Below, piece after piece: positions 1 to 64,000 of a DNA stretch of 64,000 nucleotides. This DNA is from Candidatus Latescibacterota bacterium (GTDB lineage Bacteria > Latescibacterota > UBA2968 > GCA-2709665): contig CAXXXF010000006.1 in assembly GCA_963667175.2 (NCBI GenBank), positions 160,001 to 224,000 on the forward strand, written 5' to 3'. Under the pieces are notes generated by a model that saw only the letters and a list, made by a program, of their open reading frames with translations, was not told the DNA's origin and searched no databases. The first letter of the stretch is position 1. The number at the start of each line of letters is the position of its first letter. Position numbers and translations under genes: made by a program.

Positions 1-32
1 GTCCAACCGTGACCCGCGGGCGGTCTCAACGC

Positions 33-1433
33 TCAGTCACGGTACGCCGGCGGATGCGATGCGCGCCAATCCGTCGCCTGTTCATACGCATAGGCCAGCC
101 GGAGAATCGTCGCTTCGTCGTACGGCTTGCCCGTCAGCTGCAGGCCCACCGGAAGCCCCTTCGACGTAAACCCGCAGGGTACGGATATCGCGCACAGGCC
201 CAGCCAGTTTACCAGCCGCGTAAGCAAACGCGTCGGCTCCCCGCGGTCCAGGTCGCGCAGACGCGGCGCGGAACTCAACATCGTGGGACCGGCGACGGCC
301 TCGACGTCGGCCAGACGGGCCGCCGACGTTTGCATCATCCCGGCGCGTTTGCGCTGAATCCCGGCCAGATCGACCGCAAGCAGTCCCGGCTCGACCTCGA
401 GACGCGCACGGACCACGGGCCCGAACGAATCCGGCGCGTCTTTCAACGCCTCGCGGTGGACAGAGACCGCCTCGGTCCTCAGAAGCCTCAGGTTGTCTTC
501 CTCTTTTTCGGCCTGCACCGCCTCGGGAAACGGCATTTCCCTGACGTCAACGCCCAGACCGGCCAGGACCCGGATGGCGTCCTCCACAAGGGAGACGACC
601 TCCGGATCCGCGCCGCTGAAGAAGGGCTCGCGGACCACCGCGATCCGAAGGCCGCCGACGTCCTTCTTCAACATGCCCATGACGTCGCCCACCGGCAGAT
701 CGAGGGCCGTGGCGTCTTCGACGTCGGCGCCCGCGATCGCCGTGTACATCAGCGCGGCGTCCTCGACGCATCTGGCCATCGGGCCGATCGTGTCCAGCGT
801 CCAGGAAAGCGGCGTCACGCCCGCCGTGCCGATACGGCCCGTCGTGGTCTTGAGGCCGACGACGCCGCAGTACGCCGCGGGAATCCGTACCGAGCCCCCG
901 GTATCCGTGCCGATGGCCGCTGCGGCCAGACCGGCAGCGACGGCCACGCCTGACCCGCTGCTGGATCCGCCCGGAACCCTCTCGGGGTCCCACGGATTCG
1001 GAGGCGTTCCGAAATGCGGATTGATTCCGAAAGGGCCGAACGCGTATTCGACGAGATTCGTCTTGCCCAGCAACACCGCGCCCGCGCGCGCCAGCCGCTT
1101 CGCCACCGTCGAGGTCCGCGCCGGCACGTAGTCCTTCCGCGCCCAGGCGCCCGACGTCGTTCGAATGCCCGCGGTATCGCAAAGGTCCTTCAGCGCGATC
1201 GGAACGCCATGCATCGGTCCAAAGTCGTTTCCCGACCGGAGGGCCAGTTCCGCGGCCTTCGCGTCCGCCCGCGCGCGGTCCGCCGTTACGGTAATGAACG
1301 CGTTCGTCCCGGGCTGATAGCGATGGATTCGCTCCAGATACGCATCCGTTACCGCCACGGGCGAGACCTGCCCGCCGCGGTACAGCGCGGCGAGTTCCGT
1401 CGCCGTCAGAAAGTGTAGCGCTTGTTCCGCCAT
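33..1433 (-). CDS. Amidase signature (AS) family enzyme, GatA/AtzE-like
   Basis: Catalytic Lys in GVPIALKD, GGSSSGSG and GTDTGGSVRIPA motifs. Confidence 0.92.
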   Translation of the reverse strand: MAEQALHFLTATELAALYRGGQVSPVAVTDAYLERIHRYQPGTNAFITVTADRARADAKAAELALRSGNDFGPMHGVPIALKDLCDTAGIRTTSGAWARKDYVPARTSTVAKRLARAGAVLLGKTNLVEYAFGPFGINPHFGTPPNPWDPERVPGGSSSGSGVAVAAGLAAAAIGTDTGGSVRIPAAYCGVVGLKTTTGRIGTAGVTPLSWTLDTIGPMARCVEDAALMYTAIAGADVEDATALDLPVGDVMGMLKKDVGGLRIAVVREPFFSGADPEVVSLVEDAIRVLAGLGVDVREMPFPEAVQAEKEEDNLRLLRTEAVSVHREALKDAPDSFGPVVRARLEVEPGLLAVDLAGIQRKRAGMMQTSAARLADVEAVAGPTMLSSAPRLRDLDRGEPTRLLTRLVNWLGLCAISVPCGFTSKGLPVGLQLTGKPYDEATILRLAYAYEQATDWRASHPPAYRD

Positions 1434-1481
1434 AGCCGAAGGCTCATCGATCGGGTCGTTCGCACAGGTCGCATCTCGTCG

Positions 1482-1817
1482 TTAACAGCCCGGTCCCCTG
1501 ATCTCATGCCGCGCAACCTGCTCCGGTAGCAAACCGCGTGCGAATCCGTCGGGATCGGCCCGATGACCCTCGACGAGTTTACGGATCTCTTCCAGCACCC
1601 GTTCCCGATCGTACAGTCCGTACCGATAGATGTCGATGGGGCCGATCAGTTTCAGATAGAAATGGTTCCCCGCGTCGTGTTCCTCCGCGCATGCGCTTGG
1701 TTTTTGCGCAGTCTCCAGTTGTTCTTCAAACGCGTCCGCGAAGGCCGCCAGCAGCGGCTCACCCCACAGATCAGCCGGGATCTCGGGGAACCGGGTCGCC
1801 AGTTCCTGAACCGTCAT
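1482..1817 (-). CDS. Hypothetical protein (~111 aa)
   Basis: ORF MTVQELATRFPEIP with GGAG upstream, co-oriented in the operon; no recognised motif. Confidence 0.65.
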   Translation of the reverse strand: MTVQELATRFPEIPADLWGEPLLAAFADAFEEQLETAQKPSACAEEHDAGNHFYLKLIGPIDIYRYGLYDRERVLEEIRKLVEGHRADPDGFARGLLPEQVARHEIRGPGC

Positions 1818-2232
1818 CCGTTGTCTCCTTTCCCTGAGAACCTGTCTCCCGCAGCAATTCATCGGGAATCCGTTTGCGCCCCTGATAACCTTCCATGGGA
1901 CCGTGATAATGCGTTACGCGCTCCTCATCGCTCCGCCAGCAGAGTAACACTTCCTCGCCGTCGATTACGGCGGGAAAATCAACCAGACCGAGGTTGAAGT
2001 TAGGGTCCTTATAAGAACACCCGATGGCCTCCAGCTCCTCGAAGAATTCATTCAATGTTGCAATCAGTTTCCTGATCTCCGCATCGTCGGCCGCGGCCGG
2101 CCCCAGTTCCCCGGCAAGCTGACGCAAACGGCGCCCTGAATCCTGGATATCGGCGACAATCCTCTTCACCAGGGGCAACGTCCGGTTGGCCTCCACAGGC
2201 GTGAAAACCCTGATCTCTTTCATCCGCGCCAT
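1771..2232 (-). CDS. DUF2203 family protein
   Basis: FTPVEANRTLP, KD..GLVDFPA..G..V.LCW...E..V.HYH....GY.GR pattern. Confidence 0.85.
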   Translation of the reverse strand: MARMKEIRVFTPVEANRTLPLVKRIVADIQDSGRRLRQLAGELGPAAADDAEIRKLIATLNEFFEELEAIGCSYKDPNFNLGLVDFPAVIDGEEVLLCWRSDEERVTHYHGPMEGYQGRKRIPDELLRETGSQGKETTDDGSGTGDPVPRDPG

Positions 2233-2236
2233 CCCC

Positions 2237-3304
2237 TTAAGACGCTTCGCCCTGCGCGCCAGAATCCGCCGGTTGACCATCAGGGCCGGCAGCGGCGCCG
2301 GACACGAAATCGTCCAGACGTATCAATGCGCCGCCTGCGGAGGCGGACGCATTGGCTCCCAACACCGCTGCCAGACTGTTCAGCGCCTGCCCGTACCCGT
2401 TCCGCAGTCCGGACGCGTCACCCGACCGGATCGCGTCGACGAATGCCCTCGCCTGGCCGGCGAACGGATTGTCCCTGTCCGGGAGTTCGAAAATCGTCTC
2501 TCCGTTCTCCACGACCTTTTCGGCGGACCATTCCAGCAGCGAATCGTCGCACACCACAAGCACTTCCCGCCGGGAAGCATTGACGTTCGTCAGCACGCGC
2601 GAGGTCGTGACGCTGGCGACGACGCCGCTTTCGAAGCGGTAATTCACGTCGTACACGTGGGGCAGATTGATAGGCGCCGGCCCTTCTCCGGGCTTGCGAT
2701 AATAATAAAACGCCGAGACCTCCGTGACGTCACCGAGGAAGAACCTGAGCAGATCCACCATGTGGATCGTATTCTCGACGAACGATCCGCCGCATAGCTC
2801 GAAACGGCTCGTCCAGTAGCGAATATGCGCGCCGCTGTAAAGCAGTTGCACCAGCGCATGTCTCGGAGTCCGATCCGATATCCGATCCCGGATGAACGCT
2901 GCGGTCGCGTAATAGCGGCTCATGAAGCCGACCTGAGACGGAACTCCCGACTTTCTGACTGCCTCGCTGAACCGGACGGCCTGCGCGATGTCCAGGGTCT
3001 GGGGTTTCTCCACCATGACCGGGATCCCTTTTTCCGCGGCAATCAACTCGGCATCCGTATGCAGGGTAGGCGGAATGCAGATGTAGACTCCGTCCAATTC
3101 CTCTTTCTCGAACATTTCACGATGGTCCGAATATACGGCATTCGCCCCGAAGGCCCGCGCCTGACCGGCGGCCGTTTCCTCGTCGGCGTCGCAGAACGCC
3201 TGAAGGATCACCAGACCTTTATCCGCCAGTTCGGCCAGGGGCGGGAGATGGGCATTCACCGTAATGTATCCCAGACCGATAAAGCCGAGTCGAGCCGCTT
3301 CCAT
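2237..3304 (-). CDS. Gfo/Idh/MocA family oxidoreductase
   Basis: GFIGLGYI Rossmann start, VEKP motif, GGSFVENTIHMVD. Confidence 0.9.
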   Translation of the reverse strand: MEAARLGFIGLGYITVNAHLPPLAELADKGLVILQAFCDADEETAAGQARAFGANAVYSDHREMFEKEELDGVYICIPPTLHTDAELIAAEKGIPVMVEKPQTLDIAQAVRFSEAVRKSGVPSQVGFMSRYYATAAFIRDRISDRTPRHALVQLLYSGAHIRYWTSRFELCGGSFVENTIHMVDLLRFFLGDVTEVSAFYYYRKPGEGPAPINLPHVYDVNYRFESGVVASVTTSRVLTNVNASRREVLVVCDDSLLEWSAEKVVENGETIFELPDRDNPFAGQARAFVDAIRSGDASGLRNGYGQALNSLAAVLGANASASAGGALIRLDDFVSGAAAGPDGQPADSGAQGEAS

Positions 3305-3469
3305 GCCAAGCCTCCTCGATCTCCCGGACGAGCTCCCCCGGGAGGGTCTCGCCGACCCGGTCCTGCCAGAACGCCGGCACCGCATCCAGATCCCGTCCTG
3401 TCCGGATTCTCCGAAATCGCGTTCGTTCGCGACCGGGGAGATCCATTCGGAGTAACCGTCCCTGCCGTC

Positions 3470-4177
3470 TCATCGAACGTCCCGGTAGAGACGGATCAGC
3501 CACTTGTCTGAGACCGAACATAGGTAAAGGAGTCGAATCGTCCACATCCATATGACCGACGTCACGACACCCCAGCGACGCCACCGGCGAGTGGACGTGA
3601 GGACGCTGGCTTCGAGCAGATCGAATCGACCCAGTTTACTTACAGCGGCGCAGAACTCCGCATCCTCGAAGAGGGCCACCTCGGGAAAACCAACCAAACG
3701 GTCGAAAACGGAACGCCGGACGTAGATTCCCTGGTCTCCGTAGGTCACTCCCAGAACCCTTGACCGCATCGTGGAAAGCAGGGCGATCGCCCGGAACATC
3801 CACGTATTCTCGGAAAGCCCCAACCGGAACCGGCCACCCACCACGTCCGGTTTCTCAAGCGATTCAAGGATCATCCGGATGCCGCCGGCGGGCAGAAACG
3901 TATCGGCGTGCAGAAAAAGCAGCACGTCCCCCGTGGACGACCTCGCCCCGCGGTTCATCTGTACGGATCGACAGGACCTCGGCGACGTTAGCACCCGGAC
4001 TGTCCCGGATGCCCGGACTCGCTCCCGCGTACCGTCGCAGCTGCCCCCGTCGACCACGATCACTTCAACGTTCCGTTGTCCACGGAACTGCGCGAAGCAT
4101 CCATCTATGGCGTCCGCTTCATTGACAACGGGAATAATGACACTGACCTGCAACGGACTCTCGCGAAAAGAACTCAA
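3470..4177 (-). CDS. GT2 glycosyltransferase, TIGR04283-like
   Basis: SVIIPVVNE, VVDGGS.DGT, LFLHADT, YGDQG, FED, TS.RRW; TTG start overlapping the upstream stop is inferred. Confidence 0.88.
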   Translation of the reverse strand: MSSFRESPLQVSVIIPVVNEADAIDGCFAQFRGQRNVEVIVVDGGSCDGTRERVRASGTVRVLTSPRSCRSVQMNRGARSSTGDVLLFLHADTFLPAGGIRMILESLEKPDVVGGRFRLGLSENTWMFRAIALLSTMRSRVLGVTYGDQGIYVRRSVFDRLVGFPEVALFEDAEFCAAVSKLGRFDLLEASVLTSTRRWRRWGVVTSVIWMWTIRLLYLCSVSDKWLIRLYRDVR

Positions 4178-4755
4178 CGTGCGGTGCCACGCCTTTTCAT
4201 CAGAAACCTGCGCGCGTAGCTTACGGTCGAAACCAGCAGAAGCACGGCCGACAGGTAGAGAAACGGAACCTTCAGCGGCTGCGTATCCATCGCGTAGGCA
4301 ATCAGAAGCCCACTCATCGCACAGGTGGTCAGCTTGCCCCAGATATTGGAAGAGAGCACAATGCGTTCCCGTTTGATCAGGAACAACCCGGCCAGCACAA
4401 TCGCGACGTCGCGCCCGACGACCACCACGACGACCCAGAGCGGCATCCCCTTGAAGAGCGCCAGCATGATGGCGATTGCATCGATTGCCACCTTGTCGGC
4501 CAGCGGATCCAGAATCGTTCCCCAGCGCGTCACGGTTCTCCAGCGCCTTGCGAGGTATCCGTCCAGAATATCGGTGATAATCATCACCATGACAACCGTG
4601 AACAGGACCCACCTATACGCCGGCCCCATCCAGATCATCCAGAGTACCGGCCCCGTCAACGCGGCCCGGAGCAGGCTGAGGCTGTTTGAAATCGTCCAGA
4701 ACGGATTGACCGGACGATCCTCAAAGGACGTGGAAGCGCATGCATTTTCACTCAT
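4174..4755 (-). CDS. CDP-alcohol phosphatidyltransferase (PgsA-like)
   Basis: TDILDGYLAR...G.ILDPLADK signature; hydrophobic helices. Confidence 0.92.
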   Translation of the reverse strand: MSENACASTSFEDRPVNPFWTISNSLSLLRAALTGPVLWMIWMGPAYRWVLFTVVMVMIITDILDGYLARRWRTVTRWGTILDPLADKVAIDAIAIMLALFKGMPLWVVVVVVGRDVAIVLAGLFLIKRERIVLSSNIWGKLTTCAMSGLLIAYAMDTQPLKVPFLYLSAVLLLVSTVSYARRFLMKRRGTAR

Positions 4756-5411
4756 CGTTCTGCCTGTTCGCCCGGTGAGAGCGCCACACCACCCATATTG
4801 GCCAATTCGCAAAACGCGTCCCGCGCGGGCCCCCACGTGGTCAGATGATAGCTCCCGTCCGGCAACTGCTGGCTACGGGTGAAGTTCGCGAAGATGCGCG
4901 TTATTCCGTCGTGCTCCGCCCGGCTTACACGCGGTACTCCCGCCCAGGGGATGGCCAAACGCGCGCACCATCGCCCGCTCGCATCGACCTCCTCAACCGA
5001 CCACTCCAGCCCGGGTACGTCGAATTTCGACATCGTCCGCCAGTCTGTCTCCTTTTCGTCCGGGAAGTACAGATCCAGAACCGCGCCAAGGGGGTTTACC
5101 TCGATTTCGTAGTAGCCTCCGCCCGCTCGGAGGAAGACCTCCACCGCGCATTCGTTGAAGAGATCCTGGTCCCGCGCTCGCATCGTCACCGGAACCGGAG
5201 ACGGATCGGAGACGAGACACACGTAGAGGGCGTGCTCGTCCCAGAGCGCCGATGCTTCGAGGAAGAAACCGGGCGGTTCGTCATCCGTACCGAGCAGATG
5301 GAATGCCTGGTTGATCCTGCCTGCAAGCTCCCACGCTGTCCCGGAGGTCTTCCCGTCCAGTGGCGGCGGGGCGGTGACGTTCCTGCAGCAGTAAACGGGT
5401 CGCTCTCTCAT
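4752..5411 (-). CDS. Carbohydrate-binding family 9-like (DOMON-like) protein
   Basis: P.LDG....W, LWD...LYV, E..EVFL, YYEIEVNP.G, W...LAIPW pattern. Confidence 0.75.
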   Translation of the reverse strand: MRERPVYCCRNVTAPPPLDGKTSGTAWELAGRINQAFHLLGTDDEPPGFFLEASALWDEHALYVCLVSDPSPVPVTMRARDQDLFNECAVEVFLRAGGGYYEIEVNPLGAVLDLYFPDEKETDWRTMSKFDVPGLEWSVEEVDASGRWCARLAIPWAGVPRVSRAEHDGITRIFANFTRSQQLPDGSYHLTTWGPARDAFCELANMGGVALSPGEQAER

Positions 5412-5509
5412 TGCGCAGCCCTTCCTTGAAAACTGATTCCATGCCATGGTCCGTTCAGGCCGTTAGACATGGCCGCGGCGCCGGCCCCGATACCGTCGCG
5501 GGGCTTGAA

Positions 5510-6250
5510 TCAACGCCGCTCGACGGGGCTCCTGTCGCCACGGGATTGCGACGTTGCAATCAGGTGAGCGAACACGCGGTCCCACACCGTGCCGGGCAAC
5601 GCTTCGGGGTGAAACTGAACGCCGATAATGCGTCCATCTTCCGTCTCGATCCCTTCAATGATCCCGTCCTCGCTTACGGCGTTCACGCGAAGGCCGACCC
5701 CGGGCCCCTCGATAGCCTGGATATGCGAGCTGTTCACCTCCAGTGTTTCACCCGGCCGGCCGGTCAGTCGGGCAAGCCAGGTATCTTCCATCGTCATCAC
5801 GTCGTGCCGCACGTGACGCCCGTCCGTGCGCCTGGCGGAGTGGGCGCGTTTGCCGAGCTGGACCTGCAGATCCGCGTATATCGCGCCGTCAAACCGGGCA
5901 TTGATGAACTGCATGCCGTAGCAGATTCCGAGTATGGGCAGGTCCCGTTCCCGGGCGTAGCGGTACGTCCAGGCATCCGTCCGGGCACGGATCGGGTCGA
6001 CGGGCGGCAGGTCTTCGGGAAGCGCGCCGATCAACCCGTCCGTTATGCCGGGACCGCCCGTAATGATCAGTCCGTCGATCAGACGCAGCACCGGCGCAAG
6101 CGCTTCCCGGCGTTCGACCATGGGCAGTAACACCGGACAACCCCCGGCCCGCTCCACCGCGCTCACGTATGCGCGCCCGACCTCCTGGCGGGATTCGCCG
6201 CCTTCCTCCGTCCTGACGCTCGTGGTGATGCCGATTACCGGCCGTGACAC
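5510..6250 (-). CDS. Peptidase C26 / gamma-glutamyl-gamma-aminobutyrate hydrolase family (class I glutamine amidotransferase)
   Basis: RPVIGIT start, PILGICYGMQ nucleophile elbow, VNS.H.Q, GVQFHPE; start codon approximate. Confidence 0.9.
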   Translation of the reverse strand: MSRPVIGITTSVRTEEGGESRQEVGRAYVSAVERAGGCPVLLPMVERREALAPVLRLIDGLIITGGPGITDGLIGALPEDLPPVDPIRARTDAWTYRYARERDLPILGICYGMQFINARFDGAIYADLQVQLGKRAHSARRTDGRHVRHDVMTMEDTWLARLTGRPGETLEVNSSHIQAIEGPGVGLRVNAVSEDGIIEGIETEDGRIIGVQFHPEALPGTVWDRVFAHLIATSQSRGDRSPVERR

Positions 6251-6276
6251 GCGTTTCTCCAATCGTTTCGGCGGCC

Positions 6277-6993
6277 TCAGGATACCATCAACCGGAAACC
6301 GATCACCAGCACAAGGGCCAGGATCGCCCTGTTGAACCATACAACGGACAACCGTGTGTTCATCAGGATACCGATCCCCACGCCCGCGGCAAGCGTTGGC
6401 AGCATGAAGAGATCCATCCGCCAGACTTCGAGGCCGAGGAGGCCCAGCTTCGCGTAAGCCAGCGCCTTCATCGAGTTCAGGGCCAGCCCGACCAGAACCG
6501 CGGTGGACACAAACACACGTCCGCTCAGTCCCTGAGGGATCAGATACAACATCAGAATGATGCCGCCGGAATGGGTAAGTACCGAAACAACACCCAGCGC
6601 GACCCCGGCGGTCAGGCCCGAGACGGACGGCAGCGGCGGCAGGCGGTCTTTGAAGGTCTGCAACAACCCGAATAAACATGCCAGCCCACCCAGCATCCTC
6701 CGGAACCAGAGTTCCGGGATCACGTCCAGCAACACCCAGCCTGCCAGCACCCCGATCGCCATTCCCGGCAGCAGAATGATTGCGAACCTGGCAACCCGGT
6801 ACTTCCAGTAAAATCTGATGGCAATCAGATCCGCCGCCAGCGACAGCGGAAGCATGACACCCAGAGCCAGCTTGGCAGGAATCACGAGCGCCAGCAGCGG
6901 CGTCACCACAACCCCCACTCCGCCGCCGAACCCGGCTTTCATGATGCCGATAAGCAGGCCCGCCAGGGCCAGCACCAGATGCGTAACGTCCAA
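6277..6993 (-). CDS. TauE/SafE family sulfite exporter
   Basis: K.GFGGG.G and H.GG motifs; about 8 hydrophobic segments. Confidence 0.85.
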   Translation of the reverse strand: MDVTHLVLALAGLLIGIMKAGFGGGVGVVVTPLLALVIPAKLALGVMLPLSLAADLIAIRFYWKYRVARFAIILLPGMAIGVLAGWVLLDVIPELWFRRMLGGLACLFGLLQTFKDRLPPLPSVSGLTAGVALGVVSVLTHSGGIILMLYLIPQGLSGRVFVSTAVLVGLALNSMKALAYAKLGLLGLEVWRMDLFMLPTLAAGVGIGILMNTRLSVVWFNRAILALVLVIGFRLMVS

Positions 6994-7186
6994 ATGGCCC
7001 CCTGTCTCTGGCGATTACCGGGCTCGGGTACCTCTGTTGCAGACGGCAACTGTAAATCGACTGCATGCCCCTTTCGACGTCGCGGAAAAATCCTGCAGAC
7101 GCCCGGGCGACAGAATTGCAAAGTATAACATACGCGGAAACCGGTGAAAAGACAAAATCAAGCCTCTTTCGCCGGCCGCATCGACC

Positions 7187-7215
7187 TTGACAGCCGGCAT
7201 CGCTGTGTATATGTT
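7187..7215 (+). promoter_or_regulatory. Putative sigma-70 promoter for the YkgJ-like gene
   Basis: TTGACA-17 nt-TATGTT in an intergenic region. Confidence 0.55.
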
Positions 7216-7347
7216 TGGCCCTGAACAATCGTACTCGACTCTCACGGAACGTCGTTTCTGACCCGCGTGCAGTTGGCGGGCGCGTCCTGCCGCAAGCACG
7301 TACAGCGCGTCCCGGCCAAACCAGTACCGGCAATCGGGAGTCCTATT

Positions 7348-7896
7348 GTGGCAACGACCTGGAAGCGCCTCCTCAGATTCCGATGTACCCGCTGCGGAAA
7401 CTGCTGCAGGGAACCCGTCGCTCTGGTGACGGACGAGGATATCCGGCGCATCGCGCTCAATACGGGCCGGACCGCCGGGGAGATCGTCGATTTCTACGCA
7501 CAGGATGAAATCGACTGGAATCTCTCGAATCCGGGATGGATCAGACTCGGCGACGAACACCGCATCCTTGGCTTGCGCCGGAATGAAGGCGGCTGCCGAT
7601 TCCTGGGGAAAGACGACCTCTGTAGCATCTATGAATTCCGCCCGGTTACCTGTCGCCGGTATCCGTTCAACGTCGAGTTTGACACCCTCGGCGGGATCGC
7701 GTACCTGGACATCAGCGACGCGGTCGAATGTCCGTATGAACTGGACGGCCGCAACTCGCCTGATCAGATCAGAGCCGTGTGCGATTGGGAAGAAACAGAG
7801 GAACAACCTTACTTCGAGAGGGTCGAATCCTGGAACAGAAAGGGAAAGACAGGGGGGGAAACCGAATTCTTGAGGTACCTGGGATTCGACGAGTGA
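7348..7896 (+). CDS. YkgJ family cysteine-cluster (CxxCxxCC) protein
   Basis: FRCTRCGNCC, C.FL....CSIYE.RP..CR.YPF. Confidence 0.9.
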   Translation: MATTWKRLLRFRCTRCGNCCREPVALVTDEDIRRIALNTGRTAGEIVDFYAQDEIDWNLSNPGWIRLGDEHRILGLRRNEGGCRFLGKDDLCSIYEFRPVTCRRYPFNVEFDTLGGIAYLDISDAVECPYELDGRNSPDQIRAVCDWEETEEQPYFERVESWNRKGKTGGETEFLRYLGFDE

Positions 7897-8002
7897 GCGC
7901 GATGGTCCGGCGGTCTTGCCCACGTGGTCCGGCACACGACCCGGAGTCAAGTGGATTGCGGGGCAAAGAGATGCCCACTGCAAGCCACGTCTACCGGCTT
8001 AG

Positions 8003-8239
8003 CAGTCCGTTGAGAGAGTCGCTCTGCAGGCGAGGCCGAGTCATTGTGGCCGAAGACAAGACGCGCCTGTCTGCGTGCGGACACGCACAGGCAGGCGACC
8101 GACGCGAATCCCTGGATTCGGGGAGGGAGTGCCTGCCTGCTGCAGGCAGGCAACGCCGTATTTCGGTCACAAGGGCCGGACGCCTGTCTGCGTGCGAACG
8201 CACAGGCAGGCAGCCCGGATGGACTTTTTCAACGGACTG
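8003..8239. mobile_element. MITE-like element, longest copy in the window
   Basis: 11-bp terminal inverted repeats CAGTCCGTTGA/TCAACGGACTG, flanks TTAG/TCAG, related copies at 32.7, 48.7, 53.7 and 54.7 kb. Confidence 0.8.
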
Positions 8240-9005
8240 TCAGGCCGAATACGGTTCTCTTCAATTTCCGAATCACGCAAAACAGCCAGCGTAGGTCTTT
8301 GATGACCGGCAAGCGAAAGTAAAGCCCGAGCCCGTATTTGCGCCGCACGGACCAGACCGCCCGGTCGTCGGACTCGTTGCGGCTGATGCTGGCGTCATGG
8401 ATCCGGTAAGCGTAGAGGGGCCGCGGCACGTAATGTCCGCATCCGCGGCGCCTCAGGACGACGTTCAACCAGAGATCCCAGTCCTGATAACGTCGAAGGG
8501 TCTCGTCGAACCCGGGGAAACTGGTTGCCCGCAGCAACGCTGCAAGATCGACGTAATTGCCTTTTCGCAACCTGGCAGGCTGGAAGGGTCCGGACTTCCT
8601 GATCCCCTCCGGCTCGGGATGCCACGAGCCATCCCCTTCCCTGAAGTTGATGCGATCGCAATACACGAAATCCAGACCTGGCCGCGCCGCCGCGTGGAGC
8701 GCATCCAGGAATTCGGGCGCCATGTAGTTGTCCGCGTCGAAGAAGACCACCCATTCGGCCGAGACCTGAGCGAAACCGAAATTACGGGACCTGTTGGCGT
8801 TCAGGTAACCGACACGGTGGTATTCCACGTCCGGAAACTGTCGGACGACGGCCTCGGTCTCGTCGGTGCTGGCATCGTCCACGACCAGAACGGACGCCGG
8901 TTTCAATACCTGCGCTTCAATCGAACGCAGGCATTGCCGCAGGTATCGGCCGTAATTGTGACAGGTGACAATAACGGCAATGTCCGCCTTGCGCTCCGGT
9001 CTCAT
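8229..9005 (-). CDS. Family 2 glycosyltransferase
   Basis: VIVTCHNY, VVDDASTD, FFDAD (DxD), QDWDLW; stop codon lies inside the MITE terminal repeat. Confidence 0.9.
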   Translation of the reverse strand: MRPERKADIAVIVTCHNYGRYLRQCLRSIEAQVLKPASVLVVDDASTDETEAVVRQFPDVEYHRVGYLNANRSRNFGFAQVSAEWVVFFDADNYMAPEFLDALHAAARPGLDFVYCDRINFREGDGSWHPEPEGIRKSGPFQPARLRKGNYVDLAALLRATSFPGFDETLRRYQDWDLWLNVVLRRRGCGHYVPRPLYAYRIHDASISRNESDDRAVWSVRRKYGLGLYFRLPVIKDLRWLFCVIRKLKRTVFGLTVR

Positions 9006-9024
9006 CCCGACTGTCCGGTGGTCG

Positions 9025-10014
9025 TCATCGCGAAGAGGCCTGCCCTCTCGCCTTGCGCAGCAGTTCGACCTGGTATTCCAGACCGAGCAACCCTTCTTCG
9101 CCTGTAACAACGGCCCGACGGCCCGTGCCACGCACGTTGGAAACGAAGGCCTCGACCAGAATGTGGAGAAAATCGTCACATTCCAACGAATCACTCCCGT
9201 GGAGAAGCCGCGCGCGGTAGATTCCGTCCGTATCTGCGTACCCCTCCCAATCCACCATAAATCCGTTGACGCCGAACCGCCGGGCCGGATCGCCCTCGTC
9301 GATATCCCGCAATACCAGTTCTATGGAGCAGTTGCCGCGGGCCCCGACGGAGTCGAAACTCGCCCGATTCTCACGCTCTTCGATTTCGCAGACGGCCGAC
9401 GCAGCGTCCAGCCTGCCGTCCGGAAGAAAGCCGATCACCAGACTCAAGGCGTGCGGTGCGACGTCGGCCCAGATTTCCTCGAAATATTTCGGCCCTCTTC
9501 GGCCCTTCACCTCCATCTCCATCGAAATACGGGTCACGTCGTCCCACGACCCGCGGACCCGCTCGTAAAGCGCCCTGTAGTGCGGGATGCCCGCCGGATA
9601 CTGTGCGGACACCCCAAGCAGGCGACCGGCGTCCCGTGCTCTTGCCACAATTGCCCGACCGTCTTCGAGAATCTCGTCCAGCTCTTTTTCCCTGTCCCAG
9701 CAGAACGGCTTCTCACAAAGAACGTGCGCCCCGGCCTCAAGGGCCGCGAGCGCGTGATCCCTGTGCATCGGGTAGGGGCTCGTTACGGCGACGATGTCAG
9801 GGGCCTCCGCCCGAAGCATCGCCTCCACGCCCAGGTACGCCCGGCCGCTGAATCCGAAATACGACGCCAGCCGTGCGCGGGTGCGATCGCACGACTCGCG
9901 CGAAGTACCGGCGAACGCAACCACCTCGCACCCCGAGAGATCGTACCACCGGGCGTGATGCTGACCGATGCCGCTGGCGCCAATGACGGCGACTCTGAGA
10001 GGTACGTTTTTCAT
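9025..10014 (-). CDS. Gfo/Idh/MocA family oxidoreductase
   Basis: VAVIGASGIG, HVLCEKP. Confidence 0.88.
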   Translation of the reverse strand: MKNVPLRVAVIGASGIGQHHARWYDLSGCEVVAFAGTSRESCDRTRARLASYFGFSGRAYLGVEAMLRAEAPDIVAVTSPYPMHRDHALAALEAGAHVLCEKPFCWDREKELDEILEDGRAIVARARDAGRLLGVSAQYPAGIPHYRALYERVRGSWDDVTRISMEMEVKGRRGPKYFEEIWADVAPHALSLVIGFLPDGRLDAASAVCEIEERENRASFDSVGARGNCSIELVLRDIDEGDPARRFGVNGFMVDWEGYADTDGIYRARLLHGSDSLECDDFLHILVEAFVSNVRGTGRRAVVTGEEGLLGLEYQVELLRKARGQASSR

Positions 10015-10406
10015 GGACTCACTCCAATAGCGAGTTCAAAGCCGGTTTTACGTAAAATAGAAATCCTCGATATCGCGGCCAATCGTTTTTTCCGGCGCCG
10101 TGCGTGCGTTGTCCGCATCAGCCGCGCAGGGTGATCGGTGGCGTGAAGACCGACTCTTAACGCGGTCGGGCGCCGCGCCATCCTGTCCGCAAGGAACACC
10201 GTCCTGCTGACGCGCGGGATGGTCTTGATGTTTATGGGCGGTAAAGGAAACCCTTGTTTTTTTTCTGCTTTTTGATATTATTAGACTTCCTCGTCTGTCG
10301 GCTTATCGTCGAATAGATCCGATGGGCCGTCGTGTACCGATGTTTCGCGGGCCTGGAGTACCGCCTTCATGTCTGTTTTGCTCAACCGTCCCCAAGGAGG
10401 ACGTGG

Positions 10407-10916
10407 ATGATTAAGGAAAATGTCCAGGCTGCCTTGAACGAGCAGCTGAATTCCGAACTGTATGCCTCCTATTATTATCTTTCGATGTCCGCCTACTTTC
10501 ATGCCGCCAACCTGACGGGTTTCGCCTCCTGGATGCGCGCGCAGTCCCACGAGGAATTGATGCACGCGATGAAGATCTACGACTTTATCAACGACCGCGA
10601 GGGCGAGGTGGCCCTCACCACGATCGCGGCGCCCAAACGGCGATGGGATGATTCCCTGGCGGCATTCGAAGATGCTTATCAGCACGAAAAGGCGGTGACC
10701 GCCCAGATATACGACCTGGTCGATCTGAGCGTCTCGGAAAGAGATCACGCCACCAACACTTTCCTGCAGTGGTTCGTGACCGAACAGGTTGAAGAAGAGG
10801 CCACCGCAAGCGATATCGTCAACAAGCTGAAACTGGTCGGCAACGACGGCAATGGCCTGTTCATCCTGGATCGTGATCTGGGTGCTCGAGGCCCGGAAAC
10901 CGAAGAAGAGGATTAA
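10407..10916 (+). CDS. ftnA: Non-heme ferritin
   Basis: LNEQLNSE..A.Y.Y, EE..HA, FLQWFVTEQVEEE ferroxidase residues; AAGGAGG RBS. Confidence 0.93.
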   Translation: MIKENVQAALNEQLNSELYASYYYLSMSAYFHAANLTGFASWMRAQSHEELMHAMKIYDFINDREGEVALTTIAAPKRRWDDSLAAFEDAYQHEKAVTAQIYDLVDLSVSERDHATNTFLQWFVTEQVEEEATASDIVNKLKLVGNDGNGLFILDRDLGARGPETEEED

Positions 10917-10994
10917 ACAGTAAGGCCGTCCGGCTGTCCCTCCGGCGAAACGCTCCATTGCGATTTCTTCGTAGAAAAAAATCCTCGTTCCTGT

Positions 10995-11024
10995 ATTGAC
11001 AAATCGTCAATCGTATGTTATCTT
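10995..11024 (+). promoter_or_regulatory. Sigma-70 promoter with an operator-like palindrome over the -35 box
   Basis: TTGACA-17 nt-TATCTT with TG extended -10; ATTGAC-N5-GTCAAT inverted repeat. Confidence 0.65.
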
Positions 11025-11037
11025 GCTATTTCACAGG

Positions 11038-11300
11038 GCTTTCTGTACATAGAAAGTCACGAAGGCAAGTTCGGTAGTCGGAGTCGAACCCGGTTTCACC
11101 CGCCACCCCTCGGCATTGAAACGTAGATTCCGGCGAACAACAACCCTTCGGCCGGGTACGCCCCGGGCGGAGAACCCAGGATTCCGTACCAGGAAGTCGC
11201 ATCGGGAAACGTTACCCCTAAACGGTTCCCGGTTGGATCTTCAACGTTCCCCGCGGGTTCAACGCCTCGCCCCGAGAGGAGTTGAACTTTCCGAAGTTTC
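11038..11300 (+). ncRNA. Candidate structured leader RNA / attenuator upstream of the sigma factor
   Basis: Hairpins at 11038-11057, 11130-11155, 11201-11233 and 11256-11288, the last followed by a pyrimidine tract; no credible ORF. Confidence 0.4.
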
Positions 11301-11500
11301 TTTCTCCCTTTTTCGTTTCCTCCCCTTGCCAGATTGTGTTGTTCACGTTCACGGTCGGCACATTCGAACCTGTGTGTCGCGGGTAGTGTGTTTTGCCCGA
11401 CCAGGATCTGTCCTCGCGCGAGTACCGGGCGTATCCGGATGGATCGAATGACGTCGGGTACCGGCACGCAGACGACCGCACCATTGTTGGGGGGAAAGAA

Positions 11501-12382
11501 ATGCCTGCAACAGCAACGAGCCAGCAGAATGGAATCTCGTCACGGGGAAAAAAGCGGTCAGCACTTGAGCTCTATCTCAAGGACATCGCCTATAACGATT
11601 TGCTGACGCCACAACAGGAAGTGGCATTGGCCAAGCGTATCAGGGCCGGAGACCGAAAGAGCCTGGAACAGATGGTCGAGTCCAACCTTCGATTCGTCAT
11701 CACCATCGCCAAGGAATATCAGGGACGGGGCTTGCCCCTTGAAGATTTGATTGCCGAGGGTAATCTGGGGTTGGTTCGCGCGGCGACGCGGTACGATGAG
11801 ACGGTTGGTGTCAAGTTTACAACCTATGCAGTCTGGTGGATTCGGCAGGGCATTCTCTCATCGCTTGCGGAAAAGGCCCGAATGGTCCGCCTGCCCGTGA
11901 ACAAAATCAAGCACCTGTGCCGGATGGAAAGGATTGCCTCAAACCTCAAACAGAAACTCGGCAGAGAGCCGAGCATCGACGAGATCGCGGTGGGGGCGGA
12001 CATGCAGCCCAAACAGGCGCAGGACCTGCTGAACGCTTCGCGTTGGCACGTGTCCCTGGATATGCCGCTGGAAGAGGGTCCCGATTCGTCTCTGCTCGAA
12101 GTGCTCGAAGACAAGGACCAGGTATCGCCCGAAAACGAAGTGATGGAACAGGCGATGGCCGATGAGATTCGCGCCGCGCTGGATACCCTGTCTTCCCGCG
12201 AAGCGCGTATCTTGCGGCTTTATTTCGGCATCAATGGTCAGGACACCATGACGCTGGAACAGATCGGCAATCAACTAAGCCTCACAAAGGAACGCGTCCG
12301 GCAGATTCGGGACAAGGCCCTTGCCGCGCTGAAACATCCGTCGCGAATGCGGAAGATCCGCGCATACCTTACGGAGAACTGA
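11501..12382 (+). CDS. RNA polymerase sigma-70 factor (RpoD/RpoS-like, lacks region 1.1)
   Basis: YLKDI, NLRFV..IAK.Y, DLIAEGNLGL, KFTTYAVWWIRQ, TLEQIG...LTKERVRQI. Confidence 0.95.
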   Translation: MPATATSQQNGISSRGKKRSALELYLKDIAYNDLLTPQQEVALAKRIRAGDRKSLEQMVESNLRFVITIAKEYQGRGLPLEDLIAEGNLGLVRAATRYDETVGVKFTTYAVWWIRQGILSSLAEKARMVRLPVNKIKHLCRMERIASNLKQKLGREPSIDEIAVGADMQPKQAQDLLNASRWHVSLDMPLEEGPDSSLLEVLEDKDQVSPENEVMEQAMADEIRAALDTLSSREARILRLYFGINGQDTMTLEQIGNQLSLTKERVRQIRDKALAALKHPSRMRKIRAYLTEN

Positions 12383-12387
12383 GCATC

Positions 12388-12816
12388 GTGGCACACGATA
12401 CGGGCAAGAATCCGGAAACTTCGTTAAGGGGCGCCGTGTCCCCCGTTCTGGACGTCGTGGGGGTGCATCACATCACCCTCGTCGTGCGCAACGTGAGTCA
12501 GTCCAGGTCCTTTTACGAGAAATTTCTGGGCCTGGACCCCATTCCGCGGCCCGATTACGATTTCGAAGGCGCCTGGTATCAATGCGGAGGCGTGGAAATA
12601 CACCTCCTTGTTGCGGAAGAACACCCGGATCCGTCGAGGCGTCACATCGCGCTTGAAGTCACCGACTTTGAGCGCGTGATCAAATCTCTCGACGGCGAGT
12701 GGGTGCACGTCGTGGGCGGTCCGGGCGTCAGACCGCACGACGGAAGCCGGTTCGTGTTTCTCCAGGACCCCGATGGGAATCTGATAGAAATCACCTGCCG
12801 GGACACAAAAGAGTAA
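12388..12816 (+). CDS. VOC/glyoxalase family protein
   Basis: HHITL.V....S..FY...LG, HIAL.V, F.QDPDGN.IE. Confidence 0.88.
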   Translation: MAHDTGKNPETSLRGAVSPVLDVVGVHHITLVVRNVSQSRSFYEKFLGLDPIPRPDYDFEGAWYQCGGVEIHLLVAEEHPDPSRRHIALEVTDFERVIKSLDGEWVHVVGGPGVRPHDGSRFVFLQDPDGNLIEITCRDTKE

Positions 12817-12843
12817 GATTGAATTGCCGGTGGAAGCAGAATG

Positions 12844-12884
12844 GGCAACGGGCCGCGACAGCTGTCGCGGCCCGTTGCCTTTTT
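12844..12884 (+). terminator. Rho-independent terminator
   Basis: Perfect 36-bp palindrome GGCAACGGGCCGCGACAG-CTGTCGCGGCCCGTTGCC followed by a T run, between convergent genes. Confidence 0.8.
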
Positions 12885-12906
12885 GGCGCGGCAGGAAAAC
12901 AACGAG

Positions 12907-14358
12907 CTACGAGCCCTTTCCCGCCCGCAGCACGGGCTTTCGCGCGGCCGTTGCTTCGTCTAGTCGCCGTACGGGCGTGTGGTGCGGGGCACTGTGCAAC
13001 AGTTCGGGGGTCTTCTCCGCTTCGCCCGCAATACGGATCATAGCCTCGACAAATTCGTCAATCTGCTCCAGGCTCTCTGTCTCCGTGGGTTCAATCAGCA
13101 TCGCTTCCGGCGCAACCCTGGGCAGCGGAAAATAAATCGTAGGCGGATGATGGCCATAGTCGATCAGTCTCTTGGCGATATCCAGGGCGCTTACGCCACT
13201 GGCCTTCTTCTGCCGCGACGCCGAGAACACCATTTCGTGCATGGGCTGCGCCGATTTGGGTCGATCGAAGGTTCCATCCAGGCGGCTGGCGATATAATTC
13301 GCGTTCAGAACGGCCATTTCGCTTGTACGCCGCATGCCTTCGGCGCCCAGCATTCTGGCGTAGACGTAGGCGCGGATCACCATCCCGAAATTGCCGAAAA
13401 ACGTACTGACCTTGCCGATCGACCGCGGGCGATCGTAGTCCAGCCCGAAGAGATCGCCGTTTCTCGTGACGACGGGGACGGGGAGAAAGGGCAGCAGCGC
13501 TTCCTTTACACCGACCGGCCCGGACCCCGGCCCGCCGCCCCCATGCGGGGTGGTGAAAGTCTTGTGCAAGTTGACGTGGACGACGTCGAAACCCATATCT
13601 CCGGGCCTGCATTGTCCCAGGAATGCGTTTAGATTGGCGCCATCGTAGTAGAGCAACCCGCCGCCGTCGTGGACCACCTGCTGAATCTCCACGATTTCAT
13701 CCTCGAACACGCCGAATGTATTGGGATTGGTCAGCATCAATCCCGCGACGCGATCGTTCATCTTTGCTTTCAGATCCGCGACGTCAACGGTCCCGCGGCC
13801 CGTAGACTTCAATGTCTCCACCCGAAAGCCGCACATCGCCGCGGTCGCGGGGTTTGTTCCGTGAGCGGAATCCGGGATCAGCACGATCTGCCTGGGATCC
13901 TGCCTCTCGCGGTGGTACGCTGCGATCAGAGAGATGCCGACGAATTCACCCTGCGCTCCGGCAGCCGGTTGAAACGTAAAGCCGTCCATTCCCGTTACGG
14001 CGGCCAATATCCCGTCCATTTCCCACAGTACGCGTAACGCCGCCTGGGAGGAAACTGCATCCGCGAGGGGGTGCAATCCCGCGAAATCGGGCAGACGCGC
14101 GGCGCGTTCGTGTATTTTGGGATTGTACTTCATCGTACACGAACCCAGCGGATAGAACGCGGTGTCAATGCTGAAGTTCATGGTCGATAGATTCACGTAA
14201 TGCCGTACCAGTTCCAGTTCGCTGACTTCAGGCAGCGCGGGCGCGTCTTTCCGATACATTTCGTCCGGTATGGGTACAACCGGATCGCCCGCATCCGGGA
14301 ACGTCGCACAACGCCGCCCCGATTCACCGCGTTCAAATATCAGAAGATCCCGATCCAT
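12907..14358 (-). CDS. gcvPB: Glycine dehydrogenase (decarboxylating) subunit 2
   Basis: YPLGSCTMKYNP, PAAGAQGE, SAHGTNPA, HVNLHKTFTTPHGGGGPG. Confidence 0.97.
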   Translation of the reverse strand: MDRDLLIFERGESGRRCATFPDAGDPVVPIPDEMYRKDAPALPEVSELELVRHYVNLSTMNFSIDTAFYPLGSCTMKYNPKIHERAARLPDFAGLHPLADAVSSQAALRVLWEMDGILAAVTGMDGFTFQPAAGAQGEFVGISLIAAYHRERQDPRQIVLIPDSAHGTNPATAAMCGFRVETLKSTGRGTVDVADLKAKMNDRVAGLMLTNPNTFGVFEDEIVEIQQVVHDGGGLLYYDGANLNAFLGQCRPGDMGFDVVHVNLHKTFTTPHGGGGPGSGPVGVKEALLPFLPVPVVTRNGDLFGLDYDRPRSIGKVSTFFGNFGMVIRAYVYARMLGAEGMRRTSEMAVLNANYIASRLDGTFDRPKSAQPMHEMVFSASRQKKASGVSALDIAKRLIDYGHHPPTIYFPLPRVAPEAMLIEPTETESLEQIDEFVEAMIRIAGEAEKTPELLHSAPHHTPVRRLDEATAARKPVLRAGKGS

Positions 14359-15695
14359 CAGAGTTCTCTCCAGGCCTCAACCAGTCGCGCGACGTCCGCT
14401 TCCGTCTTGGTTTCGGTGACGCATGTCAAGACGCACCGCTCCAATTCGGGGAAGAACCGTCCCAGATCGATGCCGCCGGCGATCCCCATTTCCCGCAGCG
14501 ACTGAAGCGCTTCACGGGCAGGACGGGTCGTTTCGATCACGAACTCGTTGAACGACGCGCCGGAGAACTTCAGGGATAGCCCATCGACGTCGCTCAGAGC
14601 GGACGCCGCTTCGTGACTGCGGTTCCAGTTCAGCGTTCCCACTTCCCGCAGGCCATTCGGACCCAGCGACGCAAGATAGACGGTCGCGGCTGTCGCGCAC
14701 AGCGTCTGATTCGTGCAGATATTCGAGGTCGCCCGTTCCCGGCGAATATGCTGTTCGCGCGTTTGAAGCGTCATCACGAACCCCCGCCTCCCGTCCGCGT
14801 CGGTCGTCTGACCGACCACCCGCCCGGGCATCCGTCGAATATGCTGTTCGCGCGTGGCGAACATCCCCACGTAAGGCCCCCCGTAGGACATCGGCAGACC
14901 CAGCGGCTGACCGTCGCCCACGACAATGTCCGCTCCAAAGTCTCCCGGCGGCCGGATCACCCCCAACGAAATCGGATTCACCGCCGCGACATACGCGGTC
15001 TTGTGATTCTGCAACAGGCTTCCCAATGCTTCCAGCGGTTCCAGCACGCCCACGAAATTCGGATTCTGCACGACGACCGCGGCGGTGTCGTCGTTCAACG
15101 CCGACGCCACCCGTTCCAGGTCGATCGTTCCCGTATCCGTCCAGGGTATCTCGACCAAATCCAATCCGATGCCGTGTACATACGTCTCGACGACACGCCG
15201 GTAGAAGGGGTGCAGGCTGCGCGGCAGCAGCACCCGGCCGCCGTCGTTGATCCTCACCGCCATCATCACCGCCTCGGCAAGGGCGGAGGCGCCGTCGTAC
15301 ATGGAGGCATTGGCCACCTCCATGCCGGTCAATTCGCAGACCATGGTCTGAAATTCGAAAATCGCCCGCAACGTACCCTGGCTCACCTCCGCCTGATACG
15401 GTGTATAGGCCGTGTAGAACTCGCTGCGCGAAATCATCGCATCCACGACGCTGGGCGTAAAGTGCTCGTAGGCGCCCCCGCCCACGAACGAAAGCGCGGG
15501 CGTCTGCTCCCGCGCCGATCGGGCGAGATCCTGCACCAGGCCCAGCGCCTCCATTTCGCTGATCCCGGCGGGCAGGTCCAGGGACCGCAGCCGAAGGGTT
15601 TCCGGGACGGGATCGAACAGCGCCGACGTCGAATCGATCCCGATCGTTTCCAGCATTTTCTGTATATCTTGATCCGTATGCGGAGTGTAATTCAC
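14358..15695 (-). CDS. gcvPA: Glycine dehydrogenase (decarboxylating) subunit 1
   Basis: FYTAYTPYQAEVSQG, NASMYDGA, TREQHIRRERATSNICTN; GTG start inferred. Confidence 0.97.
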   Translation of the reverse strand: MNYTPHTDQDIQKMLETIGIDSTSALFDPVPETLRLRSLDLPAGISEMEALGLVQDLARSAREQTPALSFVGGGAYEHFTPSVVDAMISRSEFYTAYTPYQAEVSQGTLRAIFEFQTMVCELTGMEVANASMYDGASALAEAVMMAVRINDGGRVLLPRSLHPFYRRVVETYVHGIGLDLVEIPWTDTGTIDLERVASALNDDTAAVVVQNPNFVGVLEPLEALGSLLQNHKTAYVAAVNPISLGVIRPPGDFGADIVVGDGQPLGLPMSYGGPYVGMFATREQHIRRMPGRVVGQTTDADGRRGFVMTLQTREQHIRRERATSNICTNQTLCATAATVYLASLGPNGLREVGTLNWNRSHEAASALSDVDGLSLKFSGASFNEFVIETTRPAREALQSLREMGIAGGIDLGRFFPELERCVLTCVTETKTEADVARLVEAWREL

Positions 15696-15732
15696 GGACA
15701 GGACCTCGAATATTGAAACGGTTCGGGGATTT

Positions 15733-16455
15733 CTACCTCTTCCGATACGTATAATCCAAAGCGTCTCCGGGTTGCCACCCCAGAATCCGCTTTGCTTTCT
15801 CGTTTGAAAACTGCCCGTGCGGGCGATCGCTGAAGATATTGAACGCCTCGCATCGAGACGGCAATACGTCCAGCTCAATGGTCAATCCGGACACGAACGC
15901 CGCGGCCGCGTCGCGCCACGATACCAGAAACGACCAGTCCCGGGCCGGCTCGGCCGACGCGTCGTGATCCCGGAAGATGTAGAACAGATAACACAACACG
16001 TAGACGTCGCTCTGCAACGTAAAGATCCGGCAGATTTCCTGGCCCAGCCCCTTTGACAGCGCATACAGATTCGTACCGGGCTTCGGCGGCACGTCCGGGC
16101 CGATTCCATAGTCCCACGCCTCATAGGGCTCGCCCTGTACCGTAAAATGCGGCCCCGTGTTGATGACGCGCCGGATTCCGTTCCCGACCGCCGCGCGCAT
16201 GACGTTGTAGCACCCCAGGGTGTTCACGTCGAACGCGGTTTTCCGATGCGGACGCAGGACCGACAGGTTGACGATCGCGTCCATCCCCTCGGCAGCCCGC
16301 ATCACGGCATCCGGATCCGCCACGTCCACGGGCATCATCTCGTGGGGCGTTTCGAACGGCTCGAGATCGGTGACTCGCAGGGCCACGCGCCCTTCAAGCG
16401 CCTTCACGACGTGCGGCCCCAGCATCCCGTTGCCGCCGTAAATCACGACTTTCAT
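15733..16455 (-). CDS. NAD(P)-dependent epimerase/dehydratase family protein (paralog 2)
   Basis: GGNGMLG and YALSK (YxxxK). Confidence 0.88.
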   Translation of the reverse strand: MKVVIYGGNGMLGPHVVKALEGRVALRVTDLEPFETPHEMMPVDVADPDAVMRAAEGMDAIVNLSVLRPHRKTAFDVNTLGCYNVMRAAVGNGIRRVINTGPHFTVQGEPYEAWDYGIGPDVPPKPGTNLYALSKGLGQEICRIFTLQSDVYVLCYLFYIFRDHDASAEPARDWSFLVSWRDAAAAFVSGLTIELDVLPSRCEAFNIFSDRPHGQFSNEKAKRILGWQPGDALDYTYRKR

Positions 16456-17212
16456 AACTGTCTCCCGCGTCGGCCGGGTCGGATTCCCCGGGATTTTTAA
16501 TGTAAGTGTACTCCAGTCCGTCCCGGGGTTGCCATCCCAGGACCCGCCCGGCCTTCCCGTTTGTAAAATGCCCGTGCGGTCGATCGCCGAGAATATCGAA
16601 CACCTCGCACCGCGACGGCAGACGCTCCAGCGGGATCTTCAGTCCCGGCAGGAACGCGGCCGCCGCATCCCGCCACGTCACGACAAAGGACCGGTCATGA
16701 ACCGGCTGCGAAGACGCATCGTGATCGCGAAAACTCCAGAAGAGGTAGCACAATACGTACACGTCGTAATTCGACGCGAATATCCGGCAGACTTCCTGGC
16801 CCAGGCCCTTGGACAACGCATACAGGTTCGTACCGGGCCTCGGGGGGATGTCCGGACCGATGTGATAGTCCCAGTCCACGTAGGATGGGCCCTGCAGGGT
16901 ATAGTGGGGCCCCGTGTTGATGACGCGCCGGATCCCGTGCCCGACCGCCGCGCGCATGACGTTGTAGCACCCCAGGGTGTTCACGTCGAACGCGACCTTT
17001 CGATGCGGTCTGAGGACCGACAGGTTGATGATCGCGTCCATCCGCTCGGCAGCCCGCATCACGGCGTCCGGGTCCGCAACGTCCACGGGCATCATCTCGT
17101 GGGGCGTTTCGAACGGATCCAGATCGGTGATCCGCAGGGCCGCGTGACCCTCCAGGGCCTTTACCACGTGGGGTCCCAGCATGCCGTTGCCGCCGTAGAT
17201 AACGACTTTCAT
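16394..17212 (-). CDS. NAD(P)-dependent epimerase/dehydratase family protein (paralog 1)
   Basis: Near-identical N-terminus to 15733..16455; GGNGMLG, YALSK. Confidence 0.88.
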   Translation of the reverse strand: MKVVIYGGNGMLGPHVVKALEGHAALRITDLDPFETPHEMMPVDVADPDAVMRAAERMDAIINLSVLRPHRKVAFDVNTLGCYNVMRAAVGHGIRRVINTGPHYTLQGPSYVDWDYHIGPDIPPRPGTNLYALSKGLGQEVCRIFASNYDVYVLCYLFWSFRDHDASSQPVHDRSFVVTWRDAAAAFLPGLKIPLERLPSRCEVFDILGDRPHGHFTNGKAGRVLGWQPRDGLEYTYIKNPGESDPADAGDSYESRDLRRQRDAGAARREGA

Positions 17213-17272
17213 AGCTGTCTCCACAGCCAGTCCGATCTGACCGGCTGATGTCCTGTCCCTGATATCAGTTGC

Positions 17273-17917
17273 CTAAATACCCAGCGCGTTTTTGGCCTGG
17301 TTAATTGGAAACCTGGCGTTCTCCTTCTCCGACTGCACGTGCAGGACCCGCCACATGGGCCCGTCTTTCTCAAGCGCCCCGTTAATGGCACGGACCGCGT
17401 CGCCAACGGTCAACGCCGTGTCGCCTTCGCCTCCCACGTCGCCGAACCGCAAACACGTCACGCGCACCGAATGTTCCCGCGCAAATTCCCGGCACGTGAA
17501 TTCACCCAGGTACTTCCCCAAAGGCGCCGCGTCCGTCGACGGCCTCGGCGCCCACTGCTCCGTCACGTTCCAGTTCGGATCGCAAGTCTCGAAAAGGCTC
17601 AGCGAACTGAGGTAGACCACGTGGCGGACGTTTTTCTCCCGTGCGGCAACCATCAGATTGTACGTGCAACGCGTCTGGAAGTCGATCTCGCGCTCGTCAC
17701 TCCTCCGATCATCGGGCAGCTCCGCGACGTGCACGATCGCATCCATCCCGTCCACCAGGGACTCCGCCTCGCCGTCGTGGCCCAACTCACAACGGACAAA
17801 GGCGACATCCGTCTCCACGTCCTCGAGGTCCGTCAACGTCACCTCGTGCTCCCGCGACAGGTCCTCCGCCAGGGCCCGAGCAAGCGCCGTCCCCGCCGAT
17901 GTAATCAGTACTTTCAT
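17273..17917 (-). CDS. Divergent NAD(P)-dependent epimerase/dehydratase-like protein
   Basis: MKVLIT start, DAIVHVA, VVYLSS; glycine motif and catalytic Tyr degenerate. Confidence 0.75.
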   Translation of the reverse strand: MKVLITSAGTALARALAEDLSREHEVTLTDLEDVETDVAFVRCELGHDGEAESLVDGMDAIVHVAELPDDRRSDEREIDFQTRCTYNLMVAAREKNVRHVVYLSSLSLFETCDPNWNVTEQWAPRPSTDAAPLGKYLGEFTCREFAREHSVRVTCLRFGDVGGEGDTALTVGDAVRAINGALEKDGPMWRVLHVQSEKENARFPINQAKNALGI

Positions 17918-18035
17918 GAATCATACTCCTGTATTTGGAAATTCAATCTTGCCGTGTGCAGGGATACCTATTTCGCCAATTAAGGCAGGCAGTTCGGCCG
18001 TAACGGCCGCATTCCACTCCCATGCAAATCGCGAG

Positions 18036-18359
18036 CTACACGGCAACCACGCGTCTTTGTCCCTCGCCGCTATCTGACGGAATGATACGGATCTCAATAT
18101 CGCGATTCAGGCGAGTTAGAAATGTCATTAACCGCTCAACGCTGTAATGATTGAATTTTCCCCTCTTCAGCCGGGATATTTCAGGCTGTTTCACCCCAAG
18201 GATTTCCGCCGCCTCAGCCTGGGTCAGATTCCGTTTTCCGATTATCTGAAAGACCTCAAAACCGAGTGTTGCCTTGAGAAACAACTCTTCCGCGTCTGGT
18301 AAGTCCAGATCCTGAAACACGTTTCCTGAACTTTTCTCGATCTTGATCCTATCGCTCAT
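18036..18359 (-). CDS. XRE/HTH_37 antitoxin (HigA-like)
   Basis: SSGNVF.DL, LTQAEAAEILGVKQPEISRL, S.ERL. Confidence 0.9.
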   Translation of the reverse strand: MSDRIKIEKSSGNVFQDLDLPDAEELFLKATLGFEVFQIIGKRNLTQAEAAEILGVKQPEISRLKRGKFNHYSVERLMTFLTRLNRDIEIRIIPSDSGEGQRRVVAV

Positions 18360-18717
18360 AGTCCGCCTCCAGCTCCAGCGCCTTTCTCAGGCGTCGTCTG
18401 ATCAGATCGACCTCTCTCAAGGGAGTCCTGGCTCCACGTGTTGATTTTTTCTGAAAACAATGCAATACATAAACCCTCGCGCCAATCTTTACTGCGTAGA
18501 CCGCGCGAAAAGCGTCCGTTTTATGATCCGCCCGAATCTCAAAGACGCCTGAGCCGACGCCCTTAAATGGTTTGGCCGCGGGAGACATGCTGCCCGCCTG
18601 CGCGATAAACAGAGCGTCACCGATATCCTTCTGAACCTGCGCCGGAAACTCCTTCAGCCTGGTTCTGGAGTCTCCAATCCAAAAGACCGTCCTCAAATTT
18701 CCTCGAGCACGAGACAT
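18349..18717 (-). CDS. RelE/Gp49-family toxin (HigB-like, upstream of its antitoxin)
   Basis: KPFKG.G.GV.EIR, FR.VY, YVLHCFQKKS. Confidence 0.9.
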   Translation of the reverse strand: MSRARGNLRTVFWIGDSRTRLKEFPAQVQKDIGDALFIAQAGSMSPAAKPFKGVGSGVFEIRADHKTDAFRAVYAVKIGARVYVLHCFQKKSTRGARTPLREVDLIRRRLRKALELEADYER

Positions 18718-18722
18718 TAAAT

Positions 18723-18751
18723 ATTATAACCAAATGGATATAAATTGTCAA
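18723..18751 (-). promoter_or_regulatory. Consensus sigma-70 promoter of the toxin-antitoxin operon
   Basis: TTGACA-17 nt-TATAAT on the minus strand, 5 nt before the toxin ATG. Confidence 0.85.
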
Positions 18752-18851
18752 GCGATGCGTAAATTGCACGGTCCAGGCGGCCCGTGCATCAGAGACGAGA
18801 GGTGCCCGGCCGAACAAACAGAATCCGGACGTTCGATCGGGCATCGCGGGT

Positions 18852-19370
18852 TCAAAGGTACTGATAATACGTTACCTGGGGCTGCGCAATGTTGAATCCC
18901 ACTTTCTCGTAGGCACGGCGGGCGGGGGCGTGGCCCTCGTCCAACCCGGTCCCCACGGCGGCGAACCGAAGGCCTTCAGATCGAAAAAGGTCCAATGCGT
19001 ACCGATACATCGCCGTACCGATCCCCTTTCCCTGTATTTCGAGGGCCACCGCGTTGTTCGTGATTCTACCCAGCGACTTCCCCCGATCGATCGAAAACGT
19101 CAGAAACGCGACCACCCTCGCCGTCTCCACCCTCTCAATAACCCGGAACCAGTCGGGATGTCGATTCCAGTGCCCGTGCACCGCAGCCGTCTTCTCCGCC
19201 TCCCAGTTCTCACACAACACGGCGTGCATTTCCCGGCCCATGATTCCGGCGGTACTGTCGTGAATCCGCTGCCACGCCTGCCTGGCGATCTCGCCCACCC
19301 GATCCAGGTCTGCCGGACCTGCGTGTCGGATTTGAAACCCCGGGGCGAGTTCGGCGTTCGGACGGCTCAT
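18852..19370 (-). CDS. GNAT family N-acetyltransferase
   Basis: AV..E.QGKGIG acetyl-CoA motif, PARRAYEKVGF. Confidence 0.88.
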   Translation of the reverse strand: MSRPNAELAPGFQIRHAGPADLDRVGEIARQAWQRIHDSTAGIMGREMHAVLCENWEAEKTAAVHGHWNRHPDWFRVIERVETARVVAFLTFSIDRGKSLGRITNNAVALEIQGKGIGTAMYRYALDLFRSEGLRFAAVGTGLDEGHAPARRAYEKVGFNIAQPQVTYYQYL

Positions 19371-19552
19371 CAGACCTCCTGGCGGTCCTTGATTTCCCTG
19401 CGGAAAATTCCGCTCGTCTCCACTGGACAAATACACGGCATTCCGGAGCCGGCCTCGCCGTTCCTCAAATACAAAGGCGTTGACTTTCACCGGCGAGGCG
19501 ATATCTTGAAATCGATTCCAATATCCCGTAACGTACGAAAGGAGCGCTTCAC

Positions 19553-20317
19553 ATGAAACTGGGAATTGTCACGTATCAGATCGCGAAAGACTGGGATGTA
19601 CCAACATTGATCGATATGTGCCGAACAACGGGACTCCAGGGCGTCGAACTTCGCACCACCCACGCCCACGGCGTGGAACCCGACCTCGCGCCGGACGAAC
19701 GTGCCGCTGTCAAAGGCCGGTTCGAAGACGCGGGCATTGATATCGTCGGACTCGGAAGCGTCTACGAATACCACGCCCCGGATCCCGAAACCGTGCGTCA
19801 GAACATCGACGGTACCATTGAATATGCGAGACTCGCCGCCGACCTGGGTTGCCCGGGCGTTAAGGTGCGTCCAAACGGATTGCAGACGGACAGAGGCGTT
19901 CCTGAAGAGCGGACACTCGAGCAGATCGGGCTGGCCTTAAGAGAATGCGGAGAGGCCGCCGAGGGTCTGGGTGTTCAGATCCGGGTTGAAGTCCACGGTC
20001 GGGACACCTGCGAACCCCGGCGCATGCGCCGCATTATGGACCATGCCGACCACGAGAACGTCTGGATCTGCTGGAACTCGAACCCCCAGGACATCGTCGA
20101 CGGTTCGGTCAGGGCGGGTTTCAACCTCCTGAAACACCGGCTCGGGCTCGTGCACATCAACGAACTGCACAAGTCCGAATACCCGTGGCGGGAACTCTTC
20201 GGTCTCCTGAAAGCCGAAGGCTACGACGGATACACGCTCGCGGAAATCCCCGACAGCCCGGAACCCGAACGCCTGTTGCGCTACTATCGGGCGCTCTGGC
20301 AGGCACTGATGGCCTGA
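19553..20317 (+). CDS. Sugar phosphate isomerase/epimerase family TIM-barrel protein
   Basis: G.QGVELR, VEVH, VHI, GYDG...AE; AAAGGAG RBS. Confidence 0.85.
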   Translation: MKLGIVTYQIAKDWDVPTLIDMCRTTGLQGVELRTTHAHGVEPDLAPDERAAVKGRFEDAGIDIVGLGSVYEYHAPDPETVRQNIDGTIEYARLAADLGCPGVKVRPNGLQTDRGVPEERTLEQIGLALRECGEAAEGLGVQIRVEVHGRDTCEPRRMRRIMDHADHENVWICWNSNPQDIVDGSVRAGFNLLKHRLGLVHINELHKSEYPWRELFGLLKAEGYDGYTLAEIPDSPEPERLLRYYRALWQALMA

Positions 20318-20395
20318 TCCGGCGTACTGCATCGAACTGCACAGGTGCGTGGCGGTACCATGCGTATTGAAGTTCGTGCCACGGAACTTCCACAT

Positions 20396-21703
20396 TCATG
20401 CCCAAACCTCCCCCGTTTTCAGCCCGAAGTTGATGCGGTTGTCATTCAGAATTGATGCCGCACGTCCTGGCGAAACATCGACTACTGACCCATCCGACTT
20501 AGTCAGCGTCCATGCTTCTGTGGTCAGGTTTCGCAGGCCGAAAAGATTTCGAACTTGTGAATTCTGAACGACTTCCGCGATCGGCGTGTCGTCATCTCGG
20601 GCCTGACCGACGTGGTAGCCGAACAGTCGGGTGGTGCGATTGAGCAGGATGATTTCGTCGTCAATTTTGATGCGCGGTGGGAGTACCAGCGGCTTCTTGC
20701 ATGACCAGCAGCGCTTGCCGCCAGCGGGCGCAGCGACCGCAGGCTCATAGAAATTCTCGGCGCCGCATCCGCACCGCCAGATGCTGTTGATGGCACTGGC
20801 AAGAGCCTTCCGCCACTCCGACTCACGCACGCGCCTGGGCGGATAGCGCAATCCGTCCGTGAACGATCGCCGGAACAAATCGGCCAGAAATCCCGGGTAC
20901 ATGTCGCGAAAAGCGATGGGGTTGTCGTGAATCCCGGGAACAGGACGGTTGGAATCGTCCTTCGTATCCCAGATGTAGAGCGGATTAGATCCGTATAGTC
21001 GCTCGTAGGCAGGCACATCAAGACAGCGTATGTTCGCTTCAAGTTGACCGTCGAGGGGATGACCGCCGTACAAAAGAAAAAACAGAAGTACCGCCAGCGA
21101 GTAGAGATCGGTATCGGCAGACGGAGCTTGCTCTCGACGAACCACCTCTGGGGCCATAAAACGCTGGGTACCCATCACACTGCCCGTTTCGGCGCCCGTA
21201 ATGTCAACGTTGTCGTTGTCACAAATGCGGATATCGCCGGTCTTCGGATCAAAGAACACATTGGTAAAGGAAATGTCCCGATAGCAGAGGCCGTGGCTGT
21301 GGAGGCGGAGAAAGCCATCCGCGAGTTTTCTGCCAGCCGTGAGCAATGCACGCATTGATGGGTGGATCCGCCGTGCCATGAAATCTTCCACGCCCCGGAA
21401 GTTGGGCTCTCGAAGGGCCATGATGTAGCCGTACCGTTCTGACTGGATATCTTTTACCATCGCCATCGGCCACAGGAAGTGCGGTGCAGGCGAGCCTTTT
21501 TCAACCAACCGCTCAAGTACCGCTTTTTGTTCCACGGTAGACGTATTCCGGTGATATATCTTCACCGCGACGGCCTCTCCGCCGTCAGTGGCTTTCCAGA
21601 CCTCGCCTTGTCCCCCCTGACCGAGCAGGCTATTGGCAGTGATGCGCGTTCCGTCTGTAATTTTCAGTAGTTCTGGCTTTCGCATTTGCGACTTCTCCAT
21701 CAT
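20396..21703 (-). CDS. Ser/Thr protein kinase of a TerY-P-type triad, with zinc ribbon and beta-rich (FHA-like) C-terminus
   Basis: LGQGGQGEV, VAVK, YRDIS..N, ICDND, FMAPE, TDLYSLA; CxCG...CxxC. Confidence 0.9.
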   Translation of the reverse strand: MMEKSQMRKPELLKITDGTRITANSLLGQGGQGEVWKATDGGEAVAVKIYHRNTSTVEQKAVLERLVEKGSPAPHFLWPMAMVKDIQSERYGYIMALREPNFRGVEDFMARRIHPSMRALLTAGRKLADGFLRLHSHGLCYRDISFTNVFFDPKTGDIRICDNDNVDITGAETGSVMGTQRFMAPEVVRREQAPSADTDLYSLAVLLFFLLYGGHPLDGQLEANIRCLDVPAYERLYGSNPLYIWDTKDDSNRPVPGIHDNPIAFRDMYPGFLADLFRRSFTDGLRYPPRRVRESEWRKALASAINSIWRCGCGAENFYEPAVAAPAGGKRCWSCKKPLVLPPRIKIDDEIILLNRTTRLFGYHVGQARDDDTPIAEVVQNSQVRNLFGLRNLTTEAWTLTKSDGSVVDVSPGRAASILNDNRINFGLKTGEVWA

Positions 21704-22704
21704 TTCAAGATTGCTTTAGCCTTTACTGTTCCCACAACCCTGCAGAGGGCATCTCGGATCCATCGTACGATCCAGTTGTTCGATGTTGCCTCCAGATTCC
21801 CCGACGACGACTCGTCTGATTCCATCTCCGCTGGCCTCTCCATCGAAGTCCGATTCGGCTCATTTTGCGGCGAATTTTCCGACGATATTGTGGAAGAACC
21901 CGCAACAGTCTGGCTCGTTGATGGCGGCCAGTATATTAGCGCAAGGCCGATGTCGTCACCAGCTCCCTGAGCGGTGGTCTGCTCAAGGAAACCCCGCAAG
22001 TTCAAGGCGGAGACCCCATTCTTGCGTATAAGGTTGAGATAATCGGGGCCAATCTGCCTGAACGCGGCGTCCGTCGGGTATGATTTGCTGTATCCATCGG
22101 TCGAAAGCACGAGGAGTGTCTCTCCAACAGGTGCACGTAGGGCGCGCATACGAAGCGAGTACTCTGCCTCCGGAAGACACAGACTGGATGTTTCGTCGGC
22201 GAACACCGCAGGGTCGGCCGGTAGCAGGACTTCGGGTTTTCCATCCTTGGCGACGAGCAGAACATCGCCGTCTCCCAGTTGTCCAACCAACAGGAAGTCC
22301 GGCGTGGCTAAGGCGACTATGAGTGTCGATCCATAATCCGAGAGCGGCGATTCGTCGTCGCCAGCCTTGGCGCGTACTTGCGCTTTCCATTCCCGGACGA
22401 TATGCATGCGGAGGGGATGTTCGGCGCACTTCCGTACCTGCGTCAAATCTGAAGCGCATTCACCGAGATCCTCGGCGAACCGTACGAGCGAGGTAAGCGC
22501 CACCTGGACTGCGAGTCGGGCACCGACGTCGGCGTGTTTGCTCGTGCCATGGCCGTCAGCGACAGCCGCGACTACGGAGTCGGCGACCGCACAGACCCTC
22601 ACCTCATCCTGGCAGGGTTTACCGGACCGCATGTGGTTCGCACCGATGACACGCTCAAAGGCGAATGCGGGTCGTCGGCCGGTTTCTCGACTACCAGACG
22701 TCAT
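21700..22704 (-). CDS. PP2C-family protein phosphatase (TerY-associated)
   Basis: G..H......CQD, VADGHG, LGDG, LSTDG, GDD; ATGA overlap with the kinase. Confidence 0.9.
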   Translation of the reverse strand: MTSGSRETGRRPAFAFERVIGANHMRSGKPCQDEVRVCAVADSVVAAVADGHGTSKHADVGARLAVQVALTSLVRFAEDLGECASDLTQVRKCAEHPLRMHIVREWKAQVRAKAGDDESPLSDYGSTLIVALATPDFLLVGQLGDGDVLLVAKDGKPEVLLPADPAVFADETSSLCLPEAEYSLRMRALRAPVGETLLVLSTDGYSKSYPTDAAFRQIGPDYLNLIRKNGVSALNLRGFLEQTTAQGAGDDIGLALIYWPPSTSQTVAGSSTISSENSPQNEPNRTSMERPAEMESDESSSGNLEATSNNWIVRWIRDALCRVVGTVKAKAILK

Positions 22705-23407
22705 TGGCGTCTGCCAGGTCTGGCGCCGGAGGCGGAGGCAACGGCACATTGACGCCGGCGGGAGCAGCCGACGTCTGGCTCGCTGGAGCGGACGCGGCCT
22801 GCAACACTGCGGTGGACGCCCAACGGATATAATTGACCAGATCTTCTGCGTTGTCGGCCTGCAACGGTTGAATCTCTGCGTGACCGATGAAACGCTGGAG
22901 GACATTGTTATCCGCATCGCCAATTGCGATTGCAAGACGCACGGCCTTCTTGCCCCAGGGTTCGGCCATCAATGCTTCTAGCCCTTCATTGAAGTTATCC
23001 GTAGGTTGTCCGTCACTGATAAGCACCAGAACGGGAGGCAACGCACGCTCAGGCATCGGCGGCGTCTTGAGCGCGTCATCTGTGACCAGAGACAGGGCAC
23101 GCCCCATAGAGGTCATGCCATTGGCCGAAAGGTCAGTCCACTCAAACTCATCAACCGCTGTCGGCTGTGAAACGTGCCACTGGGCGCCGGATGAAAACTT
23201 GATCGCCCGCACAAGGACCTCCGCGTTCGGATTGCCGTGTGCGACCTCTCGCATATGCGGGATGGCCTCCCGGATCGCTTGATTGAGTGCTTGAATCTTG
23301 CGGCCCGCCATTGAGGACGAGCAATCCGCGATGAAGATGAAATGGAGGGGCCTGTTTGCGATCGGTCCGCCCGGGAGTTTGTGCTCCATTGACTCTTCTT
23401 GTTCCAT
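22691..23407 (-). CDS. TerY-like von Willebrand factor A domain protein
   Basis: DCSSSM MIDAS motif, A.G.T.MG.AL, LISDGQPTD; GGAGGAG RBS. Confidence 0.92.
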   Translation of the reverse strand: MEQEESMEHKLPGGPIANRPLHFIFIADCSSSMAGRKIQALNQAIREAIPHMREVAHGNPNAEVLVRAIKFSSGAQWHVSQPTAVDEFEWTDLSANGMTSMGRALSLVTDDALKTPPMPERALPPVLVLISDGQPTDNFNEGLEALMAEPWGKKAVRLAIAIGDADNNVLQRFIGHAEIQPLQADNAEDLVNYIRWASTAVLQAASAPASQTSAAPAGVNVPLPPPPAPDLADANDVW

Positions 23408-23447
23408 AGATTCTCCTCCGTGTTGAAGTTGCTTTGACCTGTTACGC

Positions 23448-25694
23448 CTATGAAGGGTTGACGACAGCCACGAGTTCGGCCTGAAGTCGTTCCGCGACGG
23501 GCTTCGCTGGCTCGAGTTGATCCCAGGTGCGGATGGCGAGGAAGCGCTCTCCGCGAAATTCGTAGAGTTCCCCTATCTCTGGAGGCGCCTCGGACGGGAT
23601 CGGCGGATGCAAACTCACTTCGCATGTTGACGGGGCCGGAAGTCGCTGCGGCCTATCGAAACGGAATTCCTCCGATGCGACACGGTTGAAATTTTCAATC
23701 TCCCTGGAAAGGCGGGTAGCATCGGCCTGAAGGTCGGCAATCGCCTTCTTCGCCTCGGTCAAGCGAGCAGATACATCGTCGAGTTCGGACAGGGGAGGCA
23801 ACCAATCTGATAGGCTCTCTCGGTCCTGCTTGTTGCGGGCGACCATCCGTTCTGCGTCCCTCACGCGCTTATACGCTCTCTTTCGTGGTCCCTTGGACCG
23901 CTGGCCCTTATGCTCTCTCTTGAGAGACTTCCAGAGTGTGTGCGATTCCTCCAGCTTTGCCTCAAGATCAGCCCGCTGCTTGTCCAAAAAAGCCTTCCGC
24001 TCCTGGCGTTTGGTTGCCACAACGTTGTCAAGAGTAGCCTGCCCTTCCCGTCGTCTATCCCCCGCCGCGCCCTGGGCTTCCTCGTTTGCCGCTAGCTTCT
24101 GTCGTGCCTCACCCAACTTGGCGTTGGCGTCATTGACACGCTGTTCCCATACGCCTCGCTGATCTTCCCTCGCCTTGGCATCCTCTGCATCCTGCTGCTG
24201 ATTAAAGGCGTTACGCCGCATCCCATCCACGCGACCGACGATCCGGACGAGGCGTTCCATGCGCTCCTCGGCTTGATCCGATATCCCGCTTGGACGCGAC
24301 TCACCGATTTCGTCAAGTTCGTCTCTGAGTTGCTCTCGTTCCGAGGCCAGGTTCCAATCCCGAGACGGGAGCCATTGGCGAAGTTTGTTCAACAGCCCTT
24401 CTTGACTTTCAAGTTCGTTAAGCTCGTGGCGGAGAGTAACCACCGTGCGTGACGCCCACTCATCCACTGCTGTCCAGCTACGTACGATCTCGGCAGTGTG
24501 GGCGTCCGGCGGCAAGGCAGCCGGTACTCGCTGCCATCGGATGGTCGCTTCCAGGGCGAGAGGTGGAATATCTGGTAAGCGAGCGGGCCGAAGAGAGTCG
24601 AAACTCAGCAACGGCGCGTCCAAATCGCCGGCGTCCAACAGGACGGTCTGGACGACCTCGGCTGGCTGAGTCGCCCGGTCCAGCAACACTCTGCCTTTGA
24701 CAGCGTCGAGCCGTCGATCAGGATGGAACTCCCAATCCGGTTGTTTCGCCATCTGGTCGAGAGCGTGGATGAGATTTATCGCCTCGCCACGGGGCCATTC
24801 GACCTGGAGTGCGATCGGTGCTTCCACGAGATCCATAACCATACGCTGATATGTAACCGTCGTCCTCGGAAGGCCGGTATCAACCCACAGGACCCGGTGG
24901 CCTCGTTGGCAGAGTGCCTTGGGAAGATCGAGATCTACTGGGCCATCTCTCCCGCCGTTTGCCCAGGCGCCAGTGGGAGGAACAAACAGCACTCGGGCAC
25001 GTCCGGGGTCTACCGCCAACGGTGAAATCCTGATTTCGGCATCGGGAACCGGATCGTCGATATTTCCGTCCAGTCGGAGCCGGCCAGCCGCGAGCGAGAC
25101 GTCGGTTCCGGGAGGGTCAAATGGTGCTGCCAGCGGCTCTTGGAAGGAGACTTCACCACTGATGTCCGGCAGGGCTTCGCGCTCTGCATGGAACCAGAAC
25201 AGCACTCGAAATGCCTCAAACAGTGACCGTGCCAAGGCTCCCTCGACGGGAATCACCCATCTTTGATGCTCTGCGGTCGGCCCTACGACAAGTCGTCCTT
25301 CGCGTCCCTTATCAACGACGAGCCAGTCCGCAGGTGTGCGAGGACCCAAGCGCGTGAGGACCCGGTCACCCATACCCGCCGTTCTTTGAACCATTGCAGT
25401 ATCGGCCTCAAGAGCACGGTCCCCATAGATATAAAGTCGGCAGTGCACAGGAAGAGATTGTAAGACAGCGTTAAGCAATTTGTGCGAGGTTACTGTCGAA
25501 CCTATCGCGAGGACTACGATGTGAGCATCCTTCACGAGCGGCTGCACGTCATTGAAGGCGTAGGAGGGGTTCAAGTCGGTCCACGGAAGGTCAATATTCG
25601 CACCATTGCCCTGTTCCCAGAGCGGAAGCTCTTTCTCCCTCCGGTCAATCCGTTCCTCGTGTACTTCGGATTGAATCGGCCCGCTACGCATCAT
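23448..25694 (-). CDS. Uncharacterised 748-aa protein: alpha/beta N-terminus (possible degenerate PLD-like fold) and long coiled coil
   Basis: Long ORF, ATGA-coupled to the upstream gene; charged heptad-like segment in the C-terminal half. Confidence 0.85.
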   Translation of the reverse strand: MMRSGPIQSEVHEERIDRREKELPLWEQGNGANIDLPWTDLNPSYAFNDVQPLVKDAHIVVLAIGSTVTSHKLLNAVLQSLPVHCRLYIYGDRALEADTAMVQRTAGMGDRVLTRLGPRTPADWLVVDKGREGRLVVGPTAEHQRWVIPVEGALARSLFEAFRVLFWFHAEREALPDISGEVSFQEPLAAPFDPPGTDVSLAAGRLRLDGNIDDPVPDAEIRISPLAVDPGRARVLFVPPTGAWANGGRDGPVDLDLPKALCQRGHRVLWVDTGLPRTTVTYQRMVMDLVEAPIALQVEWPRGEAINLIHALDQMAKQPDWEFHPDRRLDAVKGRVLLDRATQPAEVVQTVLLDAGDLDAPLLSFDSLRPARLPDIPPLALEATIRWQRVPAALPPDAHTAEIVRSWTAVDEWASRTVVTLRHELNELESQEGLLNKLRQWLPSRDWNLASEREQLRDELDEIGESRPSGISDQAEERMERLVRIVGRVDGMRRNAFNQQQDAEDAKAREDQRGVWEQRVNDANAKLGEARQKLAANEEAQGAAGDRRREGQATLDNVVATKRQERKAFLDKQRADLEAKLEESHTLWKSLKREHKGQRSKGPRKRAYKRVRDAERMVARNKQDRESLSDWLPPLSELDDVSARLTEAKKAIADLQADATRLSREIENFNRVASEEFRFDRPQRLPAPSTCEVSLHPPIPSEAPPEIGELYEFRGERFLAIRTWDQLEPAKPVAERLQAELVAVVNPS

Positions 25695-26791
25695 GCCTCC
25701 ATTCCCAAATCGGCACCCGCGGAGAGCAGCCATCTCGTCCGGGCGGCGAGGAGTCGACCATTCACCTCAGAGAGTACTGACGGATCGGGCGCATCTCCAG
25801 CCCATTTTGCCAGTGGGGTATCTTCGATAATGTCTGACCACTCCGACTGATAGGCATCGGGATCCATATATATGTCCTCAGCCTCGGCTTGAGCAACGAG
25901 AATAGCTGTTGCCCAGGTGCGAGCGTCACCCTTTGTTGCCGGGCCGACCGGTATGTCTCGGACCTCGACCGTATCGAACGGGCCGAAATCTCTGACCTGC
26001 TTATTCTTGTAACTCCTGGATCGAAGGAATGACTCGCGTCCGCCCTGCCCGACCTTTCCGTCATACGCTATGGCGAGGCGACCCACTTGCTCGTCCCATT
26101 GCGGTTCCCAGTCTGCGCAGAAATCGACCAACTTGCTCGGCTCCACCGACTCAGGTGAGGATCGGAACTTGCCGCGCCGCCCCCAGTCTCCGCTCACTTG
26201 CCCTTCAATCGTCCACTTGTTGCTTCCCGATCCAAGGTCTATATCCCACTGCAAATTCCCTGTGGTCATCTCTTCGACGCGGCAAACCGGACTTTGGCCT
26301 CTTTGTGCCGGGAACTTCGCAATGTTGAATCGCTTATCTTGGAAAATCGACGTGAATACCCGGTTGTGATTGGGTGAGAACCACGACGGAAGCTGCTCGT
26401 GGTTGCTGTAGTCGCGATCCCTCCTATCGCCAGGGGTGCGTTTGAAATCAAGGACATAACTTTCAAAGAGCGGATGGAATGCCACGAGCAGACGATATAC
26501 GCCCTGCTCCCGGGCAGGCGCCTCGCCCGACGACGCACAACGGCGTCCGAGAGCAGTCAGTACTCCGTTTCGATCAACAAGCTGAATATAGCGTAAGTGG
26601 CGCAACAGGTTTGCCCTTGCCCGACGCGACAGTCCCGGCAGGACAGTCTCAAACACGTCCTCTTCGAGAGCGCCATGGCCCCGAGCGGCGACGCATAAGA
26701 CCTGAAGATCCGGTCTCTTTTCCCAGACGGCGAGTTCTGCAAACACCGCAATGTTCCGGATCTCAACTTCTGCTTCGAGGCGGGCATTCAT
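25691..26791 (-). CDS. Uncharacterised 366-aa protein, possible N-terminal winged helix
   Basis: ATGA overlaps on both sides; LL..L...QLV....VLTALG resembles a wHTH wing. Confidence 0.85.
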   Translation of the reverse strand: MNARLEAEVEIRNIAVFAELAVWEKRPDLQVLCVAARGHGALEEDVFETVLPGLSRRARANLLRHLRYIQLVDRNGVLTALGRRCASSGEAPAREQGVYRLLVAFHPLFESYVLDFKRTPGDRRDRDYSNHEQLPSWFSPNHNRVFTSIFQDKRFNIAKFPAQRGQSPVCRVEEMTTGNLQWDIDLGSGSNKWTIEGQVSGDWGRRGKFRSSPESVEPSKLVDFCADWEPQWDEQVGRLAIAYDGKVGQGGRESFLRSRSYKNKQVRDFGPFDTVEVRDIPVGPATKGDARTWATAILVAQAEAEDIYMDPDAYQSEWSDIIEDTPLAKWAGDAPDPSVLSEVNGRLLAARTRWLLSAGADLGMEA

Positions 26792-29700
26792 CGCACACTT
26801 CCAAGCTCAAATAACGGTGTAGCATCTGCAAGCGCATTGAGTTCTTCGGATGGGCAATCCTCGGCGAAGTACTTCCGATGACCAAAGACGACGAGCAAGA
26901 ACCGGGCTCGGGTGATCCCCACGTTGAGCCGATTGGGGCTGTCCATGTGACCGGGCCGAGAGGTGTTCCTGAGACTCAGCAACACAAAGTCAGCTTCTCG
27001 ACCCTGGAATCGGTCAACTGTCGCGCAAGCAATCGTCGTGTTGGGAAGCGCGAAACGCGTCTCCGCACGTGCCTTTCCGGTGAGTTGTCGGAGCATGTTT
27101 CGCGTACCCAGTTCCTGCCGGTTATAGAACGAGAGACAGGCTACCGTCCAGTACTTGCCATCGGTTCTCTGGTGAGATTCGGCGTAATCCCGCCAGGCCA
27201 CCAACCAACGACGCATGGCTTCGATCTCGGCCTGGTTGATACCGCGCTCATCATGGCCGCGTACGTCTGTCCACACTCGTCGTGCCGGCGCCCTGAGCGC
27301 GAAGGACCAACCGTCTCGTTTGTCGCGTTCGTCAAGGGTATTTGCGTCTCTTAATGCTACTCCCTCGTAGAATTGGTCTCGAGGTAATCTCGAAATGTCC
27401 GGATGCATTCGGTGTTGAAATTCAAGTATTACTGCCCGCTCCTTCCATACGTCCTGCGGAATCGCCTCGGTGAGCGCGCTCCGGCAGCGGACGCGACGGT
27501 CGCTCCTGCCTATCCGGAAAGACTCAATCGCGCTGCGTACCCCTACGTCGCGGATTGCGTCAATGGCTTGAGGGACCCATTTAGAGTAAGGATCCACAGC
27601 TGGCATAAGGCTATCAATCTCGTCCTGTCGTCGTTCACGCTGTCCATCGTCTCGAGCACAGGCAAGCTGATGAACCCTTCCAAGCCGCCACGATACCTGC
27701 TTGGCCCAGGATTCCTCGCGCAGGAAATCCCGCTGGCGACTGGCCAACTCACGAGCCGCGCGGAATTGACGCCTCTGCTCCCAAATGGGTTTCGAAAAAC
27801 TGCCGCGGCGGTCAAGCCATCTTGCGAATTGGAACGCACGGGCTGAATCTAGATCCCAGTCGCGCAGTGCAAGTCCATCCGGCGGCAGATAAGGCGCAAC
27901 GCGATCTCGCAATTCAGGTGGAAATAGTATCCAGTCGGCTGCCAGTAAATGCAGCGCTACGGGTTGTCCGGCCTCAATATCTGTAATGGACACTTCATTG
28001 TCCGTGGGATTGCCTTGGACAACGCGCACGATCTCAGGCATGCGGTCGCTGTGCGTTACCCGAACCTCGATTTCCGCGCACAGCGCGTTGAGTACGTCGT
28101 CTCCCTCTTCGATCAACCATCTGACCCTTCTAAACCCGGCCTCCGGGCGCTGCAGCCGGAACAGGATCAGCAACGCCACCTGGTGGGCGTCGGAGAGTTT
28201 TGCTTCGTTTTCATCGCTGACCTCGGCAATGCTGGCTTCAAGATCCTTGGGTTCTGAAAAAGGCGGAAGTTGTCGCACGTCGCCGACCACAATCCACTTG
28301 CTGGCAAGCTGGGCGGGGACCAGAAACTCCTGGAACGTCGTCTTGCTCGCTTCATCAATGATCAGGACGTCAAAGTAAGGCCAACGCGGCCCTGTATCGT
28401 TCTCGCGCCTATGGCTTAACCGACGTATGTAGGGGTGCGCAAGGATACCCGTGGATGTGCCACAGGTGAGATTTACGGAAGAAAGAATGGTCGCTTCTGC
28501 GACCCGCTCCAAGTTGAAATCGTCGTCCCGGTCCGCGAAGACTCCGGCAGAACGCCAGGTTTCCGTCAATGCCGCGATTCGTTCATCGATCTGCACGTCG
28601 CGGATGGTTTGGTCCACCCGGTCCGCAAGCCCGATACGGACCGCCTCGACTTGCTCAAATTTGCCGACGAGGCGCTCCAGCACATTGTCCACGGCCACGT
28701 GTGTCGTGGAGCAGAGCAACACATTTAATCCCTGGTCGATGAACTGAAGCACCAATTCACAGATGGCGTGCGTCTTGCCCGATCCGGGCGGTCCTTCGAG
28801 AAACGCGAAGTCCGGTGTGCCAAGGGCTTTTTCTACGAACTCCCGTTGTTGGATAGTTCCCGACCAATGCTCGTCGCCAAGCAAATACCAGCGGGAAACG
28901 GACTCTGGTTGGCACCTCGGCCAACGAACCCTGTTGGGCGCTTCGCAAAGTCTGAGTAGGGCTTGATGGTGGGGTAGCGGGCTATCCCTTAGGCTAAATA
29001 TCGCCTGCCGCTGGCGTTGTAGGTTCGAAATGCTGGAAGGGATGAATAATGTCGATTCCTCGGCCGGGAGCCGCTCTAACTCCAGCTGGTAGTTGTCGCG
29101 ACGGAAATTAAATACCTCGAAGGCGTCATTGCGGTTGTTACCCCGTCTCGTGCGGACCTCGCGAACGCCCTCTTCCATATAGGCCGTTCGGATGTCCAGT
29201 GCCGCCTCGCTATCCACTTCTTCAGGGGGAAGGAGTTGAATCCAGACCCCGCGCCGTCGCCGGTTACCCCCCTCGTCTTCCGACCAGGCCCATCGGACAC
29301 CGTTGTCGGCGATGAAAAAGCCTTGATCTGGCAGTTTCTCCAGCGTCAGGTCTCGTTGACCGTTCCAGGGAATCTTCTCCCTGCCGACACGGAGACACGT
29401 GGCGCCCTCATGAGGGTCGGCCACCTGATGGGGTAGTTCGGCGCCATGCTTGTCTTCAAGGACAACATGGTCACAGCCTTTAATGACCAGGAAAATACGG
29501 TCAGCTTGTTCCGGGCGTTGGTACAGATGTGCGACCGTGCCGTCGCGACGCCGTGCGACCAACGTATCTGGCCAGATCGGATCTGTGGGAGTTAATGTGC
29601 AGGGACTGCCTTTCCAGAACACCTGTTCATCGGGATCCACCTCACTGTCAAGCACGAGGAGCAAACCGCTGGGGACTCGCTCAACGCGCTTGGGGACTAT

Positions 29701-29997
29701 CGGACGGTACTGTTCGCCGACGAACAACGGCATGTCCGGCACGTCGTCTGACCAACCTTCAAGGCGATACCAGAAGCCCTCTGCCTCCATGACCAGGAGC
29801 GAATCCATAGGGGTGAGCCGCAACGGATACTCACGCGGGACAGGCTCCCACCGCACTGACCTCGACTCGCGCTTCCTGGCGGCATCAAGCGCAGACTTCA
29901 GGTATGCAGTGTAGGGCCACAGGCTACCGTGAGCCTGGTTTGCCACGGCACGGGCGCGCTTCGGATGAACGCAGGCGGTGAAGTAAAGCGGTTTCAT
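26788..29997 (-). CDS. SF1 helicase, Upf1/DNA2/NAM7 family (AAA_11/AAA_12)
   Basis: GPPGSGKT, STTHVAVDN, IIDEAS, VGD..QL, QHRMHP, TVDRFQGRE, NRLNVGITRA. Confidence 0.95.
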   Translation of the reverse strand: MKPLYFTACVHPKRARAVANQAHGSLWPYTAYLKSALDAARKRESRSVRWEPVPREYPLRLTPMDSLLVMEAEGFWYRLEGWSDDVPDMPLFVGEQYRPIVPKRVERVPSGLLLVLDSEVDPDEQVFWKGSPCTLTPTDPIWPDTLVARRRDGTVAHLYQRPEQADRIFLVIKGCDHVVLEDKHGAELPHQVADPHEGATCLRVGREKIPWNGQRDLTLEKLPDQGFFIADNGVRWAWSEDEGGNRRRRGVWIQLLPPEEVDSEAALDIRTAYMEEGVREVRTRRGNNRNDAFEVFNFRRDNYQLELERLPAEESTLFIPSSISNLQRQRQAIFSLRDSPLPHHQALLRLCEAPNRVRWPRCQPESVSRWYLLGDEHWSGTIQQREFVEKALGTPDFAFLEGPPGSGKTHAICELVLQFIDQGLNVLLCSTTHVAVDNVLERLVGKFEQVEAVRIGLADRVDQTIRDVQIDERIAALTETWRSAGVFADRDDDFNLERVAEATILSSVNLTCGTSTGILAHPYIRRLSHRRENDTGPRWPYFDVLIIDEASKTTFQEFLVPAQLASKWIVVGDVRQLPPFSEPKDLEASIAEVSDENEAKLSDAHQVALLILFRLQRPEAGFRRVRWLIEEGDDVLNALCAEIEVRVTHSDRMPEIVRVVQGNPTDNEVSITDIEAGQPVALHLLAADWILFPPELRDRVAPYLPPDGLALRDWDLDSARAFQFARWLDRRGSFSKPIWEQRRQFRAARELASRQRDFLREESWAKQVSWRLGRVHQLACARDDGQRERRQDEIDSLMPAVDPYSKWVPQAIDAIRDVGVRSAIESFRIGRSDRRVRCRSALTEAIPQDVWKERAVILEFQHRMHPDISRLPRDQFYEGVALRDANTLDERDKRDGWSFALRAPARRVWTDVRGHDERGINQAEIEAMRRWLVAWRDYAESHQRTDGKYWTVACLSFYNRQELGTRNMLRQLTGKARAETRFALPNTTIACATVDRFQGREADFVLLSLRNTSRPGHMDSPNRLNVGITRARFLLVVFGHRKYFAEDCPSEELNALADATPLFELGSVR

Positions 29998-30516
29998 TCT
30001 TCTCAGGCTTCCAAGCGGCGTACTTTCATCCCATTAAGGAGCGATTCATGGATCATCTCGTCTTTCCTGAACCGGGCAATGAACCACTGTGATAGGTCCC
30101 ATCGATTCGAAGGGGGAGACACCCGCGCTCCTAGGCGTCGCAAAACGCGACGGTCGACCCCGAACCTGCGTCTAATCTCCGGCGATCAATATCCGGCAAT
30201 AGAATTCCATCGCCTTCCTGATCCGGCAATTTGCCAAATGCATCCAGAGTGGATGCCAGTACCGCGGAGCGCAGCAATCCCCTGAAGGTCTCCGCGATGC
30301 CTGAACAACACAACTCCAGGCAGCCATGGCGGCATAGCCACCGGATCTGCTCGAAATCTTGCCGGAACTTGAACGAAGCGACAGGGACGGCCGGTTGGAC
30401 TTCATCTCGGCGTGTCGATATGGCGGACGAGAATACCGGACCGCGCCGGAATGCCGTCGAACGGTTAAAAACTGCCGAGAGCGGCGCGTGTTACCGTCCC
30501 GGCAATCGGAGTTTCC

Positions 30517-32421
30517 CTACAGGCCCGGCACCCGGTAGCTCCAGACTTCGGAACTGTGGGTGAAATAGAGCCGGCGCTTGTGGATCACGATTCCCGCGTT
30601 CGCGTTCACGGGGGGTGTTCCCAGCAGTTTGTGTTCGAACGTGCCCGGCTCGATACGTACAATCGCGTTGCGGAACAGCGCATAGATCCTGTCGTCAGGT
30701 CCCGTCGCCAGGATCCTGGGGGCCTGCTGTCCAGCCAGAGCGCCATAAGGCAGTTTCTTCTCGAAGTGGACGATCTCCCGAGATTCGGGATCGAACACGA
30801 AAAACGCGGATCCCGAGGCCAGCCCGTAGATCAGGCCGTCCGGCCCCAGGATCACGTCGGTGATTTGCGCGGCGCCAGGCACAACCGCTTCGCGATACAG
30901 TACTCGTTTTTCTTCCAGATCCAGAACATAGAGTTCCGCCTGCTTCGCGTGCGCCTCCCCTCCCGTGCCGGGGCTGATCGTGGTGCCCGCGACGATTTTC
31001 CCGTCGGGCAACGCCGCGAGCGAGACCGTGCTGTGTTCGGGAAGCAGATCCTCGTGCGTCAGCAGCTCGTGGCTCTCCGTTTCAGTATCCCAGATCAGCA
31101 TCCCCCCGCCCGTCAGTCCGTACCCGGGCGTTCCCGTCATGACAAGCCGCCGTCCGTCCGGATGGGCCAGCAACGCGTGGGGCCGGATAATCGTGGGACT
31201 TACGGATATCAGGTCCCGTGGATTCGGATCCACCGTCCCCCGATCGTCCCACGGCCGGGACGGATCGTATTCCCAGAGCCTGCCGCCCGCATACTCCCCG
31301 CAATAGACATTATCACCCTGAACTGCCAGCGCGTTCAGGTGTCCGACAAGGTCCCATAGACCGCGGTGGACGAACGTGTCCGCCTGCGTATCGTATGTAT
31401 AGAACCGGAGCGGATGTCCAGTGGATCCGTGGATCCTGCCGTCCGGACCTTCCGCGATCGAGAGGATGGGGGATCCGGCCGATTCATAGTCGATTTCCAG
31501 ACGTCTTACCGTTCCCGCCTCGTTGATTTCGACGTACTTCTCCGGAAGGTTGATTTCATCCAGCGACCAGCCATCCGGGAAATTGTCCAGGACCGCCTCC
31601 TGTTCGCCGGCCAGAATCGGTCTCTCGGGTGCGGGAGCGTCCACCTGAGTTACCACCCCTTCAAACAGGGACCACCACGGTCCCTCACTATAGGACCTCC
31701 CGTACACTCTTCCGTCCTTCCCCCGGTACACCGTGGATGCGCCGTGCCGACGGTCGGTCTCGGGAATCAATGCGGCACGTTCGCCTGTTGCCGGATTGAA
31801 TGAAACGATCTGCCCGCGCGTGGAACCTATGCCCACGTAGACCCACCCGGAACTGTCCACCGCGATCGTCCTCGGGTACTGCGGCCAACTCTCATCGTTC
31901 AGCGGGCCGTGGTTCTCCAGTTTTCCGCTGTCCGGAACATGACTCAGCAACTCGCAGTTGGGATACGCGGACGTCCAGACCCTGCCGTTATCGTCCTCTG
32001 TAAACGACATGGCGAATCTCGGCGGCGCATCCGACCAGAAAGTGAAGCGCCGCGTGTTCGCATCGAACTCCACGAATTTATCGAAGTATGAATAGAACCG
32101 GTTCCTCGTGGACAGCAGCACGGCGAAAGGCGTGGAGGCCATCCCGAACGGAGTCGGAACCTGATCCGTCCGTCCTGATGTGACGTCGATCACGAGAATC
32201 GAACCGCAGCCACGATGGTCCATCGGCCAGGCCAGAACGATCGGCCGCCCGTCTCCGTCCACAGTTGCCGCCACCCCTCTCGCGCGGGATACGGGCGCCG
32301 CCACGCCATGCCGCGCGAATCCGTCGCCGAAATCGCGAGTCCCCGCGCCTGCCGGTCGCCTGAATGCCAGCAATAGGGCCATTGACAACGTCGCAATTGC
32401 CAGGAATGCAGCGAGGCTCAT
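30517..32421 (-). CDS. Exported or membrane-anchored beta-propeller protein of unknown function
   Basis: Hydrophobic N-terminus; repeated GPDGRI(H/Y)G-like and YDP/FDP blade motifs. Confidence 0.75.
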   Translation of the reverse strand: MSLAAFLAIATLSMALLLAFRRPAGAGTRDFGDGFARHGVAAPVSRARGVAATVDGDGRPIVLAWPMDHRGCGSILVIDVTSGRTDQVPTPFGMASTPFAVLLSTRNRFYSYFDKFVEFDANTRRFTFWSDAPPRFAMSFTEDDNGRVWTSAYPNCELLSHVPDSGKLENHGPLNDESWPQYPRTIAVDSSGWVYVGIGSTRGQIVSFNPATGERAALIPETDRRHGASTVYRGKDGRVYGRSYSEGPWWSLFEGVVTQVDAPAPERPILAGEQEAVLDNFPDGWSLDEINLPEKYVEINEAGTVRRLEIDYESAGSPILSIAEGPDGRIHGSTGHPLRFYTYDTQADTFVHRGLWDLVGHLNALAVQGDNVYCGEYAGGRLWEYDPSRPWDDRGTVDPNPRDLISVSPTIIRPHALLAHPDGRRLVMTGTPGYGLTGGGMLIWDTETESHELLTHEDLLPEHSTVSLAALPDGKIVAGTTISPGTGGEAHAKQAELYVLDLEEKRVLYREAVVPGAAQITDVILGPDGLIYGLASGSAFFVFDPESREIVHFEKKLPYGALAGQQAPRILATGPDDRIYALFRNAIVRIEPGTFEHKLLGTPPVNANAGIVIHKRRLYFTHSSEVWSYRVPGL

Positions 32422-32649
32422 GTCTGGAATTCCTCCTGGATCAATAGTATTGCAAACCGCCGGATTCACGGCTGCCAATATGCCGGGCCGGGCCGTGAAA
32501 GTCAAGCGGATGCGTTTTACGCCAGCAGTCCCGGCAGTCGGTTCTCCCGTCGGCGAATACAAAAAGCCGATCCGTAGTCGGATCGGCCAGCGGCATGCGA
32601 CACCCAGCGCAATCTTGTCTTCGCGATCCTGCGCACCGGACGACAACAT

Positions 32650-32728
32650 TCGGACGCAGACAGGCGCGCTTTGTCTTCGGCCCCAATGACTTGCCGTCGC
32701 CCGATGAGCGACTTATTCAATAGGACTG
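32650..32728. mobile_element. Degenerate one-ended copy of the MITE
   Basis: Reverse complement CAGTCCTATTGAATAAGTCGCTC...GGCCGAAGACAAAGCGCGCCTGTCTGCG matches 8003-8075; flank CTAA. Confidence 0.65.
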
Positions 32729-33670
32729 CTAACGATCATTGAACGCGGCAACGAAAATCAAAAAGTCCTGGAAGTCCACGACACCGTCATCATTGAGGTC
32801 GAATTTGGGATCGTCAGTACCAAAGGCATTTGCGAAACTCACAAAGTCGCTGAAATCGACCGTGCCGTCCCCATTGAAGTCTGACCGTTTACCTGTTGCA
32901 GTAGAAGTACCGTTGGTTTGTTCTTGTGCGTCGTCCTCATCGCCCTCGTTACCTTCGTCGCCGTCATCCTCGTCACTCTCGTCGCCCTCATCGTCTTCGT
33001 CCCCCTCATCGCCTTCATCGTTCTCGTCCCCCTCATCGTCTTCGTCCCCTTCGTCGCCGTCATCCTCGTCACTCTCGTCGCCCTCATCGTCTTCATCGCC
33101 CTCGTCCCCTTCGTCGCCGTCATCCTCGTCACTCTCGTCGCCCTCATCGTCCTCGTCGCCCTCATCGTCCTCGTCACCTTCATCGTCCTCGTCACCTTCA
33201 TCGTCTTCGTCCCCCTCATCGCCTTCATCGTTCTCGTCCCCCTCATCGTCTTCGTCCCCTTCGTCGCCGTCATCCTCGTCACTCTCGTCGCCCTCATCGT
33301 CTTCATCGCCCTCGTCCCCTTCGTCGCCGTCATCCTCGTCACTCTCGTCGCCCTCATCGTCCTCGTCGCCCTCATCGTCCTCGTCACCTTCATCGTCCTC
33401 GTCACCTTCATCGTCCTCGTCACCTTCATCGTCCTCGTCACCTTCATCGTCCTCGTCACCTTCATCATTATCATCATCGTCGTCATCACTGGATGCACCG
33501 ATACTGGAGCCTATCCGCGAGTCGATGCTTCTTTCGCTTCCAAGGAAGGGCGAGGTCTGGTCACCCGGCGGCGTATCTTGTTCACTCTGCCCGTAGAGTG
33601 ACGAAGGACGCCCAAAGGTCAACAGGATCATTATGCACACGAGAGAAATATATCGCCGTAGATGTCTCAT
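32729..33670 (-). CDS. Secreted Asp/Glu-rich repeat protein with C-terminal dockerin/EF-hand-like domain
   Basis: Signal-peptide-like N-terminus, ~185 aa of DEGDED repeats, DFNGDGTVDFSDF...DLNDDGVVDFQDF. Confidence 0.85.
   Translation of the reverse strand: MRHLRRYISLVCIMILLTFGRPSSLYGQSEQDTPPGDQTSPFLGSERSIDSRIGSSIGASSDDDDDDNDEGDEDDEGDEDDEGDEDDEGDEDDEGDEDDEGDEDDEGDESDEDDGDEGDEGDEDDEGDESDEDDGDEGDEDDEGDENDEGDEGDEDDEGDEDDEGDEDDEGDEDDEGDESDEDDGDEGDEGDEDDEGDESDEDDGDEGDEDDEGDENDEGDEGDEDDEGDESDEDDGDEGNEGDEDDAQEQTNGTSTATGKRSDFNGDGTVDFSDFVSFANAFGTDDPKFDLNDDGVVDFQDFLIFVAAFNDR
32930..33488 (-). repeat. In-frame tandem repeat array (18-nt basic unit, 210-nt higher-order duplication)
   Basis: CCCCCTCATCGCCTTCATCGTTCTCGTCCC recurs at 33001 and 33211. 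Confidence 0.95.
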
Positions 33671-33709
33671 TTGTATCTCCATATCCTGCAAATGCAAATA
33701 ACAGTAAAG

Positions 33710-34330
33710 CTACTTGCGCCTCTTCTGAGACAGGTTGAAGCTCACGATAATCCGATCGGCGTTCTTCCCCTTGGCCCTGGATCGATTCGGAGCCACGCTA
33801 TGGTACAGCCAACTCGGGAAGATCAGCATCTTTCCGGCCACGGGTTTGTATTGGACCCTCGTCCAGCAGATTCGTGGGCGCCTGGTATCGGGGATAAATT
33901 CGGCAGGACTCATCAGGTTCTGGGTGCGTGGATCGATGAACTCGATTCGACCCGAGTTCCTGGGCGCCTGGACGTAGTAGACGCCGCTCCAGATGCAGCC
34001 GGGATGGATATGAGCCCGGTTCACGCCACCCGGTGGATTGATGATCGACCACATGGTGCCGATTTTTAGTTCGTATGACGTGTGATATCCCAGCTGGCGG
34101 CACATCATGGCCGATGCCTCGTCGACGTATTGAACCAACCCCTCAAAGGTGACGTCCCTGTGCAGCTTGACGTTGCTGTGCCAACTCCCCAACTCCGGGA
34201 AGTTCGACTTGGGCACGCCCTTTCCGTCGCGTTCTCGTTCGGCGTAGATCGCGTGTGTCAGGCGAGCGTTGAGAATCTCGCTGCCCGGAACTTCCAGAGA
34301 AAAAATGAGCGTTGGAAAGTAGCGCTGCAT
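33710..34330 (-). CDS. TIGR02466-like putative 2OG-Fe(II) oxygenase
   Basis: W..IN.PG..N..H.H, SGVYY, F.DPR, G..LIFPSWLYH.V, RI.VSFN; start uncertain. Confidence 0.88.
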   Translation of the reverse strand: MQRYFPTLIFSLEVPGSEILNARLTHAIYAERERDGKGVPKSNFPELGSWHSNVKLHRDVTFEGLVQYVDEASAMMCRQLGYHTSYELKIGTMWSIINPPGGVNRAHIHPGCIWSGVYYVQAPRNSGRIEFIDPRTQNLMSPAEFIPDTRRPRICWTRVQYKPVAGKMLIFPSWLYHSVAPNRSRAKGKNADRIIVSFNLSQKRRK

Positions 34331-34760
34331 CTTGAGCGCGTCTTCGGACAGACGAGCCCCCTGGCCGCAGTCCGCGGCTTCACGGTTCGGCGCGTCGCGC
34401 GTCACATTATTTCCCCATATCCATGTTACTGATCCATTCTGGCTGACATTGCGGTTGCCGGTCAACTCAGACTGCTATCGGCTCTTAAATCAATAGCAGC
34501 ATGAATATAACGATGTTGCCATTTAAATTCAACACGGAGGTCGGCGCCGACGTGACGTTGCCGCCAATACAAGAGACCAGGCATCTCAGGTCTGGTCTGA
34601 AGCGAACGAAGCGAAAAGGGCGACTCGAAGCCGACATTCCCCTTTGTTGAAAGTCGATCTGATTCGGCCGGCACGAAGGGATATTTCTGCAACGAAGGAG
34701 TCGGTGTGTTCTATCTGCAGCGATCCGTGGTCTGGGTTTGTGTTCCCAATATACGTACTA

Positions 34761-35006
34761 TCAGCGCCCGCGCGACTGGATTTCCTTGTACCAGGTCAGT
34801 TCCACCTCGTCCAGGCCGTCGGTATGGTAAGCGTAGAGATGGACTCTGCCGAGGCTGGCGCCCAGGCGTGCGCAGAAGCGACAGGCCGCGATGTTGACGT
34901 TCTGGGTTTCGATCTTGAGCTGCTTGTATCCCCTCGGCCTCGCGCAAGCCTCGGCGCGATGAAAGAGCGGCTCGACGGCGCTCACGTCACATAACACAAT
35001 CGCCAC
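34761..35006 (-). pseudogene. C-terminal remnant of a streptothricin-acetyltransferase-like GNAT gene
   Basis: LKIETQNVNIAACRF..R.G; the N-terminal part lies at ~37.0-37.15 kb. Confidence 0.7.
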
Positions 35007-35276
35007 CGGACAATCTACAGATTGACACCAAAGAGCGCCGAATCCGCAATTTGCACGGGTCGAACGACGCTCGCTGGCTCTATCTGCACGACATCAGCTT
35101 CGCAGAAAACTGTTGATTCTTCTGAAAAACCGATTAAAATGAACTACGATAACCCCCATCAGATTTCCGCGAGCACGTTCCAATCAACGTCACGCCGACC
35201 GATCATTTTGTATTTCATTGAATGCTGTCGCATCAACCTTTGCTGAATTTACCCAAATGCCAAGACAGGGTGAGCC

Positions 35277-36824
35277 ATGACCAGGCGAAGACTGCCCATC
35301 GGCATTCAGACCTTCAGCATAATCAGGGAAGAGAACTACTACTACGTTGATAAGACGGTCCACCTGCGGCGATTGATCGACGAGGGTACGCACTATTTTC
35401 TATCGCGTCCGCGTCGCTTTGGCAAAAGCCTGTTTCTGAACACGCTGAAGGAACTGTTCGAGGGCAATGAGCCGCTGTTCGAAGGACTGCACGTCCACGA
35501 CCATTGGGACTGGTCCGTTCGCTATCCTGTCTTATGCCTTGACTTTGGCAGCGGCGATTTCAGTAAGCCGGAGTTCCTGCACAAAGAGGTGATGGCGCAG
35601 CTGGATGCCGTAGAAAAAGATACGGGTGTTGAAAGCCACTACGACACCGCTTCCGCACGCTTTCGTCATATCATCCGAATGCTGCACAGCCAGGCGGGAC
35701 AGCGCGTTGTCGTTCTTGTTGATGAATACGACAAGCCGATTCTCGATGCCCTGGAGGCGCCGGAGACCGCGCGCGCCAACCGGGACTTTCTGCGCGGTCT
35801 GTATTCCACGATCAAGTCCTGTGACGCCCACGTCAAATTCACGTTCCTCACGGGCGTCAGCAAGTTCTCCAAAGTTCAGCTCTTTTCCGGACTCAACAAT
35901 CTCACGGACATTACGATCGACCCACAGTATTCCGATCTATGCGGGTACACGGAAACGGACCTCGATACGGTATTCGCGCCGGAACTGCCCGGTCTGGACA
36001 GGGACGAGATCCGCGACTGGTACAACGGCTATAGCTGGCGAGGCGATGAGAAGGTCTATAACCCCTTCGATATCCTCCTGCTGTTCCGAAAGCGCAGCTT
36101 TGAAGCCTACTGGTTCGAGACCGGCACGCCGACGTTCCTCATCGAAACCCTGTTCAAACGCCGCGTCAGTTCCCTGAAACTCGACGACATGATCGGAAGC
36201 AGCGACTTGCTATCGACCTTCGACGTGGATGACATCGCGACAGAGGCCCTGCTGTTTCAAACCGGGTACCTGACCATTAGCGGTGAGGAGAACCTCGGCG
36301 GCAAGTCCTTCTATCGTCTGGGCTATCCCAACCGCGAGGTGCGCCAGAGCCTCAACGAGAGCCTGTTGGACTACCTGGTGAACGACTCGACGCAGCAGAT
36401 GACGAACAGCGTGCAGCTCTACCGCTTGCTGGAAGCCAATGACTTCGTCGGTCTCAAGACCTTGTTCCACGCCTTTTTTGCCAGTATTCCCTATGACTGG
36501 TACACCAACAACGACGTCGCCAATTTTGAAGGCTACTACGCCAGTGTGTTCTATTCCTATTTCGCGGCATTGGGTCTCAATATCACTGTAGAGGACAGCA
36601 GCAGTCATGGACGTGCGGATATGGCCGTTCACTTCAACGAAAACGTCTTCCTGTTCGAGTTCAAAGTGGTGGAACTGGCGTCTGCGGGCGCGGCGATGGC
36701 GCAATTGCAGGATAGGGCATACGCGGACAAATACCGCGGCCTGAACCAGCCGATCCACCTGATCGGGGTCGAGTTCAGCAAGGATACCCGCAATATAACC
36801 GCGTTTGAAGTGGCCCGTGCGTGA
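35277..36824 (+). CDS. AAA-ATPase-like protein with C-terminal PD-(D/E)XK nuclease (DUF1703/PDDEXK_9 type)
   Basis: LPIGIQTF, YYVDKT, SRPRRFGKS, LVDEYDKP, WFETGTP, GRAD...FEFK. Confidence 0.95.
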   Translation: MTRRRLPIGIQTFSIIREENYYYVDKTVHLRRLIDEGTHYFLSRPRRFGKSLFLNTLKELFEGNEPLFEGLHVHDHWDWSVRYPVLCLDFGSGDFSKPEFLHKEVMAQLDAVEKDTGVESHYDTASARFRHIIRMLHSQAGQRVVVLVDEYDKPILDALEAPETARANRDFLRGLYSTIKSCDAHVKFTFLTGVSKFSKVQLFSGLNNLTDITIDPQYSDLCGYTETDLDTVFAPELPGLDRDEIRDWYNGYSWRGDEKVYNPFDILLLFRKRSFEAYWFETGTPTFLIETLFKRRVSSLKLDDMIGSSDLLSTFDVDDIATEALLFQTGYLTISGEENLGGKSFYRLGYPNREVRQSLNESLLDYLVNDSTQQMTNSVQLYRLLEANDFVGLKTLFHAFFASIPYDWYTNNDVANFEGYYASVFYSYFAALGLNITVEDSSSHGRADMAVHFNENVFLFEFKVVELASAGAAMAQLQDRAYADKYRGLNQPIHLIGVEFSKDTRNITAFEVARA

Positions 36825-37029
36825 CCTGGGAAGTGGGGATGCGCACGACGAAAACAGGAAAAAACCGGACTTTCACCGTCGCGGTGGTTTCCTGACGCTG
36901 TGTCGTATCAGCAGTTGGAAGAAGAACCACGATACGTTCACTGTAATAGGTTCAGTGCCCGTTCTGGTTGGCTGATTGGAGGTCCCAATCACGACGATGG
37001 TTGCGCATTCAGTCTCAGTCCGCGCCCGG

Positions 37030-37145
37030 CCCATTGGAAACGACGTCGACGCGAAAGCGGCGCTTCACTTCGAACGCAATGGGCACACTGTCCGTATTCG
37101 GGCGGGACGTCGGCGATTCCCTCAACGATGCTGAAATCCACCGCA
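37030..37145 (-). pseudogene. N-terminal remnant of the GNAT gene (frameshifted)
   Basis: Nucleotide similarity to ~39195-39305 (CCCATTGCGTTCGAAGT shared on the minus strand). Confidence 0.65.
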
Positions 37146-37187
37146 TTCTCGATCTCCCGGCCTTCACTTCTGGCGTGCTGCCTTAGC

Positions 37188-37478
37188 TCAACCGGACGTC
37201 TTGACAAGTGGCTCGATGGTACTGACGTCGGTCGTGGCACGGGCTACGTCAAGGTCGTACATTCGCTGCAGATTCAGCCAGAAGTCGGGGGTCATTCCCA
37301 ATGCCTTCCCAATTCGCAGCGCCGTATCCGCCGTGATGGACCTGCGGCAGTGGACGATATCGTGAATGCGTATCTGCGGCACGCCCATCGTCGTGGCCAG
37401 GCGGTATTTTGTGATGCCGAGTTCCTCTATGATCTCCGCCAGATGTTCTCCCGGGTGTATCGGTTCAGGCGCTGTCAT
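37188..37478 (-). CDS. higA: HigA family antitoxin
   Basis: PIHPGE.L, RSITADTALR....G.TPDFWLNLQ..YD; GAGGAGG RBS. Confidence 0.92.
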   Translation of the reverse strand: MTAPEPIHPGEHLAEIIEELGITKYRLATTMGVPQIRIHDIVHCRRSITADTALRIGKALGMTPDFWLNLQRMYDLDVARATTDVSTIEPLVKTSG

Positions 37479-37489
37479 AGGCACCCTCC

Positions 37490-37572
37490 TCAGTGGTAGT
37501 CGGTGACTTCGATTTCCATGGCGCCCCGGTCTGTCCAGACAAAACACACGCGCCACTGGTCATTGATGCGAT
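37490..37572 (-). pseudogene. higB: Truncated HigB toxin (C-terminal ~26 codons only)
   Basis: Reads RINDQWRVCFVWTDRGAMEIEVTDYH*, the typical HigB C-terminus; the 5' part is replaced by the nuclease gene. Confidence 0.85.
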
Positions 37573-37587
37573 GTAGGTGTTGTCGGT

Positions 37588-38631
37588 TCAAATATTCGAA
37601 AGGTAGGCATCCAGTTCTGTTTCCAAGTTTTCGGCTTCCTCCTTTGTGAGGTATGGGACCTTTATCGTGCGCGCCCAGAAGAATCTCTTTCCGGTAATTT
37701 CAGACACTTTTCGAAAATCCATTGCGCGGATTATCGGATCTCTTTCAGGTATTGGAGTGCTAAATTCCACGTGCCTAAACCACATATCCTCCGTATCACG
37801 TTTTTGGATGTCACCTCTCTTTACCCTACCTGCAGCAACGATACCGGTCCCTGTGTGGGAAAAGAAGACAATGTCGCCAGGATTAATGTATCCAACGAAT
37901 CGCTTTGTGTCTCCCCAGGCGGCGACTCGGCTGTTTTCTATCATGTCCCAGATCGAATCTGGATTGTAGCTCCTGTTGGTATCGAATAACACTCCCTTAA
38001 CGGAATTTGGATTTCGATGCTTGTCATATGGAAGTGCGAAAAATTCGAAATATTTCTCGTCGTTCAATTCATAAATTCTGTACGGAAGGAAGTCGATCGA
38101 TATTCCCTGTCTCTTCCAATAGTCCGCCGCATTGATAAGGCTATCGTCTGCAGCGCTACCGATTACAATCAATCTCTGTCTGTTGTTGATTTCTCTTTCG
38201 TCCAGTTGTTGCTCTAGGCCGAAAGCTTTCTTGTGCGCTTTGCGCAGTTCGATTTCATCTCCATCAGCGTGCTTTTGGTTTTCCTTGTACTCGCGAAATT
38301 TATCCTGCAACGCGTCGTAACTCCATTGTCCGGCACTCTGCGCATAACGCAATGCCTGTTGGACGGCATCCTCACCAGAAGTACCTCTCTTTAGCTCAAA
38401 AATGACCAACTCGCCTCGCTCGTCTAGCGCATAAATATCCGCTTCGGCCTGACCCTTCCGTTCTTGGAACACCGGCATCAGACTCGATTCCTCAAACAAC
38501 ACATCCAGAATGTTCGATGCGACCAAATCTTCCAGGTCTTTCTCAAAGTTCTTAAAGCTAGTGAAATCCTTGAATGCCACGGGTTCGAGTGAATCGAATT
38601 TCCCTTCGGTCGAATCAAGCTTGTACAACAT
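37588..38631 (-). CDS. NucS/Mrr-like PD-(D/E)XK endonuclease with a C-terminal EVE/PUA-like domain
   Basis: EKDLE, ADIYALD..G.LVIFELKR, Q.LRY; INPGDIVFFSH.G.GIVAAGRV. Confidence 0.8.
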   Translation of the reverse strand: MLYKLDSTEGKFDSLEPVAFKDFTSFKNFEKDLEDLVASNILDVLFEESSLMPVFQERKGQAEADIYALDERGELVIFELKRGTSGEDAVQQALRYAQSAGQWSYDALQDKFREYKENQKHADGDEIELRKAHKKAFGLEQQLDEREINNRQRLIVIGSAADDSLINAADYWKRQGISIDFLPYRIYELNDEKYFEFFALPYDKHRNPNSVKGVLFDTNRSYNPDSIWDMIENSRVAAWGDTKRFVGYINPGDIVFFSHTGTGIVAAGRVKRGDIQKRDTEDMWFRHVEFSTPIPERDPIIRAMDFRKVSEITGKRFFWARTIKVPYLTKEEAENLETELDAYLSNI

Positions 38632-38758
38632 AGAATTACCTCGTTATGATAACAAATGTGGCGGAGCAGGACGTATTGGAAGTCAAGTCCAGACCGCCGC
38701 CGCAAGTACCTGGATTTTACCGTACGTCCATACTACTGACCTTTGTAACACGTCAAGT

Positions 38759-39305
38759 CTACCTCGTCCAAGCCAGCGCGAGAGGCGAATATATGGACCA
38801 TGCCGAGCCGCGCCCCAATTGAGCGTAAAGGCGGCAGGCGGCGACGTCAATGTTCTGCGTTTCGATATTCAGTTGGTCGCATCCACGATTCCTGGCACAG
38901 TTATCGGCATGTTTGATTAATACCTTGCCGACGCCCCGTCCCAGGTACTCCGAGCGGACCCGAATGCCCCGCAGGCCAGCGAGGTCATCCTGCGCTAGGC
39001 AGTAGTCAAACCCATCCATGTGAACGGCGACGATCGCGCCGCCGATTCAGTCTCGATGCCGAAAGCGCCCAGAAAGATCCAATTCGACACGTCCCACGAT
39101 CTTCCGATCCGTCGTTCCGGGTTTTCTGGCCCGTCGTAGTCTTTGAAGTCTGGTGGATCCACCGGCTCTTCAATCAGCCGGATGCCGCCCAGGCAGCTGG
39201 AAACGACCTCGACACGAAAACGCCACTTTACTTCGAACGCAATGGGTACAGTGCTGTATTCTGGCAAGATGTCCGAGTTTTCCACAACAATGCGGCGGAA
39301 TCCAC
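38759..39305 (-). pseudogene. Frameshifted second copy of the streptothricin-acetyltransferase-like GNAT gene
   Basis: Split over two frames (38995..39285 and 38759..39019); GRGVG, IETQNIDVAACRLY. Confidence 0.75.
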
Positions 39306-39431
39306 CGATTCTTCCGGAACGTGTGACAGTATGTCAGTCAAGGAGCGCCGGTGGTAGGACGGAATCGGAGGGAATATTCAATTGCGAGTTTCGGCCGAAT
39401 TTGGTATTAACGCAGCGGTTTGTTTCCTATA

Positions 39432-40253
39432 TCATATGTCACGTTTGCACTTGAAGTGTTCTCTCAATCTCTTCGCAGCGACGTCACAGGAGACCTTCTC
39501 AATGTCACAAGCAGCAAAACTCATGCTATTCTCCACTGCAGAAAGGATGGAGGTCCCAGAACCGACAAAGGGATCGACCAATAACCCTCCCTTCTCACCA
39601 CTGATTTGAACAACACGCCTAGTTAATTCAAGCGGTAGTTCATTTGCTACTCTCTTTTTGAATTTCGAATGTCTGACTGGACTGAGATCATCCCAAACAT
39701 CGCTGAGATTAATTCCGGCTTCGATATAGCGTCTATATCCTCCGTAGTCCTTTATATATTCTCCACAGGATCGGCAAGTTGGTGGTGGGACCTTGGGTCT
39801 ATTAAATGTCCGAGGTTTTCCTTTCGTGAAATATAGGAGGGCGTAGTGTGCGGGATATAGGTAGCTGCCTCTTACGAAATTATTCTTCATTGATACTGCT
39901 ATCCAATGTCTAAGATGCAAATGATCCTGCAAAAACGCGCCGAATTTCAATGCTCTTTTTGGAAGGTGATAAAGATACAGAGCTCCTCCGGGTTTGAGAG
40001 CCTCAATGGAGGAAGTAAGGACTTCCTGGATGAATTCTTCGTAAGCTGCATCCGGTACTTGATCGGCTTTCTTGTCGCCCGACCCATATTTTTTGCCCAA
40101 ATTGAACGGCGGATCCAGAAACACAATATCTGCACATTCTTGCTCAAGGCTATTTAGAAGCTTGAGGGCATCGCAGCAGATCAAGAATCCTACATTTAGC
40201 TTACGTACATATCCTGGAGGCCTAGTTTTCCAGATAGACGGATTTTCATTCAT
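39432..40253 (-). CDS. DNA amino-methyltransferase (N6A/N4C, beta-class order)
   Basis: FLDPPFN (motif IV) before VDPFVGSGT (motif I); SDVW. Confidence 0.92.
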   Translation of the reverse strand: MNENPSIWKTRPPGYVRKLNVGFLICCDALKLLNSLEQECADIVFLDPPFNLGKKYGSGDKKADQVPDAAYEEFIQEVLTSSIEALKPGGALYLYHLPKRALKFGAFLQDHLHLRHWIAVSMKNNFVRGSYLYPAHYALLYFTKGKPRTFNRPKVPPPTCRSCGEYIKDYGGYRRYIEAGINLSDVWDDLSPVRHSKFKKRVANELPLELTRRVVQISGEKGGLLVDPFVGSGTSILSAVENSMSFAACDIEKVSCDVAAKRLREHFKCKRDI

Positions 40254-40264
40254 TTGTGATTAAC

Positions 40265-41248
40265 CTATCGATCAGTTTGTAGTTCAATTTGACCACAGCA
40301 AGTCACTTCTCCTGCACCCGACAAAATGCCTCGAAGGGCGGATTTGTAGAGGGTATCCGGAGTAGCGGTACCAATCTCGGTCCACGTGAATCTAAATATC
40401 CACGTGACCATCGGAGCATGTCTTTCGTCTTGACCATAACGTAGATTTCGCTCAGTAGAGACGTTCCAGCCATCATTGTGAACCAATCGTGTGATAAATT
40501 TGGGAACGGTTACCATTATTACCTTCTGTTGTAGTGTACGATCAAGTGTAGTAAAGTTCAATACATCACTATCTTTAACTAAACCGAATAGTTGTCGGCC
40601 GAAGAACTCCTTACAATCTTGGGCAAATTCGGGTACTCGCGTCAAGTTCTCTTCGAGGAATTTTTTGGTCCAGACCTTGACCTCTTCAGGCCACACCACC
40701 TCTCCATGCAATGTAAGGCATAGAGTCCAGTCATTTCTTGGTGGTTTGGCATGCAACTGACACAATTTACGAATCCAAGAAATAACGGGAAATATGACGT
40801 CACCATTCTCAGGTATGCCCTTAAGTGGATTATTAAGGTCAAGGTTAACTATGTGCGCCCTACAGAGGGGCTCGTCGTCGGACCGTGGCCAACTAAACTG
40901 TTCGTTACCACCTATAAGATCCTGAAAGGCTACTTCCCTGATTTTAAGTCCCGCAAATCGCTGCTGGAGTTGAAGAACAGCACTGCTACTACTCTCCACA
41001 GCCACGATTTTGTCTTGATCCTTTTCGGAAATCGATCCGACCTCTGTTACGTCAATAAGCCCTTCGTCAATTAGAATCTGAATGTCTCGACCAGCTCCAC
41101 CGCTCAAGGTCAAATACCACGGAAATTCACTGTTAGGATATTCCTCTGCTATGGATTTGACTCTCTCTAACCAGAGATTTCGAATAGCCCGCTTCTCCAA
41201 TCGGTCACAGGCCATTGCTTGGTCAACAGGCCGAACGCTTCCAGTCAC
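40265..41248 (-). CDS. Uncharacterised protein with class I SAM-methyltransferase-like features
   Basis: YLTLSGGAGRD, IVAVE and IVNLDL at spacings typical of beta1/beta2/beta4; fold call is inference. Confidence 0.7.
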   Translation of the reverse strand: MTGSVRPVDQAMACDRLEKRAIRNLWLERVKSIAEEYPNSEFPWYLTLSGGAGRDIQILIDEGLIDVTEVGSISEKDQDKIVAVESSSSAVLQLQQRFAGLKIREVAFQDLIGGNEQFSWPRSDDEPLCRAHIVNLDLNNPLKGIPENGDVIFPVISWIRKLCQLHAKPPRNDWTLCLTLHGEVVWPEEVKVWTKKFLEENLTRVPEFAQDCKEFFGRQLFGLVKDSDVLNFTTLDRTLQQKVIMVTVPKFITRLVHNDGWNVSTERNLRYGQDERHAPMVTWIFRFTWTEIGTATPDTLYKSALRGILSGAGEVTCCGQIELQTDR

Positions 41249-42756
41249 TATTTTAGTCGCTCCGTCAATCGTGATAGAAACTCGTCAATTTGGTCGGGTG
41301 TAAGGACCTCTTTCGCAGCGTCAACAACGAACTCGTATAGCTGACTAACCGTATATTTCCGCAACACTTGTTTGCGACCTCGCGGTGTTGTATCGGCGCT
41401 GGACCAAGCCATCGTAGTGTCAATCGCGGCATTCGGTGAAACTTCATTGATTTCCTGTTCTGCAATGTCGACGATTTGACGGACAACTTCCGTTGCCTGA
41501 GCAGCTCTTCTTTCCCTACTGCGTTCACCGTATATCTCAGAACGCACTAGCTTGATGAATTCCGATACGTATTCATGAACTGACCTTTGAAGTTCCACAT
41601 AGGCGGGATGTGCCTTTCGCAAAGTTCGCCTGTCGATATTCATCGCCTCCTCAAGCCGGTCATCAGCGGATATCTCACCGGAGATCCAAGACTGAAGTAA
41701 TCGACCTTCACTAGAAGGGAATCCTAGAAAACTTCGATCGTAGCCTCCGACGGCCCCATTCCGGATGCGAATTAAGAGCCCCTGTAACTCTTGTGGCCTG
41801 ATTGTCGCGCCTTGTGCGAAAAAGTATCCATTAGCAGAGACGTTTTTTCCGTTTAAATCAAAACGCCTAATAAGCGTTCTCTGCGACGGCGAAAAGACGA
41901 TCGGCTTCCTTATCTCGCTACCGTCGATTTTCAAAGTAAACCCCAATGAAGATGCGCTACAAGCTATGTCATCTACACTACCACTCAATGACTGTGGAAT
42001 CCAGTCATCGTAATAGGGTACTGGAACATTCAGACCAATTTCCAACATATTTCTTGAATATTCATCAAATTGATCCCAACTGTTGAGCCCTTTAGTCTTC
42101 AACGTCGCGCTTACAGTTTTTGGAGCTAAGCCGTATAGCGATTTCGATACCGGCGAGGACTCAGCTGGTCTAATGCCAGCAAGAATGGACCGGGCTTCAC
42201 CTCTGATGTTCTTCAAAAAAATGTGAGTGTAATGGCTGTCCAGATCACCAGAATTGTTAACGGATCCAGTGTAGTCAGCTCTCGCGACCTCGTTCCCAGT
42301 TCCTCCAGTTTCTTCCATATCCATTCTTAGTCGATCGAAACGGATTGATACTTCAAGTACCTGTTTACTACCCTTCTTTGTGGAGATAATTTCCATAATG
42401 TCACAGATTTCATTTGCAGCAATGAATCCAATGCCGATCTTGCCAATTTTGGGACGGCCCGACGGCGTCGTGTCTGAATCAACACGCTTGTAAGACTGAC
42501 TTATGACGCTGAAATGTCTTTCAAATTCAGCTCTATTGATTCCACATCCATTGTCTTCGACAATAATACGATTCGCGTCCGGCTTGACAAATACCCTTAC
42601 TAAGGTCGCATCCGCATCGAAAGAATTGTTGATAAGTTCCTTCAAACACGCAGCCGGAGATTCGTATAGACCGGAGCTTAAATCATCTACAATTCTAGAT
42701 GAAAACTTAATCATACCTTGAATGGAATTACTATTGGACATAAGATTTGATCTCAC
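41248..42756 (-). CDS. GHKL (HATPase_c_3 / prokaryotic MORC-like) ATPase
   Basis: LYES...CLKELINNSFDADA, VEDNGCG, GRPKIGKIGIGF, later GEISAD...NIDR. Confidence 0.9.
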   Translation of the reverse strand: MRSNLMSNSNSIQGMIKFSSRIVDDLSSGLYESPAACLKELINNSFDADATLVRVFVKPDANRIIVEDNGCGINRAEFERHFSVISQSYKRVDSDTTPSGRPKIGKIGIGFIAANEICDIMEIISTKKGSKQVLEVSIRFDRLRMDMEETGGTGNEVARADYTGSVNNSGDLDSHYTHIFLKNIRGEARSILAGIRPAESSPVSKSLYGLAPKTVSATLKTKGLNSWDQFDEYSRNMLEIGLNVPVPYYDDWIPQSLSGSVDDIACSASSLGFTLKIDGSEIRKPIVFSPSQRTLIRRFDLNGKNVSANGYFFAQGATIRPQELQGLLIRIRNGAVGGYDRSFLGFPSSEGRLLQSWISGEISADDRLEEAMNIDRRTLRKAHPAYVELQRSVHEYVSEFIKLVRSEIYGERSRERRAAQATEVVRQIVDIAEQEINEVSPNAAIDTTMAWSSADTTPRGRKQVLRKYTVSQLYEFVVDAAKEVLTPDQIDEFLSRLTERLK

Positions 42757-43234
42757 CCATTTGGAATCTGTAATGCACTAACCGATCCATCAGACCAGAT
42801 TAGATGACTTGCAATAAAGAGGGTGGGGTGACTCCTTTTTCGATAATACGCGTTACGGTCAGAGAACTCAAGAACTATTCCCGTATGCGTTCAACAACGG
42901 TCGGTTCGAGTCCGAGATTTACGGTGAATCCTTATGCCGGCCAAGCGGCCATTTGGCCAGATCCGGGACCAAGACTCACTCTGCTCGAATGCACGGAACC
43001 GATGTGCGTGTCGCTATTTGCACAATGGCATCCGCTTCGGTGTCAGCCAAGAGACAGCCAGTGTACCTGACCGCAATTGAAACGATGAAGCCGCCCAGAA
43101 AACCAAGTCGGTAATTGAGTTCTCTGAATCGTAGGTATTGACTCCGGCAGTCCATCGACCTTATTATTGTGCGTAGAACTCAAATGAGTGAATTGAATCA
43201 TCGTCGATGTTCCGGTTGATAGGGACCTTTCCGA

Positions 43235-43879
43235 ATGACTAAAACTGCTGAAGTCGCGGCATGTGACGCACGAAAGGTAGAGGATAGCTGCTTCAACCAC
43301 GCTTCATCTCTGCCGTACGGTTGCACAATAAAACACATCCGACTCGCAATGATCGAGTTTGTGGAGTTTTTGACCTTCGTAAATCAGCAGCTCTACACGA
43401 AAAATATCCCACGCCTTGAATCGATAATGATGCCGGCAAATTTCAGTAGTATGGTGGGCGAATTCATGAATGCAAACATCCCAAAGTATTGCCCAGGGCT
43501 TGTAAAGAATCTATATCACAACGGACATCCTGACCTGCTGCCCGCCGGCATTTTTCCTGACGATGCTGTGCAGCACGCAAGCGAGGGCATTGAAGTCAAA
43601 GCATCACGATATTTGAAAGGATGGCAGGGACACAATCCGGAGGAAAATTGGCTCTTGGTGTTCGTATTTGAGAGCAATCGCCCGGCGGACACAGCGAAAG
43701 CAATTAGACCATTCCCCTTTCGATTCCAAATGGTCGTCAGTGCATCTTTGAAAAAGGACGATTGGGTCTTCTCGGGTCGGAGCGGAACTAGCCGCCGAAC
43801 GATAACAGCAAGCGTTACCAGTTCAGGATACGAGAAAATGATGGACAACTGGATATATAAGGTGCCGGAATTACAGTAA
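43235..43879 (+). CDS. Putative type II-like restriction endonuclease (PD-(D/E)XK)
   Basis: GE...HPDLL...GIEVKAS; convergent with and overlapping a methyltransferase gene. Confidence 0.75.
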   Translation: MTKTAEVAACDARKVEDSCFNHASSLPYGCTIKHIRLAMIEFVEFLTFVNQQLYTKNIPRLESIMMPANFSSMVGEFMNANIPKYCPGLVKNLYHNGHPDLLPAGIFPDDAVQHASEGIEVKASRYLKGWQGHNPEENWLLVFVFESNRPADTAKAIRPFPFRFQMVVSASLKKDDWVFSGRSGTSRRTITASVTSSGYEKMMDNWIYKVPELQ

Positions 43880-44815
43880 TGGCAGTTGTGCATCCGAACG
43901 AAGTTCGCCTGGCGATCTCAATTCCGCCAATTTTGGAATAACGTGGCTACTCATCTCGAAATAATCCACATGCCGTTCAACACCAACTGATGAGATACCC
44001 ATGGCCTCCGCAGCTGCCAGTGTCGAACCTGAACCCATAAAGGGATCGACAACGACGCCCACACCGAGCGGAAGTGATGCGTAAACGACCTTTCGTAGGA
44101 AAGATTGCGGCTTAAGGCTAGGATGATCAGCAATATCCCGTTCCTTTCGCGGTGTTCGCTCACTCAAGATTATGTCACCGAACGGTTTGCCGTCTGGCCG
44201 CCTCCTTAGCCCGCCTGTTTGGAATTCCCTTAGACAATCGCTCACCTTCATACCTGGAAGCATGCGCTTTCTTAATATACCCCAGGGTTCGTGGCATCCT
44301 CTCGCCATAGACGATACATTCGGGAATTCCCTTTCTGCATTCTTGGGCCGGTCTCCTCCTCGGAGGGTTCGCACAATGCGTATCAATTGGCCCCGAAATT
44401 CCAGTCCTCCCTCAACTAGCGACGAAAACACTGCCTGAGAAAGGTACGTATTGGATGCGACGAATACATGGCCGCCTGGCCGGAGTATACGTACCAAGAG
44501 ACGGCTCCAATCTTTAAAAAAACGCCTTAGGATTTCCCGTTCATTCTGGTTCAACGCGGTAAATCTGGGCAAGGGCGCTCGCGTATGGCCGTCAAACGAA
44601 GGCGGGATACGCCAAATTCCGCCTTTGTTATCCTTTCTCTTTTCAAGCTGTTTCGGTTCATACTCTTTGACACCATAAGGCGGGTCGGTCACGACTGCAT
44701 GGATACTGTTTTCCGGCACGGAACGGAACCATTCGAAGCAATCTGCATGCAGTATTAGAGACTGGCGTATTGTCTTCGACCTATAGTGTAGTTTGAACTC
44801 TTCGAGAGTTTTCAT
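43871..44815 (-). CDS. DNA amino-methyltransferase (N6A/N4C, beta-class order)
   Basis: VTDPPYG, HPSLKP, VDPFMGSGST. Confidence 0.93.
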   Translation of the reverse strand: MKTLEEFKLHYRSKTIRQSLILHADCFEWFRSVPENSIHAVVTDPPYGVKEYEPKQLEKRKDNKGGIWRIPPSFDGHTRAPLPRFTALNQNEREILRRFFKDWSRLLVRILRPGGHVFVASNTYLSQAVFSSLVEGGLEFRGQLIRIVRTLRGGDRPKNAEREFPNVSSMARGCHEPWGILRKRMLPGMKVSDCLREFQTGGLRRRPDGKPFGDIILSERTPRKERDIADHPSLKPQSFLRKVVYASLPLGVGVVVDPFMGSGSTLAAAEAMGISSVGVERHVDYFEMSSHVIPKLAELRSPGELRSDAQLPLL

Positions 44816-45001
44816 CGTTTCTCGTCTCGTATGAGATTGTCTAAATATCCAGCAAAATCAATGAGACATCCGAAATGCAATCGCAAGCCGAAGTGGATTA
44901 CTACGGACTCGTTATCTCATTGGTCTATCAAATTCAACCACGAATGGTTTCAGAAACTCCGTTTACAATGCGCACTCAAGATTGATCCTTACGATAGAAG
45001 C

Positions 45002-45193
45002 CTATTCAGCCAACGGTAAAACGGGTTGCCGTCTCCGGTTCGCTTTTCGCGAGAGATACTCCGTAATCGCCTCACGGACGATTTCAGCCTTGGGTTTTCC
45101 CTCTTCGCCAGATACGGTTTCGAGATCTTCAAGCTGGGAAAGCGTTAAATAACAGTTAAACGGGATCTTTCGGTCGGAGATTCTGCGTGCCAT
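45002..45193 (-). CDS. Ribbon-helix-helix (CopG-like) regulator
   Basis: FNCYL beta strand, L..L......G..KAEIVREAI.EYL; AAGGAGG RBS. Confidence 0.8.
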   Translation of the reverse strand: MARRISDRKIPFNCYLTLSQLEDLETVSGEEGKPKAEIVREAITEYLSRKANRRRQPVLPLAE

Positions 45194-45241
45194 ATTGTCC
45201 CCTCCTTGCTAGACCTGAGAAGTTTCTAGCGAGCCCCTAAG

Positions 45242-45270
45242 AATATACCATATATGTTGCAATATGTCAA
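45242..45270 (-). promoter_or_regulatory. Sigma-70 promoter for the RHH gene
   Basis: TTGACA-17 nt-TATATT on the minus strand. Confidence 0.7.
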
Positions 45271-45384
45271 TCCGAAATAATGGTTGTCTAGACTGACATA
45301 ACATCTTAATTTCATTGCATTTTTCGGATATTATGTCTATTTTTCGTCGTTCGTCTCGTCCCCATGGTCTCCCGCGATTGTGTT

Positions 45385-46761
45385 ATGACGCGAAAAACCG
45401 CCGCCGGTCTGATTCTCGCGGTCCTTCTGCCGCTGATCGTCATGCTGTATCCGGCCGACGTCGGTACCGTGCCCCGCATGGCCCTGGCCCTCTCCCTCGC
45501 CACGGTCGTGCTGTGGACCTTCGAGCCGGTCCCCCTCGAATACAGTTCATTGTTGATGATCGTCCTCTTCCCCGTCCTCGGCGTCCTCACGTTCGAAACC
45601 GCCTTCGGACCCTTCTCGAGCAAGACCGTCTGGCTCATCTTCGCCGGCATGGCCCTCAGCCTGGGCATCACCGAAACCCCGCTGGGAACCCGGCTCTCCC
45701 GACTGGTGCTGGGACATATCCGGAGCCTGAGGGGACTCATCCTGGCGCTCCACGTCCTGGGCATGCTCTCCGCGCTTCTCATACCGTCGGGTGTCGTGCG
45801 GATCCTGATCCTCATGCCCCTCGTCATCACCCTGCTCCGGACGCTGGGCGAACCGCCCGGATCGCGAGTGAGTGTCGCGCTGATCCTCTCCCTGGTCTGT
45901 TCCACCTACTACGGCGGCACCGGAGTCCTTACGGCCTCCGTGCCGAGCCTGGTGGTTTTCGGCGTTCTGGAATCCCGGGACATCTCCGTTTACTGGGGTC
46001 AGTGGGCGCTGTATCTCTTTCCCATATTCTCCCTCTGCCGGGTCGCGTGCTGTTACGGGCTGATCCGCCTGTTATTGCCACTTGGACGCGAGTCGGGTTT
46101 CCAGACTGCACTCGACGACGCCGGCGAGATCCCCGATCGCTTCACGCCTGCAGAGAAGAAAACCCTTTGCATCCTGCTCGCGGGCGTACTGCTGTGGGCG
46201 ACCGATGCGATTCACGGCATCCATCCCGCCTACGTGGGCCTCGGACTGGTTCTGTTCTGTTATCTTCCCGGATTGGGACCCCTGCATCCTGACCTGCTGA
46301 AAAAGATCAACTTTCCTCTGCTCATCTACATCGCCGCCGCGTTCTCCGTCGGCCATGCCCTCGAAACCACCGGTTTCAGCCCCCTGCTTGCCAATCTGTT
46401 TACGGAGTGGCTGAGTCGGGTCGACGGCAGCCTGCTCGTCCAACTCGGTCTGCTCTCAGCCTTCATCCTGCCCTTCAATTTTCTGGCGGACACGGCCGCG
46501 GTTGCCGCCATCCTCACCCCGGTGCTTCTGGACGTCGCCGCTCAGACCGGCATGGCGCCGCTTCCCGCCGCCCTCTGCATGGCCATCGTCGCCAGTTGCG
46601 GCTTCTTTCCCTACCAGGCGGCGCCGTTCATCCTCGCCTACAGCTTTCGCTACGTGCATATGGGCCAGTTTATCCGGCTCATGGTTCTCCTCGCGCTGGT
46701 CTCCCTCCTGCTTCTCATCCCACTCAACTTCCTCTATTGGCGGCTTATCGGGCTGATCTGA
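45385..46761 (+). CDS. SLC13/DASS family anion permease
   Basis: W.FEPVP, F.....WLIF.G, LIPS...R; many hydrophobic helices. Confidence 0.88.
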   Translation: MTRKTAAGLILAVLLPLIVMLYPADVGTVPRMALALSLATVVLWTFEPVPLEYSSLLMIVLFPVLGVLTFETAFGPFSSKTVWLIFAGMALSLGITETPLGTRLSRLVLGHIRSLRGLILALHVLGMLSALLIPSGVVRILILMPLVITLLRTLGEPPGSRVSVALILSLVCSTYYGGTGVLTASVPSLVVFGVLESRDISVYWGQWALYLFPIFSLCRVACCYGLIRLLLPLGRESGFQTALDDAGEIPDRFTPAEKKTLCILLAGVLLWATDAIHGIHPAYVGLGLVLFCYLPGLGPLHPDLLKKINFPLLIYIAAAFSVGHALETTGFSPLLANLFTEWLSRVDGSLLVQLGLLSAFILPFNFLADTAAVAAILTPVLLDVAAQTGMAPLPAALCMAIVASCGFFPYQAAPFILAYSFRYVHMGQFIRLMVLLALVSLLLLIPLNFLYWRLIGLI

Positions 46762-46914
46762 TGGCCGTATCGAAAAACGCCGGTTGCTTCTGCCCCGCGC
46801 AGCGCCCTGCCTGCGTACAGGCCTCTTGTGGCAATTGATCCCAGCCGCGGATTTTTCGTCTTTTTCGCGTGTTCCGTAGTTTACAATGTTATTTTCCAAG
46901 TAGCTTCTTACCGC

Positions 46915-46943
46915 TTGACAAGCCCGGAATCTTCGGGTACTAT
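46915..46943 (+). promoter_or_regulatory. Sigma-70 promoter for the IorA-like gene
   Basis: TTGACA-17 nt-TACTAT with an imperfect palindrome CCCGGAA-TC-TTCGGG in the spacer. Confidence 0.65.
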
Positions 46944-46989
46944 CGGTATTCCGTCTGCAACAATGTCAATCTACAATGGGGAAGTCCTG

Positions 46990-48606
46990 ATGAACGCAAT
47001 GCAAATCAATGGCGACACGGCACTGGCCTGGGGCGCGATCGAGGCAGGCGTCAGCTGCGTGACCGGATATCCCGGTTCGCCGGGTACAGGCACCTTTACC
47101 GCGCTCGCAGACACCGCCGGCGAATACGGCCACGATACCGAGTGGTGTCTGAACGAACGCATCGCACTCGACGTTGCCGCGGGCGTCTCCCAGGGAGGCC
47201 GCCGCGTGCTCACGTGCATGAAGAGCGTGGGTATGAACGTGGCGCTGGATACCCTCATGGTTCTGAACATGACCGGCGTACACGCCGGACTGGTCATCCT
47301 GATGGGCGACGATCCCGGGGCGTGGGGATCACAGAATGAGCAGGACGGCCGTTTCTTCGCCCCCCTCGCCGAAGTTCCCATGCTCGAGCCCGCGACGCCG
47401 GCGGAGGGCCGGCGCATGATGCGCTGGGCCTTCGATTTCTCCGAGTCGTTCCGGACGGTCGTCATCCTTCGCATCACGCGCAGTTTCAGCGTGCGTGAAG
47501 ACGAACAGCCGCCCGTCCGAAAGCCCGCTGCCAGGAAGACGCTGGCGCCGGACAGGGAACCGATGCGCTGGATTTCGTCCCTGTCCAACTGTATACCCAA
47601 TCACGGCAGGCTCCATCGAAAACTGCAGGACGTCTCGCAGTCATTCGAGCGTGTGCACTTCAACCGGGTCGAGGGCACCGGAGATCTGGGCGTCATCGCG
47701 TCCGGATTCGTCCACACTAAACTTCAGGACGCGCTGGAAGGCGCCGACTCCTCGAGATTCGCATGCCTGAAACTGGGCTCTCTCTACCCACTGCCGGGGG
47801 GCCTGATTTCGGATTTTCTCAAACAGTGCAGTCGGGTGCTGGTACTCGAAGAAGTGGACCCGTATCTCGAAGACAGCGTCAAGACCATCGGGTACGACGC
47901 AGGCGTCACCCCGAGAGTCATCGGAAAGCGCAGCGGTCATGTCCCGGGAGAAGGTGAACTTTTCCGATGGCAGATACAGAACGCGATGAAGGCGCATCTG
48001 CCGGACCTGGCGCCATCGCGCGTTTACACCGAGGCGGGTTGGCAGGAGGAAAAGCCGTACCGGAAGTCACACTGCGCCGGCTGCCCCTACAATGACATCC
48101 TCGCCGCGTTGCGTGAAGAGGCGGCGACCCTGGGCCAGAATCCATTTCTCACGGCCGATCCGGGATGCGTGGTCATCGCCGCCCAGCGCCTCGACACCAA
48201 GCTGTGTATGGGATCCGCCATCGGCGCGGCGCTGGGACTTCAGAGGGCAGGTGTGCGAGAACGCGCTGTGGCCATTACAGGCGACTCGGCCTTCTACCAC
48301 AGCAGCGTCAATGCATTGATCCACGCCAGGTCAACGGGCGCCAATCTGCTCCTCGTGGTACTCGACAACGGCGGTTCGCTCACGACCGGAGGCCAGCCCA
48401 CTCCCGATCGAGGCGTCCCCGTCGCAGGAAAATCCGGGCCGGTCGTTGGTATCAATGACCTGGCAATCGCCTGCGGGGTCGAATCGGTATGGACGGTCGA
48501 AGAAACGGATCCAGAGACACGCATGCGCAGCATCTTCCGTAAAGCCCTCCAGTGCGAAGGCCTCGGCCTGGTGACCATACGAAAGCGTTGTGAGGCCGTG
48601 GACTGA
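46990..48606 (+). CDS. iorA: Indolepyruvate:ferredoxin oxidoreductase alpha-subunit-like TPP enzyme
   Basis: GYPGSP, NE..A, MKSVGMNVA.D, DDPG..SQNEQD, CAGCP, D.GC, GDS.F.H, LDN...TG.Q. Confidence 0.82.
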   Translation: MNAMQINGDTALAWGAIEAGVSCVTGYPGSPGTGTFTALADTAGEYGHDTEWCLNERIALDVAAGVSQGGRRVLTCMKSVGMNVALDTLMVLNMTGVHAGLVILMGDDPGAWGSQNEQDGRFFAPLAEVPMLEPATPAEGRRMMRWAFDFSESFRTVVILRITRSFSVREDEQPPVRKPAARKTLAPDREPMRWISSLSNCIPNHGRLHRKLQDVSQSFERVHFNRVEGTGDLGVIASGFVHTKLQDALEGADSSRFACLKLGSLYPLPGGLISDFLKQCSRVLVLEEVDPYLEDSVKTIGYDAGVTPRVIGKRSGHVPGEGELFRWQIQNAMKAHLPDLAPSRVYTEAGWQEEKPYRKSHCAGCPYNDILAALREEAATLGQNPFLTADPGCVVIAAQRLDTKLCMGSAIGAALGLQRAGVRERAVAITGDSAFYHSSVNALIHARSTGANLLLVVLDNGGSLTTGGQPTPDRGVPVAGKSGPVVGINDLAIACGVESVWTVEETDPETRMRSIFRKALQCEGLGLVTIRKRCEAVD

Positions 48607-48696
48607 AAAGCTGCGTTGAAATCCCCAGCGGTCTTCGCGCGGCTGCAACGCAAAAAGGGTCCGCCCGGGACTTTGAGAATCCCGAAGGAACCCTAT

Positions 48697-48850
48697 CAGC
48701 CCGTTGATACAGTCCATCCGGGCTGCCTGCCTGTGCGTTCGCACGCAGACAGGCGTCCGGTCCTTGTGACCGAATTACCGCGTTGCCTGCCTGCAGCAGG
48801 CGGGCGCCCCCTCCCCGAATCCAGGGATTCGCGTCGGTCGCGCGCCTGTC
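48697..48850. mobile_element. Partial MITE copy (reverse orientation)
   Basis: Closely matches the reverse complement of ~8096-8239, including two internal palindromes. Confidence 0.8.
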
Positions 48851-48871
48851 CTGACCTCCTGTGTCGTCGCT

Positions 48872-49453
48872 TTATCGGAATTCCAGAGATTTCGCGATAT
48901 CGCGGTATTCATCAACGGGAAAGGCGGCAGACGTCCCGTTGCCCATCATCAGATAAGCCTTCCGCCCGTCCAGCACCACCGTAACGAAGAACCGATCCCC
49001 CCGCCGACGAAGAAACACCGTCCGGAACACCCACTCGATGCCGTCGCGGCCCGATATCTTAAACGTGCGTTTCTCCTGTGCCGTGTACCCCAGAAACGTG
49101 GCCTTGAACTCCTCCTCCAGTTCGGCCGTAACCGTCTGAAGCGTCGAATTCTCCGAAAGCGCGCGGGGCCTTAACGTCAACACCGCCTCAAATCCGGAAA
49201 TCGCCTCGCGGTTCATAACGACTTCGACCCTGGGCAACCCGTTCGGCTCCCGGGTCTGGAAGGACGTTTGCGCCGTCCAGCCCCACACGTCCGGGACAGT
49301 AATCCGGAATCCCCACTCATCGTTGGAGTAGACACGGCCGCCGTCGGATTCGGAAGTCGGATTATTGGCGGTGTCCTCCGGAATGGGACCGCATCCGAAC
49401 GTCACGAATACAGATACGAAGCACAACAAGCCAATGGTACGGTGTCCGAACAT
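48872..49453 (-). CDS. Putative lipoprotein (PsbP/DcrB-like fold possible)
   Basis: Lipobox-like VTFGC after a hydrophobic stretch; Y.N..WGF.I..P..W. Confidence 0.7.
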   Translation of the reverse strand: MFGHRTIGLLCFVSVFVTFGCGPIPEDTANNPTSESDGGRVYSNDEWGFRITVPDVWGWTAQTSFQTREPNGLPRVEVVMNREAISGFEAVLTLRPRALSENSTLQTVTAELEEEFKATFLGYTAQEKRTFKISGRDGIEWVFRTVFLRRRGDRFFVTVVLDGRKAYLMMGNGTSAAFPVDEYRDIAKSLEFR

Positions 49454-49664
49454 GCCGCCCGCCTTCCTCTGCGTGAAACGCACGGCCCGCGCTGATCTAC
49501 TATCATTCGATCCAACGTCCCGCCCGGCGGAATCCCTGAGCCTTACCGCCGAACTGCCGCGCCGTGAACCGTCGAATGAAAAAATGGAATCCGCTGCCCG
49601 AACAACCCAGATGACTCTCTACACAGCCTGGCGGTTATCGGCACGTGGATCTGTTCGGGATCTG

Positions 49665-50342
49665 TCAGTGCACGATGCCCAGGCGTCTCCATCGGATTTT
49701 TCCGAACGGGTTCCAGAGGGGGGCGCTGGAATTCCAGGAAAAATAGATCAGAAGCGGATGGGCTTTCACGTTGTCGAGGGATACCGGCCCCCAGAACCTG
49801 CTATCATCGCTGTTGTCCCGGTTGTCCCCCATCACGAACAGATGTCCGGGCGGCACCGTAAAAGGCCCGTAGTTGTCACGGGTGCTGTACCGTTTCGGTT
49901 CGGTCCGCCGGTCCATGAACTTCACCCCATCGGGATTCACAAACGGTTTGCCGTCGACGTAAATCACCTTGTTTCTGATTTCGATCGTCTGCCCACCCAC
50001 GGCGATACAGCGCTTGATGAAGTCCCTTGACTGATCCTTCGGATATTCGAATATCACCATATCCCCGGGTTTCGGAGAACGAAAACCCGGCAGCCGAAAG
50101 GAAGGCAGCTTGTAATTCAGAACAGGCAGACGATCCGGAATCTGCGTACCGAACGTCAGCTTGTCTCCGAGAACGTAGTCGCCCTCCATCAACGTGTTTT
50201 CCATGGAACCTGACGGGATGTGATAGGCCTGCACCAGCGTTGCCCGGATCAATACAGCCAGAAAAACGGCAAAGAAGATCGACTTCAGATAGTCGACCAG
50301 AATTCGTCCGGGACGTGGCCGGCGGCGGCGCTGTGACTTCAT
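49665..50342 (-). CDS. lepB: Signal peptidase I
   Basis: IPSGSMENTL, FIKRC, FVMGDNRDNSDDSRFWG. Confidence 0.96.
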   Translation of the reverse strand: MKSQRRRRPRPGRILVDYLKSIFFAVFLAVLIRATLVQAYHIPSGSMENTLMEGDYVLGDKLTFGTQIPDRLPVLNYKLPSFRLPGFRSPKPGDMVIFEYPKDQSRDFIKRCIAVGGQTIEIRNKVIYVDGKPFVNPDGVKFMDRRTEPKRYSTRDNYGPFTVPPGHLFVMGDNRDNSDDSRFWGPVSLDNVKAHPLLIYFSWNSSAPLWNPFGKIRWRRLGIVH

Positions 50343-50407
50343 GGGTGAACCTCCAGATCGTTCCAATGCCAGCAACACAGGCGGGCAGCGTCAGCAAATT
50401 CGCATGT

Positions 50408-51424
50408 TTACACGCGGAAACCTGCGGCAGGTTCCGTCCCGCCTCCGGAGCAACCCGAGAAACGCGGGACTTCGGGCCGTCCGCTGTCGGCGGATCGATT
50501 GGCCGCAAGCGTCACGTCGAGCGAACGGACACCGTCCTCGTAATCCGATAGAACGGCCGACCCGTCGCCCGTACGAACGGCATCGATGAAGACCTCGTCG
50601 ATATCTCCCAGATCACACTGAACGGGGCCCGGGTCTGCCGCGGATTGCGGATGCACGAGCAAACCATCCGGCCCGAACTCCGCCCGCATGTCATTCAGTA
50701 TAAATGACATGAGCCCGGTCCCGCCTCCCTTCCGAAACGTGCACGTGGACGTCAACGAACCGATAGCGCCCGTCTCGAACTTCAGATTGATCGCGTGTAC
50801 GTCCGGAATGTCCAGGTTTTCCTCATCGTCCAGGGTTCGCGATGCGTAATAGGCGTGCACTTCCGCCACCTCACCCACGAGATAGCGAAGCAGATCCACC
50901 TGGTGGGTGGTTTGTTCAACGATCTGTCCGCCCGATTGTGACATCACGCGCCACCACGGCGTACCCGGCAGCCCGCCCCATCTGTGGACCGCGGTCATCC
51001 CGATCGTCCGGCCCTGCAGGAACGCCTTCGCCTGCTGGACGATGCCGGTATAGCGCAACTGATATCCCACGCACGTCAGAACGCCCGCCTCCCGCACGGC
51101 CGCCAGTATTTCGAAGGCCTTCTCCATCGTCGCCGCCACGGGTTTTTCCACAAAGAGATGCACTCCGCGCTGCGCCGCCAGAATCTCCGCGTCCGTATGT
51201 GCAAACGTGGGAACGCTTACATAGAGAGCGCACAGCGATTCGCTGTCCAGCATCTTCCGATGGTCGGTATACGCCTTCGCGCCGAATTCCCCGGCCACAC
51301 GCTCCGCGGTTTCCTCCACCACGTCGCAGACCGCCACGATATTCACGTCCTCCAGCCCCCGCAACACCCGCATATGGGATCTCGCGCGGCCTCCTGCGCC
51401 TATAAACCCTACCTGAGTTGCCAA
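50408..51424 (-). CDS. Gfo/Idh/MocA family oxidoreductase
   Basis: VGFIGAG, FVEKP, SGGQIVEQTTHQVD; TTG start inferred. Confidence 0.9.
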   Translation of the reverse strand: MATQVGFIGAGGRARSHMRVLRGLEDVNIVAVCDVVEETAERVAGEFGAKAYTDHRKMLDSESLCALYVSVPTFAHTDAEILAAQRGVHLFVEKPVAATMEKAFEILAAVREAGVLTCVGYQLRYTGIVQQAKAFLQGRTIGMTAVHRWGGLPGTPWWRVMSQSGGQIVEQTTHQVDLLRYLVGEVAEVHAYYASRTLDDEENLDIPDVHAINLKFETGAIGSLTSTCTFRKGGGTGLMSFILNDMRAEFGPDGLLVHPQSAADPGPVQCDLGDIDEVFIDAVRTGDGSAVLSDYEDGVRSLDVTLAANRSADSGRPEVPRFSGCSGGGTEPAAGFRV

Positions 51425-51610
51425 AACACCTCCCGGAAACGTTGTGGATAAAATCCACAGCCTGAAAATTAGCCCGCCATGCCATGCAGTGTCAAGCAGA
51501 TTCACCATGACCGGGACAGAACACGGACGCGCCTGCTTTAGTCTTTGAATTATACCGTCCTCATCACTAACTTACCCGTTCCAATCACACACGAATCCCG
51601 ACGGACGAGG

Positions 51611-52660
51611 ATGTATCCCATGCGAGTCGAGAACCTGGAAACGCCGGCACTGACCATCGATCTCGACGTCCTTCTCAAGAATATCCGAGACCTCGCGGAA
51701 TCCTGCAGCAAACATGAAATCGCGCTGCGAGTGCATACCAAGACCCACAAGATTCCGGAAATTGCCCGACTGCAGCTTGAAGCCGGCGCCATCGGCATTG
51801 TCTGTCAGAAACTGGGAGAAGCGGAAGTCATGGTCGACGCGGGAATTTCCGACGTCCTCATTCCTTACAATATCGTCGGCGATCGCAAGGTGGAACGCCT
51901 TGTCCGACTCCGTGAACGGGCAACCATAACGGTAGCCCTGGACTCCGAAACGACGGCTCGCGGCATTTCCGAACAGGCAGGCAAACCGGAAATACCCGTT
52001 CTGATCGAACTGGATACCGGGGGGCGCCGATGCGGCGTTCAGTCGCCCGAAGCCGCACTGGATCTGGCGCGCAAAGTCGTTGCGCTGCCCGGCCTCCGCT
52101 TCCAGGGCATCATGACCTATCCCAGCCGGCGGGAGGCGGAACCCTTTCTGTCGCGTACACGGACACTGCTGGAGCGCGCCGGAATCTCAGTAGCAACGGT
52201 GAGCGGGGGCGGAACCGGAAGCGAAGCCGTCTCAAAGCAGATCGGTTGCACCGAAACCCGGATCGGCTCCTACGTTTTCGAGGGAATGCGCCGCATCAAC
52301 CACACGGACAACCCTCCGAACCCGGAGACCTGCGCCGAACGCGTGATCGTGACCGTGGTCAGCACCCCCACCCCTGAACGCATTATTGTGGACGGCGGTC
52401 AGAAAACCTTTACGAGTTATCCGCCCACTCCGTACGGATACATCGTGGAACACCCCGACGCCTGGATATACGGCATGTCGGTGGAACATGGCCATATCGA
52501 CGCCAGTGCGTGCGACCATACGTTTCAGGTAGGGGAACGCCTTTCGGTTGTTCCCCAGCACCAGGGCATGACGACCAACCTGCACGACGTCGCCTATGCC
52601 GTACGGAACGGTGTCGTGGAGGCCGTCTGGACCGTTGCCGGACGCGGCAGGGCGCAGTAG
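51611..52660 (+). CDS. PLP-dependent D-threonine aldolase / DSD1-like enzyme (alanine racemase fold)
   Basis: LETPA..IDLD, LRVHTKTHK, ELDTG..RCGV, SGGGT, EHG. Confidence 0.88.
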   Translation: MYPMRVENLETPALTIDLDVLLKNIRDLAESCSKHEIALRVHTKTHKIPEIARLQLEAGAIGIVCQKLGEAEVMVDAGISDVLIPYNIVGDRKVERLVRLRERATITVALDSETTARGISEQAGKPEIPVLIELDTGGRRCGVQSPEAALDLARKVVALPGLRFQGIMTYPSRREAEPFLSRTRTLLERAGISVATVSGGGTGSEAVSKQIGCTETRIGSYVFEGMRRINHTDNPPNPETCAERVIVTVVSTPTPERIIVDGGQKTFTSYPPTPYGYIVEHPDAWIYGMSVEHGHIDASACDHTFQVGERLSVVPQHQGMTTNLHDVAYAVRNGVVEAVWTVAGRGRAQ

Positions 52661-52761
52661 ATGAACAAATCGAGACCACAGCCCCGTTCATCCCCGTGGC
52701 CGGGATCGGATTGACCGACACGGCCGTTCCGGCAGGCGAATTGATACTAAGGAGTTCTGAT

Positions 52762-53655
52762 ATGCGTCAAGTACAGTGGGAACGCATGTTCCCGGACCAA
52801 CTGGATACCGCCTTCAACGACTGCCCGCTCGTCTACTTCCCGTACGGCCTTTGCGAACCCCACGGTCCGCACGACGCGGTCGGCCTGGATGGCCTGAAGG
52901 CGCACGGCATCGCGTGCGAGTCCGCGCGTGCACACGGGGGGATTGTGGCCCCGCCGGATTACTGGCATATCCACGAACTCGGCGGGTACGCGCTGTGGCT
53001 CGAGCGAACCGTTGGACCGGTCAGACGTTCCTGGATGACCTGTATGCCGCCCTGGCAGCACTTCAAGAACATCTGCTACCACATCCGCATGGCGGACCAC
53101 CTTGGCTTCCACGCCGCCATCTTTCTGACGGGACACTACGGTCCCAACTGGAAGGATCTCAAAACGCTCATTGGCCTGGTGCAGCCCCACGTGGGCACCA
53201 GGCTCTGCGGCCTGCCGGACCACGAAGCCAACCAGCCAGGTTTCGACAACGACGGACGAAGCGGCGGCGACCATGCCGGAAAGGTCGAAACTTCGCTTCT
53301 GTGGGCGCTCCACCCCGACTGTGTGGATCTCTCTCGGCTGCCGTCCGAAGACGCTCCCGGACCCCATTTCGCGATGGGACCCACGGTCAGACAGTCGGAC
53401 CGCCGCGTTGGCGAGCGGATGGTGGCCGACGAAGTCCGATGGCTGGGCGAGAAGGCGCAGGAACTGCTGGACGAATACGAGGAGAGAAACCCGGCCCACA
53501 AGCTGCAGACCTACGAAGACGTGGAAGTCCTCTGGGAGACCGTGGTTGGCCCCTCTCTCGCCGGATTCGAGACCATGCAGAACAGCTGGACTGAGGAAGC
53601 CCTTCCCGAGACTTCCGCCTGGTATCCCAACTGGCGGGTGCCGCGGCGGGGATAG
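52762..53655 (+). CDS. Creatininase family protein
   Basis: P.G..EPHGPH..GLD, TGHY, GDHAG..ETS; AAGGAG RBS. Confidence 0.88.
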   Translation: MRQVQWERMFPDQLDTAFNDCPLVYFPYGLCEPHGPHDAVGLDGLKAHGIACESARAHGGIVAPPDYWHIHELGGYALWLERTVGPVRRSWMTCMPPWQHFKNICYHIRMADHLGFHAAIFLTGHYGPNWKDLKTLIGLVQPHVGTRLCGLPDHEANQPGFDNDGRSGGDHAGKVETSLLWALHPDCVDLSRLPSEDAPGPHFAMGPTVRQSDRRVGERMVADEVRWLGEKAQELLDEYEERNPAHKLQTYEDVEVLWETVVGPSLAGFETMQNSWTEEALPETSAWYPNWRVPRRG

Positions 53656-53665
53656 GGACGGAGGC

Positions 53666-53741
53666 TTCGCGCCGGTCGCGCGCCTCGTCTTCGGCCACAA
53701 TGATTCGGCCTCGCCTGTAGAGCGACTTTTTCAACGGACTG
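53666..53741. mobile_element. One-ended MITE copy lacking the first internal palindrome
   Basis: Reverse complement matches 8003-8108 except for the 30-bp insert. Confidence 0.8.
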
Positions 53742-54119
53742 CTACCGTTCCAGGAGTTCGATCTCGTATCCGTCCGGGTCATCCACAAAGGCCATCTTCC
53801 GTCCGGTCGGAAACGTCTCACGCCAATCGCCGGGCCAGATTTCAATGCCCTTGTTCTCGAGCCCGTCGCAAAACGCGATGAGGTCCGGCACGCCGATTGC
53901 AAGATGCATCAGATCCTCGGGAACGTTCAATTCGTAATCGTCCGACCAGGTCAGTTCGAGCGTATGGGCGTTGCCAGGCAACTCCAGGTGCATAATCTGG
54001 TTTCCCGCCGGGGACTTGTCCGATCTGCTCTTCACCACGAAACCGAAATGGTCGCAGTAGAATGCCGACGACCGGTCCAGGTCGTTTACCCGAATCCTGG
54101 TATGGAGAAATACCGCCAT
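53742..54119 (-). CDS. Lactoylglutathione lyase-like VOC protein
   Basis: FLHTRIRV.DL..S..FY, LELT, HLAIGV, AF..DPDGY.IEL. Confidence 0.88.
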   Translation of the reverse strand: MAVFLHTRIRVNDLDRSSAFYCDHFGFVVKSRSDKSPAGNQIMHLELPGNAHTLELTWSDDYELNVPEDLMHLAIGVPDLIAFCDGLENKGIEIWPGDWRETFPTGRKMAFVDDPDGYEIELLER

Positions 54120-54217
54120 CGAAGACTCCTTTCTTCAAATCAACGTCCGCCGGACCCGGAGACAAAAAAAAAGACAGCCAGTAGCTGCCCCGTGCCCGCG
54201 CCTTCCGTCCCTTCCAT

Positions 54218-54598
54218 CTACGCAGTTGCCGGCGAAACTGCTTTACTCCCTTCCTCGCCGGGCTGCGGGCTGGCCGGTTCCATTTCGAGACCCAGCGCCT
54301 GGCGTACCTGTCGTATCGCCTGAAGGTAATACTTCCTCACCGTACTCTTGGACACCGACAGCAGCAGCGCGATCTCGGCCATGGACTTTCCCTGGGAACG
54401 CAGCAACAATACCTCATACTTCCGGCCTGTAAGCGTCGGTTCGATCGCGTTTCTGACAGCGTCCAGTTTCTCCTCGTCCAAATCCAATTTTGCATACGGG
54501 TTCGGATCGAGCGAATGACGGATGATGAACGACAGCGGTACGGTCTCCGTTCTGGGATGACACCGTTCCATCACCGTGTTGTATCGGGGCCCTCGCAT
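54218..54598 (-). CDS. Small sigma-70 region 4 / LuxR-type HTH protein
   Basis: LT.R..EV..L...G.S.AEIA..L.VS..TV; start uncertain. Confidence 0.65.
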   Translation of the reverse strand: MRGPRYNTVMERCHPRTETVPLSFIIRHSLDPNPYAKLDLDEEKLDAVRNAIEPTLTGRKYEVLLLRSQGKSMAEIALLLSVSKSTVRKYYLQAIRQVRQALGLEMEPASPQPGEEGSKAVSPATA

Positions 54599-54719
54599 AT
54601 GGGTTCCACGCTCCCGGCGGGACGGTTGGAGGCTCTCAATGCTTCAGCAACCACTCTCGCGCATCGTCAATTTAGCCTGTTCTTCTCAGCCAGGCAAGAG
54701 AAAACTCGACCCGCGCTAA

Positions 54720-54787
54720 CAGCCCGTCGATAACGTCCATCCGGTTGCGTCCGGCCTCGCATGCAGCGCGACTTTTCCAACGGACTG
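54720..54787. mobile_element. Minimal two-ended MITE copy (68 bp) with CTAA target-site duplication
   Basis: CTAA|CAGCCCGTCGA...CCAACGGACTG|CTAA. Confidence 0.75.
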
Positions 54788-55720
54788 CTAAAGCAGCGGA
54801 CGCCTTGAGAAGCCCAGCCCTTCCGCAACCTGCAACACCCGTTCATTCAACCGGTCCGCGTGCCGCACGGTTTCCCCATCGGGCGTGAACGCCAGGCTGC
54901 GCACCTGTGAATGCCCAATGATCCCCCGAGCGGCCAGCAGGCGTTTCTCTACAACCAGGTACAGCTCCACGTCCTGCAGAGAGAAGGCAATCTGCGCCAG
55001 AATCACGTCGAACACGTCCAGCGCGCCGTCCAGGTCGCCCGACGAACCGAGTTCCCAGATCCGGTTCATCACGTCCGCGTGCCCGAGCCCTGGCATGACG
55101 CCGGCGACGCCCCACTCAAAGAGTTCCGGCAGATACATCCCGCCCCAGCCCTCCAGCACGGCCACCTCATCGTCGGTCGCCTCCCGAATCCCTCGCAGCT
55201 TGCGCCCCAGCAGCGGCTCCTCCAGCTTGATGTACCTGAAATTATCGCAGGCTTCGCGAAGCCGACGGCAGAACGTCCCGTCAACCGTGGCGCCGCCAGG
55301 ATTGAAATCCTGAATCAGAATCGGCGCCCGCACCGCGTCGCAGATGGTCCGGCAATACGCAATAAGGTCCGCTTCCGTCGTGCGGAACTGCCTGGGGATT
55401 GCAAAACTGATGACGTCGGCGCCGGCGTCCTCGTTCGCGCGGGCAAGATTCGCCGCCTGTCGGGCCGACGGGTGGTTCGACTGACCCACCACGGGAATCC
55501 TCCCCGCCGACGACGAGACCGCGGCCCGGACGACCGCGAGCCGTTCTCTCCCTGATTGCTTGTAGAACTCGCCCGCATACGCAGGAAGACACACCGCCGA
55601 AATACCGAATGCGACCGCCGTCTCCACCTGTCGACGGATGTCTTCGAATACAATCTCTTCACGGTCATCGAACGGCGTTACCAGCACCGCCGCGACACCA
55701 CGGATAGCTTCCACGCCCAT
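54788..55720 (-). CDS. Dihydrodipicolinate synthase family aldolase/lyase
   Basis: LVTPF, GEF, GRIPVV, GAD, YIKLE Schiff-base Lys. Confidence 0.88.
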   Translation of the reverse strand: MGVEAIRGVAAVLVTPFDDREEIVFEDIRRQVETAVAFGISAVCLPAYAGEFYKQSGRERLAVVRAAVSSSAGRIPVVGQSNHPSARQAANLARANEDAGADVISFAIPRQFRTTEADLIAYCRTICDAVRAPILIQDFNPGGATVDGTFCRRLREACDNFRYIKLEEPLLGRKLRGIREATDDEVAVLEGWGGMYLPELFEWGVAGVMPGLGHADVMNRIWELGSSGDLDGALDVFDVILAQIAFSLQDVELYLVVEKRLLAARGIIGHSQVRSLAFTPDGETVRHADRLNERVLQVAEGLGFSRRPLL

Positions 55721-55872
55721 GTCGATCCTCCAGAAGCTGTTTTGTCTGAGGCCTTGTGCGTCCGGCGCCGCTGCAGGCGACAGACGATCCCCGAACGGTG
55801 GATCGTTGAACCGGCCGGCGACAGGGGTTGTGCGACAGGAACCGTGTCGCTTTTCAGCCGCCATGGTGGCTG

Positions 55873-55901
55873 TTGACACCGAAACGGGGATATGTTAAAT
55901 T
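55873..55901 (+). promoter_or_regulatory. Putative sigma-70 promoter for rel
   Basis: TTGACA-17 nt-TAAATT with TG extended -10. Confidence 0.55.
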
Positions 55902-55987
55902 GTACCTTCCGAGAAATTTTCGCGTAAAGACTTTCTGGGATCGTCAAGATCCGACCGGAAGGCCGGCAATCTGCGGCGCCAGATTCG

Positions 55988-58276
55988 ATGCCGGTCGCCC
56001 GGACAGCCCGACGTACGGTATCTGCGGGACCCGCCGGCGGCGCGGCCCAGTCGGATCCGATGGAGGTCTCCGTGAGGTCGCAAACGGCTGGCTCCAAAAC
56101 CCTCCCGGCCATCGAAGCCGTCGTCGAACGCGAGTCCGGTTTTCCCGATCTTCAGAACCTTCTCCGGTCAGCGATCGACGTTCGTCCGAACCAGAATCTT
56201 CGGCTGATCTCCAAAGCCTACCACTTCGCCGAACTCGCCCATCGAAACATGCGCCGAAAGTCCGGCGATCCCTCAATTTCCCACGCTGTGGCCGTGTGCC
56301 GCATCCTGGTCGAACTCGGTCTCGACTCCGCGACCGCAGCCGCCGGTCTGTTACACGACGTGGTGGACGAGACCGATGTTCCTCTCACCCAGATCGAATC
56401 TCATTTCGGGGCTGAAATTGCCGGCCTGGTTGACGGCGTGTCAAGGATAAAGGACTTTTCCTTCCAGAGCCCGGAAGCCGAACAAGCCGAGAACTTCCGC
56501 AAGATGCTGCTCTCGATGGCACGGGACCTCCGCGTGGTTCTTGTCAAGCTGGCCGACCGCCTCCACAATATGCGTACCCTGAAATATATGCGTCCGGAAA
56601 GCCAGGAGCGCATGGTCTACGAGAGTCGCGATATCTATGCGCCGCTTGCCCACCGTCTGGGCATGTCCCGTATCCGGGCGGAACTGGAAGACCTCAGCCT
56701 CAAATGGCTGGAACCGAAAGCATACCGGTATATTCAGGAAAAGATCAACCTGACCCGGGAAGAACGAGAGGCCTGCATCGAAGCCGTGCAGAAGCCACTT
56801 TCGGAGGCACTGAAGAAAGCGGGGATTCGGGCGGACATGACGGGCCGTTCCAAGAATTTCAGCAGCATATACAAGAAGATGAACGGGCGTGAAAAAACCT
56901 TCGATGAAATCTACGATCTTCTGGCGCTTCGTGTTCTCGTTGACACCATTCCCGAATGTTACAACGTCCTGGGCCTGGTGCACACCATGTATCCGCCCGT
57001 CACCGCCCGCTTCAAGGACTTTATCGCCACGCCCAAGAGCAACATGTACCAGTCGCTTCACACAACGATTATTGGTCCGTCCGGTATGATGCTCGAGGTG
57101 CAGATCCGCACCAGGAAGATGCATCAGACGGCAGAGGTCGGCATTGCAGCCCACTGGCTCTACAAGGAGGGCAAGCGCGGACCGTCCGAAATGGACCGCC
57201 ACATGGCGTGGCTGCGCAGCCTGTTGGAGTTGCAGCGGGAAACCTCGAATCCACAGGAATTCATGGACGAATTAAAGGTCGATCTCTTCCCGAATGAGAT
57301 CTACGTGTTTACCCCTAAAGGAGACCTCATCCAGCTTCCGGAAGGCGCCACGCCGCTGGACTTTGCGTTTGCAGTACACACCGACGTCGGCCTGCGTTGT
57401 ATCGGCGGCCGGGTGGACGATCAGATGGTATCCCTGTCCACACCGCTGCGAACGGGCAGTACCGTCGAGGTAATCACCTCTCCCCACCAGAGACCCAACC
57501 GCGACTGGCTCGATTTCGTGAAGAGCGCCAGGGCGCGGAGCCGTATCAGACGCTGGTTACGCGAGGAAGAGTTCTCTCAGAGTGTCCGGATCGGCAAGGA
57601 CATCCTGGATCGCGAACTCAAGAGACGGAGAAAACGTACGGCCGAGGAAAAACTGCAGGCCGCAGCCGCTCACTTCGGCCTGCAGGACGTAGAGCATCTC
57701 TTCGCCAGCCTGGGCAACGGCACGCTGTCCCTGGAACGGGTTATGCATCAGATCTTTCCATCAGCCCGCCCGTTTCCCAGACGACAGCGACCGGAAATCA
57801 AGAGAAAGAGCCGCAAGAACCCGATTGTGATCCACAGCCTGAACCACCTGATGATCCAGTTCGCACGCTGCTGCCAGCCCATATACGGCGATTCCGTGTT
57901 GGGCGTAATCACACGGGGAAAAGGAATATCCGTTCACCGGAGGGACTGTCGTAACATTTCAAACCTGCCGGAAGGCCGCGATCGCCTGGTCGACGTCGAC
58001 TGGAATTCGGAAGAGGATACGGCCTTCACCGTACAGATTCGCGTTAACGGCGAGGATCGCCCCAATTTCCTTCGCGACATCAGCGAGGCCATTTCGGGGC
58101 AGGGTGTGCCCGTGGTCGAGGGAAAGCTGAACACCGCCAGCGGCCAGGTCGGCAACCGATTCACAGTTAAGGTCAGAAACGTCAACCAGCTCCACGATCT
58201 GCGAAAGAAAATCCTATCCGTGCCGGGCGTCTCGTCGGTTCGGCGCATAAACGCAAGTTACGACGACGTTTTGTAA
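55988..58276 (+). CDS. rel: Long RelA/SpoT homolog, (p)ppGpp synthetase/hydrolase
   Basis: HD domain (LHD, KLADRLHNMRTL), synthetase (RFKD, YQSLHT, EVQIRT), TGS, CC.P..GD and ACT; start may be 56060. Confidence 0.96.
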   Translation: MPVARTARRTVSAGPAGGAAQSDPMEVSVRSQTAGSKTLPAIEAVVERESGFPDLQNLLRSAIDVRPNQNLRLISKAYHFAELAHRNMRRKSGDPSISHAVAVCRILVELGLDSATAAAGLLHDVVDETDVPLTQIESHFGAEIAGLVDGVSRIKDFSFQSPEAEQAENFRKMLLSMARDLRVVLVKLADRLHNMRTLKYMRPESQERMVYESRDIYAPLAHRLGMSRIRAELEDLSLKWLEPKAYRYIQEKINLTREEREACIEAVQKPLSEALKKAGIRADMTGRSKNFSSIYKKMNGREKTFDEIYDLLALRVLVDTIPECYNVLGLVHTMYPPVTARFKDFIATPKSNMYQSLHTTIIGPSGMMLEVQIRTRKMHQTAEVGIAAHWLYKEGKRGPSEMDRHMAWLRSLLELQRETSNPQEFMDELKVDLFPNEIYVFTPKGDLIQLPEGATPLDFAFAVHTDVGLRCIGGRVDDQMVSLSTPLRTGSTVEVITSPHQRPNRDWLDFVKSARARSRIRRWLREEEFSQSVRIGKDILDRELKRRRKRTAEEKLQAAAAHFGLQDVEHLFASLGNGTLSLERVMHQIFPSARPFPRRQRPEIKRKSRKNPIVIHSLNHLMIQFARCCQPIYGDSVLGVITRGKGISVHRRDCRNISNLPEGRDRLVDVDWNSEEDTAFTVQIRVNGEDRPNFLRDISEAISGQGVPVVEGKLNTASGQVGNRFTVKVRNVNQLHDLRKKILSVPGVSSVRRINASYDDVL

Positions 58277-58352
58277 ACGCCAGGGCAACAGGTGTCGTCA
58301 ATTCGTGCGTCTCTCGAGCGCCCTTATCCGGAAATCTCTCACCATTATCCCG

Positions 58353-58415
58353 CCTGCCTGCGCAGCGTACTGCCTGCCTGTGCGTGTACGCACGCAGACA
58401 GGCGCTGCAGGCAGG
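58353..58415. repeat. Nested CCTG..CAGG palindromes between rel and mutS
   Basis: 30-bp palindrome 58373-58402 inside an outer CCTGCCTGC...GCAGGCAGG palindrome. Confidence 0.85.
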
Positions 58416-58502
58416 CCGATTCATCCCGTCTCGCCACGGGGTGGTCTTCTCGCCTCTACTGTTTCACGTCTTTCCGCCTTTTGAAAAAACGCACGCTTGC
58501 CG

Positions 58503-61142
58503 TCAGGAATTTTTCCTGCCTACCAGTTCCTGCTTCCACCGGTCCAGAGTAGCCAGAGCCTCGATCGGTGTGGTATTGCCTACGTCCAGATTGCGTAATT
58601 CGGCGAGGACGGGATCTTCAGGGGCACGGTCGAACAGATTCATCTGTCCGTTCTCGGCGGCGGATTCACGAACCACCGATGGGGTCGTTTTTTTCCTGGC
58701 CGGCCTCAGGTCGTTTTCTTCCAGCCTGTGCAGCACGTCTCGGGCCCGCAAGACCAGTTCGTGCGGCATTCCGGCAAGCCGCGCCACCTCGATGCCGTAG
58801 CTGTGGTCACACCCGCCGGGAACCAGCCGGTGCAGAAACGTCACGTTGTCGCCTTCCTTCCTCACCGCGACGCTGTAGTTCTTTACCCTCGGCAGTAACT
58901 CCTCGAGTTCCGTCAATTCATGGTAGTGCGTTGCGAACAACGTGCGCGGTTGCAGGGCAGCGGTATTGTGTAGATATTCCGTCATTGCCCAGGCGATGCT
59001 CAGCCCGTCAAATGTACTGGTACCGCGCCCGATTTCATCCAGAAGCACCAGGCTCCTGGGGGTGGCGTTGTTCAGGATGTTGGCCGCTTCGTTCATCTCC
59101 ACAAGAAACGTGGATTCGCCCCGGGCAAGATTGTCAGACGCGCCTACCCGTGTGAAAATTCGGTCAACCACACCGACGCGCGCGGCCTTCGCGGGAACGA
59201 AACTGCCCAGTTGCGACAGCAGAACGATCAGCCCGATCTGACGCAACATCGTGGATTTCCCGGCCATATTGGGGCCGGTAATAATCAGCACCTGGTCGCG
59301 CATGCCATCCACGCAAAAGTCGTTGGGTACAAACTTGCCGGTAGGCAGCAACCCTTCAACAACCGGATGGCGACCCTCCCGAATTTCGATTCCGGCAGAA
59401 TCGTCCACCTTGGGCCGGACGTAGTCGTTGGACACGGCCACTTCTCCCAGGCTGGCCAGCACGTCTACGACGGCCACGGCTCGCGCCGTGCGCTGTACCT
59501 CGTTCACCCAGGCCTCCACCTCGCCTCTGAGTTGCTGAAACAGCGCTTTCTCCAGTTCCTTCGCGCGTTCGTCGGCCCCAAGAATCTTCGCTTCCCACTC
59601 TTTCAGCTCCGGAGTAATAAAGCGCTCCGCGTTCACCAGGGTCTGCTTGCGCAGGTAGTCTTCCGGAGCCCTGTCCATATTCGCCTTTGTGATCTCGATA
59701 TAATACCCGAACGCCTTGTTATACCCGACCTTGAGTGACGGAATACCGGTACGCTCTCTCTCATTGGCCTGAAGTTCAGCCACCCACCGGCGGCCTCCGG
59801 AGGCCGCGTCGCGAAGTTCATCCAGTTCCCGGCTGTAACCCTCCCTGATCACGCCCCCATCGCTGATCTGAAACGGCGGATCGTCAACCACCGTGCGGCC
59901 GATCAGGTCGATCAGGTCGCTCAAGTCAGGCATTCCCTGACACCGCGCCTTTACCAGCAGATCGACCGTGGCCTCCTGCAGCGCGTCTTGAAGGCCGGGT
60001 ATGGCCTGCAGCGACGCCCTGAGCGACACGAGATCCCTCGGACTGCAGCGTCCACAGCAGATCCGGGACATCATGCGCTCGAGATCTCCCACCTGCTTCA
60101 GGCCTGAACGAAGCGACTCCCGACGCGCAGCATGCGCTGCCAGGTCTTCAACGGCGTCCAGTCTCGCTTCAATCCTCGAAATATCGAGCAGCGGCCGGGA
60201 CAGCCAGGACCTCAGCGTCCGTGCGCCCATCGCGGTGCACGTGCGGTCCAGCAGGGACAGCAGAGTCCCTTCGCGCCGACCCTCCTGTATTGACGTAATC
60301 AGCTCCAGGTTCCGTTGGGTCACGAGGTCAAGACCCATGTGTGCCCCGTCAGGCTCCCGGGAGAGGCGGGTGACGTGAGAGACCGCCCCCCTCTGATTCT
60401 GTTTGAGATACCCCAACACCGCGCCCGCCGCGCCGATGCCCACCGTCATCTGGTCGCAACCGAATCCCTTCATCGAATTGACCCGGAAATGTTCCAGCAA
60501 CAGATCGTGCGCATAGGCGAATCCGAAGTGCCAGTCTTCGGCTCGCACGAGCAGCGTGCCCGGCAATCGATGCGCCATCGCGGCCTCGTTCGCTTCGGCC
60601 CACGACTCGGGCGCGAGCACTTCCGCGGGACTGATTCCCTCAAGCACATCCCACAAATCGTCCGCGTCCCGTTCGAGCGCGCGGAAATCACCGGTTGACA
60701 GATCCGTCACCGCGACGCCCAGCCGGTTCGACTCGACCCGGAGACCCGCGAGATAGTTGTTGCGTTTCTGATCCAGCAGGTTGTCCGAAAGCGCCGTGCC
60801 GGGAGAAACCACCTGGACGACGTCGCGCCGAACGACCGGCTTGCCCTTCTGCGGCGCCTCCATCTGTTCGCAGATGGCCACTTTGCGACCCGCCTTGATC
60901 AAGCGGGCAAGGTAGGTATCCAGCGCATGATGAGGCACACCGGCCATCGGCACGCTTTCGCCACCCCTGCCGTTGTTGCGAGAAGTCAGCGTCAGGCCGA
61001 GAAGGCCGGAGACCTCTTTCGCATCGTCGTAAAACGTCTCATAGAAGTCACCCATTCTGAACAGCAGTACGGCATCTCTGTATTCGTCCTTGAAACGCAG
61101 GTACTGTTCCATTGCCGGGGTGACGTCTCGTGGGCGTGCCAT
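58503..61142 (-). CDS. mutS: DNA mismatch repair protein MutS
   Basis: FRMGDFYE, TGPNMAGKST, STFLVEM, DEIGRGTST, FATHYHEL. Confidence 0.99.
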   Translation of the reverse strand: MARPRDVTPAMEQYLRFKDEYRDAVLLFRMGDFYETFYDDAKEVSGLLGLTLTSRNNGRGGESVPMAGVPHHALDTYLARLIKAGRKVAICEQMEAPQKGKPVVRRDVVQVVSPGTALSDNLLDQKRNNYLAGLRVESNRLGVAVTDLSTGDFRALERDADDLWDVLEGISPAEVLAPESWAEANEAAMAHRLPGTLLVRAEDWHFGFAYAHDLLLEHFRVNSMKGFGCDQMTVGIGAAGAVLGYLKQNQRGAVSHVTRLSREPDGAHMGLDLVTQRNLELITSIQEGRREGTLLSLLDRTCTAMGARTLRSWLSRPLLDISRIEARLDAVEDLAAHAARRESLRSGLKQVGDLERMMSRICCGRCSPRDLVSLRASLQAIPGLQDALQEATVDLLVKARCQGMPDLSDLIDLIGRTVVDDPPFQISDGGVIREGYSRELDELRDAASGGRRWVAELQANERERTGIPSLKVGYNKAFGYYIEITKANMDRAPEDYLRKQTLVNAERFITPELKEWEAKILGADERAKELEKALFQQLRGEVEAWVNEVQRTARAVAVVDVLASLGEVAVSNDYVRPKVDDSAGIEIREGRHPVVEGLLPTGKFVPNDFCVDGMRDQVLIITGPNMAGKSTMLRQIGLIVLLSQLGSFVPAKAARVGVVDRIFTRVGASDNLARGESTFLVEMNEAANILNNATPRSLVLLDEIGRGTSTFDGLSIAWAMTEYLHNTAALQPRTLFATHYHELTELEELLPRVKNYSVAVRKEGDNVTFLHRLVPGGCDHSYGIEVARLAGMPHELVLRARDVLHRLEENDLRPARKKTTPSVVRESAAENGQMNLFDRAPEDPVLAELRNLDVGNTTPIEALATLDRWKQELVGRKNS

Positions 61143-61154
61143 AAAGACGCTTCC

Positions 61155-62498
61155 TTAAGCCTGGGCTTCGTGCCGCCGGTCTTCCAGGCTGACATCCGCC
61201 AGACGGCCGATAACGCGGTCCGGACGCACGTCGGTCAGCCGCACGGGCGCGATGGAATTCTTCGCGCCATCGGGCCCCGGAGCGAATACACGGATGTAAT
61301 TGTCGGTAACGCCCTGCAGATACCCTGTGCCCGGCTCGCGCCTGTCTTCGAAGAGCACGTGCAGCGTCCGCCCCGAAAAACGACGGCAGAAGGCTTCTGT
61401 CTTCCGTGCGCCCAGCGTCCTGAGCAGCGCGCCCCGGCGCTTCTTCACGGCAGCGTCCACCTCGCCACTCATTCGCGCGGCAGAGGTGCCGCTGCGCGGC
61501 GAAAAGGGAAACACGTGCAGGAACGCCAGGGGGCCCTTGTCGATCAGGTCGAACGTGTTGGAGAACGCCTCATCGGTCTCGCCCGGAAATCCGACCATCA
61601 CGTCCGCACCGATGCCAATATCCGGCACGCTCTCCGCAAGTGTCTCGATCAACGAGAGATAACGCGACCGCGTATAGGGCCTGCGCATCGATCTCAGAAT
61701 CCGGTCGTCTCCACTCTGGAGCGGAATATGCAGGTGTCTGCAGAACCTGGACGAGGCTGAAAAGAAATCGACCATCGATTCGGTAATGTACGACGCTTCG
61801 ATCGAGCTCACCCTGAACCGCTGGAGTCCCTCGATCTGGTCGATGGCTTCAAACAGATCCAACAGTGAGGGACCGTCCAGGTCCGCGCCGTAGTCGCCAA
61901 TGTGTACGCCTGCGAGTACGACCTCCAGGTAACCGGCATCAACCAGCCGTTGCACCTGATCGAGGCAGCTCTGCAGACTGCGGCTTCGGCTACGGCCCCT
62001 GGCAAACGGTATAATGCAGAACGAGCAGAATTCGTTGCAGCCTTCCTGCACCTTCACGAACGCGCGCGCCCTGCCGCCGAAATTGAATATATCCATTTCC
62101 TGGAACTCGGCGGTTCGGCGCCGCGTCACGTAGCTTCGTCCGATGGAGCACGTATCGTTGATCAGGTCCAGCAGACGTGTCTTTTCCGCAGTACCCACGA
62201 CGAGATCGACTTCCGGCATTTCGATAAGCGCGTCGGGATCGGTCTGCGCATAACACCCCATGGCCACGACCGTCCCTTCGGGCGAGATGCGATGCGCCCG
62301 GCGCAGCATCTGCCTGGACTGCGCAGAGCCCGGACCGGTCACCGCGCATGTATTCACCACCGTCACGTCCGCCGAACGCCCAAACGCCACCTCTCGGTAC
62401 CCTGCGTGATTGAACTGCTCACGGTACCATTCCGTATCGTAGGCATTCAACTTGCAGCCCAGGGTATAAAACGATACGGTCTTTTCGCTTGCGTTCAT
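61155..62498 (-). CDS. mtaB: tRNA t6A37 methylthiotransferase
   Basis: TLGCKLN, NTCAVT, KVQEGCNEFCSFC, HVFPFS.R.GT, G.TDNY. Confidence 0.93.
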   Translation of the reverse strand: MNASEKTVSFYTLGCKLNAYDTEWYREQFNHAGYREVAFGRSADVTVVNTCAVTGPGSAQSRQMLRRAHRISPEGTVVAMGCYAQTDPDALIEMPEVDLVVGTAEKTRLLDLINDTCSIGRSYVTRRRTAEFQEMDIFNFGGRARAFVKVQEGCNEFCSFCIIPFARGRSRSRSLQSCLDQVQRLVDAGYLEVVLAGVHIGDYGADLDGPSLLDLFEAIDQIEGLQRFRVSSIEASYITESMVDFFSASSRFCRHLHIPLQSGDDRILRSMRRPYTRSRYLSLIETLAESVPDIGIGADVMVGFPGETDEAFSNTFDLIDKGPLAFLHVFPFSPRSGTSAARMSGEVDAAVKKRRGALLRTLGARKTEAFCRRFSGRTLHVLFEDRREPGTGYLQGVTDNYIRVFAPGPDGAKNSIAPVRLTDVRPDRVIGRLADVSLEDRRHEAQA

Positions 62499-62661
62499 CT
62501 CACCCGTTCCTCGCATTCGCCGCGCGGCTTCGGCCGGCCTGTCGCGACGCGCTCACCGGCCGTGTACGGCGAACGCCGGAGTACCGTTCTCGTCCATACA
62601 ACAAAGAGTTGAGGACAACTCCCCAACTCTCTGTCTGCGGCGTACAGGCTGTCCCGGAATC

Positions 62662-64000
62662 CTAACCTTCCGAATTCGACCCGGCCTCCGTCTTGTCCGT
62701 CGTATCGGAAGCCTTCGCGGCCGGCGGGTCGCCTTCGCCGGAATCCTCATTGGCAGACCCGACTTCCGCCCCATCGGCGGTTGCTTCCGCAGCCGCTTCG
62801 GCGGGGGCCTCAGCGGCGGCTTCGGGTTTCGCAACCGGAGCGGCGTCTTTGGAATCATCGGCGGCGCCTACCACGTCACCCACCGTGACCGGCTTTGGCT
62901 GGTGGCTTTCTATATATGCGTCGATCTCCGCCTGTTCGGCGTCGCGCAGGTATTCCTTCACGCTAAGCACGATCTTGCGCTGCTCTTCATCGAATTCAAC
63001 CACCTTGAGCGGCAGTTCGTCCTGTTCTGAAAAGTGGGTCTGGGGCGTCTGCAGATCCGACAACCCCAACTGCGAAGCCGGGATGAAGCCCTCGACGTCG
63101 CCGTCCAGGTCGACCACTACCCCGCGTTCCAGCAACCGGGATATCCGACCTGCTGTCGTTTTGCCTACCGCGTATCGAACGGCCAGTTCAGACCAGGGAT
63201 TATCGATGGTCTGCTTGTGACCCAGTGAAATGCGTCGACGCTTTTTATCTATATTGAGCACCACCACGTCGACGTGCTCTCCTTTCTTGACGACGTCGCT
63301 GGGATGCCGTACCCGCCGTGTCCACGACATATCCGAAATATGGACCAGGCCGTCGATGCCCTCTTCGATCTCGACAAACGCGCCGAAATTGACCAGGTTG
63401 CGCACCAGGCCCGTAAGGCGTGTTCCCACGGGGTATTTTTCGTCCAGCGAAAGCCAGGGGTCGTCGGTTGTCTGCTTCAGGCCGAGCGAAATCTTCTGGC
63501 CCTCTTTGTCCACGTTCAGAATGACAACCTTCACCTGATCGCCAATTGAAACGAGCTTGGACGGATGCCGGATATGCTGCGTCCAGGACATCTCCGAAAT
63601 GTGGACCAGCCCCTCCACGCCCTGCTCCAATTCAACAAACGCGCCGTAGTCCGTGATGCTCACCACTTTGCCGTCCACCCGGTCCCCCACGGGATACTTT
63701 TCCTCGATATTTTCCCAGGGATGAGGGGTAAGTTGCTTCATTCCCAGAGAGATCCGTTCGCGCTCCTCGTCGTAATTGAGCACTTTCACCCGTACATTGT
63801 CGCCGATGGACAAGACCTCCGACGGGTGTCCGATCCGGCCCCAGGAAATGTCCGTAATGTGCAGGAGACCGTCCAGACCACCCAGGTCGATAAACGCGCC
63901 GAAATCCGTAATGTTCTTAACCGCGCCGTCACGCACCTGGCCGACTTCCAGTGTCTGGAGAATCTGTTTGCGCAAGCGCTCCCGTTCGGCTTCCAGCACG
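62662..64000 (-). CDS. rpsA: 30S ribosomal protein S1 (3' part; 5' end lies outside the window)
   Basis: Tandem S1 domains (VKNITDFGAFIDLGG.DGLLHITD, GLVHISEMSW). Confidence 0.98.
   Translation of the reverse strand, partial: VLEAERERLRKQILQTLEVGQVRDGAVKNITDFGAFIDLGGLDGLLHITDISWGRIGHPSEVLSIGDNVRVKVLNYDEERERISLGMKQLTPHPWENIEEKYPVGDRVDGKVVSITDYGAFVELEQGVEGLVHISEMSWTQHIRHPSKLVSIGDQVKVVILNVDKEGQKISLGLKQTTDDPWLSLDEKYPVGTRLTGLVRNLVNFGAFVEIEEGIDGLVHISDMSWTRRVRHPSDVVKKGEHVDVVVLNIDKKRRRISLGHKQTIDNPWSELAVRYAVGKTTAGRISRLLERGVVVDLDGDVEGFIPASQLGLSDLQTPQTHFSEQDELPLKVVEFDEEQRKIVLSVKEYLRDAEQAEIDAYIESHQPKPVTVGDVVGAADDSKDAAPVAKPEAAAEAPAEAAAEATADGAEVGSANEDSGEGDPPAAKASDTTDKTEAGSNSEG

Follow-up and report, generated by a model that had tools for sequence, protein, structure and literature searches.

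A six-gene cassette with a UPF1-type helicase, a pseudo-PLD coiled-coil protein and a TerY-P triad, probably a defence system

Do a UPF1-type helicase, two proteins without a recognisable family and a TerY-P phosphorylation triad form a single system when they are encoded side by side, and is such a system already known? This question is raised by a locus in a 64,000-nucleotide stretch of a Candidatus Latescibacterota bacterium genome (hereafter the window). The original prediction had proposed a new defence system in which the triad controls a three-protein helicase effector. The locus, its homologs and its relatives among the named systems were therefore analyzed.

Operon structure and conservation

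According to the ORF list, the region 20396-29997 on the minus strand comprises six co-oriented, overlapping genes. They encode a UPF1/MkoA/CnuH-like SF1 helicase (26788-29997; 1069 aa), an adaptor with a predicted N-terminal elongated winged HTH (wHTH; 25691-26791; 366 aa), a pseudo-PLD coiled-coil protein (23448-25694; 748 aa), a TerY-like vWA protein (22691-23407; 238 aa), a PP2C-type Ser/Thr phosphatase (21700-22704; 334 aa) and a Ser/Thr kinase (20396-21703; 435 aa). For the third gene, the longest ORF is 23448-25733 (761 aa), and translation was taken to start from the ATG at 25694, which overlaps with the stop codon of the preceding gene. The longest ORF of the PP2C gene is 21700-22935, with the start set to the ATG at 22704. 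The predicted gene order agrees with the ORF coordinates, as do the 4-nt overlaps (26788-26791, 25691-25694 and 21700-21703), the 14-nt overlap of vWA and PP2C (22691-22704) and the gap of 40 nt (23408-23447). Pfam families were assigned as AAA_11/AAA_12 (SF1 helicase), VWA, PP2C_2 and Pkinase; no Pfam family was found for the 366-aa or the 748-aa protein.

On its 5′ side, the operon has a single long non-coding gap (29998-30516, 519 nt, minus strand), which lies upstream of the helicase start and is the putative promoter region. A scan of this region for the sigma-70 consensus gave no site. A candidate seventh gene at the other end (19937-20395, minus strand) was rejected as a shadow ORF inside a plus-strand gene (19553-20317), which encodes an AP_endonuc_2 TIM barrel and is convergent with the operon. 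Since this downstream ORF is spurious, the operon ends at 20396. Within about 15 kb, the window also contains a HigB/Gp49-type toxin-antitoxin pair, an AAA-ATPase/PD-(D/E)XK gene and a low-GC methylase island.

All 15 other loci examined contain the six genes in unchanged order (13 loci complete, 2 truncated by contig ends), so that the predicted conserved unit could be established. Twelve of these loci were chosen solely via the 366-aa protein, as a neighbourhood check of this protein, and all 12 carry the six genes in order (10 in full, 2 truncated by contig ends). Because they were picked only via the 366-aa protein, the arrangement is not due to chance. The other three are further genomes of the window's own class, with the same order in 3/3.

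By the titles of their records, the loci come from Gammaproteobacteria, Latescibacterota, Rickettsiales, Myxococcota/Polyangia and Planctomycetota. Among 14 other genomes of the window's genus, one contains the full-length helicase, and among 132 genomes of its class, six do. In a second class, the profile of the helicase N-terminus gave a clear match in 1 of 401 genomes, plus one marginal match. The flanks vary from locus to locus. Several loci are flanked by defence-type genes (Hhe/DUF4011, SNF2+PLD, DUF499, SocA/Panacea, NERD-kinase, ABC-3C CTD2 and serine recombinase); a defence-island context is limited to some of the loci, and several have housekeeping neighbours only. In the viral contigs searched, no copy of the cassette was detected. 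We give about even chances to a self-contained cassette that moves horizontally, as part of the overall explanation set out below.

Compared with the same-genus copy, dN/dS ranges between 0.10 and 0.44 across all six genes, which indicates purifying selection on each of them at the sequence level. The identity of the helicase to this copy falls to 70-76% in residues 100-300 and 600-750. Positive selection on these accessory regions was considered and rejected, as dN/dS is 0.38-0.44 there, with no sign of it in the single pair compared. Frame breaks in one or two genes were observed at three loci (L006, L007 and L008) and possibly at a fourth (L053); these may be assembly errors or decay.

Features of the encoded proteins

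The predicted UPF1-type helicase was confirmed by Pfam (AAA_11, 8.5e-29; AAA_12, 1e-25) and by the PADLOC MkoA models PDLC03920 (4.6e-76) and PDLC03921 (1.6e-47). The MkoA profile is aligned only from profile position 521, which is its helicase part. In 8/8 intact orthologues, Walker A, Walker B, motif III and motifs V/VI vary little or not at all. The N-terminus of the protein is extended by about 243 residues, and about 270 further residues are inserted between motif III and RecA2. For the N-terminus, the ESM Atlas gave weak leads only (<0.9), to the 1B domains of UPF1/SMUBP-2. A complex prediction for helicase residues 1-243, residues 676-748 of the 748-aa protein and the vWA protein scored 0.00 against a mark of 0.32, in a run without controls, a score that weighs neither for nor against contact.

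The AF2 model of the 366-aa protein (pLDDT 89) predicts an elongated winged HTH at about residues 1-120, followed by a beta-rich and helical C-terminal part. With VIA-align, about residues 20-90 of the model matched the wHTH of MarR/PadR (Z 8.0-8.6, rmsd about 2 Å, 61-67 residues). These folds filled the VIA-align lists, and the sole row spanning the C-terminal half was a lectin beta-sandwich with a Z of 4.8; no new fold is claimed. Foldseek against PDB and BFVD returned nothing at E<=0.001, the best rows being long, poor alignments to viral glycoproteins. The ESM Atlas gave no usable match for the C-terminal half, and the family profile had 0 matches to PDB sequences. No HEPN or other family was detected by Pfam, NCBIfam or PADLOC, and the modelled beta-rich C-terminal part is unlike a helical HEPN bundle. 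The adaptor family comprises 709 representative clusters at E<=1e-3 and has no annotation in any library searched. Fused relatives of 508-590 aa with an extra C-terminal domain were also observed. A PLD-like reading of this extra domain was dropped, as it had no Pfam or PDB support; the profile of the fused forms found nothing among PDB sequences.

For the 748-aa protein, the AF2 model (pLDDT 87.4) predicts a two-lobed PLD-superfamily fold at about residues 31-345, an antiparallel coiled coil of about 270 residues (about 402-673) and a small, conserved alpha/beta C-terminal domain at about 709-743. The assignment of the modelled N-terminal domain to the PLD superfamily is well supported. The top Foldseek match in the PDB was the PLD 7e0m (E 1.5e-6, probability 1.0), followed by PLD3/4, vaccinia F13, PSS, FAM83 DUF1669 and Zucchini, with E-values of 1.5e-6 to 1e-4 for the PLD, PLD3/4, F13 and PSS rows. 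VIA-align to PLD folds gave Z-scores of 13.0-14.4 over 242-285 residues (14.4 at 270 residues; also 13.6). The profile of the family matched only coiled-coil noise among PDB sequences.

At the canonical HxK positions, the 748-aa protein reads P-A-D in lobe 1 and G-x-R in lobe 2. Within the family, P121 is found in 29/29, A122 in 28/29 and D123 in 27/29 sequences, and a His at position 266 in only 11/29. The canonical Asn of lobe 1 is replaced by P139. A regular expression for HxKxxxxD at the canonical sites found none in 103 family members. The positions were read from the AF2 model, the order of secondary structures and low-probability hhalign mappings (Prob 1% and 17%), not from a residue-level superposition. 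On this model-based reading, neither canonical HxK motif survives in the PLD fold of the third gene, which has acquired a long coiled coil and a C-terminal domain in addition. A different motif, F-H-x-x-R, is conserved twice, after the long helix of each lobe and thus at equivalent places (W167-F-H169-A-x-R172-E173 and W321-x-F323-H324-P-x-R327, with the His in 25/29). These two motifs could form an alternative active site.

The vWA protein (Pfam VWA, 1.7e-07) is the most conserved of the six, with an identity of 75-90% across phyla. Its MIDAS is complete (D28, S30, S32, T99 and D132 invariant in 12/12 sequences), and its conserved, Ser/Thr/Pro-rich tail ends in D-V-W. The PP2C motifs DGHG, GDGD, TDGY and GDD are present in 11/11 intact orthologues of the phosphatase (PP2C_2, 1.2e-42). 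In the kinase (Pkinase, 2.9e-22), the motifs VA(V/I)K, YRD..N, DND and APE are conserved in 12/12 sequences. The kinase C-terminus consists of a CxC...CxxC zinc ribbon (all four Cys in 12/12) and a conserved domain of about 90 residues, for which a profile search of PDB sequences gave nothing. An FHA-like reading of this domain was an impression from motifs, backed by no tool, and was discarded. Judged by these motifs, the ATPase, kinase, phosphatase and MIDAS sites are intact. The best PADLOC matches of the kinase were PD-T4-6, mad6 and the kinase part of MkoA (profile positions 17-222); PADLOC had no match for the vWA or the PP2C protein.

Relation to sister operons and named systems

Related operons of the order helicase (843-942 aa), 366-like protein and PLD were identified at seven loci (L013, L014, L031, L032, L033, L039 and L040). 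They share with the cassette a homologous helicase core (33-46% identity), a homologous adaptor and a PLD-fold gene in third place. The 366-aa protein aligned to their middle gene with an hhalign Prob of 98.9 (E 3e-17, 332 columns) and in a further comparison of 94.9 (E 4e-8), which identifies the two as homologous at the profile level. In contrast to the cassette, the sister helicases lack the first 243 or so residues and align only from about residue 244, and their PLDs carry HxKxxxxD (two motifs in 6/7, a single one in 1/7) and no coiled coil. The triad was found in 0/7 of these operons, and in 5/7 an RtcR-like CARF-AAA-HTH gene follows. The sister operons adjoin restriction-modification, CARF and CRISPR genes. 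One of them, L031, lies elsewhere in the genome of the window, as a second system there.

The closest named relatives are the CoCoNuT types II and III-A. In the accessible part of a computational study (Bell et al., 2024, eLife, PMC11090510), these combine a wHTH protein with a UPF1-like helicase and with a TerY-P triad in which the kinase carries a zinc ribbon; the triad is frequent but non-core. The gene set is given there as cnuH-cnuE-TerY-P-cnuB-cnuC (Bell, Sahakyan, Makarova, Wolf and Koonin). CnuH is described as a UPF1-like helicase with N-terminal SmpB-like OB and RelE-like domains, CnuE as an elongated wHTH fused to one or more HEPN RNase domains, CnuB as an McrB-like GTPase and CnuC as an McrC homologue with DUF2357 (PMC11090510). 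The cassette is similar in its UPF1-like SF1 helicase, which likewise has an extended N-terminus and a large insertion, in a next gene that starts with a predicted elongated wHTH, in the triad with a kinase ending in a zinc ribbon, in its coiled coils and in the tight overlap of the genes. It differs in that no McrB-like GTPase or McrC/DUF2357 was detected in or beside the loci examined and no HEPN in the wHTH protein, and in the 748-aa protein, which has no counterpart in the accessible part of the CoCoNuT description. Among 82 flanking ORFs of 11 loci, Pfam found no adjacent McrB/McrC; a single partial AAA_5 lies about 5.7 kb upstream of the cassette of L012. For 28 ORFs of the window, located between 10 and 48 kb, Pfam likewise gave none. 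When the whole genome was searched for PF09823, there was no match, and the control genomes gave none either.

In Mokosh type I, MkoA is an STK fused to a Upf1-like helicase and MkoB is a PLD, and defence needs the ATP site of the helicase and the PLD active site, according to the part of the preprint available (Millman et al., 2022, bioRxiv 10.1101/2022.05.11.491447). A Ser/Thr kinase, a COG1112/Upf1-like helicase and a PLD fold are all present in the cassette. However, its kinase is a separate gene within the vWA-PP2C-STK triad, a wHTH adaptor gene is added, and its predicted PLD fold carries a coiled coil and lacks the active-site residues needed for defence by Mokosh. Stand-alone TerY-P-like triads are described as defending against phage (Bell et al., PMC11090510, accessible part, citing Gao 2020). 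They likewise combine vWA, PP2C and a Ser/Thr kinase; their kinase is fused to an OB fold, whereas that of the cassette ends in a zinc ribbon and an unmatched domain, and the cassette triad is always found within the six-gene unit.

No model in PADLOC or NCBIfam covers the six-gene set, which is in line with the claim that it is not a named system, but a combination of TerY-P with a UPF1-like helicase and a wHTH protein had already been described for CoCoNuT II/III-A (PMC11090510, accessible part). Only the apparently McrBC-less, HEPN-less form with the pseudo-PLD coiled-coil protein seems to be undescribed. No description of it was found in a literature search whose scope ended short of the Bell et al. 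supplement and Anantharaman et al. (2012), either of which might list such loci.

Proposed function and alternatives

Based on its gene content and relatives, the cassette is probably a defence system related to known anti-phage systems. The part of the original prediction that named a three-protein helicase effector was not supported as formulated, as no recognisable catalytic effector was found and the HxK positions of the 748-aa protein are replaced. The triad may therefore control the helicase module or be its output. In our best explanation, a defence-type cassette with a dead PLD as scaffold and the triad as switch or output, the cassette would be a sister both of the Mokosh-like operons of helicase, wHTH adaptor and PLD, with or without a CARF regulator, and of the cnuH-cnuE-TerY-P part of CoCoNuT. 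The helicase, the adaptor and the pseudo-PLD protein would form a complex surveying RNA or single-stranded nucleic acid, in which the former PLD nuclease would have a role in binding or scaffolding. Two components of the sister systems, the CARF regulator and the nuclease output, would both be replaced by the TerY-P triad. Upon sensing, the zinc-ribbon kinase would phosphorylate members of the complex or cellular or phage targets; the PP2C would reset the state and the vWA MIDAS would dock an acidic or phosphorylated segment. The outcome could be growth arrest or a block of infection via phosphorylation, not PLD cleavage. The role of the kinase as output is inferred from the loss of the HKD motifs. 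For this explanation as a whole, with its conjectural mechanism, the chances are balanced.

The well-supported PLD fold, the motif repeated at equivalent places in both lobes and the role of PLD as effector in the sister systems and Mokosh would also fit an effector made of the helicase, the 366-aa and the 748-aa protein, in which the PLD fold still cuts nucleic acid via non-canonical residues and the triad is only a sensor or on-off switch. This is unlikely, as throughout the family, residues incapable of PLD chemistry (P121, D123, P139) stand in place of the two canonical His/Lys pairs and the lobe-1 Asn. That several loci have only housekeeping neighbours could point away from defence, to an accessory module of RNA surveillance or stress signalling, for example ribosome or RNA quality control under Ser/Thr phosphorylation. 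UPF1-like helicases act in RNA surveillance. TerY-P triads have moreover been linked to stress and metal responses (Anantharaman 2012, as cited in the accessible part of PMC11090510). The patchy, phylum-crossing distribution with changing flanks, the nearest relatives with experimental data, which are defence systems, and the restriction-modification, CARF and CRISPR genes beside the sister operons make such a module distinctly improbable.

The extended UPF1-like helicase, the wHTH protein and the zinc-ribbon TerY-P common to both, together with the frame breaks in some loci, might suggest a decaying, non-working remnant of CoCoNuT II/III-A that lost McrB and McrC. The identical McrBC-less content of 15/15 loci from several phyla, a dN/dS of <1 for all six genes with intact catalytic motifs, and a 748-aa protein without a counterpart in the accessible CoCoNuT description speak strongly against this, and little credence is left for it. 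The closest plasmid triads, L015 (kinase 45% and vWA 67% identical) and L016, lack a helicase and have another gene order, as would be expected if the helicase module and the triad were two independent systems, adjacent by chance. This is refuted by their fixed-order co-occurrence in 15/15 loci with overlapping or closely spaced genes.

Within the preferred reading of a dead PLD scaffold combined with a triad, a more specific version can be formulated, although only as a long shot. A Mokosh-like nuclease system would have been rewired, with the dead PLD as a nucleic-acid-binding scaffold on a long coiled-coil arm and the newly acquired TerY-P kinase as the effector, which an interaction of pseudo-PLD and vWA would recruit or release once the helicase encounters phage RNA. 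If true, this would be a documented effector replacement within one defence family and a bacterial parallel to the eukaryotic pseudo-PLD (FAM83) kinase anchors. FAM83 DUF1669 structures (PDB 5lzk, 4urj and 5qhm) were among the matches of the 748-aa model (Foldseek E 2e-4 to 4e-4, Z 9.2-9.7), and the Pfam name of this family is SACK1, 'scaffolding anchor of CK1'. Both share a PLD fold without catalytic function, as an analogy for which no homology is claimed; unlike the 748-aa protein, the FAM83 domains are eukaryotic and single-lobed. Kinase anchoring by the pseudo-PLD, as in FAM83, is thus a lead and not evidence.

If the cassette is anti-phage, it would offer a natural experiment on an effector swap, with an active PLD and CARF in the sister operons, one of them in the same genome, versus a dead PLD and the triad. 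It would also be a compact system for testing the role of TerY-P beside UPF1-like helicases, a question standing since the computational descriptions of TerY-P and the CoCoNuTs, here without the McrBC layer that complicates the latter. Furthermore, its prokaryotic pseudo-PLD, which has a conserved surface, could help to find out what domains of this type bind.

Organization and conservation of the six-gene operon

Six ORFs were identified on the minus strand between positions 20396 and 29997 in the ORF listing of the window. In the direction of transcription, they encode a helicase (1069 aa; Pfam AAA_11/AAA_12), a 366-aa protein referred to here as the adaptor, a pseudo-PLD coiled-coil protein (ORF of 761 aa, 748 aa if translation starts at the ATG at 25694, which overlaps the preceding stop codon), a vWA protein (238 aa; Pfam VWA), a PP2C phosphatase (334 aa with the ATG at 22704 as start; Pfam PP2C_2) and a Ser/Thr kinase (435 aa; Pfam Pkinase). 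The last three genes form a TerY-P triad. For the 366-aa and 748-aa proteins, no match was obtained in Pfam, NCBIfam or PADLOC. The genes are joined by three 4-nt overlaps, one 14-nt overlap and a single 40-nt gap, and all junction coordinates agree with the original prediction. The helicase gene is preceded by a gap of 519 nt, in which a sigma-70 consensus scan found no promoter. A seventh gene 3′ of the kinase gene (19937–20395) was rejected as spurious, as it is located inside a convergent TIM-barrel gene on the plus strand.

Relatives of the operon were gathered with the 366-aa protein as the sole query. The search yielded 103 unannotated relatives with lengths near 365 aa, of which 27 were aligned (A1). 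With this alignment, 12 loci were retrieved from one-genome-per-species contigs. According to the record titles, these belong to Gammaproteobacteria (4), Myxococcota/Polyangia (4), Latescibacterota (2), Rickettsiales (1) and Planctomycetota (1). Using the six window proteins as tblastn queries, all six genes were detected in identical order in each of the 10 loci of sufficient length, and the expected subset of genes was present in the 2 loci clipped by contig ends. The 710-aa gene upstream of the window operon was not conserved across the 12 loci.

Among 132 genomes of the window's class, the full-length helicase was found with approximately 79–85% identity in 5 genomes besides the window's own. 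Within the genus, it was present in only 1 of 14 other genomes. Three of the five same-class genomes were examined, all with the six genes in order; the remaining two are apparently records already in the count. In total, the six-gene order was found in 15 of 15 other loci, including the 2 clipped ones. The arrangement is real and no artefact, and the six genes form one unit, as had been proposed.

Split genes were observed in four loci. The helicase and the 748-aa gene each align in two frames or pieces in L006, the helicase is split between frames in L008, and the 748-aa gene aligns as two pieces in L053. In L007, the helicase and PP2C genes are split between frames and a masked run lies within the vWA gene. 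These cases may reflect assembly error or decay.

The dN/dS ratio, determined against the same-genus copy of the cassette (L051), ranged between 0.10 and 0.44 for all six genes. From this copy, the helicase gene has diverged at synonymous sites by 0.33, the 366-aa and 748-aa genes by 0.11 and the triad by 0.04, which is a roughly eightfold fall along the operon. Since the divergence declines in this way, recombination within the cassette is suggested for this single pair of genomes.

Features of the encoded proteins

The window helicase matches the PADLOC profile MkoA in its helicase part only. All SF1 motifs are present in the 8 intact helicase orthologues, and the ATPase, kinase, phosphatase and MIDAS motifs of the cassette are intact. 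The kinase motifs VA(V/I)K, YRD..N, DND and APE as well as the CxC...CxxC zinc ribbon are kept in all 12 sequences, and the four acidic motifs of the PP2C in all 11. The MIDAS residues D28, S30, S32, T99 and D132 of the vWA protein are invariant. This is the most conserved of the six proteins, and its Ser/Thr/Pro tail, likewise conserved, ends in D-V-W. The PP2C also has a conserved Ser/Thr tail.

Downstream of the zinc ribbon, alignment A7 revealed a further conserved domain of about 90 residues in the kinase protein (20399–20680; residues ~342–435). Invariant positions, in A7 numbering, are H65, G90, N93, W99, D105, G106, N123, F127 and G128. Searches with this domain gave no match. By eye it recalls an FHA-type domain, a likeness to which the tools give no support.

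For the adaptor, an AF2 model was calculated from A1 (pLDDT 89). Foldseek searches with this model against PDB and BFVD gave no match. With VIA-align, residues ~20–90 could be superposed on winged HTH domains of the MarR/PadR type (Z 8.0–8.6, rmsd ~2 Å, 61–67 residues). The match is modest, since these Z-scores are within the range labeled as common by this tool, though it spans the whole small domain. In the model, a long beta hairpin lies on either side of the predicted wHTH (strands 2–25 and 90–118), and the modeled N-terminus fits the N-terminal "elongated wHTH" of the CnuE proteins in Bell et al. (2024). The C-terminal half, which was barely covered by the fold searches, is beta-rich and helical in the model and has no fold match. 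Its residues invariant in A1 are predominantly Trp, Gly, Pro and Phe, which would suit a binding module better than an enzyme.

The adaptor superfamily comprises 709 representative clusters at E ≤ 1e-3. Judged by the listed lengths, forms of 508–590 aa make up roughly one quarter of the best 150 of these clusters. In these longer relatives (P0098, P0100, P0226 and others; alignment A5), ~190 residues are added at the C-terminus as a domain with the conserved stretches CDRYVRG and PHDRYL ... MSNSPL, for which searches of Pfam and of PDB sequences gave no match.

The AF2 model of the 748-aa protein was based on a family alignment of 29 members (pLDDT 87.4). It consists of an alpha/beta N-domain that extends to about residue 400, a helical part (402–673) including a 123-residue helix that turns back on itself, and a small alpha/beta domain (709–743). 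Foldseek matches of the N-domain were phospholipase D, the PLD3/PLD4 exonucleases, vaccinia F13, phosphatidylserine synthase, FAM83 DUF1669, Zucchini and NgoAVII-R (E 1.5e-6 to 8e-4, prob 1.00). In VIA-align, two-lobed PLD enzymes reached Z-scores of 14.4 (270 residues), 13.6, 13.6 and 13.6, and single-lobe members of about 10–11.6.

The PLD fold lacks the HKD motifs. HxKxxxxD was found at the canonical sites in none of 103 family members using a regular expression. Off-site occurrences were detected at about residue 323, on a different strand, in 14 of the 103 (one of these at ~259 in a shorter protein), and near residue 27 in 2 more. In hhalign, the first H-A-K of two PLD proteins from sister operons (helicase, adaptor and PLD genes without triad) corresponds to P121-A122-D123 of the 748-aa protein (Prob 1% and 17%), and the Asn of T-A-N in the first of them to P139, again with low probability. 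The two low-probability mappings (1%, 17%) concur with each other and with the strand order. Among the 29 sequences, P121 is conserved in 29, A122 in 28, D123 in 27 and W124 in 29. The corresponding stretch of lobe 2 reads G-x-R-V-V-W-x-D, and only 11 of the 29 sequences have a His at position 266. Judged from these alignments, the catalytic PLD motif is gone from the 748-aa protein.

Directly after its long helix, each lobe contains a similar conserved motif. In lobe 1, this is W-F-H169-A-x-R-E (residues 167–173; H169 in 28 and R172 in 26 of 29), and in lobe 2 W-x-F-H324-P-x-R-R (residues 321–328; H324 in 25 and R327 in 26 of 29). The paired W/F-H-x-x-R motifs may constitute a substitute binding or active site.

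Relation to CoCoNuT, Mokosh and the sister operons

The original prediction regarded the link between a helicase and a TerY-P triad as novel. This link has already been published for CoCoNuT types II and III-A (Bell et al., 2024; PMC11090510), and that paper and its preprint were the only relevant literature found on TerY-P with a helicase in anti-phage defence. In these types, cnuH encodes an UPF1-like helicase with N-terminal SmpB-like and RelE-like domains, followed by cnuE, which encodes an elongated wHTH, a coiled coil and HEPN. McrB-like and McrC-like genes are included and usually also a TerY-P triad, the kinase of which has a zinc ribbon at its end. Bell et al. add that, downstream of UPF1-like helicases of this family, there is typically a gene for a wHTH protein, which is fused to one of various effectors, PLD among them. 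Bell et al. also state that these operons were touched on by Anantharaman et al. (2012). Compared with CoCoNuT II/III-A as described there, no McrB, McrC or HEPN was found for the window cassette, which has a separate pseudo-PLD coiled-coil protein. No description of this form was found in the searched literature, which included passages of the main text of Bell et al.

Mokosh is defined in Millman et al. (2022; bioRxiv 10.1101/2022.05.11.491447) by an Upf1-like helicase and a PLD nuclease, with a kinase fused to the helicase in type I. Defence by Mokosh needs the PLD active site, whereas the window cassette does not have it. The cassette is a variant of known systems and not categorically new.

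A tblastn search with the helicase revealed plasmid operons encoding a helicase (843 or 908 aa), a hypothetical protein (365 or 369 aa), a PLD protein (506 or 510 aa) and an RtcR-like CARF-AAA-HTH regulator. A second, paralogous system is located in the window's own genome, outside the window (contig C6, ~597.5–602 kb; L031:8697–14046). It consists of an 878-aa MkoA-like helicase, a 380-aa adaptor homologue and a 538-aa PLD protein with two HAKxxxxD motifs. A 1474-aa N6_Mtase/AAA_16 protein is encoded after this PLD gene, and an NgoMIV-type restriction-modification pair upstream. Similar PLD-type systems were found in two other genomes of the class, and a broad adaptor-family profile detected another two among 400 genomes of a different class.

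The middle proteins of the sister operons are homologues of the window adaptor (Prob 98.9, E 3e-17, 332 columns; another with Prob 94.9). Their helicases lack the first ~243 residues of the window helicase. The third gene encodes two HxKxxxxD motifs in 6 of the 7 sister loci and one motif in the seventh. A triad was found in none of the seven, and a CARF regulator ends 5 of them.

We infer that helicase, adaptor and pseudo-PLD scaffold could form a complex surveying nucleic acid, with the triad standing in for two elements of the sister systems, the CARF regulator and the nuclease output. The kinase would then be the likeliest effector, the PP2C would provide the reset and the vWA MIDAS would act as a docking element. 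In the main rival explanation, the PLD fold has kept a cutting activity that relies on the alternative His/Arg pairs, and the triad is its switch. The cassette is a good experimental candidate, because a sister operon with an active PLD is present in the same genome.

Genomic context

The flanks were surveyed with Pfam for 82 ORFs at 11 loci. They vary between loci, with defence-type or mobile neighbors in several and housekeeping neighbors in others. The former include a DUF4011/Hhe-type helicase, SNF2 and PLD (L009), DUF499 and a serine recombinase (L007), SocA/Panacea and AAA_22/AAA_35 (L003), a NERD-kinase (L004), NOV_C/Sacsin and ABC-3C CTD2 (L012) and DUF790 with an XPB-like helicase (L002). 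A search for copies of the cassette in viral contigs found none.

In the window, an AAA-ATPase_like + PDDEXK_9 gene is located at 35277–36824. It is followed by a low-GC stretch at 38–45 kb (GC 0.46–0.49 at 38–44 kb), which contains two N6_N4 DNA methylase genes (39432–40253 and 43871–44815), a HATPase_c_3 gene (41248–42756) and several unassigned ORFs. The region 35277–44815 looks like a foreign restriction/defence island. About 1.7 kb past the 3′ end of the operon, a Gp49/HigB-like toxin gene (PF05973, 4.8e-23) and an overlapping HTH_37 antitoxin-like gene (8.1e-25) were identified on the minus strand (18036–18717).

The closest plasmid triads have the order kinase, vWA, PP2C, with different partners and without the helicase module. 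They are located on a Methylomonas plasmid (L015; triad 13989–16892) and a Prevotella plasmid (L016; 13405–27799), the latter with a TerY-C metal-binding protein, a formylglycine-generating-enzyme-like protein, a 3′-5′ exonuclease and an FtsK-like translocase.
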